DNA from: Bacteroidota bacterium
GTDB taxonomy: Bacteria > Bacteroidota > Bacteroidia > Bacteroidales > VadinHA17
Direction of reading: 5' to 3'
NCBI GenBank assembly: GCA_012729475.1
Contig: JAAYDB010000068.1
Coordinates: forward strand, 23,697 to 87,696
Length of the DNA: 64,000 bases
Part shown: piece by piece, positions 1 through 64,000 of the stretch
Layout: the number at the start of each line of letters is the position of its first letter
Numbering within the stretch: position 1 is the first letter of the stretch
The notes under the pieces: generated by a model
The model's database searches: none
What the model was told of the DNA's origin: nothing
What the model saw: only the letters and a program-made list of their open reading frames with translations
Translations under genes and position numbers: made by a program

Positions 1-286
1 TTGCAGACGACTGTACCCTGTTTTGTTCTGCTGAAGGAGTCCGACTTTCCCTGTTTACCCGTGTATCATTAGTGGATCTCTGATTAGAGACGGTTCCTCT
101 TTCAGTATTGGCTGCCCGGCTGTTGACAGACCTCTGTTCAGTCGCAACTCTTCTTTCCCTGTTAGTTGAGGCATTGCCTGACGATCTCTGATCGGAGATA
201 CTCCTTCTCTCAGTGTTTGAAGCCCTGCTGTTGGCAGCTCTCTGATCGGCAGAGGTTCTCCTTTCTCTAACCATCACTGTATTTGT
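1..286 (-). repeat. Degenerate tandem coding repeats (51-57 nt, 17-19 aa units) at the 3' part of the hidden gene; array continues past the window edge
   Basis: Five consecutive units read by hand. TNTVMVRERRTSADQRAA (286..233), NSRASNTERRSISDQRSSG (232..176), NASTNRERRVATEQRSV (175..125), NSRAANTERGTVSNQRST (124..71), NDTRVNRESRTPSAEQNRVQ... (70..). Shared core is N-x-x-x-x-N/V-T/R-E-R/S-R/G-x-x-S/T-D/N/E-Q-R. Confidence 0.6.
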
Positions 287-1162
287 GGCTGTTCTCCTGG
301 TGCGATCCGGGTGTAATTTGGTGAAGAGTACTTCTCCTTCCCTTCTCTGTTCAGGTCTGTTATATGTATTCTTGTAATTACCTTTGTTTATGTTTACTAC
401 CACAACCGGAGAGTAAACCCGTATTCTGTTATAGTAGAAGTCATTGTATCTGGCATATCTTGGGTAATCCCAGTGGCGGTAATGTCTGTAGTAGTGGTGG
501 TACCAGTTGTAGTGATAACCGTAGTAGTAGTGCCAGTAGTGTGCTCTCCATGGACGCCAGTAAGAAGGGTAGTAACCCCAGTACCATGATGAGCGCCAGA
601 TAACGTAGTTTGGCATGTAAATGTACCTTATGACCGGCCATAAAGATACCTGATAAGGTGTGGTATTTACCACTGTTACATTTGTCACTCTGGCTGCTCC
701 TGTTGATCTTCCCATGTAACCAGGATTTGGTGTTTCATTGTAAATGGGCTCTATGATGTAATTCTTACCGTACAGAGCTTCATCACCAATGAGCTGTATC
801 TGGGCAGAACCGTCAGAGAACTTCTCTACAACAAAGACTGCAACATCCTGACTCTCCTTCCGGTCAAGGGCTACCCTTAACACTATTGAGTGGACATTCC
901 CATCAGGATAGTCAGTGACCGTGATGTAATCAACGTAGTTGTCTCCGTTAAGATCCAGGTTATTTATCCTGGAATTCTCGTCATTAAGATTTCTCTCAAA
1001 TGCTTCAAGTGTTTCTGATTCCTGGAATAGCTTCATCACTGCATAAAGATTCAGATTGTCTCCGGGCAGTCCCAGATATTCTTCAGGATAATCCTGCGCC
1101 TTAACTGTGGTCGCGAGGGCGACCAGGACTGCGAGAATTGATGTGGTTATTAGCTTTTTCAT
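1..1162 (-). CDS. Secreted protein of unknown function, partial (C-terminus lies beyond window start); absent from supplied ORF track
   Basis: Own translation of the minus strand from ATG at 1162..1160: MKKLITTSILAVLVALATTVKAQDYPEEYLGLPGDNLNLYAVMKLFQESETLEAFERNLNDENSRINNLDLNGDNYVDYITVTDYPDGNVHSIVLRVALDRK... The frame stays open to position 1 with no stop, which explains why a start-to-stop ORF finder missed it. The N-terminus looks like a signal peptide. Confidence 0.7.
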   Translation of the reverse strand, partial: MKKLITTSILAVLVALATTVKAQDYPEEYLGLPGDNLNLYAVMKLFQESETLEAFERNLNDENSRINNLDLNGDNYVDYITVTDYPDGNVHSIVLRVALDRKESQDVAVFVVEKFSDGSAQIQLIGDEALYGKNYIIEPIYNETPNPGYMGRSTGAARVTNVTVVNTTPYQVSLWPVIRYIYMPNYVIWRSSWYWGYYPSYWRPWRAHYWHYYYGYHYNWYHHYYRHYRHWDYPRYARYNDFYYNRIRVYSPVVVVNINKGNYKNTYNRPEQRREGEVLFTKLHPDRTRRTATNTVMVRERRTSADQRAANSRASNTERRSISDQRSSGNASTNRERRVATEQRSVNSRAANTERGTVSNQRSTNDTRVNRESRTPSAEQNRVQSSA

Positions 1163-1530
1163 TTTTGTAAGTATTAGAAGATTCAGTTCTTCATTATTTA
1201 TACATCAAAAGCTGTACCAAAGTTGCAATAGTGAGGTAAAACGGGCATCTGAGACTTGTTTATCAAGCCTTGTCCTTAATCCACAGAAAGCAGATATGCA
1301 GCTATTTAGTGTTATTTCCATAACGCTTCATTTTTTTTTGAATATTGCCCACAGGACCTCTTAAAACAGGAATATTGCTGTAAATATCCTAACACGCTTT
1401 TAATATTCTTTTCTGTATAACAGGCTTCTGTTTGTCCGGGATTTATATTTTCAGTGATAATTTAAGTAAATGAGGCACAGTTAATGACCAAATCAATAAT
1501 CCAGCATGAAAGTTGCTTGATTTAAATTTG

Positions 1531-1538
1531 TATATTTG
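1531..1538 (+). promoter_or_regulatory. Candidate Bacteroidota sigma-A -7 box (TATATTTG)
   Basis: Exact match to the TAnnTTTG -7 consensus described for Bacteroides-type promoters, 42 nt upstream of ATG 1580. Motif match only. Confidence 0.3.
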
Positions 1539-1579
1539 ATACAATATATATACCTGATCGTAACTCTAAGACCAAAAAA

Positions 1580-2302
1580 ATGGCGAAATATCTTAATATT
1601 GGGTTTTTCATTATAATGTTGGTAATGAATTATCTGGCAAATGCACTTCCTTTAAATAATAAAACCACAGGACAGTTGTCGGATTCTCTTCCTAATTTAT
1701 TTGTCCCTGCAGGGATTACATTTTCCATATGGGGATTAATATACCTTCTTTTGATTATTTATTGCATTATTCAATTTACTGCTTCTGATCAGCAAGTAAT
1801 AGATAAAATATCCTGGTTATTCGGATTGTCGTGCATGTTTAACGCGCTGTGGATTGTGGTATGGCATTATCAGAAAGTTCCTCTCTCGGTTTTGGTGATG
1901 GCAGGCCTGCTGGTGACTCTTATAGTGATCAATATTCATATAAAAAGCCTTTCCTATGGTTTAATAAAGGTAGCTTTCGGTATTTATCTCGGATGGATAT
2001 GTATAGCAACAATAGCCAATATCACTGCACTTCTGGTGTATTATAACTGGAATGGCTTCGGTATGCCCGAAGCTACCTGGACTATCATTATGATTATTAC
2101 CGGAGCTCTTCTTGTTTCTGTTTCGATAGTGAGATTAAATAATCCCTATATCGGACTGGCAGTTATCTGGGCTTTCACAGGAATATTTATCAAAAGACAG
2201 GAAGATTACCGTACAATAGCATTTACAGCCATTGCAGGACTGATAATTGTATCTGTCATTACCCTGCTTGCCTTTCTGAGGAAAAATATCAGACTCTTCT
2301 GA
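1580..2302 (+). CDS. Polytopic membrane protein, TspO/MBR (tryptophan-rich sensory protein)-like
   Basis: 240-aa ORF made almost entirely of hydrophobic helices. The N-terminal motif ANALPLNNKTTGQLSDSLPNLFVPAGITFSIWGLIYLLL matches, from memory, proteins annotated as TspO/MBR family. Family assignment not verified. Confidence 0.5.
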   Translation: MAKYLNIGFFIIMLVMNYLANALPLNNKTTGQLSDSLPNLFVPAGITFSIWGLIYLLLIIYCIIQFTASDQQVIDKISWLFGLSCMFNALWIVVWHYQKVPLSVLVMAGLLVTLIVINIHIKSLSYGLIKVAFGIYLGWICIATIANITALLVYYNWNGFGMPEATWTIIMIITGALLVSVSIVRLNNPYIGLAVIWAFTGIFIKRQEDYRTIAFTAIAGLIIVSVITLLAFLRKNIRLF

Positions 2303-2332
2303 TAATCTTAACCGGCAAGTATGCTGTTAAAG

Positions 2333-2360
2333 AGGGAAATTAAAAGGATTCCCTTTTTTT
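2333..2360 (+). terminator. Candidate rho-independent terminator after the TspO-like gene
   Basis: Stem AGGGAA (2333..2338) / TTCCCT (2349..2354) with a 10-nt loop, followed by a T7 run to 2360. Lies 31 nt after the stop at 2302. The stem is short. Confidence 0.4.
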
Positions 2361-2494
2361 ACCAACTAATGTCGTTTTTTATTATATTTCTTATCTTATT
2401 CTACATAGTCTTATTAATTTCGTAAATTGATTCATCAAGGTGGATGGATATAAATTCATTATAAATGTTTGTTTAATTCATTAAAAACTCTGTT

Positions 2495-3010
2495 ATGTCA
2501 AAATCATTTTTTTTATCAGTGTTATCATTTTCCCTGATCATTATTTTATTTGCCGGATGTAGTAAAGAGGGTGGAGAAGTCTATAATATTTTTTCAGTTG
2601 AGGGATGTTCAATAGAAGAATATAATGCCGATTATTTACCTGAAACAGTTTCATATATTCCATCACGCCTGTGGAAGTGTGAAAATGTAATGTACAGGAC
2701 TAATATACAAATTTCTCTTTATCCTTCTGCAGCAATAATACTTGAAGTATATAATACTTCTGCAGTTACTACAATACCTGAAGGCACTTTCACTATGGGC
2801 GCATCGTGTAATGAAGGTTTTACTGCAGGGTTTTATCCCAATCCGGGTGGTAAAACGCAGGGATTGTCATTTTCAGCAGGTTCTCTCACTATTGAAAAAA
2901 GGGATGGGGATTATTATATTGCTGTCAATTTATCAATAGAGCAGGAATCCGGAGGAGGTAATCTGATAGGTAATTTCAAGGGTGTTCCTTCAGAAATGAC
3001 ATCAAGATGA
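2495..3010 (+). CDS. Lipoprotein of unknown function
   Basis: 171-aa ORF. N-terminus MSKSFFLSVLSFSLIIILFAGCSKEG carries a lipobox-like FAGC after a hydrophobic core. No family recognised. Confidence 0.7.
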   Translation: MSKSFFLSVLSFSLIIILFAGCSKEGGEVYNIFSVEGCSIEEYNADYLPETVSYIPSRLWKCENVMYRTNIQISLYPSAAIILEVYNTSAVTTIPEGTFTMGASCNEGFTAGFYPNPGGKTQGLSFSAGSLTIEKRDGDYYIAVNLSIEQESGGGNLIGNFKGVPSEMTSR

Positions 3011-3323
3011 GACGAGATAGCTGCAAGTAATAGGATTGTTCAACCGTTATCAGGAGGGGAAAGAGCTGTTTTACCATAATAAGCATAGCAGAAATGGTTT
3101 TGAAACCTTTGACAAGGGTCAACTGCTTTGAAGTGAAAGCGGAATTTGTTACAGATTCGGAACTGGCTTTCTGTAATACTCCATCTGTTTTGCAGGAGGA
3201 AGTAATAAGAAAGGAAGATATCATTGATTTTATCTTTGTATTTCAGACTGATGGTTCATTGAACCGGGCACCTATCCCGGGACGATAGAAGTTAATACGA
3301 TTAGGATATTCCCTTAGCGTACA

Positions 3324-3884
3324 TCATAATGGTCCTGCTTTAGCGGCGGTAATACATTTGAAGAGTTCTTTAATAAAAGAAGCAGCTCTTTTGTCAAGGG
3401 CAGACTTATCTACAGGCAAACCGTCTTTATTGAAAAGGTCGTCTACCCTCGGTACCGGAAACATAGCAGGAACAGTCAGGGCTTTCATTTTCCAGAGAGT
3501 AAACTGAAGTGAAGTAATTACCTGTGAACCACCGAAGATACCATCAGATACTGTCGATATTGCTACCGGTTTATGACGCCATTCATCGGTTAACAGATCA
3601 ATGATATTTTTCAGACTGGCCGGATAGCCGCCATTGTATTCAGGAGTTACAATGATTACGCCATCAGCTTCACGTACTTTCTCAGCAAATGTGAGTGTGG
3701 CGGGTGAAGGACTCTCCTGAAAACGAAGTCTTTCATTAAAAAGAGGGAAGTTGTATTTCTTAAGATCAAGTATCTCTGCATCCGAGAGATCATTCTCTAA
3801 GAGATAATTCTCGAAATATGATGCAACAACATGGCTCTTCCTGTTTATTCTTACACTTGATGAGATAATAATTATTTTCAGCAT
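3324..3884 (-). CDS. NAD(P)H-dependent FMN reductase family oxidoreductase
   Basis: 186 aa. Flavodoxin-like N-terminus MLKIIIISSSVRINRKSH and the motif VIIVTPEYNGGYPASLKNIIDLL typical of the NADPH-dependent FMN reductase family. Confidence 0.8.
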   Translation of the reverse strand: MLKIIIISSSVRINRKSHVVASYFENYLLENDLSDAEILDLKKYNFPLFNERLRFQESPSPATLTFAEKVREADGVIIVTPEYNGGYPASLKNIIDLLTDEWRHKPVAISTVSDGIFGGSQVITSLQFTLWKMKALTVPAMFPVPRVDDLFNKDGLPVDKSALDKRAASFIKELFKCITAAKAGPL

Positions 3885-4069
3885 ATCATTGGTATTATTC
3901 TGTCAGATGAATGATTCTTTTTCTTAATTCTGTATTCGCGGACCGGAGAGCACCCGGCGAAGCCAAAATCTCTGCAATATTGTGTATAATTCCTGATACT
4001 CATTTTAAAAAAACAAAGAAGGAGAAGATTATTTATATTTCCTTTGCAGGTTAAATATAAGAAAAGATA

Positions 4070-5422
4070 ATGAAAGGTAGTGCTGATGATCTGCGGAATG
4101 AAAAGCTGGGTAAGTTACTCCTGAGTTATTCTTTGCCTGCTATCATTGCTACTTCAGCAGCATCATTGTACAATATCACCGACAGGATCTTCATTGGTCA
4201 GGGTGTAGGTCCTCTCGCCATATCGGGTTTGGCTTTAACCTTTCCCCTGATGAATATTACAGCGGCTTTTGGTGCAATGGTTGGTGTTGGTGCCAGTGCT
4301 ATGGTATCTATACGTCTGGGACAACACGACAGGAGAGGGGCAACACAAATTCTCGGTAATGCAGTTATGTTGAATATCATTCTGGGGATCTCCGTAGGTC
4401 TGATTGCTTTGATTTTTCTTGAACCGCTCTTGTATGCCCTCGGAGCAAGTATAGATACATTTCCCTATGCCAGGGAGTATATGCAGGTTGTTCTGGCCGG
4501 CACTGTTTTTACTCATCTTTATCTTGGGATGAATAATATTATGAGGGCATCAGGCTATCCCTCAAAGGCTATGGTTACTACCCTCATTACTGTTGGCGTC
4601 AATCTTATTCTGGATCCGTTTTTTATTTTCTTTCTGGGCTGGGGTATACGTGGTGCAGCCATTGCAACGGTGTTGTCACAGATTGCAGGAACTATCACTG
4701 TAGTAGTACATTTTGTTAAAGGAAAGAGTTTTGTTCACTTTCTGCCAGGTTACATGAAGCTTAAGAAATTGATAATAGGTGATATTATTTCAATTGGAAT
4801 GTCTAATTTCCTTATGCTTATAGCCGGTAGTATAGTTATAACATTAATAAATATCAGTCTTGGCAGATATGGAGGTGATCTGGCTGTAGGTGCTTTCGGT
4901 ATAGTGTACAGTATAACCAATCTTGCTGCAATGGTAGTAGTGGGACTTAACCAGGGGATGCAGCCCATAGTTGGTTATAATTATGGGGCACTGAAAACCG
5001 AACGTGTGCTTAAGGCTTTCAAAATGACAGTGTTTGCTGCCACTGCTGTAACAAGCTTTATGTTTCTGTTTGCTGAGATCTTTCCCGGAATGATAGCAAG
5101 GGCTTTTACAAAAAGTCCCGATCTCATTGGTCTGACAGTACGGGGCATGCGATTAAACCTCATGGTGTTTCCCATTGTAGGATTTCAAATGGTTACATCC
5201 AGTTTCTTCCAGTCTATAGGTAAAGCCAGATTCTCAATATTCCTTTCTCTTACACGGCAGGTCCTCTTCCTGATCCCTGCCCTTCTTATTCTTCCGCGTT
5301 TCATAGGGCTTGATGGTGTCTGGCTGGGGGGACCTGTATCAGATTTTTCATCTTCCCTGCTAACACTTTTTGTTCTTAAATGGCAGATAGGGATACTTAA
5401 AAAAAGACAATTCCCTATATAA
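4070..5422 (+). CDS. MATE family efflux transporter
   Basis: 450 aa, about 12 hydrophobic segments. N-terminal LLLSYSLPAIIATSAASLYNITDRIFIGQGVG and internal GMQPIVGYNYGA motifs are typical of MATE/NorM-like transporters. Confidence 0.9.
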   Translation: MKGSADDLRNEKLGKLLLSYSLPAIIATSAASLYNITDRIFIGQGVGPLAISGLALTFPLMNITAAFGAMVGVGASAMVSIRLGQHDRRGATQILGNAVMLNIILGISVGLIALIFLEPLLYALGASIDTFPYAREYMQVVLAGTVFTHLYLGMNNIMRASGYPSKAMVTTLITVGVNLILDPFFIFFLGWGIRGAAIATVLSQIAGTITVVVHFVKGKSFVHFLPGYMKLKKLIIGDIISIGMSNFLMLIAGSIVITLINISLGRYGGDLAVGAFGIVYSITNLAAMVVVGLNQGMQPIVGYNYGALKTERVLKAFKMTVFAATAVTSFMFLFAEIFPGMIARAFTKSPDLIGLTVRGMRLNLMVFPIVGFQMVTSSFFQSIGKARFSIFLSLTRQVLFLIPALLILPRFIGLDGVWLGGPVSDFSSSLLTLFVLKWQIGILKKRQFPI

Positions 5423-6128
5423 ATTTTTCCCTCCTCTGAAGATTGAATAAGGCAGCTAAAAGGAATAAAACTGAAGCTGTGATAAGAATTATGCGGTTCT
5501 TCAAAGTGATAATTGCCCATGTAGCCTCACTGACCCCATAAGCTGTATTGAATGGATTATGAAACAGGTTCCACTGGCTTTTTAACAAAGGGTCATCAAG
5601 GATCATAAAAAAGAATCCAAAAATAATCATTACCACTGCTGTCCCGTTGCCGTTTCTGATAAGGGTTGAAAACATAAATGACATCATCCCTATAAACAGA
5701 ACTGGTATCATTACATGAACAGTTACAGGGATAATAGGAAAGCGTACAATCAGGACAGAAGAGATAAAAGTGAAGATCAGCATAATAACAAAAGCAATAA
5801 GAAATATCAGAATTATTCTTACCAGCCAAACCTTATATCTGTAATCGGGGATACCGAAAAGTATCTCTATGGTGCGTGCATCCTGATCATTCTGGATTCC
5901 AAAGGTTGAAGGATAAAAGACGAGAAGGATGCCCGAAAAAAGAAATACGCCATAGAGGTCGGACATTTCTGATATGTCGTTCGTGAAAACATATAAGACA
6001 GACAAACCAAGGTAAAAAAATATTGATCCGGCAAGAAACCACATGAATTTATTCGCAAATATGATCCTCAGATTATAGAAGATCATCATCCGGATAAGAA
6101 TAAAAAGGTTAGAGATTTTTTTGATCAT
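5415..6128 (-). CDS. ABC-2-type transporter permease (6 predicted TM), last gene of the hybrid efflux operon
   Basis: 237-aa hydrophobic protein with about 6 helices. It starts 10 nt after the stop of the RND-ABC fusion gene. No ATPase gene of its own, so I infer it pairs with the fused NBD. Confidence 0.6.
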   Translation of the reverse strand: MIKKISNLFILIRMMIFYNLRIIFANKFMWFLAGSIFFYLGLSVLYVFTNDISEMSDLYGVFLFSGILLVFYPSTFGIQNDQDARTIEILFGIPDYRYKVWLVRIILIFLIAFVIMLIFTFISSVLIVRFPIIPVTVHVMIPVLFIGMMSFMFSTLIRNGNGTAVVMIIFGFFFMILDDPLLKSQWNLFHNPFNTAYGVSEATWAIITLKNRIILITASVLFLLAALFNLQRREKFI

Positions 6129-6138
6129 GTTTTTATTA

Positions 6139-9100
6139 TTATGTTCTTCTCAATAGCCAGAGATATGCATCTTCCAGGTTAGGTGTTGCCGCAACAGCTT
6201 CTTCCCATGGCCTGAATTCAGAAATAACACGCACCCTTATTTTTTCTCCTTCCAACATATGGTGTACTACAAGATTTTCCTTAACAAATTTCCCAAAGTC
6301 TTTTTCCGGAATATAAAATTGCCATACATGTCCTTCCGCTTCTTTGATCATATCAACAGGCTTGCCGGTATATCGGAGTTTGCCTTTGTCCATGACTGCA
6401 ATTTTATTACAGGAGCTTGATATGTCTTCAATAATATGGGTTGAAAAAATCACTACCCGCTCACGACTCAGTTCTGCCAGCAGGTTTCGGAATCTGATTC
6501 TTTCTCTTGGATCCAGGCCGGCAGTAGGTTCATCAACAACAAGTATCCTGGGAAGATGCAGAAGGATAAGAGCTATTCCTATTCTCTGTTTCATCCCTCC
6601 TGAATATGAGCCTATCTTTTCATGCCTGCGTTCTTCCATATGAACTGATCTGAGGACATAATTAACCCTTTCTTCACGGGCTTTCAGATCAGTTATATTC
6701 TTTAACATAGCCTGATAATGCAGATATTCATGGGCTGTCATGTTTTCATAACTTCCGAATTCCTGAGGGAGATAGCCAATCAGTCCCTGCAGTTCTTCCC
6801 GCTTTTCCTGAGTATCCAGTCCGTTGATCCATACTTTCCCGTAACTCTGTTCCAGTATGCCGCATATAATTCTCATAAGAGTGGTTTTACCTGCCCCGTT
6901 AGGACCCAGCAAACCAAACATTCCGTTACCAATGTTAAGAGAAATACAGTTAAGTGCCTTGAAAGGTGTTTTCTTTTTGCCGATAATAGGGACAGAAGCA
7001 ACTGCCTTATAGAAAGTTTTTCGCAAACTTTTAAACCTGCCCTGAAGGCGGTTTATATCTGTTTTGTCTCTCGTCAGTCTGTTCCCTGTTTTATATATTA
7101 TAAGGGAGGAATACCATAATAATCCTATAAACAGAACAGTAGCGATATTATTCCATTTTAAGTAGAAAAATATAAGATTACACATTGGGATGATCCAGAT
7201 AACAACAAAACCGGAAATTCTTATGACTGTTTTAATCAGACGGTTTTTCTCTTCTGAATATTTATTTGCAAGAACTTTCCTGACGGAGTTCCATTGTCCT
7301 GACAGAAAGAGCCAGGTAACAATACTGAAAGAAAATATCCAGAAACCTTTCTTAAGATAGAGGTAGGTAAAATATATTATGAAAACAAAAACCGGCAGTT
7401 GCCATAATAAATTTGACAGATCTTTCCAGTCAGTGTATTTGTTATTGTATCCGAGGCGTTCTCTTATCCTGGCACCGGCTTTCCATTCTCTTTGCCATCT
7501 GTTTTCCCTGTCATATATTTTTACCAGACTCTGAATATGGATACTGATTTTTTCATTTTTGGGAATAACAGTTTCTCTGGCTTTTCTCAGACTGTTGAGT
7601 ACAAACCATGTTCCTGATGGAACAACTATCAGGGCAAGGATCGTTGTGATGAGCTGCCATAGAAATTTATCTATTAATCTGTATATAATGAATAATAGCA
7701 ATATAAGTATGATTCCCTGGATGATTTTGTTTTTCCAGGATAGAGATTTAATCCACTCCAGTGAATTTTCAAGACCTGAATAAAATGTTGGAATAAATAC
7801 CAGGGTCAGAAGTGAGCTCATTGCAAGACCTCCTATGACTGTGATGGCGAAAGTAGCACCGACTACCGATACATATTCAGTTTTACCCATTGCAAGAGGA
7901 ATAAGGGCAATGACAGTGGTTGCGGCCGTGATTAGTATCGGCCTTAGCCTTGCCATCCCGGCTATCATGAGTGCCCTTGAACGTCTGTAGCCCCTGTTTC
8001 TTAAAACCCTGGTATAATCGATAAGAATAATACCATTATTAACAACAATACCGAGTAAAATAAGAAAGCCGATCAGGGTGTTCAGGTTAAGCAGGGAATT
8101 ATCTGTCAGAATAAGTGAAATTATTGAACCGAGACCAGCCAGAGGGATACTTAATAGAAGTACGAAAGGAATCCACAATGATTCGAAAACTGCAGCAAGA
8201 ACCATAAAGATAAGGATAAAGGCAATTTTAAGAGGAGAGTAAAAATCCCTGAGGGCATCTTCTTCATGTATCACTTCGACTGCAAGGCTTGTTGAATGAT
8301 TAAGAGCCGCTACAACATTTTCGATTTCTTCTCTTGCGTTTTCAAGCAGCTCTTTCGAATCGTTTATTTCATCTTTAAAAGCATAGGTGACAGTGATCTG
8401 CTTTTCCTGGTTTTCGCGATGAATATTGCCCATTCCATAAGAATAGATTATATCTGCCAGGTCGTCCATGGAGGCTATTGAACCTTCAGAAGAAGATACT
8501 TCAAGGTTTATCAGATCATCTATTGTCTTGTCATTATCATCACTCCTGCCTTCATCATCTTCATATTTGAGTATTATTGAATAGCTGTCGGTTCCGTCAC
8601 TGAATGTAGCTCCTGATGTATATTCACGTCCGAATGTTAAGAGGGCTGCAGAGATATCATTGAGGGAGAAGCCTGAACGGTTTATGTAATCCATATCGAA
8701 ATTAAGATGAACTTCCGGGCTTGCAGACTGGATATTAAGACTGACATTATTTATTGACTGCAGATTATCCAGGGAGGCTTCAATATCTTCTGCCAGTCTG
8801 CGCATATTTTCAAAATCCTGACCTTTAATTATTATCTTTTCATTTTGTGAGCCAAGACCAAGAAGGTTCATGATATTACCTCCCATCTGTTCTTCGGAAT
8901 TTTCTTCTGTGGACATAAAACCTCCACTGGCCGATAGTTCATCAAGATTTACCTCAGCCCCGGTTATATTTTTTGTTTTCTCACTTATATCATTTTTTAT
9001 GCCGGCAAGCTCACGTTTACTGTTTTTATTCCAGTCTTTTGCCAGGTTTATTATGACAGTGGCCCTGTCTTCTTCAATCCTGGAAATAATATCTTTTTGT

Positions 9101-10863
9101 TCAGGTATTTCAGCAAGCCGGTTTTCTATTTGGGTAACAACAGCATCTGTTCCTGAAAGGGTTGATCCGGCTGGCATTGTTACAGAGAGTCTGAAGCTGG
9201 GAGTATCAATCTCACGGGGATTATTCAGGCTTAGGGTAAGGCTTATAAGAAGGGCAGAAAAAAACAATACGAGAGTCCCTATTATAGTAACTGCAGGATG
9301 TCTCATGCTGGCCTTTAGCACAAGACTGTATGCCTGTATCAGTCTGTTGTGAACAGAGAGCTTCTGATAGATTTGCGACTTGCCGTTTTTGCTCTTGGAA
9401 AGGAGGAAATAGGTAGCCATAGGGATGAGGAGCAGAGCTGTAAGAAGGGATATTAACAGAGTAGAAATAATTGATACACTGATATTTCTTATGACCAGTT
9501 TTATGGCAAAGTTTGAAGAAAAAACAAAAGGGAGAAAAATGATGAGTGTAGTTAGTGTTGCAGCAAATATTGATCTCCGTACTTCGGTACTCCCCTGTTT
9601 TACCGCCGTTTCATTGCTAAAACCATCCCCGGCCAGACGGTAAACATTTTCAAGTACCACCACAGAATTGTCAACAAGCATACCTATTGCAAGAGCCATT
9701 CCTACAAGGGTCAGACTGTTGATTGTTATACCTGCAGCATAGAAGAAATTGAACGCAGTATATACAGATACAGGAATTGAGATGGCAATGATTGATACCA
9801 GTCTTAAGTTTCTCAGGAAAAACCAAAGGATCAGTACAGCCAGTAATCCTCCTGCCAGAGCAAGATTAATAATCTCACTGATGTTTTTCTCCATTAATTC
9901 TGCACTGTTGTTCTGAACAACGATCATGACATCCATAGACTTCATTTGGCCGTTCAGTATATCTATTTGTTCAAGAGTTCTGTGGGACAGATCAATCAGA
10001 TTAGCCTGGTTGTCATTTACCAGAGTCATTGTAACGGCATCCATTCCGTTGACACGACTATAAGACTCTTCCTGTCTGACACCAAAAACAATTTGGGCTA
10101 TATCGCGAAGTAGAACAGGGCCCTCCTGCTTAACTGTGATATTCCCGATATCACCTACATCAGTATATTCAGAGCTTATGTTAACAAATAATTCTCTGTC
10201 GATACCTGAAATTTTACCTGCAAAGATTTTTTCCCTGCTATTGTCATTCAGGAGGCCTGCAACCTGATTCATGCTTATTCCGTAAGCTTTACATGCTTTG
10301 CGATCAAGTCTTACCTCTATCGAGTTTTCCTGTCCTCCATATACTTCAACATCAGCTATCCCGTCAATATTCTGCAGTTCAGGACGTATTTCGCGATCCA
10401 CAATATTACGTATCCTGTTAACACCGCCTTCACCCCGTACCTGCAGTTCCATAAACTGATTTGTCAGTTGTCTTATATCAATTTTAACTACATTGATTTG
10501 AAAATTATCAGGTATTGTTGTTTTTACAAGAGCAATTTTCTCCTGCAGTTTCAGGTAGGCATATTTGAGATTTGCTTTTTGATTATAATAAACAGTGATT
10601 ATTCCGTATCTTGATGTAATTGTGGTCTCCAGTTTTTCTATGCCTTCCAGTGTGCCTACCGCACCTTCAACCGGAATAACTGCCTGTTTCTCCATATAGT
10701 CCGGGTCCGTCTCGGTCATGGGAAGTATCTGTACAAAAAGTGCAGGGAACTCTGTATTGGGAAGCAGTTCCACAGGCAGCCTTTTGTATGATACATACCC
10801 CAGCATAGTAAGCCCTGCAAAAAGCATCACGATAAGAATTCTTCTTTTCAGGATAAAGTCCAT
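6139..10863 (-). CDS. RND efflux permease (AcrB-like) fused through extra TM helices to a C-terminal ABC-transporter ATP-binding domain
   Basis: Continuous ORF. The N-terminal roughly 1060 aa are typical RND: [35 protein letters not shown]..., TM4 [16 protein letters not shown], TM10 [14 protein letters not shown]. The C-terminal part has Walker A [12 protein letters not shown] (about 6883..6906), signature YSGGMKQR, Walker B LVVDEPT and H-loop STHI. I prefer ATG 10863 (MDFILKRR) over the track's GTG 10956, which overlaps the upstream gene by 74 nt. Confidence 0.85.
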   Translation of the reverse strand: [1574 protein letters not shown]

Positions 10864-10882
10864 AGTCTTATTTTCCGTGGAG

Positions 10883-13800
10883 TTAACAGTTGAGATTTGT
10901 TTCTTTTCTTTTCCCGGTAATCCAGGCACTGAAACTGTCAAGGAGCCAGTAGACACATGGTATAACCATTAAAGTGAGCAATGTTGATGATAACAAACCT
11001 CCTATAACTGCAAGAGCCATGGGAGATCGTAGTGATGCGCTCTCACCTATACCCAGAGTCAGGGGAAAAAGAGCAAGGATCGTTGTAAGGCTTGTCATGA
11101 TAATAGGTCTGATCCTCTGGGCTCCGGCTGTTACAATAGCTTCTTTACGGCCCATACCGTTATCTCTTAGCTGATTTATCCGGTCAATGAGTATTATGGC
11201 ATTATTCACCGCAATACCACCCAACATTATAATGCCGATGTAAGCCATCATATTGAGGGTCTTATTGAGAAGGAAAAAGGTCAGGATTGTTCCGACACCA
11301 GCCAGAGGTATGGTAAGCATGATAATGAACGGTTGAATGATGGATTCAAACTGTGCCGAAAGGACCATAAAGACCAGTATAAGAGAAAGCATCAGTGCAA
11401 AAGAAAGATTGGACATCGATTCTTTTCTCTTTAGTTCTTCTCCGGTAAATTCCATTTTGTAATCTGCCGGAAGAGATATTCCGCTGACCGCTGTTCGTGC
11501 CTGCCTTATAACTTTATCGAGAGGAAAATCGTCATTTATATCTGCATACAGATAACTGGTTCTGTTCTGATTTCTTCGTGTTATCTCTCTTGGAGAAAGG
11601 ATAATATTTATTTCTGCAAGTTCGCTCAGAGGCACTTTTACATTTCCGGCTGTTATCATCAGATCTTTTAACTGATTAAGAGATATATCCTGCAGTTTTA
11701 TACTAATGTCCTTCATTTCTCCATCTTCCTCGAAGCTTCCTGCAATGGGACCTTCCAGGTAGTTTTTTACCTGGCTGGTTATATTTTCAGCTGTCACATT
11801 ATAATAGCTGGCTTTAAAGCGGTCGATTGCAATCTCAATTTCAGGAAGGCCTTCATCCATAGATGAACTAAAGTTGAAAAGTCCGGGAGAATCGTTAAGC
11901 AGGGAGTCAGCTTCACGTATTATTTTCCCGAGGACAGAGTAATCATTTCCGGCTACCTCAAGGATAAAAGGCGATTCAGTAATTCCCAGAGAAGCCTGTA
12001 ATGCGCTTTCTTCACGGGAAAAACTAACATCAATACCTGGGATTATCCCAAGCTGGCCATCAATAAGGCTAATGATTTTTTCAGATTCAGAAGCGAAATC
12101 TTCCTTAAGTATTACTTTAAGAGAAGCGAAATTTTCTCCTCCGGTTTTTTCATCACTGGCAAAAGAGGACTTTTCGCTTTCTCCTGTCTGGGAATAGATG
12201 GTTTCCAGTGTTTCTCCTGCCATTTCTCTGATGATGTTTTCAACTCTTGTTGCAGTGCTGTAAGTCCGTTCCAGGCTGGTCCCCTGAGGCAGGGTCAGGT
12301 TGACTGTGAATTCAGCAGATTCGGTTTTTGGCATGAACTCACTTCCGAGTGACGGTATTATCAGTGCACATCCTGCAAGCAGTATTAGTGATAGTATTAC
12401 AACCAGACCTCTTTTTTTTATGACTTTCTCAAGGTAATTTTTATACCCCTTGAAATGGACAGAAGAGGAGATACCAATTTTTTTGTTTCTGTCGGAGAAA
12501 ATGGTTGATACCAGCATGGGGATAACAAGCATTGCTACAAAAAAGGAGGAAATAAGTGCAAAGGCAACTGTCCAGGCCTGGTCTTTGAACATTTCTCCTG
12601 ATGGACCCTGCAGGTAAACGATTGGAAGAAATACCACAATGGTTGTTAATGTCGAGGCAGCAATAGCTCCTCCCACCTGGCCGGTCCCGTTTATAACTGC
12701 CTCTCTTAGAGGCATCCCTTCCTCTCTTAGTCTGGTAATGTTTTCCAGTACAACAATAGCATTGTCAACCAACATCCCAGCTCCCAGGGCAAGACCCCCT
12801 AATGTCATTATGTTAAGGGTGAGATTGCTGAAATACATCAGGTTGAATGTGGCAATTATAGAAACAGGGATCGCGATACTTATTACAAGAGTTGTTCCTG
12901 CTCTTCTCAGAAAAATATACAGTACAATTATTGCCAGAATTATACCTGTGATAAGTGTATTTTTAACCTCATTAATAGCATTATGTATATATTTTCCCTG
13001 ATCCTGTATTATGATAAAGTCATATCCGGGCAAAGCTTTTTCAAGATTTTCCAGTTCTTCGATCAGGCTGCCGACTGCATCTACAGTGTTGTATTCCGGC
13101 TCTTTAAATACTGATAATCCGATACATCTTTCGCCGTTGATGGTTACTATATTGTCGGGCTCCTTATTACCCTTTCTGATAATTGCCACGTCTTTAAGGT
13201 AAACAGGGACCCTTGCAGATGCTGATGGAACAGAAGATTCCGCAGACGAAGGAGAAAATTGTGAGGCAGAGGGAACAGGGGCCGCAGATGAAGCAGATGA
13301 CGATGGCTGAATAAAGCCTACAATGATATTTTCAAGATCGTGTATATCGCTAAGCGCTGTTATACCCTTCACGGTATACCGGATACCCATATCCACTATT
13401 GATCCTCCCGAGACATTCCTGTTATATGCACTTATCCGGGTCGCGATGACGTCAGATGTGAGCCCGAATGATTCAAGAAGATAATTATTTGTTTCCACTA
13501 CAATCTCTTCTTCTTCATCTCCGGTAATTGTAATATCGGCTATCCCTTCCAGCCTGACCAGCTCATTACGTATATAATTGACGGCTACCTTACGTAATTC
13601 ATCCATATTACTTATTTTGCTGTTCCTTAATCCTATTATCATTACCGGAGAAGCATTGGGATCGTTTTGCGAGATAGTGAAATCTTCCATATCTGAATTC
13701 TGGGCAAAAGAATTGAGCTCTTTCTGAAGATCGAGAAAAGCTTCATCCATATCCTTTTTCCAGGTATATTCAACAGTAATCAGAGCAGAGCCTGTTCCGG

Positions 13801-14053
13801 AGACGGAAGATACCTGGATCACGTCACTTTGTCGCATGCAAAGGGCTTCAATGAGATCGACATAATTCTTTTCTATTTCCTCAGGAGGTTTTTCTCCGGC
13901 TGACAATTCAATATATATCCGGGGATTGTTAAGATCAGGGAAGAGGTCTGTTCCCAGCCTGCCAAAAGAGATGAATCCCAGAAGACCTATACCCAGAACC
14001 AGCATGAGTACGGTAACCGGGTATTTTACTGCAAATTGAGCAATTTTATTCAT
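10883..14053 (-). CDS. RND efflux permease (AcrB-like), paralogue A
   Basis: 1056 aa. MNKIAQFAVKYPVTVLMLVLGIGLLGFISFGRLGTDLFPDL, TM4 GAGMLVDNAIVVLENI, TM10 GGIAVNNAIILIDR. Twelve-TM plus two periplasmic-loop layout. Starts 5 nt after the adaptor gene. Confidence 0.9.
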   Translation of the reverse strand: MNKIAQFAVKYPVTVLMLVLGIGLLGFISFGRLGTDLFPDLNNPRIYIELSAGEKPPEEIEKNYVDLIEALCMRQSDVIQVSSVSGTGSALITVEYTWKKDMDEAFLDLQKELNSFAQNSDMEDFTISQNDPNASPVMIIGLRNSKISNMDELRKVAVNYIRNELVRLEGIADITITGDEEEEIVVETNNYLLESFGLTSDVIATRISAYNRNVSGGSIVDMGIRYTVKGITALSDIHDLENIIVGFIQPSSSASSAAPVPSASQFSPSSAESSVPSASARVPVYLKDVAIIRKGNKEPDNIVTINGERCIGLSVFKEPEYNTVDAVGSLIEELENLEKALPGYDFIIIQDQGKYIHNAINEVKNTLITGIILAIIVLYIFLRRAGTTLVISIAIPVSIIATFNLMYFSNLTLNIMTLGGLALGAGMLVDNAIVVLENITRLREEGMPLREAVINGTGQVGGAIAASTLTTIVVFLPIVYLQGPSGEMFKDQAWTVAFALISSFFVAMLVIPMLVSTIFSDRNKKIGISSSVHFKGYKNYLEKVIKKRGLVVILSLILLAGCALIIPSLGSEFMPKTESAEFTVNLTLPQGTSLERTYSTATRVENIIREMAGETLETIYSQTGESEKSSFASDEKTGGENFASLKVILKEDFASESEKIISLIDGQLGIIPGIDVSFSREESALQASLGITESPFILEVAGNDYSVLGKIIREADSLLNDSPGLFNFSSSMDEGLPEIEIAIDRFKASYYNVTAENITSQVKNYLEGPIAGSFEEDGEMKDISIKLQDISLNQLKDLMITAGNVKVPLSELAEINIILSPREITRRNQNRTSYLYADINDDFPLDKVIRQARTAVSGISLPADYKMEFTGEELKRKESMSNLSFALMLSLILVFMVLSAQFESIIQPFIIMLTIPLAGVGTILTFFLLNKTLNMMAYIGIIMLGGIAVNNAIILIDRINQLRDNGMGRKEAIVTAGAQRIRPIIMTSLTTILALFPLTLGIGESASLRSPMALAVIGGLLSSTLLTLMVIPCVYWLLDSFSAWITGKRKETNLNC

Positions 14054-14058
14054 GCCTG

Positions 14059-15111
14059 CTACATTACTATTTTCACTTTTGACTTGTTGCTGAGTGTCTC
14101 AAATCCACTGATGACAATACGATCGTTGATAGTCAGGCCCCTTGTGACCTCTATCTCAGTAAGATTCTCAAGCCCCGTTTCCAGAATCCTTTCTTCAGCC
14201 AGCCCTCTGTCAACAATGAAAACAGTTTTGCCTCTTTGCCGCGACAGGATAATATCTTTAGGTATAACTATTACAGAATCTTTCCGGTTAGTGACAATAT
14301 CAGCCTTGACGAACATGCCAGGCCTCAGAAGATAAGAAGAGTTATTAATCTGTATGTTGCCTTTGAATGTTCTTGAATCCGGATCAATTGCAGGTGAGAG
14401 TTGTGCAATCAGGCCTCTGACAGTATCTTCGGGAATGGTATAATTTGTCAGACGTACAGTCTGTCCGGGCCTTACAGATGAGATGTATTTTTCAGGAAGC
14501 TGCACTTCCATATACATCGTCCGATAGTCCATGATTTTTGCTATGGCTGATCCTGTTTCAACCTGTATTCCCTGTGTATAATAAGAAAGATCGACAATGA
14601 CTCCATCGATGGGAGCTACTATCATGGTTTTATCCATTTGCAGCTTTGCATTCTCAACATTCGTCTTTGCATTTTCATATTCTATACTTGCAGCCTTAAG
14701 TTCCTTGAGGGTTACTCCACCTTTTTCATACAGAGATTCCTGTTTCCTTAGCTCACTTTCGGCAAGCTCAAGATTTAACTGATTGGTTTCAAGCTTAACC
14801 GAAAGCTCAAATTCCCTGTCTTCCAGTCTGGCTATTATTGCTCCTGCATTAACTCTGTCACCCATCTGCCAGAGCTTACCCGTTTGAGGGTTTTTTTGAA
14901 GATAATAAGATGCAGCTATTTTGGATTTAAGCTCTGTTTCACCTTTTGGATAGACAGTGCCTGTGGTATTTATAAATTCCTCAATAGAACCCGGGCGTAT
15001 TTCCTGAACAGAGACTGGTATTTCAATGTCAGGAGAAAGGTTTTGATCCTGGTTTCTGCATCCTGTAAGTACAGTAAGCGTAGCTGCAATCAGTATAATT
15101 ATTCTTTTCAT
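14059..15111 (-). CDS. Efflux RND periplasmic adaptor (membrane fusion protein), lipoprotein
   Basis: 350 aa. Lipobox LTGC in MKRIIILIAATLTVLTGCRNQ, a coiled-coil hairpin region (ELSVKLETNQLNLELAESELRKQESLYEKGGVTLKELKAASIEYENAKTNVENAKLQ), then beta-barrel-type sequence typical of HlyD/AcrA-family adaptors. Confidence 0.9.
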   Translation of the reverse strand: MKRIIILIAATLTVLTGCRNQDQNLSPDIEIPVSVQEIRPGSIEEFINTTGTVYPKGETELKSKIAASYYLQKNPQTGKLWQMGDRVNAGAIIARLEDREFELSVKLETNQLNLELAESELRKQESLYEKGGVTLKELKAASIEYENAKTNVENAKLQMDKTMIVAPIDGVIVDLSYYTQGIQVETGSAIAKIMDYRTMYMEVQLPEKYISSVRPGQTVRLTNYTIPEDTVRGLIAQLSPAIDPDSRTFKGNIQINNSSYLLRPGMFVKADIVTNRKDSVIVIPKDIILSRQRGKTVFIVDRGLAEERILETGLENLTEIEVTRGLTINDRIVISGFETLSNKSKVKIVM

Positions 15112-15187
15112 ACGTTTATTTTTTTAACGATACCTGTTTATTCTATCCTTATTAAAAAGCCCATCTTCTTTTCTTCTGTTTATTGTA

Positions 15188-16669
15188 TTATAAAGTTTTT
15201 ACCGGAGCGACTGGTTGACTCTTCTCAAAATCATAAAGGGTCTGGATCTTAAGATTCAGCAACTCAAGCTTATATGATATCAGGGCATTGGTATAGGCTA
15301 TTTGTTGTTCAGAGAGTTGGTTCTGAAAAATATTGAGGTCCATTCCTGTAAGATCACCGTTCCTGTATTTTTCCAGATTAAGATCGTAAGTCAGTTGTGC
15401 GTTGACGACATTCTGACGCGCTATCTCTATCTGATTTCGAAGATTGATAAGGTTTCTGCAAACCTGTCTGATGCCGAGGATAATGTTGTTCTGCTCCTCT
15501 TCAAAGGATATTTCTGATGCTTCGATTGATGCTTCTGATGCTTTTATCCTTGATTTTCTTTCTCCCCAGTCCCACAAGGGAATAGTGAGTGAAAGAGAGA
15601 CACTTTCATTATCTGTAGGATTATCATATATATTGGCAATGTTTCTGTTGTCACCAAACAACCCGACTGACAAGTTTAGTTGTCCCCTGAATTCATTAAG
15701 GGCTTTGGTTTGTATCAGGTTGAATTCAGCATTTTCTATATTGATCTGTCTCTGTCGCAATTCCATCCTGTTGGCAAGACCTTTATCAATGGCAAAAGCA
15801 ATATCAACATTAACGGTATCAACTGCAATGTTTGTCAAAACAATAAGATCTTCAAAGAGACTCAACCCTATCAGTATTTTGAATTCATCTTTGGCATTCT
15901 CGAAGGAAACCATACTGTTTTCGTAATTTGATTTAGAAGAAGCAAGATTAAGTTCAGCCTGAAATATTTCTTCGCGTGCCGACAGACCTGCGTCAACTTT
16001 GTTTTTTATAATATCATAACTCTTCTGCATATTCTCATAAGCCTGTTTGTCTATTTCCAGACTCTGTTGTTTCTGATAAACATTATAGAAGTAAATTGAG
16101 ACCTGTTGTTCGAGAGACAGCAGCTGAATGGCATAATTGAGTTGTGCATCTTCAAGTGCCAGTTCCAGTTCTTTTAACTGAAGGCGGGTCCTGTTATATG
16201 TAAAGAGGGGTTGTTCCAGATTCAGTGAAAGGCTGTTGCTGAATCCTGTATTGGTGGTATTTGAATACTCGCTGTAAGAATCAACATACCCGAACTTATT
16301 CATCAGAGATATTCTGGCATCAGTAAGGAGTATGGGTTGTGACACTGTAAAGACACCAAAACTTTCTGTCGTTTTGGTAGTATTCCATGCTGAAATAAGG
16401 TCGTTGAACGACCGGTCCTGACTAAAGCTTAAGGGGTTGACCGATAATGAAAACTGTGATTTCAACGATGCATTTTGTGCATTGAGATTTTCCTGATTTC
16501 TTATCAGATTCAGCCTGGTCTTTTTCATCGTGGGACTGTTTGATTCGGCAACAGCCAAAGATTCTTCAAGAGTCAGTCCTTTTTGTGCGGATATATTTAA
16601 AGAGCATGATAATAAAACTATGGCTGTTATAATAATTCCGCAGGGTTTTTTTACTAAGAATAAATTCAT
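15188..16669 (-). CDS. TolC-family outer membrane efflux protein
   Basis: Signal peptide MNLFLVKKPCGIIITAIVLLSCSLNISAQ followed by LTLEESLAVAESNSPTMKK and two repeated halves rich in coiled-coil heptads, as in OMF/TolC proteins. ATG 16669 preferred over the track's GTG 16744. Confidence 0.85.
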   Translation of the reverse strand: MNLFLVKKPCGIIITAIVLLSCSLNISAQKGLTLEESLAVAESNSPTMKKTRLNLIRNQENLNAQNASLKSQFSLSVNPLSFSQDRSFNDLISAWNTTKTTESFGVFTVSQPILLTDARISLMNKFGYVDSYSEYSNTTNTGFSNSLSLNLEQPLFTYNRTRLQLKELELALEDAQLNYAIQLLSLEQQVSIYFYNVYQKQQSLEIDKQAYENMQKSYDIIKNKVDAGLSAREEIFQAELNLASSKSNYENSMVSFENAKDEFKILIGLSLFEDLIVLTNIAVDTVNVDIAFAIDKGLANRMELRQRQINIENAEFNLIQTKALNEFRGQLNLSVGLFGDNRNIANIYDNPTDNESVSLSLTIPLWDWGERKSRIKASEASIEASEISFEEEQNNIILGIRQVCRNLINLRNQIEIARQNVVNAQLTYDLNLEKYRNGDLTGMDLNIFQNQLSEQQIAYTNALISYKLELLNLKIQTLYDFEKSQPVAPVKTL

Positions 16670-16725
16670 TATTATTTTGTTTGATAATATTAAAGATAAT
16701 AGATGACAGTATCTTTTTTGTGCTG

Positions 16726-19700
16726 TTAAAAATCTTTTACCCACCTGACTGCATCAGCAATAACATATTTTCCTTCTGACATGTTTGTAATCACAACTCT
16801 GGCAGTATCGGAAGACAGGTAATATCTTCCCAGGTTATTCCATCCGCCCCGGGCATTCTGATAATCAAATGTAAGTTCTTCAATGCCTTCATTATGGTAT
16901 ATTTTAAGGTGTATGTCTTTTACTGACTGATCAGCCGGACTTACATCTCCACCTGTTGACACGGGACGAGTTGGCCTTCCCTGACTTTCTCCTGCCGGAC
17001 CACCTGTCCTGTCTCTCCTGATGTCCTGTTCAATTGCTTTTCCGACATAAAAATATATATTGTAATAACCCGGTTCTCTGATGACAGCATTCCATGATGC
17101 TTCCTGAGTGTTATTACCTGATCGTGTATATACAGCGGAAAGGATGTATTTCCCATAGTAATCCGGTTGCACAACAGGTTGCCAGTGTTCGGGTGCATAC
17201 CTTTGATTTATTTGTTGATAGGAAAAAGAATTCTCATTGCTGATCCCTAATATTCTTTTCAGAGGGCTGTTATCTGTTTTTTCATTTACGATAAAACCCG
17301 GATCTTCATTATCAACAATAATCTCAAGCGGATTACTGTAATCAGGGATTGATTCAAGCAGTATTTCTCCTTCGAAAGGCTTCGTCCCGGCAGGAGAATT
17401 ATTAATATTATTTATGTTCCAGACAATTAATCCGGGAATATTTTTGGAGACGAGCGTATTGACCATCATCACTCTGGGTTCTGCATCCAGTGTCAGGCCT
17501 ACTTTTCTGGCTTCTCCCGGCCCTAAAACCACTATTTTTGAAATATTTGAAGCATCAGGAATATTGCTCCCGCCATCATTGCTATTATTACTTCCTCCTT
17601 CAGCAGCCATTAATAAAGGAGCTCCGCCACGCAATCCACTTCTGCCGCCCACAGGACCTGTTCTGAATGATACAGTGAACAGTCCCGCTACAGGTTCAGG
17701 ATTTGATGCAGTGAAAGTGACCTGGTATCTCTGCCTGTTGTCGATAATTATCTGTGACACCTGTAAGCTTGTTATATTAAACGCTGCTTGTTCTTTTGCA
17801 TTAAACCACTCATCAAGAAAGGGATAAAACTCAAAACCGAAATTGTTTTTTATATCCTTGTTAAACTGGTCAGCACTTACACTTCTAAACTGATTATTGT
17901 CAATATATTTTTTAAACCATGTATTGAATTCATCAATACCTGCTTTTGCCCTGAGCAGATTGAAAAGGTAATCACCTTTCAGTGTCAGTATCTTTCTGAT
18001 TGTATCACTTGAAGGGTTTTTTGACAGAATTTCATTTAAACTGTAATTACTGAGGACAAGGTTAGCCTTATCATAATCGCTTAATCCAGGTGTCGAACCA
18101 TAATAACCTGTAGTCTGTGACGGTGGAGTCACTTTTTGCAGATGAGACTCAAACACTGCGTTTATTACCGGGTATTTAAATGAGTAAAAATTATTCCTGA
18201 AGAAATAGAAACTGGGGGACAGTCTGTAACGTACAGGTTCATTTATAGCCACTCCGTCGATGTATCTGAAATTTTCTCCGCTGATAAATGAATTTCTGAT
18301 AAAATCGTTAAATAGTCTGACCTGAAGATCTTTATCGGTTATGATCTGATTATTTCTGGCCATTCTTTTTTTCTGCCTGATCATTTGTTTCCGGAAACCG
18401 GCATTTCTCATGGTTACCAGCTTTTCAGGCAAAAGCACCATTGAGGGCTGTAATTCAGCTCTTGTCTGGGTACTCATCCTGGGATATGAATAGAACTGAA
18501 CAGGAACCTCCAGGAAGCTTAGTGTTTTAAAGGGGTAGGTGGTGGAAAAAGTTGCTTCCAGTTCTCTCATGATACCGGAAACAAGATATGACATTGTGTC
18601 CTTCAGTCCGGAGAGATCATTTTTATAATAATCATTACCTTCGAAATAATGGATGATGTAATTTATAGAATCTACTTCCAGGGTGTCGGAACAATAATTC
18701 CCTATAGCGAGGGTAAGTCCGGTGAGAGGCGATTCAGGACTGTAACAGAAACAGTCACCTTCTTTTTTCATCAGCCCCTGTGAAACAGCTCTTAATCCTT
18801 CAGAAGTATTTACCCGCAGGTGAAAACTGGTGAAATCAACCTTTATCCTGGCGGGATTAGACGGATAGTAGTTTAATCCGGGCACAGGATACCAGTGAGT
18901 CTCAGGGGTCAGAAGAACATATCTTTCTGTGAGAAAAGCCTGTCGTTTGTTGACATTCAGAAATTCTATACTGTAAGGATTGTCATTTATACTGCCTGAA
19001 TAGTCGGGATAACAGAATGCTTCATTTATAGTACCCGAATAGGAAATAGTTATTGAATCAGTTTGTCCGTGATATAATGGTTTTTGGGCTTCCACCTCAG
19101 TGATATGATTCACTGTTCTGTATTTCAACTCAGTATTATTACGGACGATACTGTTGATTTTTAGTCCCGGGTTCAGTGAAAAGAAGTACTTATCTATTGA
19201 ATCGTTATTGTTATTGGTCAAGGAAAGTGTGGCAGTGGCCTGTATGGTTTCCCCTGCATGTAACAGATCAATGGAAGCAGAAGTCAGGGAAAGGGTTTCG
19301 GAATGTTCAAATTCCCTGGCGGCTTCAATAACCATTTTCCTGTCATGGAGTGCTGTTTTATAAAGTGAAACAGTATTTAATCCGCAGATGAATGAACCGG
19401 CAAATGTGAAGATCATCAGGGCAATGCTTACCCCGGTATGGATTTTTGACTGAGGAGGCCTGTTGAAAAGGAGAACAGACGCACAGGCAAGAGAAATACC
19501 CAGCAAACCATACATCAGACGCTGATTGATAATAAGTTCCGGATTATCGAATCCGATAACTCCGGATTTAAACACAGGAAGGCCAAAAGCCATGTAATCG
19601 AAAAAAGACCCAAAACGGTAATAGAGCCAGAACAGATTAAGTGCCGCAATACCCAGGAGGATAAGGAAGGTAAGGGCCTGGTTTCTCAGTATCAGCATTA

Positions 19701-20211
19701 ACAAGAAGGAAAGACCGAGGCTGAAGAGTAAAGTAGGTACACATATTATTATCAGGTATGTGACATAAGACAGCAGATCGACTGTCATGCTTTTCGAAAT
19801 GACATTAATGATCAGTGCTATAAGAAGTATTATTATATCCAGGCCGAGAAACAATTTGAGTATACCCCATGTTTTACCTGTCACATATTCAAGGTTTGAC
19901 ATAGGCCGGGTATAAAGGACCTCATTGGTGTCAATCTTTTTGTCTCTTCTGAGGAAATCAGCTGCGAGAAAGATAACAAGAACTGACTGTGCTATATTAA
20001 GCAGATACAAATTCAGCAGAGGAACGGAAGAGGGGATGGCAACAAGCTCCCATGATTCATCTCCTATAGGGGAGAATAGACCCAGATTCAAGAAAGTGAA
20101 GATAAGCAGGGCTCCTATTGAAAAAAGCCTGAAGAAGAGACTTCTTCTGAGAATTGTTGCTTCGTAGCGGGCAATGGTTTTTATATTGTGAAAAAAGGAT
20201 ATATTGTTCAT
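16726..20211 (-). CDS. ABC-2-like permease (about 7 TM) fused to a roughly 880-aa extracytoplasmic domain of unknown function
   Basis: 1161 aa. The first roughly 280 aa contain about 7 hydrophobic helices. The remainder is hydrophilic, with Gly-rich linkers (GPVGGRSGLRGGAPLLMAAEGGSNNSNDGGSN; TGGPAGESQGRPTRPVSTGG) and a C-terminal module ending ...GGWNNLGRYYLSSDTARVVITNMSEGKYVIADAVRWVKDF. The start ATG overlaps the stop of the upstream ATPase gene by 1 nt. Confidence 0.7.
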   Translation of the reverse strand: MNNISFFHNIKTIARYEATILRRSLFFRLFSIGALLIFTFLNLGLFSPIGDESWELVAIPSSVPLLNLYLLNIAQSVLVIFLAADFLRRDKKIDTNEVLYTRPMSNLEYVTGKTWGILKLFLGLDIIILLIALIINVISKSMTVDLLSYVTYLIIICVPTLLFSLGLSFLLMLILRNQALTFLILLGIAALNLFWLYYRFGSFFDYMAFGLPVFKSGVIGFDNPELIINQRLMYGLLGISLACASVLLFNRPPQSKIHTGVSIALMIFTFAGSFICGLNTVSLYKTALHDRKMVIEAAREFEHSETLSLTSASIDLLHAGETIQATATLSLTNNNNDSIDKYFFSLNPGLKINSIVRNNTELKYRTVNHITEVEAQKPLYHGQTDSITISYSGTINEAFCYPDYSGSINDNPYSIEFLNVNKRQAFLTERYVLLTPETHWYPVPGLNYYPSNPARIKVDFTSFHLRVNTSEGLRAVSQGLMKKEGDCFCYSPESPLTGLTLAIGNYCSDTLEVDSINYIIHYFEGNDYYKNDLSGLKDTMSYLVSGIMRELEATFSTTYPFKTLSFLEVPVQFYSYPRMSTQTRAELQPSMVLLPEKLVTMRNAGFRKQMIRQKKRMARNNQIITDKDLQVRLFNDFIRNSFISGENFRYIDGVAINEPVRYRLSPSFYFFRNNFYSFKYPVINAVFESHLQKVTPPSQTTGYYGSTPGLSDYDKANLVLSNYSLNEILSKNPSSDTIRKILTLKGDYLFNLLRAKAGIDEFNTWFKKYIDNNQFRSVSADQFNKDIKNNFGFEFYPFLDEWFNAKEQAAFNITSLQVSQIIIDNRQRYQVTFTASNPEPVAGLFTVSFRTGPVGGRSGLRGGAPLLMAAEGGSNNSNDGGSNIPDASNISKIVVLGPGEARKVGLTLDAEPRVMMVNTLVSKNIPGLIVWNINNINNSPAGTKPFEGEILLESIPDYSNPLEIIVDNEDPGFIVNEKTDNSPLKRILGISNENSFSYQQINQRYAPEHWQPVVQPDYYGKYILSAVYTRSGNNTQEASWNAVIREPGYYNIYFYVGKAIEQDIRRDRTGGPAGESQGRPTRPVSTGGDVSPADQSVKDIHLKIYHNEGIEELTFDYQNARGGWNNLGRYYLSSDTARVVITNMSEGKYVIADAVRWVKDF

Positions 20212-21104
20212 TACTCGCTTAAATGGGTTTGTAACCTGTGTTCCATGTAATAGACATAAGCATGTTCTATGCCGGGAGTGATAGCCAGTGATTCATATAC
20301 CGGTGTCTTATCTGAAACAATCTGCACATCCCACCCATTTTCTGTAGGTATTGTAGATATAATATCGTATTGATCTTTTGCTTTTTCGTATTCCACAGGT
20401 GAAAGGCTAAGGTTAAATACGTGGCCTTCTGCCTTTTTAATCAGGTTTTCCGGGGGTCCTGAGAAAACCAGTTCTCCTTTGTTAAGGAGTGCCATGCTCT
20501 GGCATGTTGACGAGATATCACCCACAATATGTGTTGAAAGGATTATTGTAACATTGTTTTGTGACAACTGTGAAAGAATGTTTCTGAATCTTATTCTCTC
20601 GTCAGGATCTAGGCCGGTAGTGGGTTCGTCAACAACTATTACAGATGGATTGCCAATAAGAGCCTGGGCTATTCCCAGCCGTCTTTTCATACCTCCTGAC
20701 AGTTTATTGGCCTGTCTGTCGCGGACTTCGAATAATCCAACCTGGTCAAGCAGCCTGTCAACTTCCGACATACGCTTTTTCCTGTTCTTCATTCCTGTCA
20801 GAGAACCTGAATAATCAAGGAATTCCCATGTTTTAAGAGAAGAAAAAAACCTGAAATCCTGGGGCAGATAGCCAAGTATACCGCGTAAGAGCTTTCTGTG
20901 GTACTGAATATCTTTTCCATCAATGAGTATTCTGCCTGAAGAGGGTTTCAGAAGGGTTACCATTATCTTCATCAGGGTTGATTTTCCAGCTCCGTTAGGC
21001 CCCAGTAAACCAAACATACCCCTCCCGAACTTGAGATTTATTTCTTTAAGGGCATGATTGCCATTAGGATATACCTTGCTTAGATTTTCTATTTCAATAA
21101 TCAT
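20211..21104 (-). CDS. ABC transporter ATP-binding protein (ABC-2/DrrA-like), first gene of the operon
   Basis: 297 aa. Walker A [12 protein letters not shown], Q-loop GYLPQD, signature LSGGMKRR, Walker B [10 protein letters not shown], H-loop STHI. Confidence 0.92.
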   Translation of the reverse strand: [297 protein letters not shown]

Positions 21105-21166
21105 TAAAAAAGAAAGATAAGGGATTGTTCTTTTCTTTAATGTTATAAAGACGTCAATTATTCCAA

Positions 21167-22465
21167 ATGTTGCATATAAAATTCATATTTTTGTATGCTA
21201 ATATTTTTAATGTGGCCTATAAAACAAACAAACGAAAAATTATTAACGATCCGGTTTATGGATTTATAAATATTCCCTCTGATCTCATATTTGATCTTAT
21301 TGAACATCCCTGGTTTCAGAGATTAAGGAACATTAAGCAGTTGGGCCTGACCAGTTTTGTCTATCCGGGAGCTAACCATACTCGTTTTCAACATTGTCTG
21401 GGAGCTATGCATCTGATGGATATTGCTGTCAAAACATTAAAGAACAAAGGAACGAAAATTTCTTCTGATGAAGAAGAGGCTGTTTTATGTGCCATCCTTT
21501 TGCATGATGCAGGCCACGGACCTTTTTCCCATTCACTTGAGAGGACTATTATAAACGGTATTACTCATGAGGATCTTTCTTTATTCCTTATGCAAATGCT
21601 CAACAGAGAATTCAAGGGCAGACTTGATCTGGCAATTGAGATATTTAAAGGTACTTATGAGAGGAGATTTTTCCATGAACTGATAGCCAGTCAGCTTGAT
21701 ATGGACAGACTGGATTATTTACGCAGAGACTCTTTTTTCACAGGGGTTATTGAAGGATCTGTCGGTTCAGACCGGATAATACAGATGCTTAATGTAGTAG
21801 ATGATTCCCTGGTAATAGATGAAAAAGGCATCTATTCACTTGAGAAATTTCTTATAGCAAGACGTCTTATGTATTGGCAGGTTTATATGCATAAAGCTGT
21901 AATAGCCTCTGAGACCTTATTGGTAAAAGTGCTTAACCGGGCAAAAGAACTGGCTTTGAAAGGAACAGATATTTATGCTACACCAGCCCTGAAATTTTTT
22001 CTTAATAACCGGATCGGACCTGACGATCTTTTCCGTGAAGGTATGTTTTCTCCGGGAATAATAGCTTTCCAGTTTACCCGGCTTGATGATACAGATGTTC
22101 TTGTATCTTCAAAATACTGGGCAGATGAATCTGATACCGTCCTTTCTGATCTGTCAGCAAGGCTGATGAGAAGGGATCTTTTTGCTGTGGAATTACAGGA
22201 TGAACCTTTCGCAGCAGAAAGAATAGATCAACTCAGGAGCCTTGCAGCAGAACAAATGGGTATCAGTCCTGAAACATCAGATTATTATGTATTTACAAGT
22301 AGTATTTCCAATCTTGCCTACACACTTGAATCTCCTGAAATAAAGATCCTGTTGAAATCAGGAAAAACAGATGATATATCTGTTGTTTCAAATATGTGCG
22401 ACAACAGGTTCATTTCGGAGAGAGATACGAAATATTTTCTTAGTTATCCAAAAGAATGCCGATAA
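21167..22465 (+). CDS. HD domain-containing phosphohydrolase (dGTPase/SAMHD1-like superfamily)
   Basis: KIINDPVYGFINIP N-terminal motif, HD signature RFQHCLGAMH...LLHDAGHGPFSH, later DMDRLDYLRRD. The first 15 codons (MLHIKFIFLYANIFN) look non-native. GTG at 21212 (giving MAYKTNKRKIINDP) behind a TATTTTTG -7 box at 21186..21193 is a plausible true start. Confidence 0.85.
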   Translation: MLHIKFIFLYANIFNVAYKTNKRKIINDPVYGFINIPSDLIFDLIEHPWFQRLRNIKQLGLTSFVYPGANHTRFQHCLGAMHLMDIAVKTLKNKGTKISSDEEEAVLCAILLHDAGHGPFSHSLERTIINGITHEDLSLFLMQMLNREFKGRLDLAIEIFKGTYERRFFHELIASQLDMDRLDYLRRDSFFTGVIEGSVGSDRIIQMLNVVDDSLVIDEKGIYSLEKFLIARRLMYWQVYMHKAVIASETLLVKVLNRAKELALKGTDIYATPALKFFLNNRIGPDDLFREGMFSPGIIAFQFTRLDDTDVLVSSKYWADESDTVLSDLSARLMRRDLFAVELQDEPFAAERIDQLRSLAAEQMGISPETSDYYVFTSSISNLAYTLESPEIKILLKSGKTDDISVVSNMCDNRFISERDTKYFLSYPKECR

Positions 22466-22477
22466 AAAATACTTATT

Positions 22478-23515
22478 ATGAAATTTACTGCTGCTGCAAT
22501 AGCCGGATTCCTTAATGGAGAAATTGAAGGCAATCCGGAAACAACAGTTGATACTGTTGCAAAAATAGAAGAAGGTCGGAAAGGAGCTCTTTCATTTCTG
22601 GCCAACCCGAAATATGAGCACTATCTGTACACAACACAATCCTCTGTTGTCCTTGTGAACAAGGATTTTATTCCGGCTTCGAAAGTTGAGCCCACGCTGA
22701 TAAGAGTTGGGAATGCCTATGAGGCCTTTGCATCCCTTTTACGCATGGTTGAACAATCTGTAAGTAAAAAGAAGGGTATTCATCCAACAGCTGTTATTGA
22801 GCCTTCTGCAAAAATAGGAGAAGATGTCTATATAGGTGCTTTTTCATATATAGGCGAAAACTGTGTTGTAGGGAATAATAATGCTGTCTGGCCTCATGTA
22901 TACATCGGAGATAATTCACGGACAGGGTCAGACTGTACTTTTTATCCGGGAGTTAAGATATACCATGATTGCATTATAGGTGAGCAATGTACCATACATG
23001 CCGGAACGGTTATTGGCAGTGACGGTTTCGGATTTGCACCACAGACTGAGTCGGAGTTCATTAAAATACCACAACTTGGGAATGTTATCATAGAAGATCA
23101 TGTGGAAATAGGAGCTAATGTTGCTATCGACAGGGCTACGATGGGTTCAACAATTATCCGGAGAGGAGTGAAGCTGGATAATCTTATTCAGGTCGGACAT
23201 AATGTAGAGATAGGAGAAAACACAGTTATAGCTGCTCAGACAGGAGTGGCAGGATCGACCAGGATTGGTAAAAACTGTATGTTTGCCGGCCAGGTGGGTA
23301 TTGCAGGTCACCTTAAGATAGCTGATGGAACAAAACTGGGAGCTCAGGCCGGTATTGCAGGAGACATAAAAAATGAGAATTCCATTTATACAGGATATCC
23401 CGCCATTGATCACAGGAATTTTCTCAGGTCGTCAATCGTATTTAAAAAACTGCCGGAACTGAAAGCCAGAATAGATGAACTTGAAAGGACATTGAAATCA
23501 CTCACTGAGAAGTAG
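22478..23515 (+). CDS. lpxD: UDP-3-O-(3-hydroxyacyl)glucosamine N-acyltransferase
   Basis: 345 aa. N-terminal [16 protein letters not shown]... followed by a long left-handed beta-helix of hexapeptide repeats (IGxxxxIG pattern). Sits in the lpxD-lpxC/fabZ-lpxA gene order. Confidence 0.9.
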
Positions 23516-23630
23516 ATTATATTTTGGGTTTTAAAAGGCGCTACTGTTTATTATTCAATAACAAATTTTAGTTTATTGCTTTATTTTTGTTTTTTTTGTA
23601 CCGGAATTACGGATCAAATTAATCTTATTG

Positions 23631-25028
23631 ATGATAGAAAAGCAAAGAACTCTTGCAAAAGAAGTTAGTCTTAAAGGAAAAGGATTACACAGCGGACTGA
23701 CCGTTACTATTACTTTTAAACCTGCTCCGGCAAACCATGGTTATAAATTTTGCCGCGTTGATCTTCCGGGTAAACCGGTAATTGACGCTTTGGCAGAGAA
23801 TGTTACTGATACATCAAGGGGAACAACATTAGCTCAGGGCGATGCTTCTGTCGCCACAATAGAACATGTACTTGCTGCCCTTCATGGTTTACAGGTTGAC
23901 AATGCCCTGATAGAACTTGACGGACCTGAAGCCCCTATCATGGGTGGAGGATCGTGGTCTTTCACTCAGGTAATAAAAGAAGCTGGTTATATTGAACATA
24001 AAGAAGACCGTAATTATTATCAGGTAAAACAAAAGGTTGCCTTTTCCGACGAGGAGCATGGAGTTGATCTTATTGTATATCCTGATGATCATCTGAGCAT
24101 TAATGTGCTGATAGATTACAACTCCAAAATCCTTGGTAATCAATATGCCATTCTGGATCATATAGAAGATTTTGAAGAAGAGATATCCAGGAGCAGGACT
24201 TTTGTCTTTTTTCATGAACTGGAACCTTTACATAATATGGGTCTTATCAAAGGAGGTGATCTTGATAATGCTATAGTTATCCTTGAAAAAGAAGTTGATC
24301 AGCATGAGATTGACCGCATAGCAAAGTTATTCAACAGGCCTGGAATAAACACTCATAAGGCAGGCATTCTTAATAATACCGAATTGCGGTATCCCAATGA
24401 ACCTGCCAGACATAAACTTCTTGATATAATGGGAGACCTTGCACTGGTCGGCCATCCTATTAAGGGTAAGGTAGTTGCCACACGCCCCGGACATTATGCC
24501 AACACCCGGCTGGCTAAACTGATGAGGCAGGAAATGAAGAAGTCTCTTTCAAAAAAGAGCATCCCTTTCTATGATCCAGCCGAACCTCCTGTCTTTACGA
24601 TTGAAGATATCAAAAAGAGGTTACCCCACCGTCCTCCTTTCCTTCTTGTTGATAAAATAATATCTCTTGACGAAAACTGTGTTATCGGGATCAAAAATGT
24701 ATCATATAACGAACCTTTTTTTCAGGGTCATTTCCCCGACGAACCTGTTATGCCAGGAGTCCTTCTTGTGGAAGCTCTTGCACAGACCGGCGGACTGCTT
24801 GTTCTTGCGAATATAGAAGATCCGGAAAATTATTCAACATATTTTCTGAAGATAGATAAGCTTAAATTCAAACAGAAAGTTGTTCCCGGAGATACTGTAA
24901 TACTTAAAATGGAAATGATTGAGCCTATGCGGAGAGGTATAGTTGCGATGTACGGACAGGCCTTTGTACATAATAAACTGGTCGTTGAAGGAGAAATGAT
25001 AGCTCAGGTAATAAAGAACAAAATTTAA
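23631..25028 (+). CDS. lpxC/fabZ: Bifunctional UDP-3-O-acyl-GlcNAc deacetylase / 3-hydroxyacyl-ACP dehydratase
   Basis: The N-terminal two thirds are LpxC-like (GKGLHSGLTVTITFKPAP, TIEHVLAAL, HKLLDIMGDLAL). The C-terminal roughly 150 aa are FabZ-like (LPHRPPFLLVDKI, FFQGHFPDEPVMPGVLLVEALAQ). ATG 23631 preferred to the TTG at 23628 used by the track. Confidence 0.92.
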   Translation: MIEKQRTLAKEVSLKGKGLHSGLTVTITFKPAPANHGYKFCRVDLPGKPVIDALAENVTDTSRGTTLAQGDASVATIEHVLAALHGLQVDNALIELDGPEAPIMGGGSWSFTQVIKEAGYIEHKEDRNYYQVKQKVAFSDEEHGVDLIVYPDDHLSINVLIDYNSKILGNQYAILDHIEDFEEEISRSRTFVFFHELEPLHNMGLIKGGDLDNAIVILEKEVDQHEIDRIAKLFNRPGINTHKAGILNNTELRYPNEPARHKLLDIMGDLALVGHPIKGKVVATRPGHYANTRLAKLMRQEMKKSLSKKSIPFYDPAEPPVFTIEDIKKRLPHRPPFLLVDKIISLDENCVIGIKNVSYNEPFFQGHFPDEPVMPGVLLVEALAQTGGLLVLANIEDPENYSTYFLKIDKLKFKQKVVPGDTVILKMEMIEPMRRGIVAMYGQAFVHNKLVVEGEMIAQVIKNKI

Positions 25029-25032
25029 ATTC

Positions 25033-25809
25033 ATGATCTCAGATTTAGCATATGTTCATCCAGATGCCAGACTGGCCGGAAATGTTATTGTTGAGCCTTT
25101 TGCTTATATCGCTGGGGATGTTGTGATTGGAGAAAGTACATGGATTGGACCGAATGCTACTGTAATGGATGGGGCCCGGATTGGAAGAGACTGCAAAATC
25201 TTTCCTTCTGCAGTTATTTCAGGGATACCTCAGGATCTTAAATTCCGGGGAGAAAAGACCACAGCTGAGATAGGTGACCGTACCACTGTCAGAGAAGCTG
25301 TAACAGTCAACAGGGGCACTGCAGCCTCCGGTAAAACAATAGTCGGGAATGATTGTCTGCTTATGGCATATTCACATATAGGCCACGACTGCATGATAGG
25401 GAATAACTGTATTATTGGTAATAACAGCGGACTGGCAGGTGAGGTAAAGGTTGATAACTGGGCTATACTTAGTGCCGGCACTCTGGTTCACCAGTTTACA
25501 AGGATTGGAGCGCATGTCATTATTGGAGGCGGCGCAAAAGTGAGAATCGATGTACCTCCCTATATTAAAGCCGACAGAGAACCACTCTGCTATTTGGGAT
25601 TAAATACCGTAGGACTTTCCCGCCGTGGCTTTGAAAAACAAAGGATCGATGATATCCACAACATTTACAGGATAATATATCAGAACGGCATGAATTTCTC
25701 ACAGGCTATCAGTCATCTCGAGAATACATTCCCTCAGACACCCGACAGAGACTATATCATTGATTTTATAAAGAAATCAGAACGTGGAGTCATAAGAGGC
25801 CCCAGATAG
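25033..25809 (+). CDS. lpxA: Acyl-ACP--UDP-N-acetylglucosamine O-acyltransferase
   Basis: 258 aa. Hexapeptide-repeat beta-helix followed by a helical C-terminal domain (GLNTVGLSRRGF). Position directly after lpxC/fabZ. Confidence 0.9.
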   Translation: MISDLAYVHPDARLAGNVIVEPFAYIAGDVVIGESTWIGPNATVMDGARIGRDCKIFPSAVISGIPQDLKFRGEKTTAEIGDRTTVREAVTVNRGTAASGKTIVGNDCLLMAYSHIGHDCMIGNNCIIGNNSGLAGEVKVDNWAILSAGTLVHQFTRIGAHVIIGGGAKVRIDVPPYIKADREPLCYLGLNTVGLSRRGFEKQRIDDIHNIYRIIYQNGMNFSQAISHLENTFPQTPDRDYIIDFIKKSERGVIRGPR

Positions 25810-25817
25810 AACTGCCT

Positions 25818-26192
25818 TCATAAATGTACAATATCACGCCCGAATGGGGTCAGCCCCAATGATGTGAGTTTGAAATGCTGCAGACCGAAAGGAATACCTA
25901 TAATGGTGATACATAGCACCAACCCCAGAAGTGCATGTGTGAGAGCTATCCATATACCCCCGAAAATCAACCATATAACATTCATTAGAATGTAAAGGCA
26001 GCCGGACGATCTCGAATGGACCCGCGAATCCCGTCCGAAAGGCCATACTGCCAAAGAAGCCATTTTAAGGGTCTGAAGACCGAAAGGTATCCCAATGATG
26101 GTTATCATCAGGGCAATGCTTCCTATCAGATACTCTATCGCTATGATAATACCTCCCAGAAGAAGCCAGATGAGGTTGCCAATGATTTTCAT
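25818..26192 (-). CDS. yccF: YccF domain-containing inner membrane protein
   Basis: 124 aa with two repeated halves, each carrying NxIWLxxGGxxIA...ITIIGIPFGLQ, the hallmark of YccF. Confidence 0.8.
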   Translation of the reverse strand: MKIIGNLIWLLLGGIIIAIEYLIGSIALMITIIGIPFGLQTLKMASLAVWPFGRDSRVHSRSSGCLYILMNVIWLIFGGIWIALTHALLGLVLCITIIGIPFGLQHFKLTSLGLTPFGRDIVHL

Positions 26193-26197
26193 TAATG

Positions 26198-27811
26198 TTA
26201 TTCCAGAATAATAGTTTTATCTTTTGGGTATCTTACTGAATATGTAAGTGTTATATTTTTTGTTTCCTTCGGCTGTATCTCAAGATCCCACTCGATTTCG
26301 CCTGTTTGCTTATTCAGATCCCCTCCTGATAACTCTGTTGCTTCCACACTTATTTCACTGTTTGAAGAGATTGGTATCTGATCGTATAAAGATACCTTTA
26401 CCGGTGCGGGTTTATTATTTCTTAAGGTTATAAGAAATGAGAATATTTCTGTTTTATTGGACCCAAGAATTCTGCGACTGGTATAATCTTTCTGTTTTTC
26501 TCTTTTTACGATTATCCCGTTGTCAGTGCCAAGTGAAACCATGAGTGTGTCACCAGGCTGATTCATGTCAAGCCGTGATTTGCCGACAAAACTGTTTTCA
26601 AAATAAAGAATGGCTTCTCCGCTTTGCATACCCTGCATATCCCATTCTGTGATGCCGGCAGTAAGATAGGCATGTGGTGATAGCTTGGGTATTGTAACAT
26701 ATTTATATTCAGCAGGTACAGAACTGCGATAGATCTCTACTGTTTGAATTTTCCCATCGGATGCAATGGAATAGGGTATAGCTACATCGAATGTAACAGA
26801 TGTTTCTCCCGTCTCTCTTCCAACAGTGAGAGGTACTGCTTCAAGCTGTCTCATTGCTGTATTATCTCTGGCATCCATCTCTGCACTTGCGATGGCACTG
26901 CTTTTTCTTGCCTCTGTACTTGTACCACGTAGCACCAGGCCAGGAGACGGCGGATTATAATAATCAATAAACCATGAATTCAATTCCGGCACATTCCCTG
27001 CGATCCAGGGACGTGCATTGGAAAAGCTCAGTTTCACATCTTTCCAGGAAAGTCCTGTGTTCTGATGTAGATTTGCCTTATAAATAATGTTTACAGGTTT
27101 GTCTGTATTTTCAACCCTTATATCGTATGAAGGATACCAACCTGTATTGCCAACAACATATGAAAAGGACATCCTTCCGGAAACAGTTCTGTCTGCACTC
27201 ACTGTAACAGTTATCTCTCCTGACGGTAACCGGCTCCTTTCAGTCCTTTCCGCAATCTGTTTCCTGAGAGCCGCAATTTGTTTTTCATAATCTTTTATCA
27301 ACCTGTTCTTCTTTAGGACAGTCATCGTTATCTCGTTCATGTTATTGGTATACAAATCCATGACACTTCTTAACTGCTCTATCGTGAATGTCGTCTCTTT
27401 CACAAGAATAGCCCTGTTGGCAACAAGAAAAGATTCTTTCTCTTTCAATACACTGATGGCAGCATTTTCTTCCTCCACTTTCAGAAGAAGGTTTTCAATC
27501 TGATCTCTGATACTCTTTATCTCAGGTAATTCTTCAAGATTCTCCAGATAATTGTTCTGATGATTAACCGATACGATGGTAAAATCTCCAAACCCTTTAA
27601 CCTGTATGCTCTGATCATCTATATAGGGAGAGAGACCGGTGAAACGCAAAACACTGTTGCCTGAAGGAATCTGTACAACAGTTTCGTGAAATAACTGTGC
27701 TCTGTCAGGATACACAGTGACATTCATGACAGGTGCTTTAATATCATTATTATTACCCGAGACAGGTATTATATACAAGACCAGAAGTATTATAAATATT
27801 ACTTGTTTCAT
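26198..27811 (-). CDS. DUF4139/DUF4140 (MuiA-like) domain protein, secreted
   Basis: Signal peptide MKQVIFIILLVLYIIPVSG from ATG 27811 (the track's TTG 27931 extension is not credible). VTVYPDRAQL... start, central coiled coil, and C-terminal WDLEIQPKETKNITLTYSVRYPKD resemble, from memory, the DUF4139 family. Confidence 0.65.
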   Translation of the reverse strand: MKQVIFIILLVLYIIPVSGNNNDIKAPVMNVTVYPDRAQLFHETVVQIPSGNSVLRFTGLSPYIDDQSIQVKGFGDFTIVSVNHQNNYLENLEELPEIKSIRDQIENLLLKVEEENAAISVLKEKESFLVANRAILVKETTFTIEQLRSVMDLYTNNMNEITMTVLKKNRLIKDYEKQIAALRKQIAERTERSRLPSGEITVTVSADRTVSGRMSFSYVVGNTGWYPSYDIRVENTDKPVNIIYKANLHQNTGLSWKDVKLSFSNARPWIAGNVPELNSWFIDYYNPPSPGLVLRGTSTEARKSSAIASAEMDARDNTAMRQLEAVPLTVGRETGETSVTFDVAIPYSIASDGKIQTVEIYRSSVPAEYKYVTIPKLSPHAYLTAGITEWDMQGMQSGEAILYFENSFVGKSRLDMNQPGDTLMVSLGTDNGIIVKREKQKDYTSRRILGSNKTEIFSFLITLRNNKPAPVKVSLYDQIPISSNSEISVEATELSGGDLNKQTGEIEWDLEIQPKETKNITLTYSVRYPKDKTIILE

Positions 27812-28147
27812 ATGCCTTAAAAAGTTAATGTCCGTTTCATAAGGATATTGTAAAATTTTAATTATAAAGTTAATGATTTTATCCGATGCGAAATCAATAA
27901 AGAGGAGAATCAGGAGGGGATGCTGCAACAATATTTTTTAATATGCTACATATCTGGTTGTTATAGTATTGAGCGTCCGGTTTTTCTTTCAGATTTAAAA
28001 AAAATATTGCATATTTGCCGGGAATTAATCCGGATAAACAGTTATAATAACAATCTGTCAGCCGGCAGACCCTGACAGGAGGGGAAAAGAACTTTTCAGT
28101 GATTGCGGACTGACTTTTTAACATGTTAACATCATAAAAACGTAAAG

Positions 28148-28765
28148 ATGGAAAATAAGCTTCAGGAACTAACGGATAAAATATACCAGGAGGGTATAAC
28201 CAGGGGGAAACAGAAGGCAGAAAGCATAATTTCAGCAGCAGGGGAGGAAGCTGACAAAATAATAAAATCGGCTGAAGCAAAGGCTGAAGAGATTATTTCC
28301 AATGCAAAAAGAGAATCTGAGGAGTTAAAGAAGAATACTCTGTCGGAATTGAGAATTTCTTTCCGTAATGCAATGAATGGACTAAGGCAGGATATTGAAA
28401 ATATGATTACCGGAAAGGTGGTTGATGAGCCTGTAAAGGATGCTTTATCGGATGCCTCTTTTATCTCCAGACTGATTGAAGATGTAACATCAAAGCTTTT
28501 TACTGAAACAAATAATTCAGGAGCTGACGTGAATGTTCCTGAAGAGATGAAAGAGAAAATAGAACAATATTTAAGGGAGAAAACGAATAAATCTCTTTCA
28601 TCGGGTCTTGTGCTGATTCCTGATAGAACAATGGAGAAAGGCTTTGAGATAATCCCTCATGGCAAAGACTATAAAGTAAGGGTTACAGAGCAAGATCTGA
28701 AGATCTATATCCGGGATTTTCTGAGATCCAGATTGGCAGATCTGCTATTTGAAGAAGATAAATGA
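28148..28765 (+). CDS. V-type ATP synthase subunit E
   Basis: 205 aa. Long charged N-terminal helix (KIYQEGITRGKQKAESIISAAGEEADKIIKSAEAKAEEIISNAKRESEELKK) and a globular C-terminus. First gene of the V-ATPase operon. Confidence 0.75.
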   Translation: MENKLQELTDKIYQEGITRGKQKAESIISAAGEEADKIIKSAEAKAEEIISNAKRESEELKKNTLSELRISFRNAMNGLRQDIENMITGKVVDEPVKDALSDASFISRLIEDVTSKLFTETNNSGADVNVPEEMKEKIEQYLREKTNKSLSSGLVLIPDRTMEKGFEIIPHGKDYKVRVTEQDLKIYIRDFLRSRLADLLFEEDK

Positions 28766-29622
28766 TGGCAAAACGGCGTTATTATTATTTCGTTTCAGGT
28801 CTGGCAGATCTCCTGTTCGATAGTGGGGGTAATCTGCCGGATATGGCTGAATTCAGGTTAGAATTGAAGAATAATCTTCATCCGGATGATTATTACCTTT
28901 CTTCAATTTTATTTCTTCCATATGATAACAGAAATTTAATCTCTTTTCTTGAAGGGAATGAAGATCACTGGGAAGAATTGGGAAATTACTCACGCGACAC
29001 TTTTGAGGAATATGTAAGGTTTTTGGAGCCTGTAATTCAGGAAAATGATAAGCTTCCTGATTATATGGTAAAGGTTATCAGTGAAAATTCCCGTTCTGAG
29101 GAAGGGCTTGATGTTATGAAGGTCAGAAAGTTACTTTATGAGGGATATGTGAAAATGGCTTTTGATTCGGGGAACAGATTTCTGAAAGAGTGGGTGGTAT
29201 TTGAAACTGATCTTAAAAATATTTTTTCCTTCCTTAATGCCAAATCGCTTGACATTGACCCTGAGCCTCATATGATAGGAGATAATTCATTTACAGAAGA
29301 GCTTCTGGAGTTGTTCAGGTCCGGGAAGGATTTTTCAATGTCTTTCGAATCAGAATATGCTTCAGCAATTTTTAAAATTGCCATGGAAAATGAATTTATT
29401 GAAAGGGAGAAACGGATAGATCTGTTCAGATGGAATTACATTGATTCGATTACATTCTTTGAATACTTTTCAATAGATATGATACTTGGTTATCTGATAA
29501 AATACTCTATTGTCCGAAGATGGTTGGGCATGGATCCTGAGACCGGAAGGAATATGCTTCAGCATTTTATAAAGGATACAGAATCAAGGATAATATCGGG
29601 GACAGTAAAGAGTAATGATTAA
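28762..29622 (+). CDS. DUF2764-type protein, presumed V-ATPase subunit C/d equivalent
   Basis: 286 aa, overlaps the subunit E stop (ATGA). Sits between E and A, as I remember for Bacteroidota V-ATPase operons. No catalytic motif to verify. Confidence 0.55.
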   Translation: MMAKRRYYYFVSGLADLLFDSGGNLPDMAEFRLELKNNLHPDDYYLSSILFLPYDNRNLISFLEGNEDHWEELGNYSRDTFEEYVRFLEPVIQENDKLPDYMVKVISENSRSEEGLDVMKVRKLLYEGYVKMAFDSGNRFLKEWVVFETDLKNIFSFLNAKSLDIDPEPHMIGDNSFTEELLELFRSGKDFSMSFESEYASAIFKIAMENEFIEREKRIDLFRWNYIDSITFFEYFSIDMILGYLIKYSIVRRWLGMDPETGRNMLQHFIKDTESRIISGTVKSND

Positions 29623-29670
29623 AGGATAAGGTGACAGTGAACAGATAATAGAAAGAAAAACAATTTATAT

Positions 29671-31428
29671 ATGCCGACAACAGGAATAGTTAAGGGGATA
29701 ATATCGAATCTGGTGATTGTTGAAGCAGATGGTCCGGTAGCTCAGAATGAGATCTGTATGATTGACCTGAGCGGAACGGAATTAATGGCTGAGGTGATTA
29801 AAGTTCAGAATAACCAGGCTTTTGCTCAGGTTTTTGAAAGCACCAGAGGGTTAAAGGTAGGAACCGGAGTGCACTTCACAGGGAATATGCTGGAAGCCAC
29901 TCTCGGTCCGGGTATTCTTTCAAGGAATTATGACGGACTTCAGAATGATCTTGACAGGCTGGACGGTGTTTTTCTCAGGAAGGGGGATCGTAATTTCCCT
30001 CTTGATGAAAAAGCTGAATGGAGTTTTAAACCTCTCGCCGGTAACGGTGATGAAGTTGTTGCGGGGTCATGGCTGGGAGAGGTGACAGAAAACTGGATAC
30101 CTCATAAGGTAATGGTTCCGTTCAAATTATCAGGGAATTATACAGTTAAATGGATTGCTCCTTCAGGCGATTATACAATCAGGGAAGTGATAGCTGTCCT
30201 TACTGACACAAACGGAAATGAGACAGAGGTAACAATGTACCAGAAGTGGCCTGTAAAATTGCCAGTCAGGGCATACAAAAACAAAACCAGACCTTTCAGG
30301 ATCATGGAAACAGGCATAAGAGTTATCGACACCTTAAACCCTATGGCTGAAGGTGGTACTGGTTTTATTCCCGGTCCCTTCGGATGCGGTAAAACTGTAC
30401 TTCAGCATGCTCTCTCAAGGCAGGCAGAGGCAGATATGGTTATTGTAGCGGCCTGTGGAGAAAGGGCTAATGAAGTAGTGGAAATATTCACTGAGTTTCC
30501 GGAACTTATTGATGCACGTACAGGAAGAAAGCTCATTGAACGTACTACTATTATAGCCAATACCTCAAATATGCCGGTGGCTGCCCGTGAAGCATCTGTT
30601 TATACAGCTATGACTATAGCTGAGTATTATCGTTCTATGGGATTGAAAATATTATTACTGGCTGACTCAACATCCAGGTGGGCTCAGGCACTGCGTGAGA
30701 TGTCGAACCGCATGGAAGAGCTGCCGGGACCAGATGCTTTTCCTATGGATCTGCCAGCTATTATATCAAATTATTATTCCAGGGCAGGATTTGTTGAGCT
30801 CAGTAATGGAAAAACAGGTTCCATAACCTTTATCGGAACAGTATCGCCTGCAGGTGGTAATTTAAAGGAACCCGTCACCGAATCAACAAAGAAAACGGCA
30901 CGTTGCTTCTATGCACTCTCACAGCAACGATCCGACTCAAAAAGATATCCGGCTATCGATCCTATTGACAGCTATTCGAAATATCTTGAATACGAAGAAG
31001 TACAAAACTATATTTCTGAGAATATTTCAAACGACTGGGTGGATAAGGTGGTAAAAGTGAGAGATGTACTTATAAAAGGACGGGAAGCCCAGGAACAGAT
31101 AAATATACTTGGAGATGACGGAGTGCCCGTTGAATATCATGTAAGATTCTGGAAATCAGAGGTTATCGATTTTATTATTCTACAACAGGATGCATTCGAC
31201 CCGGTTGACAGACTAACACCTCTGAAAAGACAAGAATATATGATAAATAAACTGTTGGAGGTTATTGATTCAGATATGCATTTTGACTCTTTTGAAGATG
31301 TATCTTCGTGGTTTAAAAAACTGATCAACCTTTTTAAACAAATGAATTATTCCGATTTTAAATCGAAGGAATTCAGTAGTTATGAAAATGAAGTTGATGA
31401 GATGTTAATTGAAATAGTTAAGACATGA
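29671..31428 (+). CDS. V-type ATP synthase catalytic subunit A
   Basis: 585 aa. Walker A GPFGCGKTV, ERANEV, Walker B-like ILLLADSTSRWA. Confidence 0.95.
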   Translation: MPTTGIVKGIISNLVIVEADGPVAQNEICMIDLSGTELMAEVIKVQNNQAFAQVFESTRGLKVGTGVHFTGNMLEATLGPGILSRNYDGLQNDLDRLDGVFLRKGDRNFPLDEKAEWSFKPLAGNGDEVVAGSWLGEVTENWIPHKVMVPFKLSGNYTVKWIAPSGDYTIREVIAVLTDTNGNETEVTMYQKWPVKLPVRAYKNKTRPFRIMETGIRVIDTLNPMAEGGTGFIPGPFGCGKTVLQHALSRQAEADMVIVAACGERANEVVEIFTEFPELIDARTGRKLIERTTIIANTSNMPVAAREASVYTAMTIAEYYRSMGLKILLLADSTSRWAQALREMSNRMEELPGPDAFPMDLPAIISNYYSRAGFVELSNGKTGSITFIGTVSPAGGNLKEPVTESTKKTARCFYALSQQRSDSKRYPAIDPIDSYSKYLEYEEVQNYISENISNDWVDKVVKVRDVLIKGREAQEQINILGDDGVPVEYHVRFWKSEVIDFIILQQDAFDPVDRLTPLKRQEYMINKLLEVIDSDMHFDSFEDVSSWFKKLINLFKQMNYSDFKSKEFSSYENEVDEMLIEIVKT

Positions 31429-32759
31429 GCGAAAAAATTGCCTTTCAAAAGATATATACAAGGCTGACAAAAATAACGAAGGCTACTTGTTCAGTTAAAG
31501 CCAGTGGTATTGGATATGATGAACTGGCAATTGTCCACGGGCGTCTTGCACAGGTAGTAAAAATCATGGGAGATGAGGTTATCCTCCAGGTTTTTTCAGG
31601 AACTGAAGGATTGCCGAATAATGCTGAACTGGTTTTTCTGGGGAAAGCTCCTTCACTCAGAGTTGACGATGATCTGGCAGGCAGGTTTCTGAATGCTTAT
31701 GGTGAACCTATTGATGACGGACCAGCTCTCAGAGGGAAAGAGATAGAGATTGGAGGTCCCTCCGTTAATCCGGTAAGACGTAAACAACCCTCGCATCTGA
31801 TAGCAACAGGAATAGCAGGTATTGACCTGAATAATACTCTCGTCACAGGCCAGAAAATTCCTTTCTTTGCCGATCCCGATCAGCCCTATAACCAGGTTAT
31901 GGCTACTGTAGCCCTGAGAGCCAAGGCCGATAAAATAATTCTTGGCGGGATGGGATTATCAAATGATGACTATCTATATTACAGAAATGTTTTTGAGAAT
32001 GCAGGAGCTCTCGAAAAAATTATCGCCTTTATTAATACAACGGAAGATCCTCCTGTTGAAAGACTTCTTGTCCCTGATATGGCCCTTACTGCAGCTGAGT
32101 ATTTCGCAGTCGAAAAAAAACAGACAGTTCTCGTCCTGCTTACTGATATGACCCTCTTTGCCGATGCCCTTTCAATAGTATCCAACAGGATGGATCAGAT
32201 ACCTTCAAAAGATAATATGCCGGGATCACTATACAGCGACCTGGCAAAAATATATGAGAAAGCTGTTCAGTTTCCGGAAGGAGGATCAATAACAATCATT
32301 GCTGTCACCACCCTTTCAGGAGGAGATATTACCCATGCCATACCGGATAATACCGGTTATATTACTGAAGGACAGCTTTTCCTCCGGCGTGATGCTGAAA
32401 TAGGAAAAGTAATAGTAGACCCGTTCAGATCCCTGTCAAGGCTTAAACAGCTGGTTATTGGTAAGCAGACAAGAGAAGACCATCACCAGGTAATGAACAG
32501 TTCTATAAGACTATATGCAGATGCTGCAAATGCAAAAACAAAGCATGAAAACGGTTTCGACCTCTCCGATTACGACAAAAGGGCCCTTAGCTTTGCAAAA
32601 GATTATTCCGAAAAACTGCTGGCAATAGATATAAATATCGATATTACAACTATGCTGGACACAGGATGGGATCTTTTTGCCAACTATTTTTCGCCGGCAG
32701 AGATTGGAATAAAAGAAGAATTTGTTAATAAATACTGGCCTGGCAGAAAAGAAAACTAA
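31425..32759 (+). CDS. V-type ATP synthase subunit B
   Basis: 444 aa, overlaps the A stop by 4 nt. A/B-family core (VLVLLTDMTLFADAL, GSITIIAVTTLSGGDITHAIPDNTGYITEGQL) without an intact P-loop, as expected for the regulatory subunit. Confidence 0.9.
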   Translation: MSEKIAFQKIYTRLTKITKATCSVKASGIGYDELAIVHGRLAQVVKIMGDEVILQVFSGTEGLPNNAELVFLGKAPSLRVDDDLAGRFLNAYGEPIDDGPALRGKEIEIGGPSVNPVRRKQPSHLIATGIAGIDLNNTLVTGQKIPFFADPDQPYNQVMATVALRAKADKIILGGMGLSNDDYLYYRNVFENAGALEKIIAFINTTEDPPVERLLVPDMALTAAEYFAVEKKQTVLVLLTDMTLFADALSIVSNRMDQIPSKDNMPGSLYSDLAKIYEKAVQFPEGGSITIIAVTTLSGGDITHAIPDNTGYITEGQLFLRRDAEIGKVIVDPFRSLSRLKQLVIGKQTREDHHQVMNSSIRLYADAANAKTKHENGFDLSDYDKRALSFAKDYSEKLLAIDINIDITTMLDTGWDLFANYFSPAEIGIKEEFVNKYWPGRKEN

Positions 32760-32767
32760 TATACAGT

Positions 32768-33376
32768 ATGGCTATCAGGTTTCAATATAATAAAACATCT
32801 CTCCAGAGTCTTGCCAAACAGTTAAAGATAAGAACTCAGGCACTTCCTATACTTAAAAATAAAGAATCAGCCCTGAGGATAGAGGTTAAAAAAGCCAGAA
32901 ATGTTGCAGAAAAATATGAAAAGGAACTGAAAGATATTCAAAACCGCTACGACGAAGGAGCAAGATTATGGGCAGAATTTGATCCTGAAATACTCCAAAT
33001 CAAAGATATCGATATAAAATATATTAAGATAGCAGGGATCAATATTCCCGAATTCAGGGACATTTCTTTTTCCATAAAGGAATTCAGTCTATTTGATAAT
33101 CCTAACTGGTTCCCTGAAGGAATTATGATCCTTAAGGACCTTTATACTGTTCTTGTAAAAAAAGACCTGGCAATAAGAAAAATGGGATTGCTCGACTTTG
33201 CACGGAAGAAAACAACCCAGAAAGTTAATCTGTACGAGAAAGTTCAGATCCCGGGTTATGAGGAGGCAATAAGAAGAATAAAAAGCTTCCTTGAAGATGA
33301 AGAAAACCTTCTTAAGTCGGCACAGAAAATTATTAAGTCAAGACAGCAAATGACTGAAATAAATACGGACGAATGA
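32768..33376 (+). CDS. V-type ATP synthase subunit D
   Basis: 202 aa. Long N- and C-terminal coiled-coil helices (NKTSLQSLAKQLKIRTQALPILKNKESALRIEVKK...). Position after B. Confidence 0.8.
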   Translation: MAIRFQYNKTSLQSLAKQLKIRTQALPILKNKESALRIEVKKARNVAEKYEKELKDIQNRYDEGARLWAEFDPEILQIKDIDIKYIKIAGINIPEFRDISFSIKEFSLFDNPNWFPEGIMILKDLYTVLVKKDLAIRKMGLLDFARKKTTQKVNLYEKVQIPGYEEAIRRIKSFLEDEENLLKSAQKIIKSRQQMTEINTDE

Positions 33377-35379
33377 TAACTGAAGTAAAAAAATATACCT
33401 TCATCGTTCATCACAGTGATTATTCATCATTGTTGGATTCACTACGTGATCTGGGTGTTGTACACATCGTTGAAAAGAGAAAACTCGATGAGAACAGCCC
33501 TGTGGGGGATGACATGAAGGCTCTGAATAAATACAGGGAAGCCATACGGAAACTGCCTGCCCTGGCGCCTGATATTTCTTCAGAAGATAAACCAGCTGAT
33601 CTGTCTGATCCGCGCGATGCATTAAATGAATTCCGGGAATTGCTTATAGAAATTGAAAATGCCAGACATCAGATTGAGATTCTTAATCCGGAAGCCGTAA
33701 AAGCCCTGCCATGGGGAGACTTTGATAAAAAAACGATTAGCAAACTTAAAGAGGCGGGATGGCGTGTCAGACTATATACCTGTTCTGAAAAGAAATTTGA
33801 CCCAAAATGGGAAGAATCATATCATGTTGAATTAATCAGCAAAAGTAAAGGCCGCTTGTATTTTGCATTAGTTCACAAGGATGAGACAGAACCTGATATA
33901 AAGGCCGATGAAGTAGACATCCCCGAACGTACAATCAGCACAATAAATGCTCAAAAGGAGGAGAATGAAAATAGAATCAGGGAAGCGGAATCAGTGATAA
34001 AACAAAAAGCCCCTGTGTGGAAAGCCTCATTGAACAAGGGTGTTGAAGAGACAATGTCACGGCTGGAATATTTTGAAGCTGCTGAACAGGCAGACAAGTA
34101 TGCTGAGGGTAATTTGTATGTGCTTGAAGGATGGATACCTGTTTCTGAAGAACAGAGATTACAGATACTGCTTGGTAAATCTGATTGTTATTCTTTTGTT
34201 TCTGAACCTGAACCCGGAGAAAAAATACCTGTTATCTTAAAAAACAGTAGATTTGCCACTCTATTTGAACCAATAACGAAACTTTTTTCTTTACCCGAAT
34301 ACAGGGAACTGGACCTTACCCCATTTTTCGCTCCGTTTTTTATGTTGTTTTTCGGATTCTGTCTCGGCGATGCAGGTTATGGACTTATTTTTATTCTGGC
34401 AGGTTTCATCGTCAAAAGAAAGGTTGACAAGAAGTACAAACCAGTAATTACACTGGCTCAATACTTTGGGGTTGCTGCCCTGATTATGGGGCTCGTGTCA
34501 GGGTCTTTCTTCGGAATAAATCTTATCGACAGCGGTTATACAATTACAGAACAATCCGTCCGGTATATGAATAATGCAGGTATACCGGATAATACTGTTT
34601 CTATGATTGATCAGGCCAAAGGGATACACTTCGAAAGCCGGAAAAGCTTTTCGGATGGCATAATTCAGATTGTAGGAGACGATAATTTCAATAAACATAA
34701 AAGATTAATACTTAGAAGTGCCGAATCGGATATCCCCTTCCTGAATACTTTCCGACACCTGATGCTCGATTCATTGAATTTATTTTACCTGTCTATGATA
34801 CTTGGAGCTCTCCAGATTATTTTCGGCATGATCCTTAAAGTGGTGAATATAAGTAAACAAAAAGGTTTCAGGTACAGTCTCTCTACAGTAGGATGGATTG
34901 TGTTGATCTTAACAATTAGTGTCTTTCAGGGTGGCAAAATGCTGGACCTTGTTAATATAGAAAACCTAAGACTACTTTATACTAGTCTTATTGTTATAGC
35001 CGTGGGTCTTATTTTTCTCTTTAATAATCCGAACAAGAATATTTTTATAAAGCTTGGTCTTGCACTGTGGGATTCTTATGGGATAATAACAGGTGTTTTT
35101 GGCGATCTCCTGTCATATATCAGACTATTTGCACTGGGTATCTCATCATCAATACTCGGATTTGTTTTCAATGAAATATCAGCACAATTATTATCTGTGA
35201 AATATGTAGGATGGCTGTTTTTCATTATAGTCCTGTTAATAGGCCATTCATTAAATATTGCCATAGCAACTCTTGGAAGTTTTGTCCATCCTATGAGATT
35301 AACTTTTGTGGAATTTTATAAAAATGCCGGCTTTTCCGGTGGGGGAATAGAATATAAACCGTTTAAAATAAAAAAGTAA
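33373..35379 (+). CDS. V-type ATP synthase subunit I (a-subunit, stator/ion channel)
   Basis: 668 aa. A soluble N-terminal half followed by about 7-8 TM helices. The conserved Arg-containing penultimate helix region is LSYIRLFALGISS. Confidence 0.85.
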   Translation: MITEVKKYTFIVHHSDYSSLLDSLRDLGVVHIVEKRKLDENSPVGDDMKALNKYREAIRKLPALAPDISSEDKPADLSDPRDALNEFRELLIEIENARHQIEILNPEAVKALPWGDFDKKTISKLKEAGWRVRLYTCSEKKFDPKWEESYHVELISKSKGRLYFALVHKDETEPDIKADEVDIPERTISTINAQKEENENRIREAESVIKQKAPVWKASLNKGVEETMSRLEYFEAAEQADKYAEGNLYVLEGWIPVSEEQRLQILLGKSDCYSFVSEPEPGEKIPVILKNSRFATLFEPITKLFSLPEYRELDLTPFFAPFFMLFFGFCLGDAGYGLIFILAGFIVKRKVDKKYKPVITLAQYFGVAALIMGLVSGSFFGINLIDSGYTITEQSVRYMNNAGIPDNTVSMIDQAKGIHFESRKSFSDGIIQIVGDDNFNKHKRLILRSAESDIPFLNTFRHLMLDSLNLFYLSMILGALQIIFGMILKVVNISKQKGFRYSLSTVGWIVLILTISVFQGGKMLDLVNIENLRLLYTSLIVIAVGLIFLFNNPNKNIFIKLGLALWDSYGIITGVFGDLLSYIRLFALGISSSILGFVFNEISAQLLSVKYVGWLFFIIVLLIGHSLNIAIATLGSFVHPMRLTFVEFYKNAGFSGGGIEYKPFKIKK

Positions 35380-35883
<504 letters not shown>

Positions 35884-36205
35884 AAGATCCTCTCCTCAGG
35901 GAGGAACCGGATATAATACTAAGTAACATATAATTAATTGGTTGTTGCTGCCAGAGATTCAACTCATTGAAAAATTAACTGTTCCGGGCTTCATGATAAA
36001 AGCCGGCAGCCGGACTTAATCCAGGCAAAAAAGGGAAATGTTTTCAGAAAAATACAATTTCTATTAATTAAATAGTCCCTGTTGTAATTAATAACATCAG
36101 CTTTTTTTTATTTTTACAGTCTTTATTTAGATTAAATATGAACAACCAGGCTTATTTCTGGTTATTATATTGTGGGAAATCCTGTAATTATATATAGGAA
36201 TATAA

Positions 36206-37657
36206 ATGGAAAATGATCAGGACAAGATAATAAACAATGTAACATCAGGAGAATATAAGTACGGTTTTCATTCTGATATTGAGATTGATAGTATTCCGAA
36301 AGGTTTGAATGAAGATGTAATAAGGAATATTTCACTCAGAAAGGAAGAGCCTGAATGGCTTTTAGAGTACCGTTTAGAGGCTTTTCGTCACTGGCAGACA
36401 ATGACTATTCCGCAATGGGCAAACCTTAAAATCCCTGATATTGATTTTCAGGATATTATCTATTATGCTGCACCCAAAAAAAAACAAGGAGGCAGCCAGC
36501 ATGCCAACAGTATAGATCCTGAGCTTAAGAAGACATTTGAAAAGCTGGGAATACCCCTTGAAGAACAAAATCATCTGGCAGGTGTGGCAGTTGATGCCGT
36601 AATGGATTCGGTTTCTGTTAAAACAACTTTTAAAGAGATACTGGCTGAAGAAGGGATTATTTTTTCTTCGTTCAGTGATGCCGTAAAAGAATACCCTGAC
36701 CTGGTCAGGAGATACCTTGGCACTGTGGTCCCCCATACAGATAACTTCTTCGCAGCATTGAATTCTGCTGTGTTCAGTGACGGCTCATTCTGTTATATCC
36801 CTAAGGGAGTCAGGTGCCCGATGGAACTGTCAACATATTTCAGAATTAATGCTGCCAATACCGGACAATTTGAAAGAACCCTGCTTATTGCTGATGAAGA
36901 ATCGTATGTGAGTTATCTGGAAGGATGTACTGCACCCATGCGTGACGAGAACCAGCTCCATGCTGCTATAGTGGAGATCATCGTAGAGAACAATGCCGAG
37001 GTTAAATATTCAACTGTCCAGAACTGGTATCCGGGAGACAAAGAGGGCAAGGGCGGGATCTTTAATTTTGTCACAAAAAGAGGTTTATGCCGGGGAGAGA
37101 ATTCAAAGATTTCCTGGACTCAGGTGGAAACAGGATCATCAATAACATGGAAATATCCGTCATGCATTTTAAAAGGAGATAATTCAACTGGCGAATTTTA
37201 TTCAGTAGCTGTTACGAATAATTACCAGCAGGCAGATACCGGTACCAAAATGATCCACATAGGAAGAAACACGAAGAGCACAATAGTGTCGAAGGGTATT
37301 TCAGCTGGTCATGCACAGAATAGTTACAGGGGGCTTGTCAGGGTTCTTAAAAAGGCCTCTGGTTCCAGGAATTTCTCACAATGTGATTCCCTCTTATTGG
37401 GAGATAAATGCGGAGCTCATACTTTCCCTTATATTGAGGTGGATAATCAGACCTCAATTGTAGAGCATGAAGCAACTACCTCGAAGATTGGAGAAGATCA
37501 GATCTTCTATTGCAATCAGAGAGGTATATCTACAGAAGATGCTATAGGCCTGATTGTAAATGGTTATGCCAGAGAAATACTGAATAAACTGCCAATGGAA
37601 TTTGCTGTAGAAGCTCAGAAACTTCTTCAGATAAGCCTTGAAGGAAGCGTAGGTTAG
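36206..37657 (+). CDS. sufB: Fe-S cluster assembly scaffold protein SufB
   Basis: 483 aa. [10 protein letters not shown]-terminal motif, beta-helix core, C-terminal [24 protein letters not shown]. Confidence 0.93.
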
Positions 37658-37744
37658 AATGAAAATGGTAAATGACTGTATATATAATTTTTTAAGTCAT
37701 CCATAAACAGAGCTATGTAAATATAAATGTAATCGAAAAATATT

Positions 37745-38509
37745 ATGTTGATTATAAGCAATTTAAAGGCTGCTATTAATGAGAAAAATATCCTGAAAGG
37801 GGTGTCTCTTGAAGTAAAAGCCGGTGAAATACATGCTATAATGGGTCCTAATGGATCGGGAAAAAGTACATTGGCAGCTGTTATTGCCGGAAGAGATTTG
37901 GCCAGGATAACGGAGGGGACAGTTACATTTATGGGGAAGAACCTTCTTGAGATGACTCCTGAAGAAAGAGCCCGGCAGGGTTTATTCCTGGGCTTTCAGT
38001 ATCCTATTGAGATACCCGGAGTCAGTATGATGAATTTTATGAAGACAGCTGTCAATGAACAACGTAAATACAAGGGGCTGGACCCCTTATCAGCATCCGA
38101 TTTCCTTAAAATAATGAGGGAGAAGAAAGAACTGGTGGGGATTGACTCGAAACTGACGAACAGGTCTGTTAATGAAGGGTTTTCCGGAGGAGAAAAGAAA
38201 AAGAATGAAATATTTCAAATGGCAATGCTCGAACCGAAACTGGCTATCCTTGATGAAACAGATTCGGGCCTTGATATAGACGCTCTGCGTATTGTTGCTA
38301 ACGGTGTAAATAAACTAAAAACGCCTGATTCTTCCGTAATTGTCATAACGCATTATCAAAGACTCCTCGATTTTATCATTCCGGATGTTGTTCATGTTTT
38401 GTATGACGGCAGAATAGTCCGTACTGCAGGCAAAGAACTTGCACTGGAACTTGAGGATAAGGGTTACGACTGGATCAGAAAGGAAATTGAAACATCCGGA
38501 TTATCATGA
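37745..38509 (+). CDS. sufC: Fe-S cluster assembly ATPase SufC
   Basis: 254 aa. GPNGSGKSTL Walker A, FSGGEKKKNEI signature, AILDETDSGLD Walker B, ITHY H-loop. Confidence 0.93.
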   Translation: MLIISNLKAAINEKNILKGVSLEVKAGEIHAIMGPNGSGKSTLAAVIAGRDLARITEGTVTFMGKNLLEMTPEERARQGLFLGFQYPIEIPGVSMMNFMKTAVNEQRKYKGLDPLSASDFLKIMREKKELVGIDSKLTNRSVNEGFSGGEKKKNEIFQMAMLEPKLAILDETDSGLDIDALRIVANGVNKLKTPDSSVIVITHYQRLLDFIIPDVVHVLYDGRIVRTAGKELALELEDKGYDWIRKEIETSGLS

Positions 38510-39864
38510 ATGTCCATAACGACTGCAGAGAACGATATCATAAGCTGTATGAAAAAAATATAGAGAAGATTAAAGCAAAATCTTCTCCATATGTAAATGC
38601 CTGCAGAGAACCGGCCTTTGAGAAATTTATGCAACTTGGTATACCGACAACAAAAAATGAGAACTACCGCTATACTGATCTAAGCCATTTTTTTAACTAT
38701 GATTATAAAAACTATTTTCTCCCCGGCAGGGAGGATTTTTTGAAAGCAGAACAGTTTCGTTGCAATGTTCCTGACCTTGATACCCATGGAATAATACTTC
38801 TCAACGGTTTTTATCCCACTCTTACAGACAAATTAAGGGAACTTCCCGGAGGGATAATGGTCGGCAGCCTGAATGAGGCTGCAAAAACATTCGGAGATAA
38901 GATAGCTCAGCATTATAACAGATTTATTAACGGAGATTCCGATGGATTGGTCCATCTTAATACTGCAATGGCATTTGACGGGATATTTGTTTATGTTCCT
39001 TCAGGTGTCAAATTGCAAAAGCCTGTTCAGGTAGTTAATCTGGTAGATTCAGATAATGATATTTTTAATCAACACCGGAATCTCATTATTGTTGAAAAGA
39101 ACGCTGACCTGACTCTTATTATATGTGATCACACTCTTTCTCCTCAGAAATTTCTGACAAATGCCGTTACTGAAGTTTATGTTGGCGAAGACTCTCATTT
39201 TGATATAATAAGAGTTCAGAATGAACATAATAATGCAGCAAAGATCACTCATACTTTTATTCATCAGGAAAAGAACAGTACCGCTTCTTCAAATAATATT
39301 ACTCTTCACGGAGGGTTGGTACGTAACAGTACTCATCATTTCCTGGGCGGGGAAGGCGCTGAATGTTCTGCCTATGGCCTCTACCTGTCCGATAAGTTCC
39401 AGCATATTGACAATTATATAAATGTCAATCATGCTTTCCCGAACTGCAGGAGCAATCAGCTTTTCAAGGGAGTACTTGACGATATGGCAAAAGGTGTTTT
39501 TAATGGTCGTATCTATGTGATGAAAGATGCACAGGGAACAGTTGCTTATCAGAAAAACAACAGCATATTGCTTACTGATGATGCCGTGATGGACACAAAA
39601 CCTCAGCTGGAAATTTATGCTGATGATGTTAAATGCAGTCATGGAGCTACAATAGGACAACTGGATGAAGATGCTCTTTTCTATCTCCAGTCGAGAGGGA
39701 TAGACAGACGTGAAGCACAGCTTATGCTTATGTTTGCTTTTGCCCACGAAGTAATACAGAATATTAATGTTGAAGCACTTCGGGAAAGAATGGATAGTCT
39801 CGTTATGCAAAGACTCAGGGGCGAACTTTCCCGTTGCGCGAACTGTATGGTTAAGTGTGGTTAA
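38506..39864 (+). CDS. sufD: Fe-S cluster assembly protein SufD
   Basis: 452 aa, overlaps the sufC stop. SufB/SufD-family C-terminal region (KPQLEIYADDVKCSHGATIGQLDEDALFYLQSRGI). Confidence 0.9.
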   Translation: MNVHNDCRERYHKLYEKNIEKIKAKSSPYVNACREPAFEKFMQLGIPTTKNENYRYTDLSHFFNYDYKNYFLPGREDFLKAEQFRCNVPDLDTHGIILLNGFYPTLTDKLRELPGGIMVGSLNEAAKTFGDKIAQHYNRFINGDSDGLVHLNTAMAFDGIFVYVPSGVKLQKPVQVVNLVDSDNDIFNQHRNLIIVEKNADLTLIICDHTLSPQKFLTNAVTEVYVGEDSHFDIIRVQNEHNNAAKITHTFIHQEKNSTASSNNITLHGGLVRNSTHHFLGGEGAECSAYGLYLSDKFQHIDNYINVNHAFPNCRSNQLFKGVLDDMAKGVFNGRIYVMKDAQGTVAYQKNNSILLTDDAVMDTKPQLEIYADDVKCSHGATIGQLDEDALFYLQSRGIDRREAQLMLMFAFAHEVIQNINVEALRERMDSLVMQRLRGELSRCANCMVKCG

Positions 39865-39875
39865 TAAATACAGAA

Positions 39876-41093
39876 ATGAAAAATATCTCAGAGATAAGAT
39901 CTGATTTTCCTATTCTTTCCGAAAAAGTATATGGCCAGCCTCTTGTGTATTTTGACAACGGGGCGACAACACAAAAACCGGAGATAGTAATTAATAAGTT
40001 GAATGAGATATACAGAAAGTTTAACAGCAATATCCACAGAGGTGTTCATGCTTTGAGTGATATGGCTTCTGAAGAATATGAAGCTGCAAGAGAAAAAGTA
40101 AGATCATTCATAAATGCTGATAAAAAGGAGGAAGTAGTGTTTACCCCGGGATCAACAGGGTCTATTAATACCATTGCTTTTTCCTTCGGAGAGAAATTTA
40201 TCCATAAAGATGACGAAATAATTATAAGTACTCTGGAACATCATGCCAATATTGTACCATGGCAGATGTTGTGCGAAAGAAAAGGCTCAAAACTGAAAAT
40301 TATACCGGTAAATGATAACGGAGAGATACTGCTTGATGAATATTATAAACTACTTAACAGGAAAACAAAAATAGTGGCAGTCACCCAGGTCTCTAACGCC
40401 CTTGGAGTTAAAGTTCCCGTAAAGGAAATTGTTGAAGCAGCACATTCAGCCAATATTCCTGTATTGATTGATGGAGCCCAGGGAATACAGCATGCCGGAA
40501 CAGATGTTAAAAAAGAAGATTTTGATTTTTATGTCTTCTCCGGACATAAAATATATGGTCCTGCAGGAATAGGAGTTCTCTACGGAAAAGAGAAATGGCT
40601 TTCGGAAATACCACCTTATCAGGGAGGAGGAGATATGGTAGAAAATGTCACTTTCGAAAAAACCACTTATGGCTCTCTTCCCTTTAAATTTGAAGCCGGT
40701 ACAACAAATTTCCCTTCTGCCATTGCCCTTGGTACTGCAATCGATTATGTAACTTTAACAGGCCGGGAATACATTACAGAACTGGAAAATGACCTTCTGT
40801 CTTATGCAACAAACAGACTGTCAGCAATAGAAGGACTAAAGATCTATGGTAACTCACCGGATAAGATATCGACAATATCCTTCCTTCTGGATGGAATACA
40901 TATGTATGACACAGGGATGGTTCTCGATAAACTTGGGATAGCAGTAAGGACTGGGACACATTGTGCACAGCCTGTAATGGAAAGAATGGGTATAAACGGA
41001 ACAGTAAGGGTTTCAATGTGTTTTTATAATACCCGCGAAGAAGTAGATGCCCTGGGAGAAGGAATAGAAAAGGTAATCAGAATGTTTGAATAG
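39876..41093 (+). CDS. sufS: Cysteine desulfurase, SufS subfamily
   Basis: PLP-lysine motif FSGHKIYGPAGIGVLYG and active-site RTGTHCAQP. ATG 39876 (MKNISEIRSDFPIL), 11 nt after the sufD stop, preferred to the track's GTG 39855. Confidence 0.92.
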   Translation: MKNISEIRSDFPILSEKVYGQPLVYFDNGATTQKPEIVINKLNEIYRKFNSNIHRGVHALSDMASEEYEAAREKVRSFINADKKEEVVFTPGSTGSINTIAFSFGEKFIHKDDEIIISTLEHHANIVPWQMLCERKGSKLKIIPVNDNGEILLDEYYKLLNRKTKIVAVTQVSNALGVKVPVKEIVEAAHSANIPVLIDGAQGIQHAGTDVKKEDFDFYVFSGHKIYGPAGIGVLYGKEKWLSEIPPYQGGGDMVENVTFEKTTYGSLPFKFEAGTTNFPSAIALGTAIDYVTLTGREYITELENDLLSYATNRLSAIEGLKIYGNSPDKISTISFLLDGIHMYDTGMVLDKLGIAVRTGTHCAQPVMERMGINGTVRVSMCFYNTREEVDALGEGIEKVIRMFE

Positions 41094-41099
41094 CTTGTC

Positions 41100-41549
41100 A
41101 TGACGATTAACGAAATACAGGATGAGATAATAGAAGATTTTTCAGTTATTGATGACTGGATGGGTAAATACAATATGCTTATTGATTATGGACGGGAATT
41201 AGGTCCATTGGATCCCGGATTCAAGACGAAAGATTTTCTTATTGAGGGTTGCCAGTCGAAAGTATGGCTCCATCCGGAATATGAAAACGGCATAATAACT
41301 TTTAAGGCAGACAGCGATGCATTAATTACCAAAGGTATAGCAGCACTGCTTATCAGGGTACTGTCCGGAAAGACCCCCGGTGAGATAATAGATGCAGATC
41401 TTTATTTCATCGACAAGGTAGGATTAAGACAAAATCTGTCCCCGACCAGGGCAAACGGATTGTTATCAATGGTCAGGCAGATGAAACTGTATGCCCTCGC
41501 TTTCAGGGCCAAAAATCCGGGTTCAGCTCAGACCCTGAAGGAAGACTGA
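41100..41549 (+). CDS. sufE: Cysteine desulfuration (sulfur acceptor) protein SufE
   Basis: 149 aa with the SufE motif IEGCQSKVWL. Confidence 0.88.
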   Translation: MTINEIQDEIIEDFSVIDDWMGKYNMLIDYGRELGPLDPGFKTKDFLIEGCQSKVWLHPEYENGIITFKADSDALITKGIAALLIRVLSGKTPGEIIDADLYFIDKVGLRQNLSPTRANGLLSMVRQMKLYALAFRAKNPGSAQTLKED

Positions 41550-41574
41550 TTGAATTTTTAAATACCATCATATT

Positions 41575-41895
41575 ATGGAAGCTTCTGAAAAACTCGAAAT
41601 TGAAGCAAGACTTGTGGGTGTGCTTAAAAGTATATATGACCCCGAAATACCTGTTAATATTTACGATCTCGGACTTATTTATGACATAAGTATTGACGAC
41701 GATCATACGGTCAGGATAAAAATGACTCTTACAGCACCTAATTGTCCTATGGCTGACCAGCTTATTGAGGAAGTTAAATACAAAGTTCTGGGTACAGCCG
41801 GAGTAAAGGATGTTGATCTGAAACTTACTTTCAATCCTCCCTGGGATAAAAATATGCTGAGTGATGAAGCTAAACTCGAACTGGGTCTGTTGTAA
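41575..41895 (+). CDS. SUF-associated DUF59 (MIP18/SufT-like) Fe-S assembly protein
   Basis: 106 aa. YDPEIPVNIYDLGLIY and LTAPNCPMA motifs typical of DUF59. Confidence 0.85.
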   Translation: MEASEKLEIEARLVGVLKSIYDPEIPVNIYDLGLIYDISIDDDHTVRIKMTLTAPNCPMADQLIEEVKYKVLGTAGVKDVDLKLTFNPPWDKNMLSDEAKLELGLL

Positions 41896-41905
41896 ATAAA
41901 TAACT

Positions 41906-42841
41906 ATGGTCACCCCTGGATTTGATCAATTATCTGTAGAAATCAAAGAGAAGGCTTATAAACTCGGATTTGATCTCTGTGGTATAGCAAAAGCCAGAGT
42001 CCTTAATGAACGTACTCCCGTATTCCGGCAATGGATAGCTGCAGGGATGCATGATGAGATGGATTTTCTTGTCAGGAACACTGAGAAAAGACTGGATCCA
42101 TCATCACTTGTGCCCGGAGCAAAATCAGTTATTGTAACAGGACTGAATTATTATTCGAAAAATCTTCAGAGAAAAGAAGGAGTTCCTGTCATTTCCCGCT
42201 ATAGTTACGGAAAAGACTATCATGATGTCATAAAACCCAAACTCACTGAATTACTTGATTATATAAAAACAAGAGAGCCTTCTGTAGAAGGCAGGATATT
42301 TTGTGATTCAGCTCCTGTTCATGAAAAAGCATGGGCTGTGGAAGCCGGTTTAGGCTGGCAGGGACGTCACTCGGTAGTTATAAATCCTGAAATAGGATCA
42401 TTCTTTTTTATTGGGATAGTTATTGTGGATACAGAACTGGATTATGACTATCCATTCAGGAAAGATCTGTGCGGAAACTGTACTGTATGTATTGATGAAT
42501 GCCCAACGGGAGCAATAAATAATAACAGGACTATTGATGCCAGAAAATGCATAGCAAACCTTACAATAGAAAATAAAGCGTCTGTTCCTTCTGAGTATTT
42601 ACCAAAGCTGGGGAAAAGGATCTATGGCTGTGACAGGTGCCAGGAAGTATGCCCGTGGAATAAAAATACGGGAGAATCTGTGATAAGAGAGTTCAGACTG
42701 CCCGATGAGATAGCAGAAATGAACTTGAGTGACTGGATGGAGTTAACTGAAGAAAAGTTTACTCAACTCTTTGCCGGATCGGCTATTTACAGAAAGAGGT
42801 ATGAGCAATTTAAAGAAAATATTATCAATATACTCAAATAG
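41906..42841 (+). CDS. queG: Epoxyqueuosine reductase
   Basis: 311 aa. Two ferredoxin-type clusters CGNCTVCIDECP and CDRCQEVCPWN and the SRYSYGKDYH motif. Confidence 0.88.
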   Translation: MVTPGFDQLSVEIKEKAYKLGFDLCGIAKARVLNERTPVFRQWIAAGMHDEMDFLVRNTEKRLDPSSLVPGAKSVIVTGLNYYSKNLQRKEGVPVISRYSYGKDYHDVIKPKLTELLDYIKTREPSVEGRIFCDSAPVHEKAWAVEAGLGWQGRHSVVINPEIGSFFFIGIVIVDTELDYDYPFRKDLCGNCTVCIDECPTGAINNNRTIDARKCIANLTIENKASVPSEYLPKLGKRIYGCDRCQEVCPWNKNTGESVIREFRLPDEIAEMNLSDWMELTEEKFTQLFAGSAIYRKRYEQFKENIINILK

Positions 42842-42902
42842 AGAAACAGCAAGACATATCGTTATCTGTTAAATAAACTGACTGTACGATTCAGCTCTTT
42901 CA

Positions 42903-43310
42903 TTACTCATCCTTAATTACTGTGACTGTGATTTCTCTTTTCTGTCTTGGTCCGTCAAATTCACAGAGGAAAATATTCTGCCATGTTGATAAGCCCGGAA
43001 CTCCGTTTATTACAGGGATTGTCTCAGAAGGTCCTACAAGTCCTGCTTTAAGATGGGCATCTCCGTTATTATCCTGATGGTCATGTTCCCATATCCCGGA
43101 AGGAATAAGACGGCTAAGCAGGGTGACAACATCATTTTGGACAGAATCATCCCAGTTTTCCTGGATCATTATGGCTGCCGTCGCCCCTCTTACATAAACA
43201 GATGCAATGCCACTTTTAACCCCGCTTTCCCTGATTATTTCCCTTACTTTGTCTGTTATATCATATAAACCGCACCTGCGGCTTGTCGGAAGTGAAATTG
43301 TTTTCTGCAT
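42903..43310 (-). CDS. YjbQ/UPF0047 family protein (secondary thiamine-phosphate synthase-like)
   Basis: 135 aa. LYDITDKVRE, GATAAIMIQENWD and NGDAHLKA motifs are typical of UPF0047. Confidence 0.8.
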   Translation of the reverse strand: MQKTISLPTSRRCGLYDITDKVREIIRESGVKSGIASVYVRGATAAIMIQENWDDSVQNDVVTLLSRLIPSGIWEHDHQDNNGDAHLKAGLVGPSETIPVINGVPGLSTWQNIFLCEFDGPRQKREITVTVIKDE

Positions 43311-43314
43311 AATA

Positions 43315-43827
43315 TCATCTGTTCTCTCCGTAATCCTTAAGTGTTAGCATAAGCTTTTGCCGGGTAAAGAAAATCCTGCTTTTTACTGTCCCTATCTTCA
43401 GATCCAATTTTTCGGATATTTCTTTGTATTTATAACCCTCAATATGCATTTTGAACGGAATACGAAATTCATCCTCAAGAGAATCAATGGCTTTACTAAT
43501 CTCTGCTTCAGAATAACTGGATTCAGGGGAAATGAATCCTTTGTCGTGAGGCTGATTGAGGTAATAAAGATCATTTGTTGGATCCATTAATGTGTTTTCT
43601 TTCTGGCTCCGCCTGTAGTTATTGATGAAAGTGTTCTTCATAATTGTGAAAACCCAGGCTTTTAAATTTGTATAATCAACAAATTTATCTTTATATGTCA
43701 AAGCTTTAAGATAAGTATCCTGTACAAGATCCAAAGCTGCATCGTGGTCATACGTGAGACTCATGGCAAATCTGTGCATATTGGATCTCATTTCTATAAG
43801 GTTCCTGTTGAAATCAAATGTTGTCAT
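43315..43827 (-). CDS. RNA polymerase sigma-70 family factor, ECF-type
   Basis: 170 aa. Region 2 (ALDLVQDTYLKAL...WVFTIMKNTFINNYR) and region 4 HTH (YKEISEKLDLKIGTVKSRIFFTRQKL). Confidence 0.85.
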   Translation of the reverse strand: MTTFDFNRNLIEMRSNMHRFAMSLTYDHDAALDLVQDTYLKALTYKDKFVDYTNLKAWVFTIMKNTFINNYRRSQKENTLMDPTNDLYYLNQPHDKGFISPESSYSEAEISKAIDSLEDEFRIPFKMHIEGYKYKEISEKLDLKIGTVKSRIFFTRQKLMLTLKDYGENR

Positions 43828-44058
43828 AGCTCAGAGTTTTTTAGTGTCTTACCAAAATTAAACAGATAAAAAATGAAAAACAAATCTTAATATATTAATA
43901 TCTTATTAATATGGGTATATTCTAAATAACTTGCTTTTATAAGTATTAGAAAATGAATATTATATAGTGTAATTTACAAATAGTGTATAAATAATTGCCA
44001 AATTGATTTACAGGTATTCAGTGCTTAAATAATCTTTTGTATTTTTAAGAAAAAAAGA

Positions 44059-44880
44059 ATGGAATTCAATATTAAACTAAAAAAGGGGATGGTCTTGAGA
44101 GGTATGATATCCAGTCCGGGGGAACATATCAGGGCTGTCGTAATATTTATACATGGTTTGGGGGAGCATATACAGAGATATTCACACTGGTATTCAGCTT
44201 TAAATAATAAGGGTATTGGTTTTACAGGAGTTGATTTGCCCGGGCATGGTCTTTCAGATGGTTCCAGGGGGAATATCAGTAGTTATGATTTGACAGATGA
44301 AATGATAGAGATTCTTTATGAAAGTGTAAAAAACACTTTTACGGGCATTCCTGTTTTTCTTTACGGCCATAGTCTTGGTGGGGGTATTGTGACAGATTAT
44401 CTTATCAGAAAGAATCTTAAGTTGAGGGGAGCTGTAGTGACTTCGCCATGGCTTAAATTATCTTTCGAACCCGATCGTTTCAAGGTAATACTGGCTTCAT
44501 TGATAAGGAAAATATTACCAGGGCTTTCCCAGCCTTCCGGACTTGTAACAGAGCATCTGTCCCATGACAATCTGGTAGTAGAAGCTTACAGATCTGATCC
44601 TTTGGTTCATGACAGGATCTCTGTAAGTTTGTATTACAATGCGATGAAAGCTGCTGAAAACTCTCTTGAGCATGCCGCTGATCTCCGTATCCCTTTGTTG
44701 CTCATGCATGGAAGTGAAGATATGATCAGCTCACCGGAGGGTAGCCGTCAGTTTGCGTCTGCTTCAAAAACGACTGAATTAAAAATATGGGATGGAGGCT
44801 ATCATGAGCTTCATAATGAGTCTTTCAGGGATGAGGTATTTGAATACCTTTTTCAATGGATTGATAAGAAGATTGATTAA
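44059..44880 (+). CDS. Alpha/beta hydrolase (lysophospholipase/monoacylglycerol lipase-like)
   Basis: 273 aa. HGLGEH oxyanion region, nucleophile elbow GHSLGG, C-terminal HGSEDMI...YHELHNE. Confidence 0.85.
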   Translation: MEFNIKLKKGMVLRGMISSPGEHIRAVVIFIHGLGEHIQRYSHWYSALNNKGIGFTGVDLPGHGLSDGSRGNISSYDLTDEMIEILYESVKNTFTGIPVFLYGHSLGGGIVTDYLIRKNLKLRGAVVTSPWLKLSFEPDRFKVILASLIRKILPGLSQPSGLVTEHLSHDNLVVEAYRSDPLVHDRISVSLYYNAMKAAENSLEHAADLRIPLLLMHGSEDMISSPEGSRQFASASKTTELKIWDGGYHELHNESFRDEVFEYLFQWIDKKID

Positions 44881-44891
44881 ATATATGTCAG

Positions 44892-45875
44892 ATGAATTTC
44901 CGGACGACTTTTAATATCCCCGTATCGCCTGATAAAATATCTTATTCAGATCCGGTCATGTTTATCGGATCCTGTTTTTCAACGGCTATCGGTGATAAAT
45001 TTTCCTCCGGGCACATGCCTGTAATGGTTAATCCTTCAGGGACAGTATATAATCCTGCCTCTGTTGCCAGGACTGTTGAGAGATTATTGTCACGGCGTCA
45101 TTATGAGCTGAATGACCTCACTAAATACAATGGTAAATGGATCAGTTTTGATCACTACACTGCCTTTTCCTCAGAAAATGCGGATGAAGTTCTGCGGTCA
45201 GTTAATGACAGTCTGGAAAGTGCTGGTGAATTTATTTCTGAAGCCCACTTCCTGTTTGTCACCTTCGGGACAGCGAGAATTTTCAGGTTGAAAGAAACAG
45301 GGCAGATCGTTACCAACTGTCATAAATTACCATCGCGCTATTTTACAAGGGAACTGATGACAGTTGAAGATATTGTAACCTTGTGGAATACTGTTCTTGA
45401 CTCATTGAATACGGCATATCCCAGCCTGAAAATAGTGTTCACCATAAGTCCTGTCAGGCATTGGAAAGACGGAGCTCATGGGAACCAGGTAAGTAAATCC
45501 GTCCTTTTTCTTGCTTTAGAGGATCTTCTTGATAATTCCGTTAAACCATCCTATTTCCCTTCATACGAGCTGATGATGGATGATCTCCGCGATTACAGGT
45601 ATTATGATGACGATATGCTTCACCCTTCTTCGCGCGCAATAGATTACATATGGGAGAAATTTTCTTCTGTCTATTTTGACGGGAGTACAAAAGAAATATG
45701 GGCAGAGATGGATGGAATTTCCAAAGCGGTTTTGCACAGGATAAAGAACGGTACAGCTGAAGAACAGAAAAAATTTGCCGAAACGCTTATTTCAAAAATT
45801 GATTCAGCATTCAAAAGAATGCCATCGGTCAATCTGTCAGCAGAAAGAAAATACTTCCTTGAACTTCTCAGATGA
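44892..45875 (+). CDS. GSCFA domain-containing protein
   Basis: 327 aa. Eponymous motif in VMFIGSCFSTAIG. The remainder resembles an SGNH-like fold family known only as GSCFA. Confidence 0.8.
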   Translation: MNFRTTFNIPVSPDKISYSDPVMFIGSCFSTAIGDKFSSGHMPVMVNPSGTVYNPASVARTVERLLSRRHYELNDLTKYNGKWISFDHYTAFSSENADEVLRSVNDSLESAGEFISEAHFLFVTFGTARIFRLKETGQIVTNCHKLPSRYFTRELMTVEDIVTLWNTVLDSLNTAYPSLKIVFTISPVRHWKDGAHGNQVSKSVLFLALEDLLDNSVKPSYFPSYELMMDDLRDYRYYDDDMLHPSSRAIDYIWEKFSSVYFDGSTKEIWAEMDGISKAVLHRIKNGTAEEQKKFAETLISKIDSAFKRMPSVNLSAERKYFLELLR

Positions 45876-46770
45876 GATGTTTTTGAATTATGTGAATAAA
45901 ACTTTCAGGACCGGAACTGAACAGAATATAATCTGCTGCCTTGTTTTCTTCTTCTTCCGGGTGGTAATCCGTAAAAATGATTTTTTTTATCTTATTGGAT
46001 TTTATAAAACCAGCTAAGCAGTCAGACATGTTTTTTACGGAGCCATATTCTCCGGCATTTATGACAAGGTAGCGGAAAGGTTTTATTTTGTACACTTCTT
46101 TTATTTCTGATAAGGGTAGCGTTCCTCCGGTATAAATAACATCGAAATTATGGTTCTTCAATACATATTTATAGAACAGAAATCTGATGTCTGAAATATT
46201 GTCACAGGGGTTTATCATGGCAATAACCTGCATATTTTTCCCACTGACAGAAGTAAGATGGTTGTCTTCTTCTATTAAAATTTGTTTTATGGTATTTTGT
46301 ATGAACTGTTCCTGAGCTTTTGAAAGGCTGCCAGTTTGCCAGAGAATACGGCTTTTTTCAATAAGTGGGTTAAGGGAATATATAAATGCCTTTTCCAGGC
46401 CCTGGTCTATTATTACAGCTTGCAGAGTTTCTAAAAATTCTTTTTCGTCAAACCTGATTGCCGACATCAGGATCTTTCCCGGTTGAAAATCATTATCGGG
46501 ATCGTCCTGACTGCTTAATGTAACTACCTGCCTTGAAAGCTCATCATCACTGAAGCCCGCTATTGAAGATATTTTATAACCGTGACTGTTCAGATAGGCT
46601 ATATTGAGGATTTTTTTCAGTTCGGATTCATTATAAGAACGAATATTGGAATATGTTCTGCCCGGACTGAGTATCCCATACCGCTTTTCCCAGATCCTTA
46701 TGGTATGTGCTTTTATACCTGAAAGATTTTCAAGGTCCCTGATTGAATAAATATTCATACATTCTTTCAT
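45868..46770 (-). CDS. MerR-family transcriptional regulator with CarH/LitR-like (B12-binding-type) C-terminal region
   Basis: 300 aa. MerR HTH YSIRDLENLSGIKAHTIRIWEKRYGIL. The C-terminal helical bundle plus Rossmann-like segment has the W-x9-E spacing of CarH-type regulators, but Gln replaces the His (see findings). Confidence 0.75.
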   Translation of the reverse strand: MKECMNIYSIRDLENLSGIKAHTIRIWEKRYGILSPGRTYSNIRSYNESELKKILNIAYLNSHGYKISSIAGFSDDELSRQVVTLSSQDDPDNDFQPGKILMSAIRFDEKEFLETLQAVIIDQGLEKAFIYSLNPLIEKSRILWQTGSLSKAQEQFIQNTIKQILIEEDNHLTSVSGKNMQVIAMINPCDNISDIRFLFYKYVLKNHNFDVIYTGGTLPLSEIKEVYKIKPFRYLVINAGEYGSVKNMSDCLAGFIKSNKIKKIIFTDYHPEEEENKAADYILFSSGPESFIHIIQKHLI

Positions 46771-47002
46771 AGCCTGACAATAATCAAAAAATATAATTCA
46801 TTCCCAAAAGGTAAACAAATCATAACCATTAAAGTTTAATGAAAAATGAGGATACGGAAAGATTAATAAAATTTCTAAAATCGCTTGAAAATCAATGAAA
46901 TATCGTGTGTCATTCCGGATACTCATTTAATAATAATAACGGGATATACTTTAAAAATTGTTTTGAGGAGTGCGGGAGTCAGACTAGGAGGGATCTGAAA
47001 TC

Positions 47003-47380
47003 TTATTCGGAAGGTTCTATCATAATTTTTTTCACAACTTTCACCCCGTCATTGAAAATAATAGTAACAAGATACATACCTCTTGCCGGATCGTTCAGAT
47101 CAATTTTCGTAAGTGTCAGGGGATTATTGAATTTTTCTTTAAAAATATCCTGTCCTATGATATTTGTAACTTTAATGAAAGATATTTCTTTTTCGCATTT
47201 AATATTTAGGGTATTACCTCTTACAGGAACAGGGTATAATGTAATCATACCGGCAGGATTATTATCCATAGCTCTTTTCTCTGCAGGAGTTCTGTAGATA
47301 ACACCCTGTTCTTTCTGGGCCTGAAGGCTGAAAGAGAAGATAAGGAAAATAATCATTATCAGACCCTGTTTCATAGACAT
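47003..47380 (-). CDS. Small secreted protein consisting almost only of a T9SS type-A C-terminal sorting domain
   Basis: Signal peptide MSMKQGLIMIIFLIFSFSLQAQ, about 26 mature residues, then LYPVPVRGNTLNIKCEKEISFIKVTNIIGQDIF...GMYLVTIIFNDGVKVVKKIMI, which matches the por-secretion CTD pattern (yPNPxxxxlxi ... GvYxvxi ... kKlxi). The track start at 47407 is a TTG. First ATG used here. Confidence 0.75.
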   Translation of the reverse strand: MSMKQGLIMIIFLIFSFSLQAQKEQGVIYRTPAEKRAMDNNPAGMITLYPVPVRGNTLNIKCEKEISFIKVTNIIGQDIFKEKFNNPLTLTKIDLNDPARGMYLVTIIFNDGVKVVKKIMIEPSE

Positions 47381-47431
47381 TTTTTCTCTAATCAGATTAC
47401 TTATCAAAAATTGTGCTAAAGTTATAAAAAT

Positions 47432-48208
47432 TCACTTAAATCTTTTCATTATTAACCTTGCATTATCCAGATCATCAGGAGTGTCAATGCCATAGCTATC
47501 CATATCAGTGAGGGCACATCTTATTTTGTATCCGTTTTCAATCCATCTGTTTTGTTCAAGTGATTCTGTTACTTCAAGGATACTTTCGGGTAGTCTGGTT
47601 ATTTTTTGTAATGTACCGGTTTTATATGCATACAGACCAATATGTTTAAAGAACTGATGTTTCACCGACCATTCTGATGGTTCAGTATCTCTTATGAAGG
47701 GGATGGCCGATCTGCTGAAATAGATGGCATTTTTCCGGGAATCAAGTATTACTTTCGGGTGGTTTGGATTAAAAATATCTTCTTCCGGTATGGTTTTTCT
47801 TATAAGAGTTGCAATTTCAACATCCGGATCGCTGAAACATTTTTTGAGGAGATTGATCTGTTCCGGTTTTATGAAAGGTTCATCACCCTGAATATTAATA
47901 ACAACATCAATTTTCATCCCTGTTTCAGTCATAATTTTATCTGCAGCTTCAGCGCAGCGGTCGGTACCGCTTTGGTGTTTTTCAGATGTCATTACTGATC
48001 TGCCTCCGAATTTCAGTATTGCTTCAGATATCCTCTTGTCGTCAGTAGCTACATACACTATTCCGAGGGATTGCATTGCCTGTTCATACACTCTCTGTAC
48101 CATTGGTTTGTCGCCAATCATGGCCAGCGGTTTACCCGGGAATCTTGTTGAGGCAAAGCGGGCTGGTATAATGCCGGCAAAAGTAATATCAGAAGCTTTC
48201 TCCATCAT
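47432..48208 (-). CDS. kdsB: 3-deoxy-manno-octulosonate cytidylyltransferase
   Basis: 258 aa. GIIPARFASTRFPGKPL N-terminus, NIQGDEPFI motif. Confidence 0.9.
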   Translation of the reverse strand: MMEKASDITFAGIIPARFASTRFPGKPLAMIGDKPMVQRVYEQAMQSLGIVYVATDDKRISEAILKFGGRSVMTSEKHQSGTDRCAEAADKIMTETGMKIDVVINIQGDEPFIKPEQINLLKKCFSDPDVEIATLIRKTIPEEDIFNPNHPKVILDSRKNAIYFSRSAIPFIRDTEPSEWSVKHQFFKHIGLYAYKTGTLQKITRLPESILEVTESLEQNRWIENGYKIRCALTDMDSYGIDTPDDLDNARLIMKRFK

Positions 48209-48279
48209 GCAAATTTACAAAAAAGGAATTTCCCAATGTTTTAAAAATATCTTAAATTCGCAGCAACTGACAAGCGGAT

Positions 48280-49524
48280 ATGAGAGATCTCCAGAATATT
48301 AAACAACGGTTCGGAATTATAGGTAATTATGAAGGTCTTAACAGGGCGATAGATATTGCTGTACAGGTTGCTCCCACAGATCTTTCCGTACTTGTCAGCG
48401 GCGAAAGCGGAACAGGTAAGGAAGTGTTCCCACAGGTAATACATAATTACAGTATAAGGAAACACGGATCATATATTGCAGTTAATTGCGGAGCTATACC
48501 TGAAGGTACTATTGATTCGGAATTATTCGGACACGAAAAAGGAGCTTTTACGGGAGCCACCGACAGCAGAAAAGGATATTTCGAAGTGGCAAACGGAGGT
48601 ACAATTTTCCTTGACGAAGTTGCTGAACTTCCATTATCAACACAGGTGAGGCTGTTGAGAGTTCTGGAGACAGGTGAATTTATAAGGGTGGGCTCGTCAA
48701 GGGTTCAGAAAACAGATGTAAGAGTAATAGCTGCCAGTAATATAGATGTATCAAAAGCTATTGAAAATAACAGATTCAGAGAAGATCTTTTTTACAGACT
48801 GAACACTGTCCCTATCAAAATCCCTTCACTAAGAGACAGGGGGGATGATATACTCTTGTTGTTCAGAAAATTCTCTGTCGATTTCGCCGAAAAATACCGG
48901 ATGCCACCTATTACTCTTGACAATGAGGCAAAAAACATTCTTCTTAATTATTCATGGCCGGGTAATGTGAGGCAGTTGAAAAATATTACAGAGCAGATAT
49001 CAATAATAGAAAAGGACCGTGTTATAAAATCCACAACACTGAAAAACTATATCCCCGATTTTGGCAGTGTGAAATTACCTGCTCTTATTAAAAAGGAGGA
49101 GGATAAATCATTTTCATCGGAAAGAGAGATACTTTACAAGATCCTTTTTGATATGAAGAGCGATATGAATGATCTGAAAAAACTGGTATATGACCTTATC
49201 AGGCATGGAGAAATAGATGTTCCTGTGAATGAATCCAGTCCGGCTATTATTAAAGATCTGTTCAGAGATAATAAAAGAGAAAAAATAATACCGGATATAC
49301 AGGAAGGCCGTTCTTCTGATTTCCTTTCAAGACAGGAAAGGGATGATATACAGGACACTGAAGAGATTGTTGAAGAATCGCTGTCGCTGGCTGAGAAGGA
49401 GGTGGAGATGATAAGAAAAGCTCTGGATAAATATGGTGGTAAAAGAAAACTGGCTGCCCATGAGTTAGGAATTTCCGAGCGTACCCTGTACAGAAAAATT
49501 AAAGAATATGGCATTGAAAAATAA
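48280..49524 (+). CDS. Sigma-54-dependent transcriptional activator (AAA+ plus Fis-type HTH, no N-terminal sensory domain)
   Basis: 414 aa. Walker A GESGTGKE, GAFTGA loop in HEKGAFTGA (48541..48558), Walker B IFLDEV, C-terminal HTH LAAHELGISERTLYRKIKEYGI. Only about 20 residues precede the AAA+ core. Confidence 0.88.
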   Translation: MRDLQNIKQRFGIIGNYEGLNRAIDIAVQVAPTDLSVLVSGESGTGKEVFPQVIHNYSIRKHGSYIAVNCGAIPEGTIDSELFGHEKGAFTGATDSRKGYFEVANGGTIFLDEVAELPLSTQVRLLRVLETGEFIRVGSSRVQKTDVRVIAASNIDVSKAIENNRFREDLFYRLNTVPIKIPSLRDRGDDILLLFRKFSVDFAEKYRMPPITLDNEAKNILLNYSWPGNVRQLKNITEQISIIEKDRVIKSTTLKNYIPDFGSVKLPALIKKEEDKSFSSEREILYKILFDMKSDMNDLKKLVYDLIRHGEIDVPVNESSPAIIKDLFRDNKREKIIPDIQEGRSSDFLSRQERDDIQDTEEIVEESLSLAEKEVEMIRKALDKYGGKRKLAAHELGISERTLYRKIKEYGIEK

Positions 49525-50050
49525 TACTGCCGGCCTGTTTCTTAAATGGTCTTTATTATTCATTTTGGTTATTTCAACCCTTATACTATACCAGGGATGT
49601 AAGATTTCCTATTCCTTTTCAGGTGCCAGTCTTTCCCCTGATGTTGAAACAGTAAGTGTTCAGTATTTTCAGAACAGGGCAAGTATAGTTCAGACAGGAT
49701 TAAGCCAGTTCCTTACCGATGAACTTATTGACAAATGTAAAGCACAGACAAGTCTGAATGTAGTTAATGATTTAGGAGATGTTGATTTTGAAGGAGAGAT
49801 AGTTGACTATAACACACGGCCACTGACAGTGGCTGCGGATGCTCAGGCAGCTTCGAACAGATTTACTATTACTGTGAGGGTCAGATTTACAAATACAGTA
49901 AATCCGGAATTTAATTTTGACCAGTCTTTCTCCAGATACGAAGATTATGACAGCAGATATAATCTTGATCAGGTAGAAGAAGAACTAACAGAGAATATAG
50001 TAGAATTGCTGGTGGAAGATATTTTTAACAAGGCATTTGTTAACTGGTAA
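49508..50050 (+). CDS. lptE: Lipoprotein, LptE-family candidate
   Basis: 180 aa. Lipobox LYQGC. Its size and position after the sigma-54 activator and before secG match what I recall for Bacteroidota LptE-family genes. No diagnostic motif. Confidence 0.5.
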   Translation: MALKNNTAGLFLKWSLLFILVISTLILYQGCKISYSFSGASLSPDVETVSVQYFQNRASIVQTGLSQFLTDELIDKCKAQTSLNVVNDLGDVDFEGEIVDYNTRPLTVAADAQAASNRFTITVRVRFTNTVNPEFNFDQSFSRYEDYDSRYNLDQVEEELTENIVELLVEDIFNKAFVNW

Positions 50051-50055
50051 ACAAG

Positions 50056-50964
50056 ATGAACAGGACGGATTTTCTGGGTATGATTGAAAATTCCGGACCC
50101 ACTGATCGTCAAATGATAGGTGAAGTGTCCGAACTGATCGATATTTTCCCCTATTTCCAGAGTGCTTACATTCTTTTGCTGAAAGGCTTACATAACACTG
50201 AGGATGTAAAGTTCGAGAACCAGCTCAGATCAACGGCTATGCGAATAGCTGACAGGGAGGTACTGTATTATTTTCTGAAAGAGAAACCAGATTTTTCTGA
50301 ATCACCTGAATCACCTGTATCAGCTGAGGCATACAGATCATCAGAAGATAAAACTGATCATCAGCAGACAGTAACTGACACAACCAGGAGAAGTACGGAA
50401 TTTATTTCTGAGCTTGAAAAAGAAGAAACAGAAAAGGATGACATAAGACCGATTGAAGAAAACTCTGTTTTTGTCCCGGACATTTCTTATGCTGATGATT
50501 CAAATGTTACAATAATTATTGTGGATGAAGAGTCAGGAGAAATAGAAGAGAAGATTTTTTATATGGATCCTGGTTTTTCTTTTTCCGGTGATTATAATGA
50601 TACGGAACCGGATACGGAAGAAGACAATGACAGGGAAGACATTCCTGAAGAAACATATACACAGCCGCTTGCTGTGCCGTCATTAAAACAGAAGCAATCT
50701 GAGTTGATTGATAAGTTTATACAGACTAACCCCAGAATAGAAACCCCTGCTGCTAAAAGTGATCTTCCGAACGAAGATATTTCAAAACCTTTTGTTGAAC
50801 ACAGCGATGATTTACTTACAGAAACACTCGCGAGAATTTATACACGTCAGGGTTATTATTCCAAAGCAATTGATATTTATGAGAAATTAAGCTTGAAATT
50901 TCCGGAAAAAAGTGATTACTTTGCGTCTCAAATTGAAAAAGTTAAGGGATTAATAAAAAAATAA
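50056..50964 (+). CDS. Hypothetical protein with an acidic disordered centre and a C-terminal TPR-like motif
   Basis: 302 aa. The middle is E/D/T/S-rich. The C-terminus LARIYTRQGYYSKAIDIYEKLSLKFPEKSDYFASQIEKV looks like a single TPR. Confidence 0.6.
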   Translation: MNRTDFLGMIENSGPTDRQMIGEVSELIDIFPYFQSAYILLLKGLHNTEDVKFENQLRSTAMRIADREVLYYFLKEKPDFSESPESPVSAEAYRSSEDKTDHQQTVTDTTRRSTEFISELEKEETEKDDIRPIEENSVFVPDISYADDSNVTIIIVDEESGEIEEKIFYMDPGFSFSGDYNDTEPDTEEDNDREDIPEETYTQPLAVPSLKQKQSELIDKFIQTNPRIETPAAKSDLPNEDISKPFVEHSDDLLTETLARIYTRQGYYSKAIDIYEKLSLKFPEKSDYFASQIEKVKGLIKK

Positions 50965-50968
50965 GGGA

Positions 50969-51331
50969 ATGGGAGTTTATATTTTTATTTCTATTTTGGT
51001 TATAGCAGCATGTTTTTTACAGATACTGATCGTTCTTGTTCAGAATTCAAAGGGAGGAGGGCTGGCTGCCAATTTTACATCTGCCGGACAGACGATGGGT
51101 ATCAGGAAAACAGCTGATTTTCTTGAAAAAGCCACATGGACTCTTGCAGCGGCGATACTGATCCTTTCTATCGTGGCTACCGCCGCAATACCACGCAGCA
51201 GCGGAGCCGAACAATCCAGGATAAGTAATCAGATCCAAAACGCTGTTGACCCCAATGCTATTCCTACATTACCAACAGCTGTACCACCCTCTTCAACCAC
51301 TACACAGACAGAAGATGAAAATCCAGAGTAG
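50969..51331 (+). CDS. secG: Preprotein translocase subunit SecG
   Basis: 120 aa, two TM. LIVLVQNSKGGGLA motif typical of SecG. Confidence 0.85.
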   Translation: MGVYIFISILVIAACFLQILIVLVQNSKGGGLAANFTSAGQTMGIRKTADFLEKATWTLAAAILILSIVATAAIPRSSGAEQSRISNQIQNAVDPNAIPTLPTAVPPSSTTTQTEDENPE

Positions 51332-51364
51332 AGCTTCCAGGGAACTTTTTAGGATATGACGGAA

Positions 51365-51396
51365 GTGTCAGTTTGTCATCAAACTGACACTTTTTT
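51365..51396 (+). terminator. Rho-independent terminator after secG
   Basis: Perfect 10-bp stem GTGTCAGTTT (51365..51374) / AAACTGACAC (51381..51390), 6-nt loop, followed by TTTTTT (51391..51396). Confidence 0.75.
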
Positions 51397-51421
51397 GTTT
51401 AAAAATGTCATATTCTGGCTT

Positions 51422-51437
51422 TGGCACAGATTATGCT
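51422..51437 (+). promoter_or_regulatory. Sigma-54-like -24/-12 element upstream of groES (TGGCAC-N5-ATGCT)
   Basis: TGGCAC at 51422..51427, 5-nt spacer, ATGC at 51433..51436. The GG and GC dinucleotides have canonical spacing, about 50 nt upstream of ATG 51485. Motif match only. A near-consensus sigma-A -7 box (AATATTTG, 51454..51461) is also present. Confidence 0.3.
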
Positions 51438-51484
51438 GAACGAGGGAATCAGAAAATATTTGTTTAACTCTAAAAATACATCAA

Positions 51485-51763
51485 ATGGCACAATTAAAAG
51501 GAAGAATTCTGGCAGGAAAGGTTTTGGTAAAACCTTATGAAGCTGAAGCTAAAACTGCCAGTGGAATCATAATACCTGATTCTGCAAAGGAAAAACCCCG
51601 TCAGGGGAAAGTAGTTCTTGTAGGCGCTTCAAAGAAAGATGAGGAGATGGAAGTAAAAAAAGGAGATGAAGTTCTTTACGGAAAATATTCCGGACAGGAG
51701 CTCACTATTGATGGTGAGGATTATCTGCTGATTTCTCAGTCGGATATTCTTTTCATAGCTTGA
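51485..51763 (+). CDS. groES: Co-chaperonin GroES
   Basis: 92 aa. LKGRILAGKVLVKPYEAEAKTASGIIIPDSAKEKP is the typical mobile-loop region. Confidence 0.93.
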   Translation: MAQLKGRILAGKVLVKPYEAEAKTASGIIIPDSAKEKPRQGKVVLVGASKKDEEMEVKKGDEVLYGKYSGQELTIDGEDYLLISQSDILFIA

Positions 51764-51780
51764 ATTTTGTAAACCAATAA

Positions 51781-53430
<1,650 letters not shown>

Positions 53431-53455
53431 AAAAATCATTATAAAAGGATTATTT

Positions 53456-53479
53456 AAGGGCGTTGCATGCAACGCCCTT
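53456..53479 (+). terminator. Candidate terminator hairpin after groEL
   Basis: GC-rich palindrome AAGGGCGTTGCA/TGCAACGCCCTT 26 nt after the stop. The downstream tract (ACTTATTATATTT) is only moderately T-rich. Confidence 0.5.
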
Positions 53480-53485
53480 ACTTAT

Positions 53486-53493
53486 TATATTTG
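53486..53493 (+). promoter_or_regulatory. Candidate sigma-A -7 box (TATATTTG) for lepA
   Basis: Exact TAnnTTTG match 29 nt upstream of ATG 53522. Motif only. Confidence 0.35.
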
Positions 53494-53521
53494 CAGCTGA
53501 TTTTTATCCGGGATTCAACTC

Positions 53522-55309
53522 ATGAACAGTATACGTAATTTCTGTATTATAGCACATATCGACCATGGTAAAAGCACCCTGGCAGACAGGTTATTGGAAA
53601 TAACCAATACAATTTCCCAGAGGGAATATAAGGATCAGATCCTGGATAATATGGATCTCGAAAGAGAAAGGGGTATTACCATTAAGAGTCATGCTATACA
53701 GATGGAATATCTTCATGCCGGAAATAAATATATTCTGAACCTTATAGACACTCCGGGGCATGTCGATTTTTCCTATGAAGTGTCCAGAGCTATTGCTTCC
53801 TGTGAAGGAGCACTCCTGGTAATCGATTCCACACAGGGGATACAGGCACAAACTATATCCAATCTGTATATGGCTATCGACCATAATCTGGAAATCATTC
53901 CTGTTCTCAACAAGATGGATATGCCGAATGCAATGCCTGAAGAAGTTAAAGATCAGATAGTCGATCTTATTGGCTGTGATCGTAATGACATTATTGAAGC
54001 AAGTGCAAAAACCGGAATGGGTATTGACAGGATACTTGAGGAGATCGTTAAGAGAATACCACCACCCGGTGGTGATCCGGAAGCCCCTCTACAGGCTCTG
54101 GTATTTGATTCTATTTTTAATTCATTCAGAGGTATTATAGCTTATTTTAAAATAGTTAATGGTACTATTTTTAAAGGAGACAGAGTAAAATTTTTCAGTA
54201 CCGGTCATGAATACGATGCTGATGAAATAGGAGTTCTGAAGCTCAGGCCAAATCCTCGTGATATGATGCAGGCGGGTGATGTCGGATATATAATATCCGG
54301 AATTAAGGATGCTGCCGAGGTAAGGGTAGGGGATACAATTACGCATGTAGAGGATCCCTGCGAAAAAGCGATAGAAGGCTTTGAAGAAGTTAAGCCCATG
54401 GTTTTTGCAGGAATTTATCCCGTTGATGCAGATGAATATGAAGATCTAAGAATTGCCATTGAAAAATTGCAGCTCAATGATGCCTCTCTCTCTTTTGTGC
54501 CGGAATCATCTGCTGCCCTCGGATTCGGTTTCAGATGCGGATTCCTTGGCCTTCTCCATATGGAGATAGTTCAGGAAAGACTCGACAGAGAGTTTAATAT
54601 GGATGTGATCACTACTGTTCCTAATGTTTCATTTAAAGTAATGACCACACAAGGCGAAGAAACAGATGTTCATAATCCCTCCGGTCTTCCGGCCCTCAAC
54701 CATATAGAAAGGATAGATGAACCATATATTGTCGCTCAGGTTATCACTAAGTCCGATTATACCGGAGCCATTATGAAGCTCTGCATTGATAAAAGAGGGA
54801 CTTTGAAAAACCAGGTCTATCTGACAAGTGACAGGGTGGAACTGACTTTCGAAATGCCCCTTTCAGAAATAGTATTTGATTTCTATGATAAACTGAAGAG
54901 TATCTCAAAAGGCTATGCTTCATTTGATTATTACTACACTGATTACCGAAAGGCAGATCTGGTGAGGCTTGATATTTTGCTGAACGGAGAAATGGTTGAT
55001 GCTCTGTCGACACTTATTCACAGGGGACATGCTTATGATTTTGGACGGAAAATGTGTGTTAAACTTAAGGAATTGATTCCCCGTCAGCAGTTCGATATAG
55101 CAATTCAGGCTGCAATAGGGGCTAAAATAATAGCAAGAGAAACAGTCAAGGCTGTCAGGAAAGATGTCACTGCCAAGTGCTATGGAGGAGATATTACAAG
55201 AAAAAGAAAACTTCTGGAAAAGCAGAAAAAAGGGAAAAAGAGAATGCGACAGATTGGGAATGTAGAAGTGCCACAACAGGCTTTCCTTGCAGTACTGAAA
55301 CTCGACTGA
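53522..55309 (+). CDS. lepA: Translation elongation factor 4 (LepA)
   Basis: 595 aa. [23 protein letters not shown]1 motif, [12 protein letters not shown]. LepA-specific C-terminal domain with the basic tail [13 protein letters not shown]. Confidence 0.96.
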
Positions 55310-55345
55310 CCTGTTCTTTCCCACCTGAAAAAGCGGGTAATAGTG

Positions 55346-56029
55346 TCAGGTCAATAGCTTATAGCCTCTTCCATGAACATTAAGAATTTTCACCGAAGGA
55401 TCTTTACTGAGATATTTTCGTAGTTTGGTAATATATACATCCATGCTTCTCGCATTGAAATAGTTATCATCTATCCAGATGGTCTTCAATGCATAATTAC
55501 GCTCCAGAATACTTCCTCTGTGCCGGCACAGCAGTTCCAGCAGTTCCGATTCCTTTGTTGTAAGCTTAGTGGTATCTTTTTCAAAAGTAAGCAGTTGTTT
55601 AACAGGATCAAAAGAGTATTTCCCGATTTTATATAAATCTTCCTTTACTCCAGTGGCATTAGCTGTTCTTTTCAGAATAGCCTGTATCCTGTAAAGAAGT
55701 TCTTCCATAGAAAAAGGCTTAGTAATATAATCATCAGCCCCGGTCCTGAAACCTTCAATGACATCATCTTTCTGACTCTTGGCAGTAAGAAAGATGAGGG
55801 GGATATTGGGGTTAATATGCCTGATGTGACGGGCAACCGCTAATCCGTCCATTTCAGGCATCATTATATCAAGAATACACAAATGATATATATCTTCGTT
55901 AAATGCTTTGAGAGCAAGTTTTCCGTTAGAAACCAGCCTGGTCTCGTAATTTTTGGCAGCTAGATAGTTTTTTAAAAGATTTCCAAGGTTAATGTCGTCT
56001 TCAGCCAGAAGAATTTTAGTGCTTTTCAT
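55346..56029 (-). CDS. Response regulator, OmpR/PhoB-type winged-helix
   Basis: 227 aa. Receiver with ILLAEDD, phospho-acceptor context LCILDIMMPEMDG, LTAK. C-terminal LTTKESELLELL...YITKLRKYL, ending VHGRGYKL. Confidence 0.9.
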   Translation of the reverse strand: MKSTKILLAEDDINLGNLLKNYLAAKNYETRLVSNGKLALKAFNEDIYHLCILDIMMPEMDGLAVARHIRHINPNIPLIFLTAKSQKDDVIEGFRTGADDYITKPFSMEELLYRIQAILKRTANATGVKEDLYKIGKYSFDPVKQLLTFEKDTTKLTTKESELLELLCRHRGSILERNYALKTIWIDDNYFNARSMDVYITKLRKYLSKDPSVKILNVHGRGYKLLT

Positions 56030-57582
56030 TTTTGTTCGTTTTGAGGAATGAAGAGGATAAATTTAGTTCCTTTATTGATATTACTTTCAGTCCTGATTGT
56101 TCCATTATGTTCTTCAATAACCTGTTTTACATAACTCAGCCCCAGTCCGAATCCTTTCACATTGTGAATATTCCCTGAGTGTACACGATAAAATTTATCG
56201 TATATCCTTTTCATGTTCTCCTTACTTATCCCGATCCCCTTATCTTCGATGGTAATTAATAAACCTTTTTTTGTATTACGTGTCGATATGGTTATTTCAG
56301 GATTATCCCTGGAATATTTTATGGCATTGTCAATAAGGTTTGATACTGCATTGAGGAAATGGATTTCATCAAGCATTACGAAAGGAGATTCTGCCTTGAA
56401 GTTTTTGATTATTATCCCATTTCTGTTTTTAACCTGAAGGGAGAAATTATCAATTGTATTAGTAAGTATATTATGAATATCCTGTTTGACAAATTTGAGT
56501 TTCATTCTTGCCTTTTCAAAGATAGCCATTTGAAGTACTTTCTCAACCTGGAATTTAAGACGCAGACTTTCGTCAGAGATTATCCTTGCCAGATTGTCGA
56601 AACCTTTCTTGTCATCTGAAATTGTTTTGTCAGCCATCATCTGAGAGGCTAATGAGATAGTAGAGATAGGTGTCTTCAGTTCATGGGTCATGTTGTTAAT
56701 AAAATCATTTCTTATTTCCGACATTTTTTTCTGGCGGAATATAACGATAAGAGTACTAGTGACCAGAATGAGCAAAAGTAGAGTGAACAATATTGACAGG
56801 AACCCTAGACTTCCTATCTGCCCGAATTTGTATTGTCTTTCCTGGAGACAATACAATACCAGCTGATTTTGACCCGGGACAGGATCATTAGGGAAAAGCT
56901 GGATAATAAATTTGTTGATTCCCGGTTTTTCGTTGAACCCATCTGTCTTCCATATTATTCCATCTCGTCCGGACCGGATACAATATTCAAAATCGAGATT
57001 GATCCCGACATTGCTCAGGGATGTTGCAAGGGAGGCCTTCAGTTCCTCAGGATTGATTCTATCTCTTATGTCGGGTGTTTTCCTGAGTATTTTTTCCATG
57101 ATATTTTCAAGGATAACAATTTTATTTGTCACCCTTCCGCTTAATTCAGCACTGATAGATTGTGCAGCGGTTTCGTTTATTTCACTGGTGTTAAAACCGC
57201 TAATATTCTCTGCAGATATAAGTATGTTTTGTCCGGAACTGCTTATTGTTATTGGTTCTTCGGGATTATTAAGGCCGTATTGTTCAAGGATTCTCAGATT
57301 AGGGTGGTAACCCATAAGTCTTCTTCCAAGTGGAGAATTAGCAGGAACAACAGCCGTGACAGAGTCATCACAACAGGGATTAACTTCTTCTACAATACCG
57401 GATATCAGTTCTTTTTCTTCCAGCTCAAGAACTACAGATTCAAGAGCTTTGTTAGCCAGGAGGCGGAACTGTTGATCGGTGATCTCGATAGCGTTCTTTA
57501 TCCAGCGGATCTGGATGAGAATAAGTCCCGTAAGTGTCAGGAAAAAGAATACTGCCAGTATTGTAATTGTTCGTTGCCTCAT
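56026..57582 (-). CDS. Sensor histidine kinase
   Basis: 518 aa. N-terminal TM, a roughly 230-aa periplasmic region, a second TM, H-box FINNMTHELKTPIS, N-box NLIDNAIKY, G-boxes EDKGIGIS and GFGLGLSYV. Overlaps the regulator gene by 4 nt. Confidence 0.9.
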   Translation of the reverse strand: MRQRTITILAVFFFLTLTGLILIQIRWIKNAIEITDQQFRLLANKALESVVLELEEKELISGIVEEVNPCCDDSVTAVVPANSPLGRRLMGYHPNLRILEQYGLNNPEEPITISSSGQNILISAENISGFNTSEINETAAQSISAELSGRVTNKIVILENIMEKILRKTPDIRDRINPEELKASLATSLSNVGINLDFEYCIRSGRDGIIWKTDGFNEKPGINKFIIQLFPNDPVPGQNQLVLYCLQERQYKFGQIGSLGFLSILFTLLLLILVTSTLIVIFRQKKMSEIRNDFINNMTHELKTPISTISLASQMMADKTISDDKKGFDNLARIISDESLRLKFQVEKVLQMAIFEKARMKLKFVKQDIHNILTNTIDNFSLQVKNRNGIIIKNFKAESPFVMLDEIHFLNAVSNLIDNAIKYSRDNPEITISTRNTKKGLLITIEDKGIGISKENMKRIYDKFYRVHSGNIHNVKGFGLGLSYVKQVIEEHNGTIRTESNINKGTKFILFIPQNEQK

Positions 57583-57854
57583 ATATTTACAAAAGTACGA
57601 CTATAAATATTCCATAATTGCAATCTTAACTTTCTTTAACAAGAGATGCTCTATACCTTGATATAAAGCCAGTAAAATTTCATCAGGCTGTGTGAAATTA
57701 ACATATATTTATATTAATGTTAATTTTCAGTTAATTGTAAAGATTTATTTCTTTATGTGAAAAGCTTGGAATATATTTGTATTGGGTTTGGCACGATATT
57801 TGGTTTGATTTAGATAGAGGTTTTTTTCATAGGTTAGGTTAGTTTTAGGGTTAT

Positions 57855-57885
57855 CAAAAATGAGGCTGACATTCTTGTCAGCCTC
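57855..57885 (-). terminator. Rho-independent terminator for the rnc-side operon (possibly bidirectional)
   Basis: Perfect 10-bp stem GAGGCTGACA (57862..57871) / TGTCAGCCTC (57876..57885), 4-nt loop. On the minus strand it is followed by ATTTTTGAT (A-run 57856..57860 on plus), 48 nt downstream of the stop at 57933. Confidence 0.75.
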
Positions 57886-57932
57886 TTCCTTTCTCACTTT
57901 AAAGCCTCTGACATATTTTATATCTTTTCATT

Positions 57933-58373
57933 TCAGGATGTAATGTATTGCATGTTTTTGTCTTTAATTTCCTCAGGAATGAGTTTAAAAACGGCAGAAA
58001 CACAATCAATTTCTCTTATTAATGATATTATTTGTACAGTATTGGTGAGATGATCAGGATCATAAATTCGAAAAATATAATCTATGTTTTTCAGTTTTTT
58101 GATCAGATAATATTTCCCGTTTCGGTTTGACAAAAGATCATAAATGAGATCAGGAGATGATGGAGAGTCAGAAAACCTGCTGAATGAATAACTGCTGTCG
58201 TTATCCTGAGAGATTGTAAGCTGGCTGCCGGACTTAAGAGAAATATTCATTTTCCTATTCAGGGCCAGAGATAGTTTGTAATCAGGTTCGTGGCATACAA
58301 TACCAAAGAATATATAATCCTTTTCATGATCTGTTTCAAGTTTTATTCTTGTAATTTTAGGATTATTTTTCAT
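57933..58373 (-). CDS. Conserved hypothetical protein, possibly IPExxxVDY-family
   Basis: About 146 aa from ATG 58373 (the track start 58382 is TTG). Motif FGIVCHEPDYKLSLALN and C-terminal LIPEEIKDKNMQY resemble, from memory, the small Bacteroidota family named IPExxxVDY, usually found next to rnc. Unverified. Confidence 0.45.
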   Translation of the reverse strand: MKNNPKITRIKLETDHEKDYIFFGIVCHEPDYKLSLALNRKMNISLKSGSQLTISQDNDSSYSFSRFSDSPSSPDLIYDLLSNRNGKYYLIKKLKNIDYIFRIYDPDHLTNTVQIISLIREIDCVSAVFKLIPEEIKDKNMQYITS

Positions 58374-58417
58374 TTTCGGCAAACCTGCGACCCAGTAAAA
58401 ATAGGAAAAATCAGATT

Positions 58418-59164
58418 TTATTCAAAATGAATTGAGAGATTCGTGATTCTGTTACAGGCAATATTTGATGCTTCCTGTTCTGCTTCTTTTTTTGATTTGC
58501 CCTGCCCTCTTCCATATTCTTCACCGTTTATAGACAGGATGGCATAGAAGACCAATTCTTTTTTCAGGGAATCGTATCCCTCGTTATAGGTAAAGCTGAG
58601 CTTTGCTTTATTCTTCTGGACCCATTCAAAGATCAGGCTTTTATAATTTGTATCGTTATTGATTATGCTGTTGAGGTCAAGGTATTTATTGAGGACTCTT
58701 TCAATGAATATTTTTTTTGTTTTTCTGAAGCCTTTATCAATAAATATTACACCAATCAGAGCTTCCAGGGCATCACCATAGAGATTATTACTGTTATGAA
58801 TGGAGTTGACATTATTCACAAGGATATTATTTATGCCCATTGATATAGCTAATTGATTAATAATATCCCTGTTAACTATCCTGGAGCGTATTTTTGTCAT
58901 AAACCCTTCTGAAGCGTCGGGGTATTTTTCGAAGAGGTAATCAGAAAGGATGGCGTCAAGAATGGCATCGCCAAGATATTCAAGTCTTTCATTATTAACT
59001 TTTTTTGAATCGGGCAGAGAATATGAAGCCGAACGGTGAATGAAAGCTTCTTCATAGAGACGCAGATTCCCGGGCTTGAATCCGAGAATATTTTTCAAAC
59101 CCGAAGAGAACTCTTTTTTATTGAGAATGAATGTACGGTTAATTTTCCTGTTGAGTAGCGACAC
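58418..59164 (-). CDS. rnc: Ribonuclease III
   Basis: 248 aa. Catalytic signature NERLEYLGDAILD and a C-terminal dsRBD (GKSKKEAEQEAS). GTG start overlapping the fabF stop by 1 nt. Confidence 0.9.
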   Translation of the reverse strand: MSLLNRKINRTFILNKKEFSSGLKNILGFKPGNLRLYEEAFIHRSASYSLPDSKKVNNERLEYLGDAILDAILSDYLFEKYPDASEGFMTKIRSRIVNRDIINQLAISMGINNILVNNVNSIHNSNNLYGDALEALIGVIFIDKGFRKTKKIFIERVLNKYLDLNSIINNDTNYKSLIFEWVQKNKAKLSFTYNEGYDSLKKELVFYAILSINGEEYGRGQGKSKKEAEQEASNIACNRITNLSIHFE

Positions 59165-60411
59165 TAAGAATCAGCTTTTTTCAGAACGACAGAGGCATTA
59201 TGTCCTCCAAATCCGAAAGTGTTGCTGATAGCTATACGGACCTTTCTTTCCTGGGCAGTATTGGCTGTTAGATTGAGATTCGGATCGATTTGTGGATCAG
59301 GTACTTTAAAATTAATTGTAGGAGGTATTATGTCCTTTGTCAGGGACATAATAGCTGCTATTGCTTCTATGGCACCTGCTGCTCCCAGTAAATGTCCGGT
59401 CATTGATTTGGTGGAACTGATATTGAGTTTGAAAGCATGTTCTCCAAAAACATTAACTATGGCTTTGGCTTCTGAGATATCACCGAGGGGAGTTGCTGTT
59501 CCGTGCACATTAATATAATCAACATCTTCAGGTTTAATACCTGCATCCTTGAGAGCAAGTTTCATTACACTTATTGCACCAATGCCTTCAGGATGGGGAG
59601 CAGTTATATGATAGGCATCTGCTGTCATTCCTGTGCCTGTCAGTTCAGCATAGATTTTTGCTCCTCTGGCTTTTGCATGGTTATATTCTTCAACGATCAG
59701 GGCTCCGGCCCCTTCCCCGAGCACAAAACCATCACGTGTATGATCGAAGGGACGGGATGCAGTTTTGTATTCATCATTATTTGTGGATATAGCCTGTAAG
59801 GCATTGAACCCACCTATGCCCGGTTCATTTATGCTGGCTTCGGAACCTCCGCTGACAAAAATATCCGCTTTATCCAGGCGGATATAATTAATTGCATCAA
59901 TAAGAGCATTTGTGGAAGATGCGCATGCAGATACAGTGGCAAAATTGGGCCCCTTAAAACCATATTTTATGGAAATTGTTCCTGCAGCAATATCTGCTAT
60001 CATCTTCGGAATAAAAAAAGGACTGAACCTGGGTGTCCCGTCTCCAAGAACATGATCTCTTATCGAACGATAAAAAGTTTCAATGCCTCCGATACCCGAT
60101 GCCCAGATAACCCCTATCCTGTCTCTGTTGCTCTTTTCAAGATCAAGCCCTGAGTCTTTTACGGCTTCATCAGCAGCTATAAGTGCATATTGAGCGTACA
60201 GATCAAGCTTGTTGGACTCTTTCCTTTCAAAATAATCGGCAGAGTTGTATCCCTTTAATTCACAAGCAAACCGGGTTTTGAATTTTTCGGCATTGAACCG
60301 TGTGATCATCCCCGATCCGCTTACTCCTTTTTCAAGACCATCCCAATATTCCCGTACGTTATTGCCAATAGGAGTCAGGGCCCCAAGGCCTGTAACTACA
60401 ACTCGTCTCAT
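59164..60411 (-). CDS. fabF: Beta-ketoacyl-ACP synthase II
   Basis: 415 aa. MRRVVVTGLG start, active-site context ATVSACASS, HGTATPLGD, NTFGFGGHN. Confidence 0.95.
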   Translation of the reverse strand: MRRVVVTGLGALTPIGNNVREYWDGLEKGVSGSGMITRFNAEKFKTRFACELKGYNSADYFERKESNKLDLYAQYALIAADEAVKDSGLDLEKSNRDRIGVIWASGIGGIETFYRSIRDHVLGDGTPRFSPFFIPKMIADIAAGTISIKYGFKGPNFATVSACASSTNALIDAINYIRLDKADIFVSGGSEASINEPGIGGFNALQAISTNNDEYKTASRPFDHTRDGFVLGEGAGALIVEEYNHAKARGAKIYAELTGTGMTADAYHITAPHPEGIGAISVMKLALKDAGIKPEDVDYINVHGTATPLGDISEAKAIVNVFGEHAFKLNISSTKSMTGHLLGAAGAIEAIAAIMSLTKDIIPPTINFKVPDPQIDPNLNLTANTAQERKVRIAISNTFGFGGHNASVVLKKADS

Positions 60412-60436
60412 AAAAAGGATAGTTTGCTATGCAAAT

Positions 60437-60673
60437 TTATTTTGCGTTTTCTTCAATATACTTGATAGCATCACCAACAGTGCTTATTGTTTCTGCCTGA
60501 TCGTCAGGAATACCGATATTGAATTCTTTTTCAAATTCCATTATCAGTTCTACAGTATCAAGAGAGTCAGCACCAAGATCATTGGTAAAACTGGCTTCCG
60601 GCGTAACTTCTGATTCATCAACTCCAAGTTTGTCAACAATAATCTCTTTTACTCTTGTGGCAATGTCTGACAT
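60437..60673 (-). CDS. acpP: Acyl carrier protein
   Basis: 78 aa. Phosphopantetheine attachment motif [14 protein letters not shown]. Confidence 0.96.
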
Positions 60674-60855
60674 AGTGATAAAATTTAATTAATAATAATT
60701 TTAAACAGATGCAAAGAAATATATTTGTACTTTATTTTTCAAATGATTTCTTGTTATTTTTTTGTTATATAAGACCAATAAATTGATATATAGTGCAATA
60801 TACTTTTATTTTATCAATGAATATAAATTTTATATGAATTTTTAAAGGCCAGAAA

Positions 60856-61455
60856 ATGAGCAATATAGCTATTTTTGCATCCGGGTCAGGAACCAATGCA
60901 GAAAACATAATAAAATATTTTTCGAACAAAAAAACAGCAAATGTAGTACTTGTTCTTTCAAATCGCCGTGAAGCACCTGTGTTAAAGAGGGCTGAACAAA
61001 ATAATGTAGATTCATTTTTTTTCGACCGAAATGATTTTTATATTTCCAACCGGGTTCTTGATAAACTTGTTCAGTACCGCATTGACTTTATCGTTCTGGC
61101 CGGATTTCTCTGGCTCGTACCGGAAAACATTCTCGAAAGATACAGAGGCAGAATGATCAACATACATCCTGCTCTGCTTCCGAAATATGGGGGGAAAGGG
61201 ATGTATGGATCACGTGTACACAAAGCTGTTATTGATAACAGAGAGATGTTATCGGGAATAACTATTCATTTTGTCAACTCCGGCTATGATGAAGGAGATA
61301 TTATTTTTCAGAAGACATGTAAAATTGATCCCTCAGATACACCTGAAACACTTGCAGTGAAAGTGCATGAACTGGAATACAGGCACTATCCGGAAATAAT
61401 AGAGGCTCTTATTGTCAGTCGGCAAAAGGAGTTCAACAAGTCTCAAGAAGACTGA
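60856..61455 (+). CDS. purN: Phosphoribosylglycinamide formyltransferase
   Basis: 199 aa. IAIFASGSGTNAENII, VLAGFLWLVPE, INIHPALLPKYGG motifs. Confidence 0.9.
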   Translation: MSNIAIFASGSGTNAENIIKYFSNKKTANVVLVLSNRREAPVLKRAEQNNVDSFFFDRNDFYISNRVLDKLVQYRIDFIVLAGFLWLVPENILERYRGRMINIHPALLPKYGGKGMYGSRVHKAVIDNREMLSGITIHFVNSGYDEGDIIFQKTCKIDPSDTPETLAVKVHELEYRHYPEIIEALIVSRQKEFNKSQED

Positions 61456-62680
61456 GCACTACAAGTTTTATCTTATTAAATCTTTCAAGGTTCTCTTCTG
61501 AGACTGGTTCAACGGGGGGAGCTTCAACCTTAAGAGGGTCTACAGGAGACCCGTTTTTGTAAAACCTGAAGTCGAGATGTGGCCCTGTTGACAGACCTGT
61601 ACTACCGACGTATCCTATTATATCTCCCTGTCTGACAAAACCACCGCTGACGATTCCTTCTTCAAAACGGCTGAGGTGAAGGTAGGCCGTTGAGTATACA
61701 CTGTTATGTGTTATCTTTATCATTTTACCGTTGACATTATCGGACCGCATCTCTGCAACTCTTCCATCACCTATTGCTTGTACGGGTGTGCCAACAGGAG
61801 CAGCATAGTCAACCCCATAATGTGGCCTGCGTATTCTGAGAATGGGATGCATTCTTGATCCGGAAAAACGTGATGATATACGTGAAAAATGCAGAGGAGC
61901 TTTGAGGAATGCTTTCTGTAAACTGTTCCCTTCAGGGTCGAAGTAGATACCTTTTCCATCTTGCAGGAAAGGGATTGCTGAAATTATATTGCCTGCCCAT
62001 GTGAACTGAGCTCCGTAAATATTGCCGATTCCCATCGATATATCCTCAATAAAAAGTTCTTCATAAATAACTTTATAGCTGTCGCCTTTCTGCAGACCGA
62101 AGAAATCAACTGTCCAGGCAAAGATTTCCGATAAGGCAATGGCAAGAGAGGGATGATAACCTTCCATCATTATCGATTCCCACATTGATGTTTCAATTGT
62201 GCCGGAAGAATATTTTATTACCTTTTTTATCTCTTTCCGGTATGGTGTTATATTAAGAGAATCATTAAAGCTGAAAATATAACAGATGGTAGGATCGTGT
62301 TCATAAACAAGATATCTGGCTCTGGCTGTGGAATCAGGTTCACAGAATACAGTATAGTGATTTCCTGATCTTATCTTTCTGACATCAAAGATCGTATCAA
62401 AATTTTTTGATACCTGGTCTATTTCCTGCATACTGACTCCGTGTTCAATCAATATTTGAGACAGGAACCCGTTTCTCTTTATCTCACCCGTCACAAGATT
62501 GAAAGAATCTGCAGGAATACCGAAAAGCAATACAGGTTTGCAGGTATCTACATGAGGTAAAGTATCAGCAGGCATTGATTCAGGCCCTTGTATTTCAGCT
62601 ATTCGTGAATTTTTGCAGGATACATTCAGTACTATTATCAGTATAAAAATTATCGCCGGCCCTTTTATCTTAGAATACAT
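61433..62680 (-). CDS. M23 family metallopeptidase (envelope-associated)
   Basis: About 415 aa from ATG 62680. N-terminal hydrophobic anchor or signal. C-terminal LytM-type motifs HYGVDYAAPVGTPV and GSTGLSTGPHLDF. Confidence 0.88.
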   Translation of the reverse strand: MYSKIKGPAIIFILIIVLNVSCKNSRIAEIQGPESMPADTLPHVDTCKPVLLFGIPADSFNLVTGEIKRNGFLSQILIEHGVSMQEIDQVSKNFDTIFDVRKIRSGNHYTVFCEPDSTARARYLVYEHDPTICYIFSFNDSLNITPYRKEIKKVIKYSSGTIETSMWESIMMEGYHPSLAIALSEIFAWTVDFFGLQKGDSYKVIYEELFIEDISMGIGNIYGAQFTWAGNIISAIPFLQDGKGIYFDPEGNSLQKAFLKAPLHFSRISSRFSGSRMHPILRIRRPHYGVDYAAPVGTPVQAIGDGRVAEMRSDNVNGKMIKITHNSVYSTAYLHLSRFEEGIVSGGFVRQGDIIGYVGSTGLSTGPHLDFRFYKNGSPVDPLKVEAPPVEPVSEENLERFNKIKLVVLSLLETC

Positions 62681-62692
62681 CAATCAGTTTGC

Positions 62693-64000
62693 TTATTTTT
62701 TCAGAACAATGTTAACAATACGCTGGGGTACAACAATTATTTTCACAACAGTACCTGTGTCAAGCCATTTTCTCGCTCTTTCATCTCCGAGAACTCTTTT
62801 GGTTATCTCATCTTTGTCAAGGTTAACGGGAAGCTCTATGGTAAATCTTAGTTTTCCATTAAAAGAAACCGGATATTCTATAATGTCTTCTTTCAGGAGT
62901 TCTTCGTTAACTTCCGGCCAGGGCTCATGGGCTATGGATCTGTCATGACCTTGTATCCGCCATAGTTCTTCTGCCAGATGAGGAGCAAAGGGAGATAGTA
63001 TTTTAATAAAAATATTAACAGTCTCCCGGGTCACTTTCCCTTTTTTTACTGCCAGGTTAAGAAAGATCATCATTGCCGAGATGGCAGTGTTAAACCTGAG
63101 GTTTTCAATATCGCCTTCCACCTTTCTGATGGCCTGATGCAGTCCTTTGAGGATATCTGTGCTTTCTTCTTTCCCTGATGTTATATTCTCCTGATTCGAG
63201 AAGAATCTGAATGTTCTTGCGAGGAAATTAAATACCCCTTTGACCCCTTTGTCATCCCAGGGTTTGATAATATCCAGCGGCCCCATGAACATTTCATAAA
63301 GTCGCAGTGAGTCTGCGCCGTATTTTTGTACTACATCGTCGGGATTCACCACATTCTTGAGTGATTTGGACATCTTGGCCACTATCTGTTTAAGAGGGGC
63401 TCCTGTTTCTTTGTTATAGTATTTCCCATTACGTTCTTCCACCAGATCGGCAGACACTTTAGCGCCCAGTTCATTTTCGTAAGCATAGGCAAGTATCATG
63501 CCCTGGTTGAACAATCTCTTATAAGGTTCATCGGTTGATACGATTCCGAGGTCGAAGAGAACCTTATGCCAGAAACGGCTGTAAAGAAGGTGAAGAACGG
63601 CATGTTCAGCTCCGCCTATATAAAGATCGACAGGCATCCAGTACTTTTCTTTTTCAGGATCAAAAATGCGGGAATCATTTCCGGGGTCAATAAAGCGCAG
63701 ATAATACCAGCATGAACCTGCCCACTGGGGCATGGTATTAGTTTCACGTCTCCCTTTGCGACCTGAACTGTCAGTAACAGTGAGCCATTCATCGGCATTT
63801 GCCAGTGGTGATTCTCCGGAGTCACCCGGGAGATATTTCTCAAGTTCAGGTAGCTTAAGGGGTAACTCATTTTCGTCCAGGAGTGTTATTTCCCCGTTTT
63901 CCCAGTGGATAACAGGGAAGGGTTCTCCCCAGTATCTTTGTCTGCTGAAGAGCCAGTCGCGCAATTTATAATTAACTTTTGCTTTTCCCGTTCCGGTTTT
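62693..64000 (-). CDS. leuS: Leucine--tRNA ligase, C-terminal part (N-terminus beyond window end)
   Basis: The frame stays open to 64000 (KTGTGKAKVNYKLRDWLFSRQRYWGEPFP...). KMSKS loop present as KMSKSLKN. The M at 63964 in the track is really an internal TTG Leu. Confidence 0.95.
   Translation of the reverse strand, partial: KTGTGKAKVNYKLRDWLFSRQRYWGEPFPVIHWENGEITLLDENELPLKLPELEKYLPGDSGESPLANADEWLTVTDSSGRKGRRETNTMPQWAGSCWYYLRFIDPGNDSRIFDPEKEKYWMPVDLYIGGAEHAVLHLLYSRFWHKVLFDLGIVSTDEPYKRLFNQGMILAYAYENELGAKVSADLVEERNGKYYNKETGAPLKQIVAKMSKSLKNVVNPDDVVQKYGADSLRLYEMFMGPLDIIKPWDDKGVKGVFNFLARTFRFFSNQENITSGKEESTDILKGLHQAIRKVEGDIENLRFNTAISAMMIFLNLAVKKGKVTRETVNIFIKILSPFAPHLAEELWRIQGHDRSIAHEPWPEVNEELLKEDIIEYPVSFNGKLRFTIELPVNLDKDEITKRVLGDERARKWLDTGTVVKIIVVPQRIVNIVLKK

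Follow-up and report, generated by a model that had tools for sequence, protein, structure and literature searches.

The question raised by this locus is whether an RND permease and an ABC ATPase have really been joined in a single polypeptide and, if this is so, what such a protein might do together with the products of the genes surrounding it. In the textbook scheme, each tripartite efflux system possesses one inner-membrane engine, which belongs to either the ABC, the RND, or the MFS type. An earlier note, made from the sequence alone, suggested that one gene of the window (the whole stretch of 64,000 nucleotides analysed in this work, from a Bacteroidota bacterium, GCA_012729475.1 JAAYDB010000068.1:23697-87696) encodes an RND permease and an ABC ATP-binding domain in one chain, and regarded this architecture as not described. 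This opinion is in agreement with our own search, in that no description of an RND-ABC fusion architecture was found in full-text searches of the literature or in the main review on tripartite pumps. The databases hold automatic names only for these proteins, some of which carry the JGI label "AcrB/ABC-type multidrug transport system ATPase subunit". The annotation of such fusion proteins is also inconsistent, as they are named either as RND permeases or as ABC proteins.

Structure and Distribution of the Fusion Gene

The fusion gene and its parts are the following (positions counted from the first letter of the window, all on the minus strand):

6139..10863 (-), RND2::ABC fusion gene, 1574 aa: combines an RND permease with six additional TM helices and an apparently split ABC ATPase domain (NBD)
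7771..10863 (-), RND permease moiety (RND2), residues 1-1031: 12 TM helices plus periplasmic porter and docking domains
7594..7725 (-), TM13-TM14 hairpin, residues 1047-1090: predicted from hydropathy, alignment conservation, and the positive-inside rule, bringing the chain back to the cytoplasm
7513..7548 (-), putative displaced beta-1 strand of the NBD with the A-loop Tyr, ISIHIQSLVKIY, residues 1106-1117: about 200 residues upstream of Walker A
7093..7410 (-), TM15-TM18, predicted four-helix insertion within the NBD, residues 1152-1257: hydropathy, AF2 helices
6334..6966 (-), NBD core from beta-2 on, residues 1300-1510: Walker A, Q-loop, signature, Walker B, D-loop, H-loop
6142..6333 (-), C-terminal accessory domain of the ATPase, residues 1511-1574: also present in the standalone ATPase297 of the same operon, the alignment continuing to the end of both proteins

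The ORF runs from ATG 10863 to the TAA at 6139-6141 over 1574 codons with no interruption, as previously read. An alternative in-frame GTG at 10956 would extend the protein to 1605 aa. Pfam recognizes ACR_tran at residues 2-1029 (profile positions 3-1018 of 1021, E 1.1e-159) and ABC_tran at residues 1307-1448 (E 5e-27) on the same chain.

Different lines of evidence reveal that this is a real fusion, as the earlier note had argued, and not an accidental read-through. GenBank holds a protein identical to the one encoded in the window (NLV18956.1); a full-length copy of 1574 aa, seen on 33 contigs (up to 244 kb), belongs to its 90%-identity cluster. Homologues are not regularly split into two genes: of the 31 non-truncated homologous loci, which take in isolate genomes and one complete chromosome, 30 have a single open frame (1565-1616 codons), the sole exception being a frameshifted long-read MAG. 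Cultured carriers of the fusion are Marivirga tractuosa, Marivirga sericea, Prolixibacter bellariivorans, Draconibacterium mangrovi, Maribellus maritimus, and Parabacteroides massiliensis. Single chains matching both ACR_tran and ABC_tran, which the earlier note proposed to look for, also occur on Gemmatimonadota and Acidobacteriota contigs, as genes of 1570 and 1577 aa predicted by independent gene callers; overall, the fusion is found in at least five phyla (Bacteroidota, Calditrichota, Latescibacterota, Gemmatimonadota, and Acidobacteriota). An artefact of sequencing or assembly (loss of a stop codon, or an RND-ABC chimera) as the origin of the long ORF might be suggested by the metagenome-type assembly from which the window derives and by the frameshifts present in some long-read relatives (L001, L002, and L034), but these frameshifts destroy the gene and never generate it, and the GenBank and cluster copies together with the frame conserved in isolates and in a complete chromosome leave this reading effectively refuted and with next to no probability.

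The fusion is anciently fixed and arose once: the 31 fused NBDs form one clade, free of intruders, in the neighbour-joining tree, and the TM15-TM18 linker is confined to RND-fused proteins (96 representative clusters among 1.84 billion proteins), those of full length measuring about 1550-1585 aa. An exhaustive search with the linker retrieved no unfused version among the 1.84 billion representative proteins; all the matches were RND-fused full-length proteins or fragments, and no standalone "linker + NBD" protein was among them. Matches of intermediate length are not unfused forms either, their starts falling within RND TM10-12 or within TM13. Likewise, the matches shorter than 1000 aa that were listed in the first homologue search do not represent a shorter natural form, being contig-truncated or frameshift-broken long-read genes.

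The RND Moiety

The protein's N-terminal portion was previously considered as a full canonical 12-TM RND permease, and this is borne out by the nearly complete ACR_tran profile and by an end-to-end alignment with ZneA (4k0e); MdtB (9lyq) is also among the best matching solved structures. Hydropathy analysis revealed 11 segments above the threshold; TM9 lies below it, yet it aligns with the homologous ZneA helix, so that the moiety has 12 TM helices in the 1+5/1+5 arrangement.

The TM4 Asp398, the TM10 VVNNG motif, and the TM11 R-x-R-P-I motif are invariant in the 31 orthologues, and the second TM4 Asp is mostly Asn. The position of the AcrB-type TM10 Lys is occupied by Asn in 31/31 orthologues and also in RND1, the second RND protein encoded by the operon. 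The AcrB relay comprises a TM4 Asp-Asp pair, a TM10 Lys, and a TM11 Arg, and the residues given here were tentatively assigned by comparison with these motifs. Proton coupling of the RND part appears likely, but an AcrB-type relay cannot be assumed because the TM10 Lys is replaced by Asn in both RND paralogues.

The Additional Helices and the Split ATPase Domain

Regarding the region that follows the RND moiety, the earlier note had counted two further helices (12 + 2). Hydropathy revealed six, i.e., TM13-14 and TM15-18, which amends the count and leaves the parity argument untouched: 12 + 6 is still an even number and would place the NBD on the cytoplasmic side. The topology fits the positive-inside rule; in the 31 orthologues the cytoplasmic segments have mean K+R contents of 2.6, 14.6, 3.7, and 11.4, and the periplasmic turns of 0.2, 0.6, and 0.9. 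The four inserted helices are connected on the periplasmic side by turns of just 4 residues, and AF2 models TM15-TM18 as helices with a pLDDT of 73-86. Conservation along the chain is lowest in the linker (20-61% identity in tblastn, mean column identity 0.33-0.46), which possesses invariant residues and a fixed six-helix layout. A cryptic ABC transmembrane domain (TMD) hidden in these six helices was also considered, and discarded on the basis of hhalign comparisons with the profiles of Perm237 (the permease encoded downstream) and of TMD1 and TMD2 of the two-TMD permeases described below, none of which exceeded 0.3% probability.

The C-terminal region is a genuine ABC NBD, as previously proposed; it is recognized by ABC_tran, its structural matches are TM_1403, ABCA4/7, and NosF, and the NCBIfam models closest to it, GldA and DrrA, are matched with scores under the curated cut-offs. 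Membership in the GldA family is ruled out, as the TIGR03522 cut-off is 402.6 bits and the scores are 175 for the fused NBD and 188 for ATPase297. The motifs reported in the earlier note are all present, with the right position for Walker A (GPNGAGKT, 6883-6906); they are accompanied by the Q-loop (GYLPQE, 6760-6777), the signature (YSGGMKQR, 6583-6606), Walker B (ILVVDEP, 6526-6546, with the predicted catalytic Glu E1445), the D-loop (AGLD), and the H-loop (STHII, 6430-6444). The core shares 43% identity with ATPase297, and no other part of the chain is as well conserved (mean column identity of 0.77 to the protein of the window, 31 sequences). Judging from its motifs, the fused ATPase is predicted to be catalytically intact; it belongs to the ABC-2 class. 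Both the RND and the ABC halves look functional because the RND TM4/10/11 signatures are invariant, the ABC motifs are intact, and the NBD core is the best conserved region.

The limits 7548..6139 formerly assigned to the NBD hold as far as the starting point is concerned, which coincides with what appears to be the true beta-1/A-loop; the domain is not continuous, being interrupted by TM15-18, and its core resumes at about residue 1300. In a contiguous domain, the A-loop aromatic residue lies about 25 residues before Walker A, an arrangement that the fused NBD does not show: the sole A-loop candidate (LVKIY, Tyr1117) is located 203 residues upstream of Walker A, with four TM helices in between. 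A motif I-x-I-x-x-L-x-K-[IV]-Y is present at the beta-1 site in 31/31 orthologues; a PSSM built from the N-termini of 23 standalone ATPases places this site at the top of about 1565 positions in 23 of the 31 fusions; and the alignment of ATPase297 with the fused NBD begins only past the beta-1 strand of ATPase297 itself. AF2/DSSP assigns a 10-residue strand to the site, at low pLDDT. The AF2 model of the linker and NBD was obtained with 13 sequences and has a pLDDT of 64.5, and it is mainly the sequence tests that point to a split NBD, with beta-1 and the A-loop lying between hairpins 1 and 2 and the remainder of the domain after hairpin 3. The beta1-beta2 loop is a site that tolerates insertions, such as the regulatory insertion of CFTR NBD1. 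To the best of our knowledge, no other type-V NBD is split by TM helices between beta-1 and beta-2, and an NBD divided in this way would represent an unusual natural variant of a much-studied fold.

Organization of the Operon

The fusion is the sixth of seven genes arranged in the order ATPase297, Perm1161, OMF, MFP, RND1, RND2::ABC, and Perm237, and separated by gaps of -19 to 76 nt. The other six genes are the following:

20211..21104 (-), ATPase297: standalone ABC ATPase (Pfam ABC_tran; nearest NCBIfam models GldA and DrrA, scores under the cut-offs) with the full set of ABC motifs, paralogous to the fused NBD and encoded at the head of the operon
16726..20211 (-), Perm1161: single ABC-2-like TMD (about 7 TM) plus a predicted periplasmic domain of about 880 aa
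15188..16744 (-), OMF: TolC-family outer-membrane factor (Pfam OEP, E 4e-49; TIGR01844)
14059..15111 (-), MFP: periplasmic adaptor (TIGR01730 RND_mfp, E 1e-56; synteny)
10883..14053 (-), RND1: unfused second RND permease, 1056 aa (Pfam, NCBIfam), 26% identical to RND2
5415..6128 (-), Perm237: predicted ABC-2 (type V) permease with six TM helices, presumably the TMD that is cognate to the fused NBD

The synteny Perm1161-OMF-MFP-RND1-fusion-Perm237 is conserved in all 37 related loci, as far as the contigs reach, with the OMF gene (syntenic in Bacteroidota and Calditrichaceae) missing from three non-Bacteroidota loci. The Acidobacteriota locus differs upstream, where the neighbouring ATPase gene is divergent and the sequenced stretch contains no large permease. 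ATPase297, whose conservation was checked in close relatives (76-81% identity), is the first gene in 24/24 long metagenome loci. RND1 directly precedes the fusion in every locus, both RND genes lying behind one MFP gene. All the operon genes represent one conserved unit. A sigma-70 scan of the DNA gave 63 sites versus 44.5 expected, with a consensus that is unsuited to Bacteroidota, and the promoter/terminator scan revealed no clear intergenic terminator. The start listed for the OMF gene is a GTG, the true one being probably further downstream, and the N-terminus of MFP resembles a lipoprotein signal (LTGC).

Perm237 starts 10 nt past the fusion stop, where the earlier note had placed a 237-aa ABC-2-like permease, and it directly follows the fusion in every related locus in which that DNA is covered. 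The protein has no Pfam or NCBIfam match even at E = 1; divergent orthologues match PF12698/PF12679. Its AF2 model (pLDDT 83, pTM 0.81) finds only type-V TMDs among the top ~30 PDB fold matches, i.e., NosY (the best one), PmtD, ABCG2/5/8/25, and ABCA, with TM-scores up to 0.64 and a Foldseek probability of ~1.0, the E-values being just 0.04-1. Together with the matches of the orthologues and the constant adjacency, the modelled fold points to an ABC-2 (type V) TMD, in agreement with the earlier proposal. We infer from the invariant gene adjacency that Perm237 forms a complex with the fused NBD.

The nearest relatives of both ATPases of the operon (42-43% identity) belong to standalone pairs found in Flavobacteriia, Sphingobacteriia, and others (loci L043, L047, L062, L071, and more), consisting of one ATPase gene and one gene for a permease of about 1200 aa with 12-13 TM, which has two TMDs and an M1-aminopeptidase domain; no RND, MFP, or OMF genes adjoin these pairs. 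Perm1161, syntenic in the related loci except that of Acidobacteriota, gave weak ABC2_membrane and Peptidase_M1 matches plus Golvesin_C, and aligns with TMD2 and the soluble part of the two-TMD permeases (E 4e-11; hhalign 95% to TMD2). Perm237 scores better against TMD1 (E 1.3e-4; hhalign probability 54%, a weak link) than it does against TMD2 (E 0.025). Most standalone permeases retain the HExxH zinc site, which Perm1161 has lost. A catalytic M1 aminopeptidase was discarded for Perm1161 because both the HExxH and the GxMEN motifs are absent, and its degenerate M1-peptidase-like domain probably serves in binding or hand-over without being catalytic.

Comparison with Known Systems

The organization of the operon recalls different export systems. 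In MdtABC-TolC and MuxABC-OpmB, there are likewise tandem divergent full-length RND genes behind one MFP gene, with an OMF. However, the second paralogue is here extended by six TM helices and an ABC ATPase, the two RND proteins share only 26% identity, the AcrB-type TM10 Lys is Asn in both, and the operon adds two ABC-2 permeases and a second ATPase. Membership in MdtB/C is ruled out by the curated equivalog cut-offs (1584/1774 bits), the corresponding scores being 263/242 for RND2 and 357/359 for RND1.

The type-V exporters NosDFY, PmtCD, DrrAB, GldAFG, and ABCG/ABCA share with this system a related class of NBD and the six-TM fold predicted for Perm237, and NosDFY also has a large periplasmic domain beside the TMD, which is here carried by Perm1161. 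We know of no type-V family member whose NBD is fused to another transporter.

MacAB-TolC and the DevBCA-type pumps likewise combine, in one operon, an ABC ATPase with an MFP and a TolC-family OMF. MacB belongs to the type-VII ABC proteins; it combines an N-terminal NBD with four TM helices and a periplasmic domain and serves itself as the docking site of the MFP, whereas in this case a complete RND permease is available for MFP docking and the ABC part is of the ABC-2 class. No FtsX/MacB domain was detected in any operon protein with Pfam and NCBIfam, and this domain content rules out a MacB-type system.

A further likeness concerns two-step efflux, in which single-component inner-membrane pumps cooperate with RND pumps. 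Clearing the periplasm would be the task of the RND pump, and clearing the cytoplasm or the inner leaflet that of the other transporter, as we propose for this operon. The known partners are, as far as we are aware, separate and unlinked proteins, whereas here they would belong to one polypeptide and one operon.

A Possible Export Machine

What function might be performed by such a set of proteins? The operon points to an undescribed export machine, which may use both energy sources. The arrangement that we favour, to which we assign an even chance, is that of an ABC-2 exporter covalently tethered to a tripartite RND pump with two paralogous permeases, relaying its substrate outwards. The first module would be a type-V (ABC-2) exporter having ATPase297 and the fused NBD as its ATPases, and as its TMDs Perm1161 (corresponding to TMD2 plus the periplasmic domain of an ancestral two-TMD permease) and Perm237 (the other TMD, now detached). 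The second one would be a tripartite pump in which RND1 and RND2 work with MFP and OMF, probably as a heterotrimer, by analogy with MdtB2C, which is an RND heterotrimer. Three helical hairpins (TM13-18) hold the chain in the inner membrane and present the ATPase at the cytoplasmic face, and the covalent tether would keep the ABC module close to the RND trimer. With the energy of ATP hydrolysis, the substrate (most likely a lipid, a peptide, or a small amphiphilic molecule) would be brought from the cytoplasm or the inner leaflet to the periplasmic side; here the RND module would take it up and, using the proton-motive force, push it out through the duct formed by MFP and OMF.

We can also speculate, with somewhat less confidence and as a tentative extension, on a dual-energised device where the ATP-driven type-V exporter and the proton-driven heteromeric RND pump act in series and are mechanically linked by the split NBD. 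In such a device the substrate would travel all the way from the cytoplasm, or from the inner leaflet, to beyond the outer membrane; the split NBD might couple nucleotide binding to membrane helices packed on the RND permease, so that ATP turnover and RND cycling would be coordinated.

A primary-active transporter is here joined to a secondary-active one within a single chain, which has been kept across five phyla. If the modules cooperate, this would be the first hard-wired case of two-step efflux, with a hand-over open to direct testing by structure determination and point mutations; the existence of cultured carriers makes such experiments feasible.

The number of ABC transporters formed by these proteins can be read in two ways. 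The operon encodes in total exactly two NBDs and two single TMDs, which favours one heterodimeric transporter over two because the nearest standalone ATPases pair with a two-TMD permease, Perm1161 corresponds to TMD2 only, and Perm237 matches TMD1 better. The stoichiometry of the RND trimer and the pairing of the NBDs are here purely inferred, and a dimer of fused NBDs, contributed by two RND2 protomers, would be equally conceivable. According to a different reading, which we regard as unlikely although worth considering, there would be two separate ABC transporters: the fused NBDs would pair over a Perm237 homodimer, with an RND trimer made up of one RND1 and two RND2, and two ATPase297 and two Perm1161 would form an independent exporter. 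This reading finds some support in the permease gene lying immediately after each ATPase gene, the usual sign of a cognate NBD-TMD pair, in type-V exporters such as NosFY and PmtCD being normally homodimeric, and in both NBD sites being fully consensus, free of the degeneracy typical of obligate heterodimers. However, Perm1161 has lost one TMD in comparison with the permease of the standalone relatives, for which the simplest compensation is Perm237, and the seven genes travel together across phyla.

The tethered exporter that we favour also implies that the fusion does more than keep its two halves close to each other. One might argue that it just co-localises or co-regulates independent transporters, the benefit being stoichiometric expression and shared membrane targeting, with neither hand-over nor energetic coupling; the low conservation of the linker is compatible with this idea, as is the lack, in the sequence, of any motif hinting at allosteric communication. 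Still, a single origin followed by retention in at least five phyla, the invariant residues and fixed helix layout of the same linker, and the failure to retrieve any unfused version make this explanation improbable.

Lastly, the NBD might drive or gate the RND permease directly through TM13-18, Perm237 being an accessory subunit. The covalent connection of the NBD with RND TM12, via helices able to pack against the RND permease, and the absence of the AcrB-type TM10 Lys speak in its favour, but we consider it very improbable. The TM4 Asp and the TM11 Arg are still invariant; as far as we know, the RND fold does not offer the dimer partner and the coupling helices that an ABC NBD needs; and a dedicated type-V TMD partner is always present. 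Moreover, RND1, which is not fused, shares the TM4 VDN and TM10 VNN motifs with RND2, so that this signature is not tied to the NBD.

The fusion gene

The fusion protein RND2::ABC is encoded by a single reading frame, along which the following features can be placed.

Features of RND2::ABC
10863 (ATG) to 6139-6141 (stop), minus strand: ORF of 1574 residues from the six-frame ORF list; in-frame GTG at 10956 as alternative start
Residues 2-1029: ACR_tran (Pfam), profile positions 3-1018 of 1021, E 1.1e-159
Residues 1106-1117: beta-1/A-loop segment ISIHIQSLVKIY (pattern I-x-I-x-x-L-x-K-[IV]-Y), between hairpins 1 (TM13-14) and 2 (TM15-16)
Residues 1307-1448: ABC_tran (Pfam), E 5e-27

The ABC motifs quoted in the earlier note are all there, with correct coordinates, and its proposal of a genuine fusion rather than a read-through agrees with the comparison of related loci: of the 31 loci uncut by a contig end, 30 have an uninterrupted frame of 1565-1616 codons, the only broken one belonging to a frameshifted long-read MAG. 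The exact protein (GenBank NLV18956.1) falls in a 90%-identity cluster including a full-length 1574-aa copy that occurs on 33 contigs, the longest of 244 kb. The fusion is genuine, and the possibility that an assembly artefact produced the long ORF is effectively excluded.

Single chains embedding both PF00873 and PF00005 do exist elsewhere; residues 1000-1574, used as query, retrieved well over 100 proteins, with homologues of this architecture reaching down to ~53% identity. Among the matches listed for this query every protein was shorter than 1000 aa, because many lie on short contigs, and the longer contigs come from long-read assemblies with frameshift-broken RND genes. In three long-read-derived MAG contigs (L001, L002 and L034) the RND1 and RND2 genes are frameshifted into several pieces, which generates spurious ~900-aa "RND fragment + ABC" proteins in the protein databases. 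RND2::ABC proteins are already deposited, under inconsistent automatic names only, which vary by record ("ATP-binding cassette domain-containing protein", "efflux RND transporter permease subunit" and, at JGI, "AcrB/ABC-type multidrug transport system ATPase subunit").

Taxonomic distribution and origin

GTDB species were scanned with one genome each, and loci matching the junction, the linker (the TM13-TM18 stretch between the RND moiety and the NBD core) and the NBD numbered 35. The fusion is harbored by the isolates Prolixibacter bellariivorans ATCC BAA-1284, Draconibacterium mangrovi, Maribellus maritimus, Parabacteroides massiliensis, Bacteroides sp. 224, Marivirga sericea DSM 4125 and Marivirga tractuosa (complete chromosome), and Calditrichaceae and Latescibacterota MAGs are also among the 35. 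In Gemmatimonadota and Acidobacteriota contigs, both domains are likewise encoded by one gene (1570 and 1577 aa), called independently. The fusion is conserved in at least five phyla. All 31 fused NBDs group in a single clade, with zero intruders, when NBD cores are placed in a neighbour-joining tree, so the fusion arose once. Two homologues, P0062 (labelled Spirochaetales) and L024 (labelled Eubacteriales), lie in MAGs assigned to phyla where the system is not otherwise seen, and their placement could reflect mis-binning or horizontal transfer.

RND moiety and membrane topology

The RND moiety is complete and aligns end to end with ZneA, MdtB being also among its best solved-structure matches. 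Three signatures are invariant in all 31 orthologues, namely the Asp of TM4 (LVD398N), VVNNG in TM10 and R-x-R-P-I-x-I-T in TM11; compared with the AcrB motifs, RND2 has Asn in place of the second TM4 Asp and of the TM10 Lys. The unfused paralogue RND1 has identical TM4 VDN and TM10 VNN motifs, so that this signature was not caused by the fusion. RND1 and RND2, sharing 26% identity, are ancient paralogues. RND1 also contains, in its periplasmic part, a Ser/Ala/Pro-rich low-complexity insert (SSSASSAAPVPSASQFSPSSAESSVPSASARV; residues 251-286, window 13196-13303, minus strand), which is not in RND2 and divides the RND1 Pfam match in two. Judging from sequence, both the RND and the ABC moieties retain their functional signatures.

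Two extra helices had been proposed after TM12; hydropathy gives six, TM13-14 (1047-1090) and TM15-18 (1152-1257), arranged in three helical hairpins with periplasmic turns of 4 residues each. The mean K+R content of the post-TM12 cytoplasmic segments is 2.6, 14.6, 3.7 and 11.4, vs 0.2, 0.6 and 0.9 for the periplasmic turns. The predicted topology of 18 TM with the C-terminus inside fits the positive-inside rule; the cytoplasmic C-terminus originally proposed stands, and the 12 + 2 count does not.

A split NBD

The C-terminal region had been described as an ABC NBD with intact motifs. The motifs are indeed intact, but the domain is not unbroken, since its beta-1/A-loop is cut off by TM15-18: the fused NBD is split. 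The closest standalone ATPases (the nearest unfused relatives of the operon ATPases) start with "M-x-L-x-I-x-N-L-[ST]-K-x-Y…", a canonical beta-1 strand with the A-loop aromatic at its end, 20-25 residues ahead of Walker A. The corresponding pattern of the fusion occurs in 31/31 orthologues, Latescibacterota included. When a 10-column PSSM built from 23 standalone ATPase N-termini was run over the ~1565 positions of each fusion protein, the LVKIY site ranked first in 23 of 31 and second or third in 5 others. ATPase297, the other operon ATPase, aligns with the fused NBD over 270 residues at 43% identity, up to both C-termini; this alignment begins at ATPase297 residue 18, directly past its beta-1/A-loop. 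The AF2 model, poor as a whole (pLDDT 64.5), has a 10-residue strand at the LVKIY segment and folds TM15-18 confidently into a bundle of four helices (pLDDT 73-86). Taken together, the PSSM ranks, the alignment start and the modelled strand identify TM15-18 as a membrane insertion of ~180 residues, placed in the beta1-beta2 loop of the NBD. This loop tolerates insertions, as CFTR NBD1 has its regulatory insertion there.

The linker is specific to the fusion family. As sole query against 1.84 billion representative proteins, it matched 96 clusters; the full-length matches all measure 1550-1585 aa and have it at about 1030-1295, and the mid-length ones are fragments. No relation between linker and ABC-2 TMDs was found. 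Hairpin 1 (window 7594-7725) and hairpin 2 (TM15-16, about 7266-7428; both minus strand) share a weak hhalign similarity (E 1.4e-5, 35 columns), which could reflect an origin of the extra helices by hairpin duplication or TM composition bias.

Operon organization and ABC partners

The fusion gene belongs to a seven-gene operon with intergenic gaps of -19 to 76 nt.

Other genes of the operon, in operon order (all minus strand)
20211-21104: ATPase297, first gene
16726-20211: Perm1161
15188-16744: TolC-family OMF
14059-15111: MFP
10883-14053: RND1
5415-6128: Perm237, last gene, after RND2::ABC

The order Perm1161-OMF-MFP-RND1-fusion-Perm237 recurs in 37/37 related loci, to the extent of each contig, with OMF exceptions in three phyla: the OMF gene is absent from the Latescibacterota (L036), Gemmatimonadota (L083) and Acidobacteriota (L084) loci and present in Bacteroidota and Calditrichaceae. 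L084 also has a divergent ATPase gene as neighbour, and no large permease was seen upstream of MFP within the stretch covered, so that the layout varies somewhat between phyla. ATPase297 as query recovered 24 long metagenome loci, all from close relatives (76-81% identity), and each of them keeps ATPase297-Perm1161-OMF-MFP-RND1 and the fusion start, to the contig end. Operon content is invariant save for the OMF-lacking phyla and the Acidobacteriota locus, ATPase297 having been checked in close relatives.

The 237-aa ORF does lie 10 nt past the fusion stop. Perm237 itself has zero Pfam or NCBIfam matches; its ABC-2-like nature, as originally suggested, agrees with the PF12698/PF12679 matches of its Latescibacterota-clade orthologues (NosY-type permeases for JGI), with a good AF2 model from 42 sequences (pLDDT 83, pTM 0.81), and with its top ~30 PDB fold matches, all type-V ABC TMDs (NosY, PmtD, ABCG2/5/8/25, ABCA; TM-scores up to 0.64, Foldseek E-values weak). 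A type-V TMD is always encoded adjacent to the fusion.

The families nearest to the fused NBD are GldA and DrrA, with scores under the curated cut-offs, and the nearest structures TM_1403, ABCA4/7 and NosF. Directly behind each of the nearest standalone ATPases (41-47% identity) comes a single permease of ~1200 aa (12-13 TM), in which TMD1 and TMD2 are joined to a soluble M1-peptidase-like domain; such pairs, found in Flavobacteriia, Sphingobacteriia and others, appear to be a widespread uncharacterised family of their own. Perm1161, with only ~7 TM, aligns with TMD2 and the soluble part (BLAST E 4e-11; hhalign 95%). Perm237 scores E 1.3e-4 (probability 54%) against the TMD1 profile vs E 0.025 against TMD2, which is only suggestive of a closer relation to TMD1. 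Neither HExxH nor GxMEN occurs in the M1-aminopeptidase-like periplasmic domain of Perm1161, and 9 of 12 standalone permeases (L043, L047, L048, L053, L057, L059, L070, L071 and L081) keep HE[MV][AG]H around residues 935-955; Perm1161 has lost the HExxH site.

A putative composite exporter

We infer that the operon encodes one composite exporter. It contains exactly two NBDs and two single TMDs, vs the ancestral one ATPase gene and one double-TMD permease; most simply, these would form one heterodimeric ABC-2 transporter, ATPase297 pairing with the fused NBD and Perm1161 with Perm237. RND2 would tether it to a pump consisting of an RND1/RND2 heterotrimer, MFP and OMF. The RND heterotrimer MdtB2C has a 2:1 paralogue ratio, and RND1:RND2 at 2:1 would give exactly one fused NBD. 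Alternatively, two fused NBDs may pair over a Perm237 homodimer, the tether may serve co-localisation only, or ATP may directly control the RND moiety. In the heterodimeric composite exporter, the ABC module would take the substrate out of the cytoplasm or the inner leaflet and deliver it at the periplasmic face, for the RND module to expel.

The operon resembles MdtABC/MuxABC in its two RND paralogues, MacAB-TolC in having an ABC ATPase within a tripartite operon and, for the ABC part, NosDFY and other type-V exporters; membership of GldA, MdtB/C and MacB was considered and rejected. The parts are known, and their conserved arrangement is without prior description: in agreement with the earlier note, no published account of an RND-ABC fusion was found in full-text searches of the literature. 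In the sections available, a 2021 article on tripartite systems in Chemical Reviews covers ABC, RND and MFS engines, with MdtBC as the sole heterotrimer mentioned, and the fusion is absent from them (PMC8277102). The arrangement should be of high interest for transport biologists, since cultured organisms allow a direct test of the hand-over between a primary and a secondary transporter.

Genomic neighbourhood

Genes flanking the operon
21167-22465 and 22478-25028, plus strand: LpxD and an LpxC-FabZ fusion gene, just beyond the operon head, past a divergent HD-domain gene
4070-5422, plus strand: MATE-family efflux gene, convergent with Perm237
3324-3884, minus strand: NADPH-dependent FMN reductase gene, beyond the MATE gene

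The proximity of the MATE and FMN reductase genes is probably incidental, because downstream neighbours vary among the other loci.

Follow-up and report, generated by a model that had tools for sequence, protein, structure and literature searches.

To our knowledge, the ABC ATPase domain (NBD) is in every described case a contiguous soluble cassette that contacts the membrane via coupling helices, and RND permeases are, as far as we know, proton-driven in all known cases. The first strand of the NBD, S1, is the central one in the antiparallel beta-subdomain, and at its end is the A-loop Tyr, which stacks on the adenine. The nearest described case that was found is the regulatory insertion of CFTR NBD1 (residues 404-435), a short, soluble, and disordered insert between S1 and S2 (PMC2217481). 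Literature searches on RND-ABC fusions and on membrane insertions in NBDs returned nothing relevant. For the split of an ABC ATPase by membrane helices in particular, no precedent was found, in line with an earlier note on this DNA, which was aware of none.

In the window, which is the whole 64,000-nucleotide stretch of DNA analyzed in this study, an intact RND permease is joined to an ABC ATPase within a single gene. Among the Pfam families, ACR_tran (PF00873) matched ORF residues 32-1060 of the fusion (E 1e-159, profile positions 2-1018 of 1021), and ABC_tran (PF00005) scored 95.6 bits, above its cutoff of 25, over residues 1338-1479 of the same ORF and covered profile positions 4-137 of 137. 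Six hydrophobic helices separate the permease from the ATPase. The ORF as listed, 6139..10956 on the minus strand, begins at GTG 10956; the true start is ATG 10863 (M32), the Met at which the homologues in L003, L004, and L006 also begin. The gene and its immediate neighbors are arranged as follows:

5415..6128, minus strand: 237-aa six-helix membrane protein, starting 10 nt past the stop codon of the fusion
6139..10863, minus strand: whole fusion gene, 1574 aa plus stop codon
7768..10863, minus strand: permease domain of the RND (AcrB) type, which spans protein residues 1-1032 and includes 12 transmembrane helices
10883..14053, minus strand: plain RND paralogue of 1056 aa that shares 28% identity with the RND part of the fusion

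The gene was found intact, at 1574 aa, in at least 24 independent contigs (ENA, Logan, JGI), and intact genes of 1567-1589 aa were found in L003, L004, and the cultured Labilibacter sediminis. In addition, the linker was covered from end to end by 15 full-length representatives of 1550-1587 aa. These observations stand against the reading that the fusion and its insert are an artefact of a frameshift, mis-assembly, or read-through. A variant of that reading, in which the NBD is a decaying remnant without a working first strand, is opposed by its catalytic motifs, all of which were invariant among 89 homologues. Although many database homologues are fragments of less than 950 aa, and the RND genes are in pieces even on some long contigs, neighboring genes in the same loci are also split, and the fragmentation therefore points to assembly errors. 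An artefact or a remnant of this kind appeared exceedingly improbable.

The C-terminal part of the protein is composed of the following elements, given in the order of the chain, with the free NBD paralogue of the window as the reference:

7576..7737, minus strand: extra transmembrane hairpin before S1, TM13 and TM14 (Kyte-Doolittle (KD) peaks of 2.4, as the family mean; AlphaFold2 helices 14-34 and 38-67 in the numbering of the 545-aa construct, as for the helices below)
7510..7548, minus strand: putative first strand of the NBD, S1 or beta-1, which includes the A-loop Tyr: ISIHIQSLVKIYD, ORF residues 1137-1149
6967..7509, minus strand: insertion that separates S1 from S2, about 180 aa
7297..7410, minus strand: first of the two insert hairpins, in which a turn of 2-3 residues connects TM15 LLWQLPVFVFIIYFTYLYL to TM16 GFWIFSFSIVTWLFLSG (KD; AlphaFold2 helices 126-140 and 144-176)
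7093..7218, minus strand: second hairpin of the insert, TM17 ISGFVVIWIIPMCNLIFFY and TM18 NIATVLFIGLLWYSSLIIY (KD; AlphaFold2 helices 179-208 and 211-236)
6142..6966, minus strand: remainder of the NBD (S2 onward) and C-terminal beta-rich domain (ABC_tran 95.6 bits; motifs located)
6883..6906, minus strand: Walker A of the fused NBD
20211..21104, minus strand: free NBD paralogue with uninterrupted S1-S2, 297 aa in length and with 42% identity to the NBD of the fusion

The fused NBD contains Walker A, the Q-loop, the signature YSGGMKQR, Walker B with the catalytic Glu, the D-loop AGLD, and the H-loop STHII, and by this motif content it is predicted to be catalytically complete. Its best Foldseek matches were TM_1403 (4yer), NosF (7osf), and the ABCA NBDs (ABCA4/7), and the best-matching profiles were GldA and DrrA. 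Both profile scores remained below their cutoffs, with 175-186 bits against 402.6 for the GldA equivalog (TIGR03522) and 168 bits against 312 for DrrA. With its C-terminal extension, the domain has the features of the NBDs in the DrrA/GldA/NosF class.

The fusion lacks a contiguous S1, for which the A-loop aromatic residue would be expected about 23 residues ahead of Walker A; its S1/A-loop motif lies 203 residues upstream of Walker A. This distal motif, ISIHIQSLVKIY, is located between helices 2 and 3 of the six linker helices, and its A-loop Tyr has the number 1148 in the ORF and 1117 in the protein. MAFFT aligned the S1 of the free paralogue to the distal motif, and the alignment that the earlier note had proposed as a check on its reading thus left that reading standing; the sequences it quoted, including the free paralogue ORF, were all present where it had placed them. 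The A-loop Tyr and the 'AL' of strand 2 are 5 residues apart in the free paralogue and 185 in the fusion, which gives an insertion of about 180 aa. The insertion was rightly expected after strand 1, but it falls between strands 1 and 2 rather than directly before the Walker A loop. Within the motif, I1139, L1144, V1145, K1146, and Y1148 were invariant among the 89 homologues (52-75% identity), and the pattern [IV]x[IV]xxLxK[IVA][YF] was retained in representatives with a linker identity of just 20-41%. The assignment of ISIHIQSLVKIY as the first strand of the ATPase, encoded about 185 residues ahead of the remainder, is supported by these comparisons.

Profile searches provided a further view of the same strand. 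Profiles of complete NBDs started at position 8-17 on the native fusion, compared with position 1-2 on the free paralogue, and when the distal segment was spliced on, they reached position 1-5 with a gain of 1-14 bits. For example, the GldA profile scored 186.2 bits on the spliced sequence, 179.4 on the native sequence, and 177.5 without S1, and the PRK13637 profile scored 118.7, 108.4, and 105.1 bits, respectively. In a sliding-window test, upstream 16-mers were scored with a free-NBD profile built from the ordinary-NBD loci that dominated a genome scan, in which the module occurred in just 3 of 80 loci. Single-domain scores were used because second mini-domains confounded the whole-sequence scores. 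The distal segment (site A) ranked 1 of 1314 in the window protein (+12.6 bits), and the homologous site ranked first in 22 of 23 distant relatives (+12 to +17 bits), where it lay 181-211 residues upstream of the NBD core. Because chance RND segments reached +11 to +14 bits (+11.4 for the best one in the window protein, and as high as +14.3 in P0166), the score in a single protein is not significant alone, and the weight of the predicted assignment is carried by positional conservation and not by the single-protein score.

A second segment with likeness to S1 is present within the insert:

6997..7062, minus strand: site B, TDINRLQGRF (7033..7062) followed by the amphipathic helix KSLRKTFYKAVA; S1-like, 37 residues before S2

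Were site B the true first strand, it would be next to the NBD and separated from S2 by only one additional helix of about 20 residues, the six helices would be a long membrane linker, and ISIHIQSLVKIY would be an edge strand, a docking peptide, or a relic. Site B scored +7.6 bits in the window protein and was the second-best window in 9 of the 23 relatives (up to +13.0 bits), its R1303 and G1306 are invariant in the close family, where its R1307 and F1308 are almost invariant as well, and the PhnT2 and PotA profiles aligned the native and spliced sequences from the same profile position. However, it scored below site A in all 23 relatives tested, and it has a Gly at the position of the conserved S1 Lys. 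It was also not recognizable in P0166, P0218, and P0223, where site A is fully kept, and the AlphaFold2 model shows coil or a short helix there, ahead of the amphipathic helix. Moreover, the late start of most profiles on the native sequence was observed despite the presence of site B. A comparable case is documented in CFTR NBD1, where a segment inside the insertion was once mis-aligned with S1 (PMC2217481). The placement of the first strand at site B was hence considered unlikely, and this element is read here as a decoy or a juxtamembrane element.

Two conserved S1-like motifs occur in most Bacteroidota members, and both are tethered to transmembrane helices via short basic linkers. Such an arrangement could accommodate a switch in which the two segments alternate in the S1 slot, depending on the membrane helices or on the RND state, and so regulate the ATPase. 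This switch is purely conjectural and highly improbable, given that site B is missing in distant members, that AlphaFold2 presents one arrangement only, and that an internal duplication is not detectable (hhalign probabilities of at most 55%, typical of transmembrane composition). A duplicated unit of a hairpin plus an S1-like motif was itself tried as a candidate and rejected, because the hhalign probabilities among the three hairpin segments (1-55%) covered transmembrane stretches only.

The assignment of S1 to the distal motif was further examined in an AlphaFold2 model of the 545 C-terminal residues (pLDDT 83.4), with the secondary structure taken from the DSSP string. A 10-residue strand at construct residues 79-88 corresponds to the distal motif, and helices were predicted for the four hydrophobic segments of the insert (7354..7410, 7297..7347, 7162..7218, and 7093..7149), and the structure prediction suggested by the earlier note did not contradict its reading. 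The remaining strands all lie within the ATPase region, with no strand elsewhere as a pairing partner. Together with the profile match, the DSSP string suggests that S1 occupies its canonical slot, with the caveat that any S1-like peptide may be fitted into a fold already known to AlphaFold2. Alternative placements of the modeled strand are on the C-terminal beta-rich domain or at the edge of the sheet. A PDB sequence search with the linker and insert returned no relative.

The insert is composed, in order, of charged amphipathic helices, the TM15-TM16 hairpin, a basic cytoplasmic loop, the TM17-TM18 hairpin, and a basic juxtamembrane segment, and its far-side membrane loops are only 2-5 residues long. 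The K+R counts were 12.8, 5.4, and 12.0 in the predicted cytoplasmic loops compared with about 1 in the short turns. This positive-inside pattern agrees with a cytoplasmic location of both S1 and the remainder of the NBD, as had been proposed from the even number of helices. The count of four helices, correct for the insert, had missed the two further transmembrane helices at 7576..7737; this TM13-TM14 hairpin would bring the chain back to the cytoplasm ahead of S1. Conservation, profiles, and the AlphaFold2 model concur with the central claim of an ABC ATPase domain split by an insert of about 180 aa with four helices, and a role of this insert in pinning the ATPase to the membrane or to the RND domain, as the note suggested, would be plausible.

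The search for the insertion in other genomes, also proposed at the outset, revealed the module in about 100 clusters at 50% identity, where it is essentially always fused to an RND permease. A HMMER search with the linker alone identified 104 clusters. No stand-alone form of the module was found among the linker matches: whenever N-terminal sequence extended beyond the module, it was a truncated RND. The P0143 (526 aa) and P0218 (501 aa) proteins may be truncated, and in P0074, from a single 2.7-kb contig, half of the 237-aa family is fused to the module. The fusion family occurs widely among environmental Bacteroidales and Marinilabiliales; a cultured species, Labilibacter sediminis, has it as well, and it is therefore open to experiment.

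The 237-aa protein is conserved downstream of the fusion in L001-L004, L006, and L084-L087. It had no match in Pfam, NCBIfam, and PDB sequence searches, and BLAST revealed no similarity to the N-terminus of the 1161-aa protein. With its AlphaFold2 model (pLDDT 79, pTM 0.79), the best approximately 35 Foldseek matches were all membrane domains of type V exporters, including NosY, ABCG25, ABCG5/8, KpsM, and Wzm, with TM-scores of 0.5-0.66, probabilities of 0.9-1.0, and weak E-values of 0.07-1. A protein with this predicted type V (ABC-2) fold is the likely transmembrane partner of the fused NBD.

Taken together, the C-terminal 545 residues probably constitute a membrane-embedded ABC ATPase module, in which the NBD is built from two pieces with S1 as the distal one, and which would serve type V export with the 237-aa partner. 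After the last RND helix, the chain would form one transmembrane hairpin and then a cytoplasmic S1, followed by two further hairpins (about 180 residues in total) and by the NBD from S2 onward. Because this order places hairpins on either side of S1, the NBD would fold from two pieces, with S1 tied at both ends to transmembrane helices. The fused NBD and the downstream ABC-2-fold protein would work as a type V ABC exporter that is physically tethered to the RND/adaptor/outer-membrane pump, and a substrate moved by the ABC part could therefore pass directly to the RND part. The insert would keep the ATP site at the membrane and may relay helix movements straight to it. The mismatched symmetry of an RND trimer and an NBD dimer counts against this model.

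The plain RND paralogue is always directly upstream of the fusion, in the gene order outer-membrane factor, adaptor, RND, RND. None of the NCBIfam subfamily and equivalog cutoffs was reached by the fused RND part, for which the scores were 459 bits against 1250 for RND_permease_2, 264 against 1584 for MdtB, and 151 against 2150 for AcrB. Among the equivalents of the AcrB proton relay, D407, R971, and T978 are kept, and D408 and K940 are both replaced by Asn; the Asn residues are found in the fusion, the plain paralogue, and 11 distant relatives. With this replacement in both RND paralogues and with S1 and its A-loop wired to helices beside the RND membrane domain, ATP hydrolysis might act directly on the RND permease, with two NBDs of a 2:1 heterotrimer dimerizing to drive or gate the RND cycle. 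An MdtB2C-like 2:1 heterotrimer would, we presume, supply exactly two NBDs here. Such a pump is a distinctly doubtful proposition; if true, it would be the first ATP-coupled RND transporter, and its ABC domain the first to send force through its own beta-sheet and not through a coupling helix.

For the module with its two-piece NBD, an S1 joined at both ends to transmembrane helices would provide a second, direct mechanical route from the membrane to the ATP site, and nature would offer here an example of a soluble domain that folds around a segment inserted in the membrane. The covalent joining of RND and ABC components also bears on how inner-membrane exporters cooperate with RND pumps that capture substrates from the periplasm.

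The insertion of CFTR NBD1 is at the same S1-S2 site as the insert of the fusion. In contrast to the CFTR insertion, a mobile, phosphorylated, and soluble segment of about 30 residues, the insert of the fusion has about 180 aa and four conserved hydrophobic helices, and the two are unrelated in sequence. The type V exporters (NosFY, TM_1403, Wzm/Wzt, ABCA, and ABCG), among which the best matches of the fused NBD were found, include a separate NBD with a C-terminal extension; unlike in the fusion, however, their NBD is a contiguous soluble domain, and none is fused to an RND permease. In the actuator of P-type ATPases, a cytoplasmic domain is formed from two chain segments that are split by a transmembrane hairpin, and it is mechanically coupled to the membrane helices. 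Its fold and family are unrelated to those of the fused NBD, and the likeness is an architectural analogy only. Similar to the MdtABC-type pumps, this locus encodes two tandem permease paralogues, but neither was assigned to MdtB or MdtC by the NCBIfam scores, and one of them carries an ATPase. Lastly, the locus resembles MacAB-TolC in combining an ABC ATPase with a membrane-fusion protein and a TolC-like channel in an operon. In MacB, a contiguous NBD at the N-terminus precedes four transmembrane helices, with a large periplasmic domain between TM1 and TM2 and no RND part, whereas the fusion has its NBD at the C-terminal end, loops of just 2-5 residues on the far side of its insert, and the periplasmic machinery of an AcrB-type permease.

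The fusion gene lies on the minus strand, where its parts were located as follows (residue numbers refer to the listed 1605-aa ORF; protein numbers are ORF numbers minus 31).

6139..10956, minus: fusion ORF as listed, GTG start, 1605 aa
6139..10863, minus: fusion gene from its true start, ATG 10863; 1574 aa in independent assemblies, with the same Met in homologues
7768..10863, minus: RND part of the fusion
Residues 1074-1127, minus: helices TM13 and TM14, from hydropathy
Residues 1137-1149 (7510..7548), minus: candidate first strand (S1) of the ATPase domain (NBD), ISIHIQSLVKIYD, in a 55-residue charged stretch between TM14 and TM15
Residues 1183-1288, minus: four further hydrophobic helices (TM15-TM18), from hydropathy
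Residues 1299-1308, minus: site B, TDINRLQGRF, 37 residues before the start of the S2 segment

The GTG at 10956 is too far 5'. The ORF listed from it shares 74 nt with the 3' end of the preceding RND gene; starting at ATG 10863 leaves a 19-nt intergenic gap. Pfam searches identified a full-length AcrB-type RND permease (residues 32-1060, E 1e-159) and, in the same reading frame, an ABC ATPase domain (1338-1479, E 5e-27), separated by about 280 residues that contain six hydrophobic helices. The Walker A, Q-loop, signature, Walker B with its catalytic Glu, D-loop and H-loop of the fused NBD were all present and invariant among 89 homologues. At least 24 contigs, drawn from ENA, Logan and JGI assemblies, carried the same 1574-aa gene in an unchanged neighbourhood, and the cultured Labilibacter sediminis CG51 and two Bacteroidales MAGs had intact genes of 1567-1589 aa. 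The numerous database fragments shorter than 950 aa were contig ends or came from error-rich assemblies with split neighbour genes. In the ENA contigs L001 (212 kb) and L002 (613 kb), for example, numerous short ORFs stand in place of the fusion and the RND genes; this looks like frameshift-rich long-read assembly, which explains the homologues below 950 aa on long contigs.

The earlier note had assigned ISIHIQSLVKIY as the first NBD strand by comparison with a free paralogue, and its quoted strings were all recovered where it had placed them. The paralogue with an uninterrupted NBD start is the ORF 20211..21104. In a MAFFT alignment, its S1 stretch fell on ISIHIQSLVKIY and its S2 stretch on the S2 of the fusion. 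Among the 89 homologues (52-75% identity), I1139, L1144, V1145, K1146 and Y1148 were invariant, and invariant positions were denser in the I1139-Y1148 cluster than elsewhere in the linker. A linker-only HMMER search of 1.84 billion representatives returned 104 clusters with complete members of 1550-1587 aa (linker at about 1025-1310). The S1 motif was kept where linker identity was only 20-41%, including in some high-GC organisms outside Bacteroidota (e.g., VQLRTLTKAYG, IAVRELKKVYG, INIRNLVKIFN, and IKISNLTKIYD).

Profile comparisons agreed with this assignment. NCBIfam models of complete NBDs started at profile position 1-2 on the free paralogue but only at 8-17 on the fused NBD, and a similarly late start was observed in 23 relatives with a profile built from 62 ordinary free NBDs. 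Three constructs were then scored against NCBIfam models: the distal segment spliced before S2, the native contiguous sequence, and the NBD with no S1. The GldA profile gave 186.2 bits from position 1, 179.4 from position 8, and 177.5 from position 16, respectively; PRK13637 gave 118.7, 108.4, and 105.1 bits, and the ECF, LptB, GlcV, and FtsE profiles followed the same trend.

As a control, the splicing was repeated with every 16-mer that precedes the NBD. In the window protein, KNEKISIHIQSLVKIY was the top window of 1314, at +12.6 bits; a periplasmic RND segment reached +11.4 bits, so the score from one protein alone proves little. The homologous site was the top window in 22 of 23 diverse relatives (+12 to +17 bits), 181-211 residues before the core. 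In the main rival reading, site B, unremarked in the earlier note, would be the true S1. Site B scored +7.6 bits in the window protein and was the second-best window in nine of the 23 relatives (up to +13 bits). Its conservation is partial: R1303 and G1306 are invariant in the close family, but a Gly occupies the place of the conserved Lys of S1, and the site is unrecognisable in three homologues (P0166, P0218, and P0223) that keep the distal motif intact.

The two sites also differed in the structure prediction. Residues 1061-1605 were modelled with AlphaFold2 from the 89-sequence alignment (pLDDT 83.4, pTM 0.62; construct numbering is ORF numbering minus 1060). In construct numbering, two modelled helices (14-34 and 38-67) came first, then a strand of 10 residues, IHIQSLVKIY, at 79-88. 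A pair of short charged helices and four long ones (126-236) separated this strand from S2 (272-282) and S3 (285-290), after which the NBD was normal; site B was modelled as coil followed by an amphipathic helix. DSSP assigns strands only in hydrogen-bonded ladders, and since the other strands of the model are all confined to the ATPase region, the distal strand must have its partner among them. From the profile fit and the high confidence of S2 and S3, we infer that it would occupy the canonical central slot. The distal segment was retained as the probable S1, with site B read as a decoy or a juxtamembrane element. A comparison for internal duplication, as a source of the two S1-like motifs, detected none. 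The same trap is known from CFTR NBD1, where residues of the regulatory insertion were formerly aligned with S1 until the structure put the insertion between strands 1 and 2 (PMC2217481).

The four insert helices had been described as membrane-spanning, their even number leaving both NBD pieces cytoplasmic. The family average of the linker contained six conserved hydropathy peaks, and mean Lys+Arg counts were 12.8, 5.4, and 12.0 in the loops predicted to be cytoplasmic and about 1 in the three short turns. The C-terminus of AcrB-type RND permeases is cytoplasmic; as the helices before and after S1 are even in number, both S1 and the NBD would be cytoplasmic. The original observation is confirmed and its interpretation supported.

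The fusion belongs to an operon with the following other genes.

20211..21104, minus: free NBD paralogue
16726..20211, minus: 1161-aa protein, weak ABC-2 membrane matches N-terminally and Golvesin_C at the end
15188..16744, minus: outer-membrane factor
14059..15111, minus: membrane-fusion protein
10883..14053, minus: plain RND
5415..6128, minus: 237-aa membrane protein, directly after the fusion in gene order

From the membrane-fusion protein through to the 237-aa gene, gene order is the same in the near-identical loci L084-L086. L003, L004, and L006 share the RND, fusion, and 237-aa genes, and in L001 the genes for Golvesin_C, the outer-membrane factor, and the membrane-fusion protein are present as well. 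On the plus strand, a gene for a 450-aa MatE-family transporter (4070..5422) is convergent with the 237-aa gene, their ends overlapping by 8 nt, and this arrangement is kept in the near-identical loci L084-L087. The window contains a third ABC ATPase, unrelated to the efflux operon (37745..38509, plus; 254 aa, Walker A GPNGSGKS), whose place among neighbouring ORFs suggests a SufC type.

The 'hypothetical' 237-aa protein had no Pfam, NCBIfam, or PDB sequence match, and it has more than 5000 database homologues. The best 35 or so PDB matches to its AlphaFold2 model (pLDDT 79, pTM 0.79) were exclusively type V (ABC-2) exporter membrane domains, including ABCG25, NosY (7qba_D, TM-score 0.66), ABCG5/8, ABCG2, PmtCD, KpsM, and Wzm, with probabilities of 0.9-1.0 yet E-values of only 0.07-1. 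It may represent an unrecognised ABC-2 permease family. The fused NBD was nearest in structure to TM_1403, NosF, and ABCA NBDs, and by profile to GldA and DrrA, with scores far under those family cutoffs. Given these matches in partner fold and NBD class, the fused NBD most likely pairs with the 237-aa protein, the two forming a type V exporter tied covalently to an RND tripartite pump.

Additionally, the 1161-aa protein has a multi-helix stretch in its first ~280 aa (weak ABC2_membrane matches, E 4e-3), followed by a large extracytoplasmic region ending in Golvesin_C, and would probably act as permease for another ABC-2 system within the operon. P0074, a homologue on a 2.7-kb ENA contig, lacks an RND part: its residues 1-143 share 46% identity with the first 139 aa of the 237-aa protein and run straight into TM13 of a 2TM-S1-4TM-NBD module. 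The contig reflects either a real rearrangement or an assembly chimera.

Asn takes the place of AcrB D408 (TM4 'LVDNS') and of K940 (TM10 'VVNNG') in the two RND paralogues and in 11 distant members of the fusion family, while D407, R971, and T978 are retained. The two Asn are a subfamily trait and part of a non-canonical proton-relay set, which leaves room for a more radical scenario in which ATP would act on the RND cycle itself.

Alongside the demonstrated split anatomy and conservation of the module, and the folds predicted for it and its partner, a mechanism can be proposed. S1 with its A-loop Tyr would complete the ATP site. Because short basic linkers join S1 and S2 to TM14, TM15, and TM18, the beta-subdomain would be held at the membrane surface, and movements of the insert helices could reach the nucleotide site directly. 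More speculatively, the ABC-2 part might carry a substrate across the inner membrane, or out of it, and hand it to the attached RND part, which would then expel it through the adaptor and outer-membrane channel. If two fusions and one plain RND formed a heterotrimer, it could supply the two NBDs needed for ATP hydrolysis.

Literature searches across 8 million papers found neither a membrane insertion inside an NBD nor an RND-ABC fusion described, and no PDB sequence was related to the linker. The two parent families are classical, and the split NBD appears to be undescribed as an architectural feature; neither a membrane insertion within the NBD nor an RND-ABC fusion occurs in CFTR, type V exporters, two-paralogue RND pumps, or MacAB-TolC. 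These systems nonetheless provide the closest comparisons: two-paralogue RND pumps and MacAB-TolC for the operon, type V exporters for the ATPase class of the fused NBD, and the regulatory insertion of CFTR NBD1 for the insertion site, although that of CFTR is soluble and about 30 aa long.
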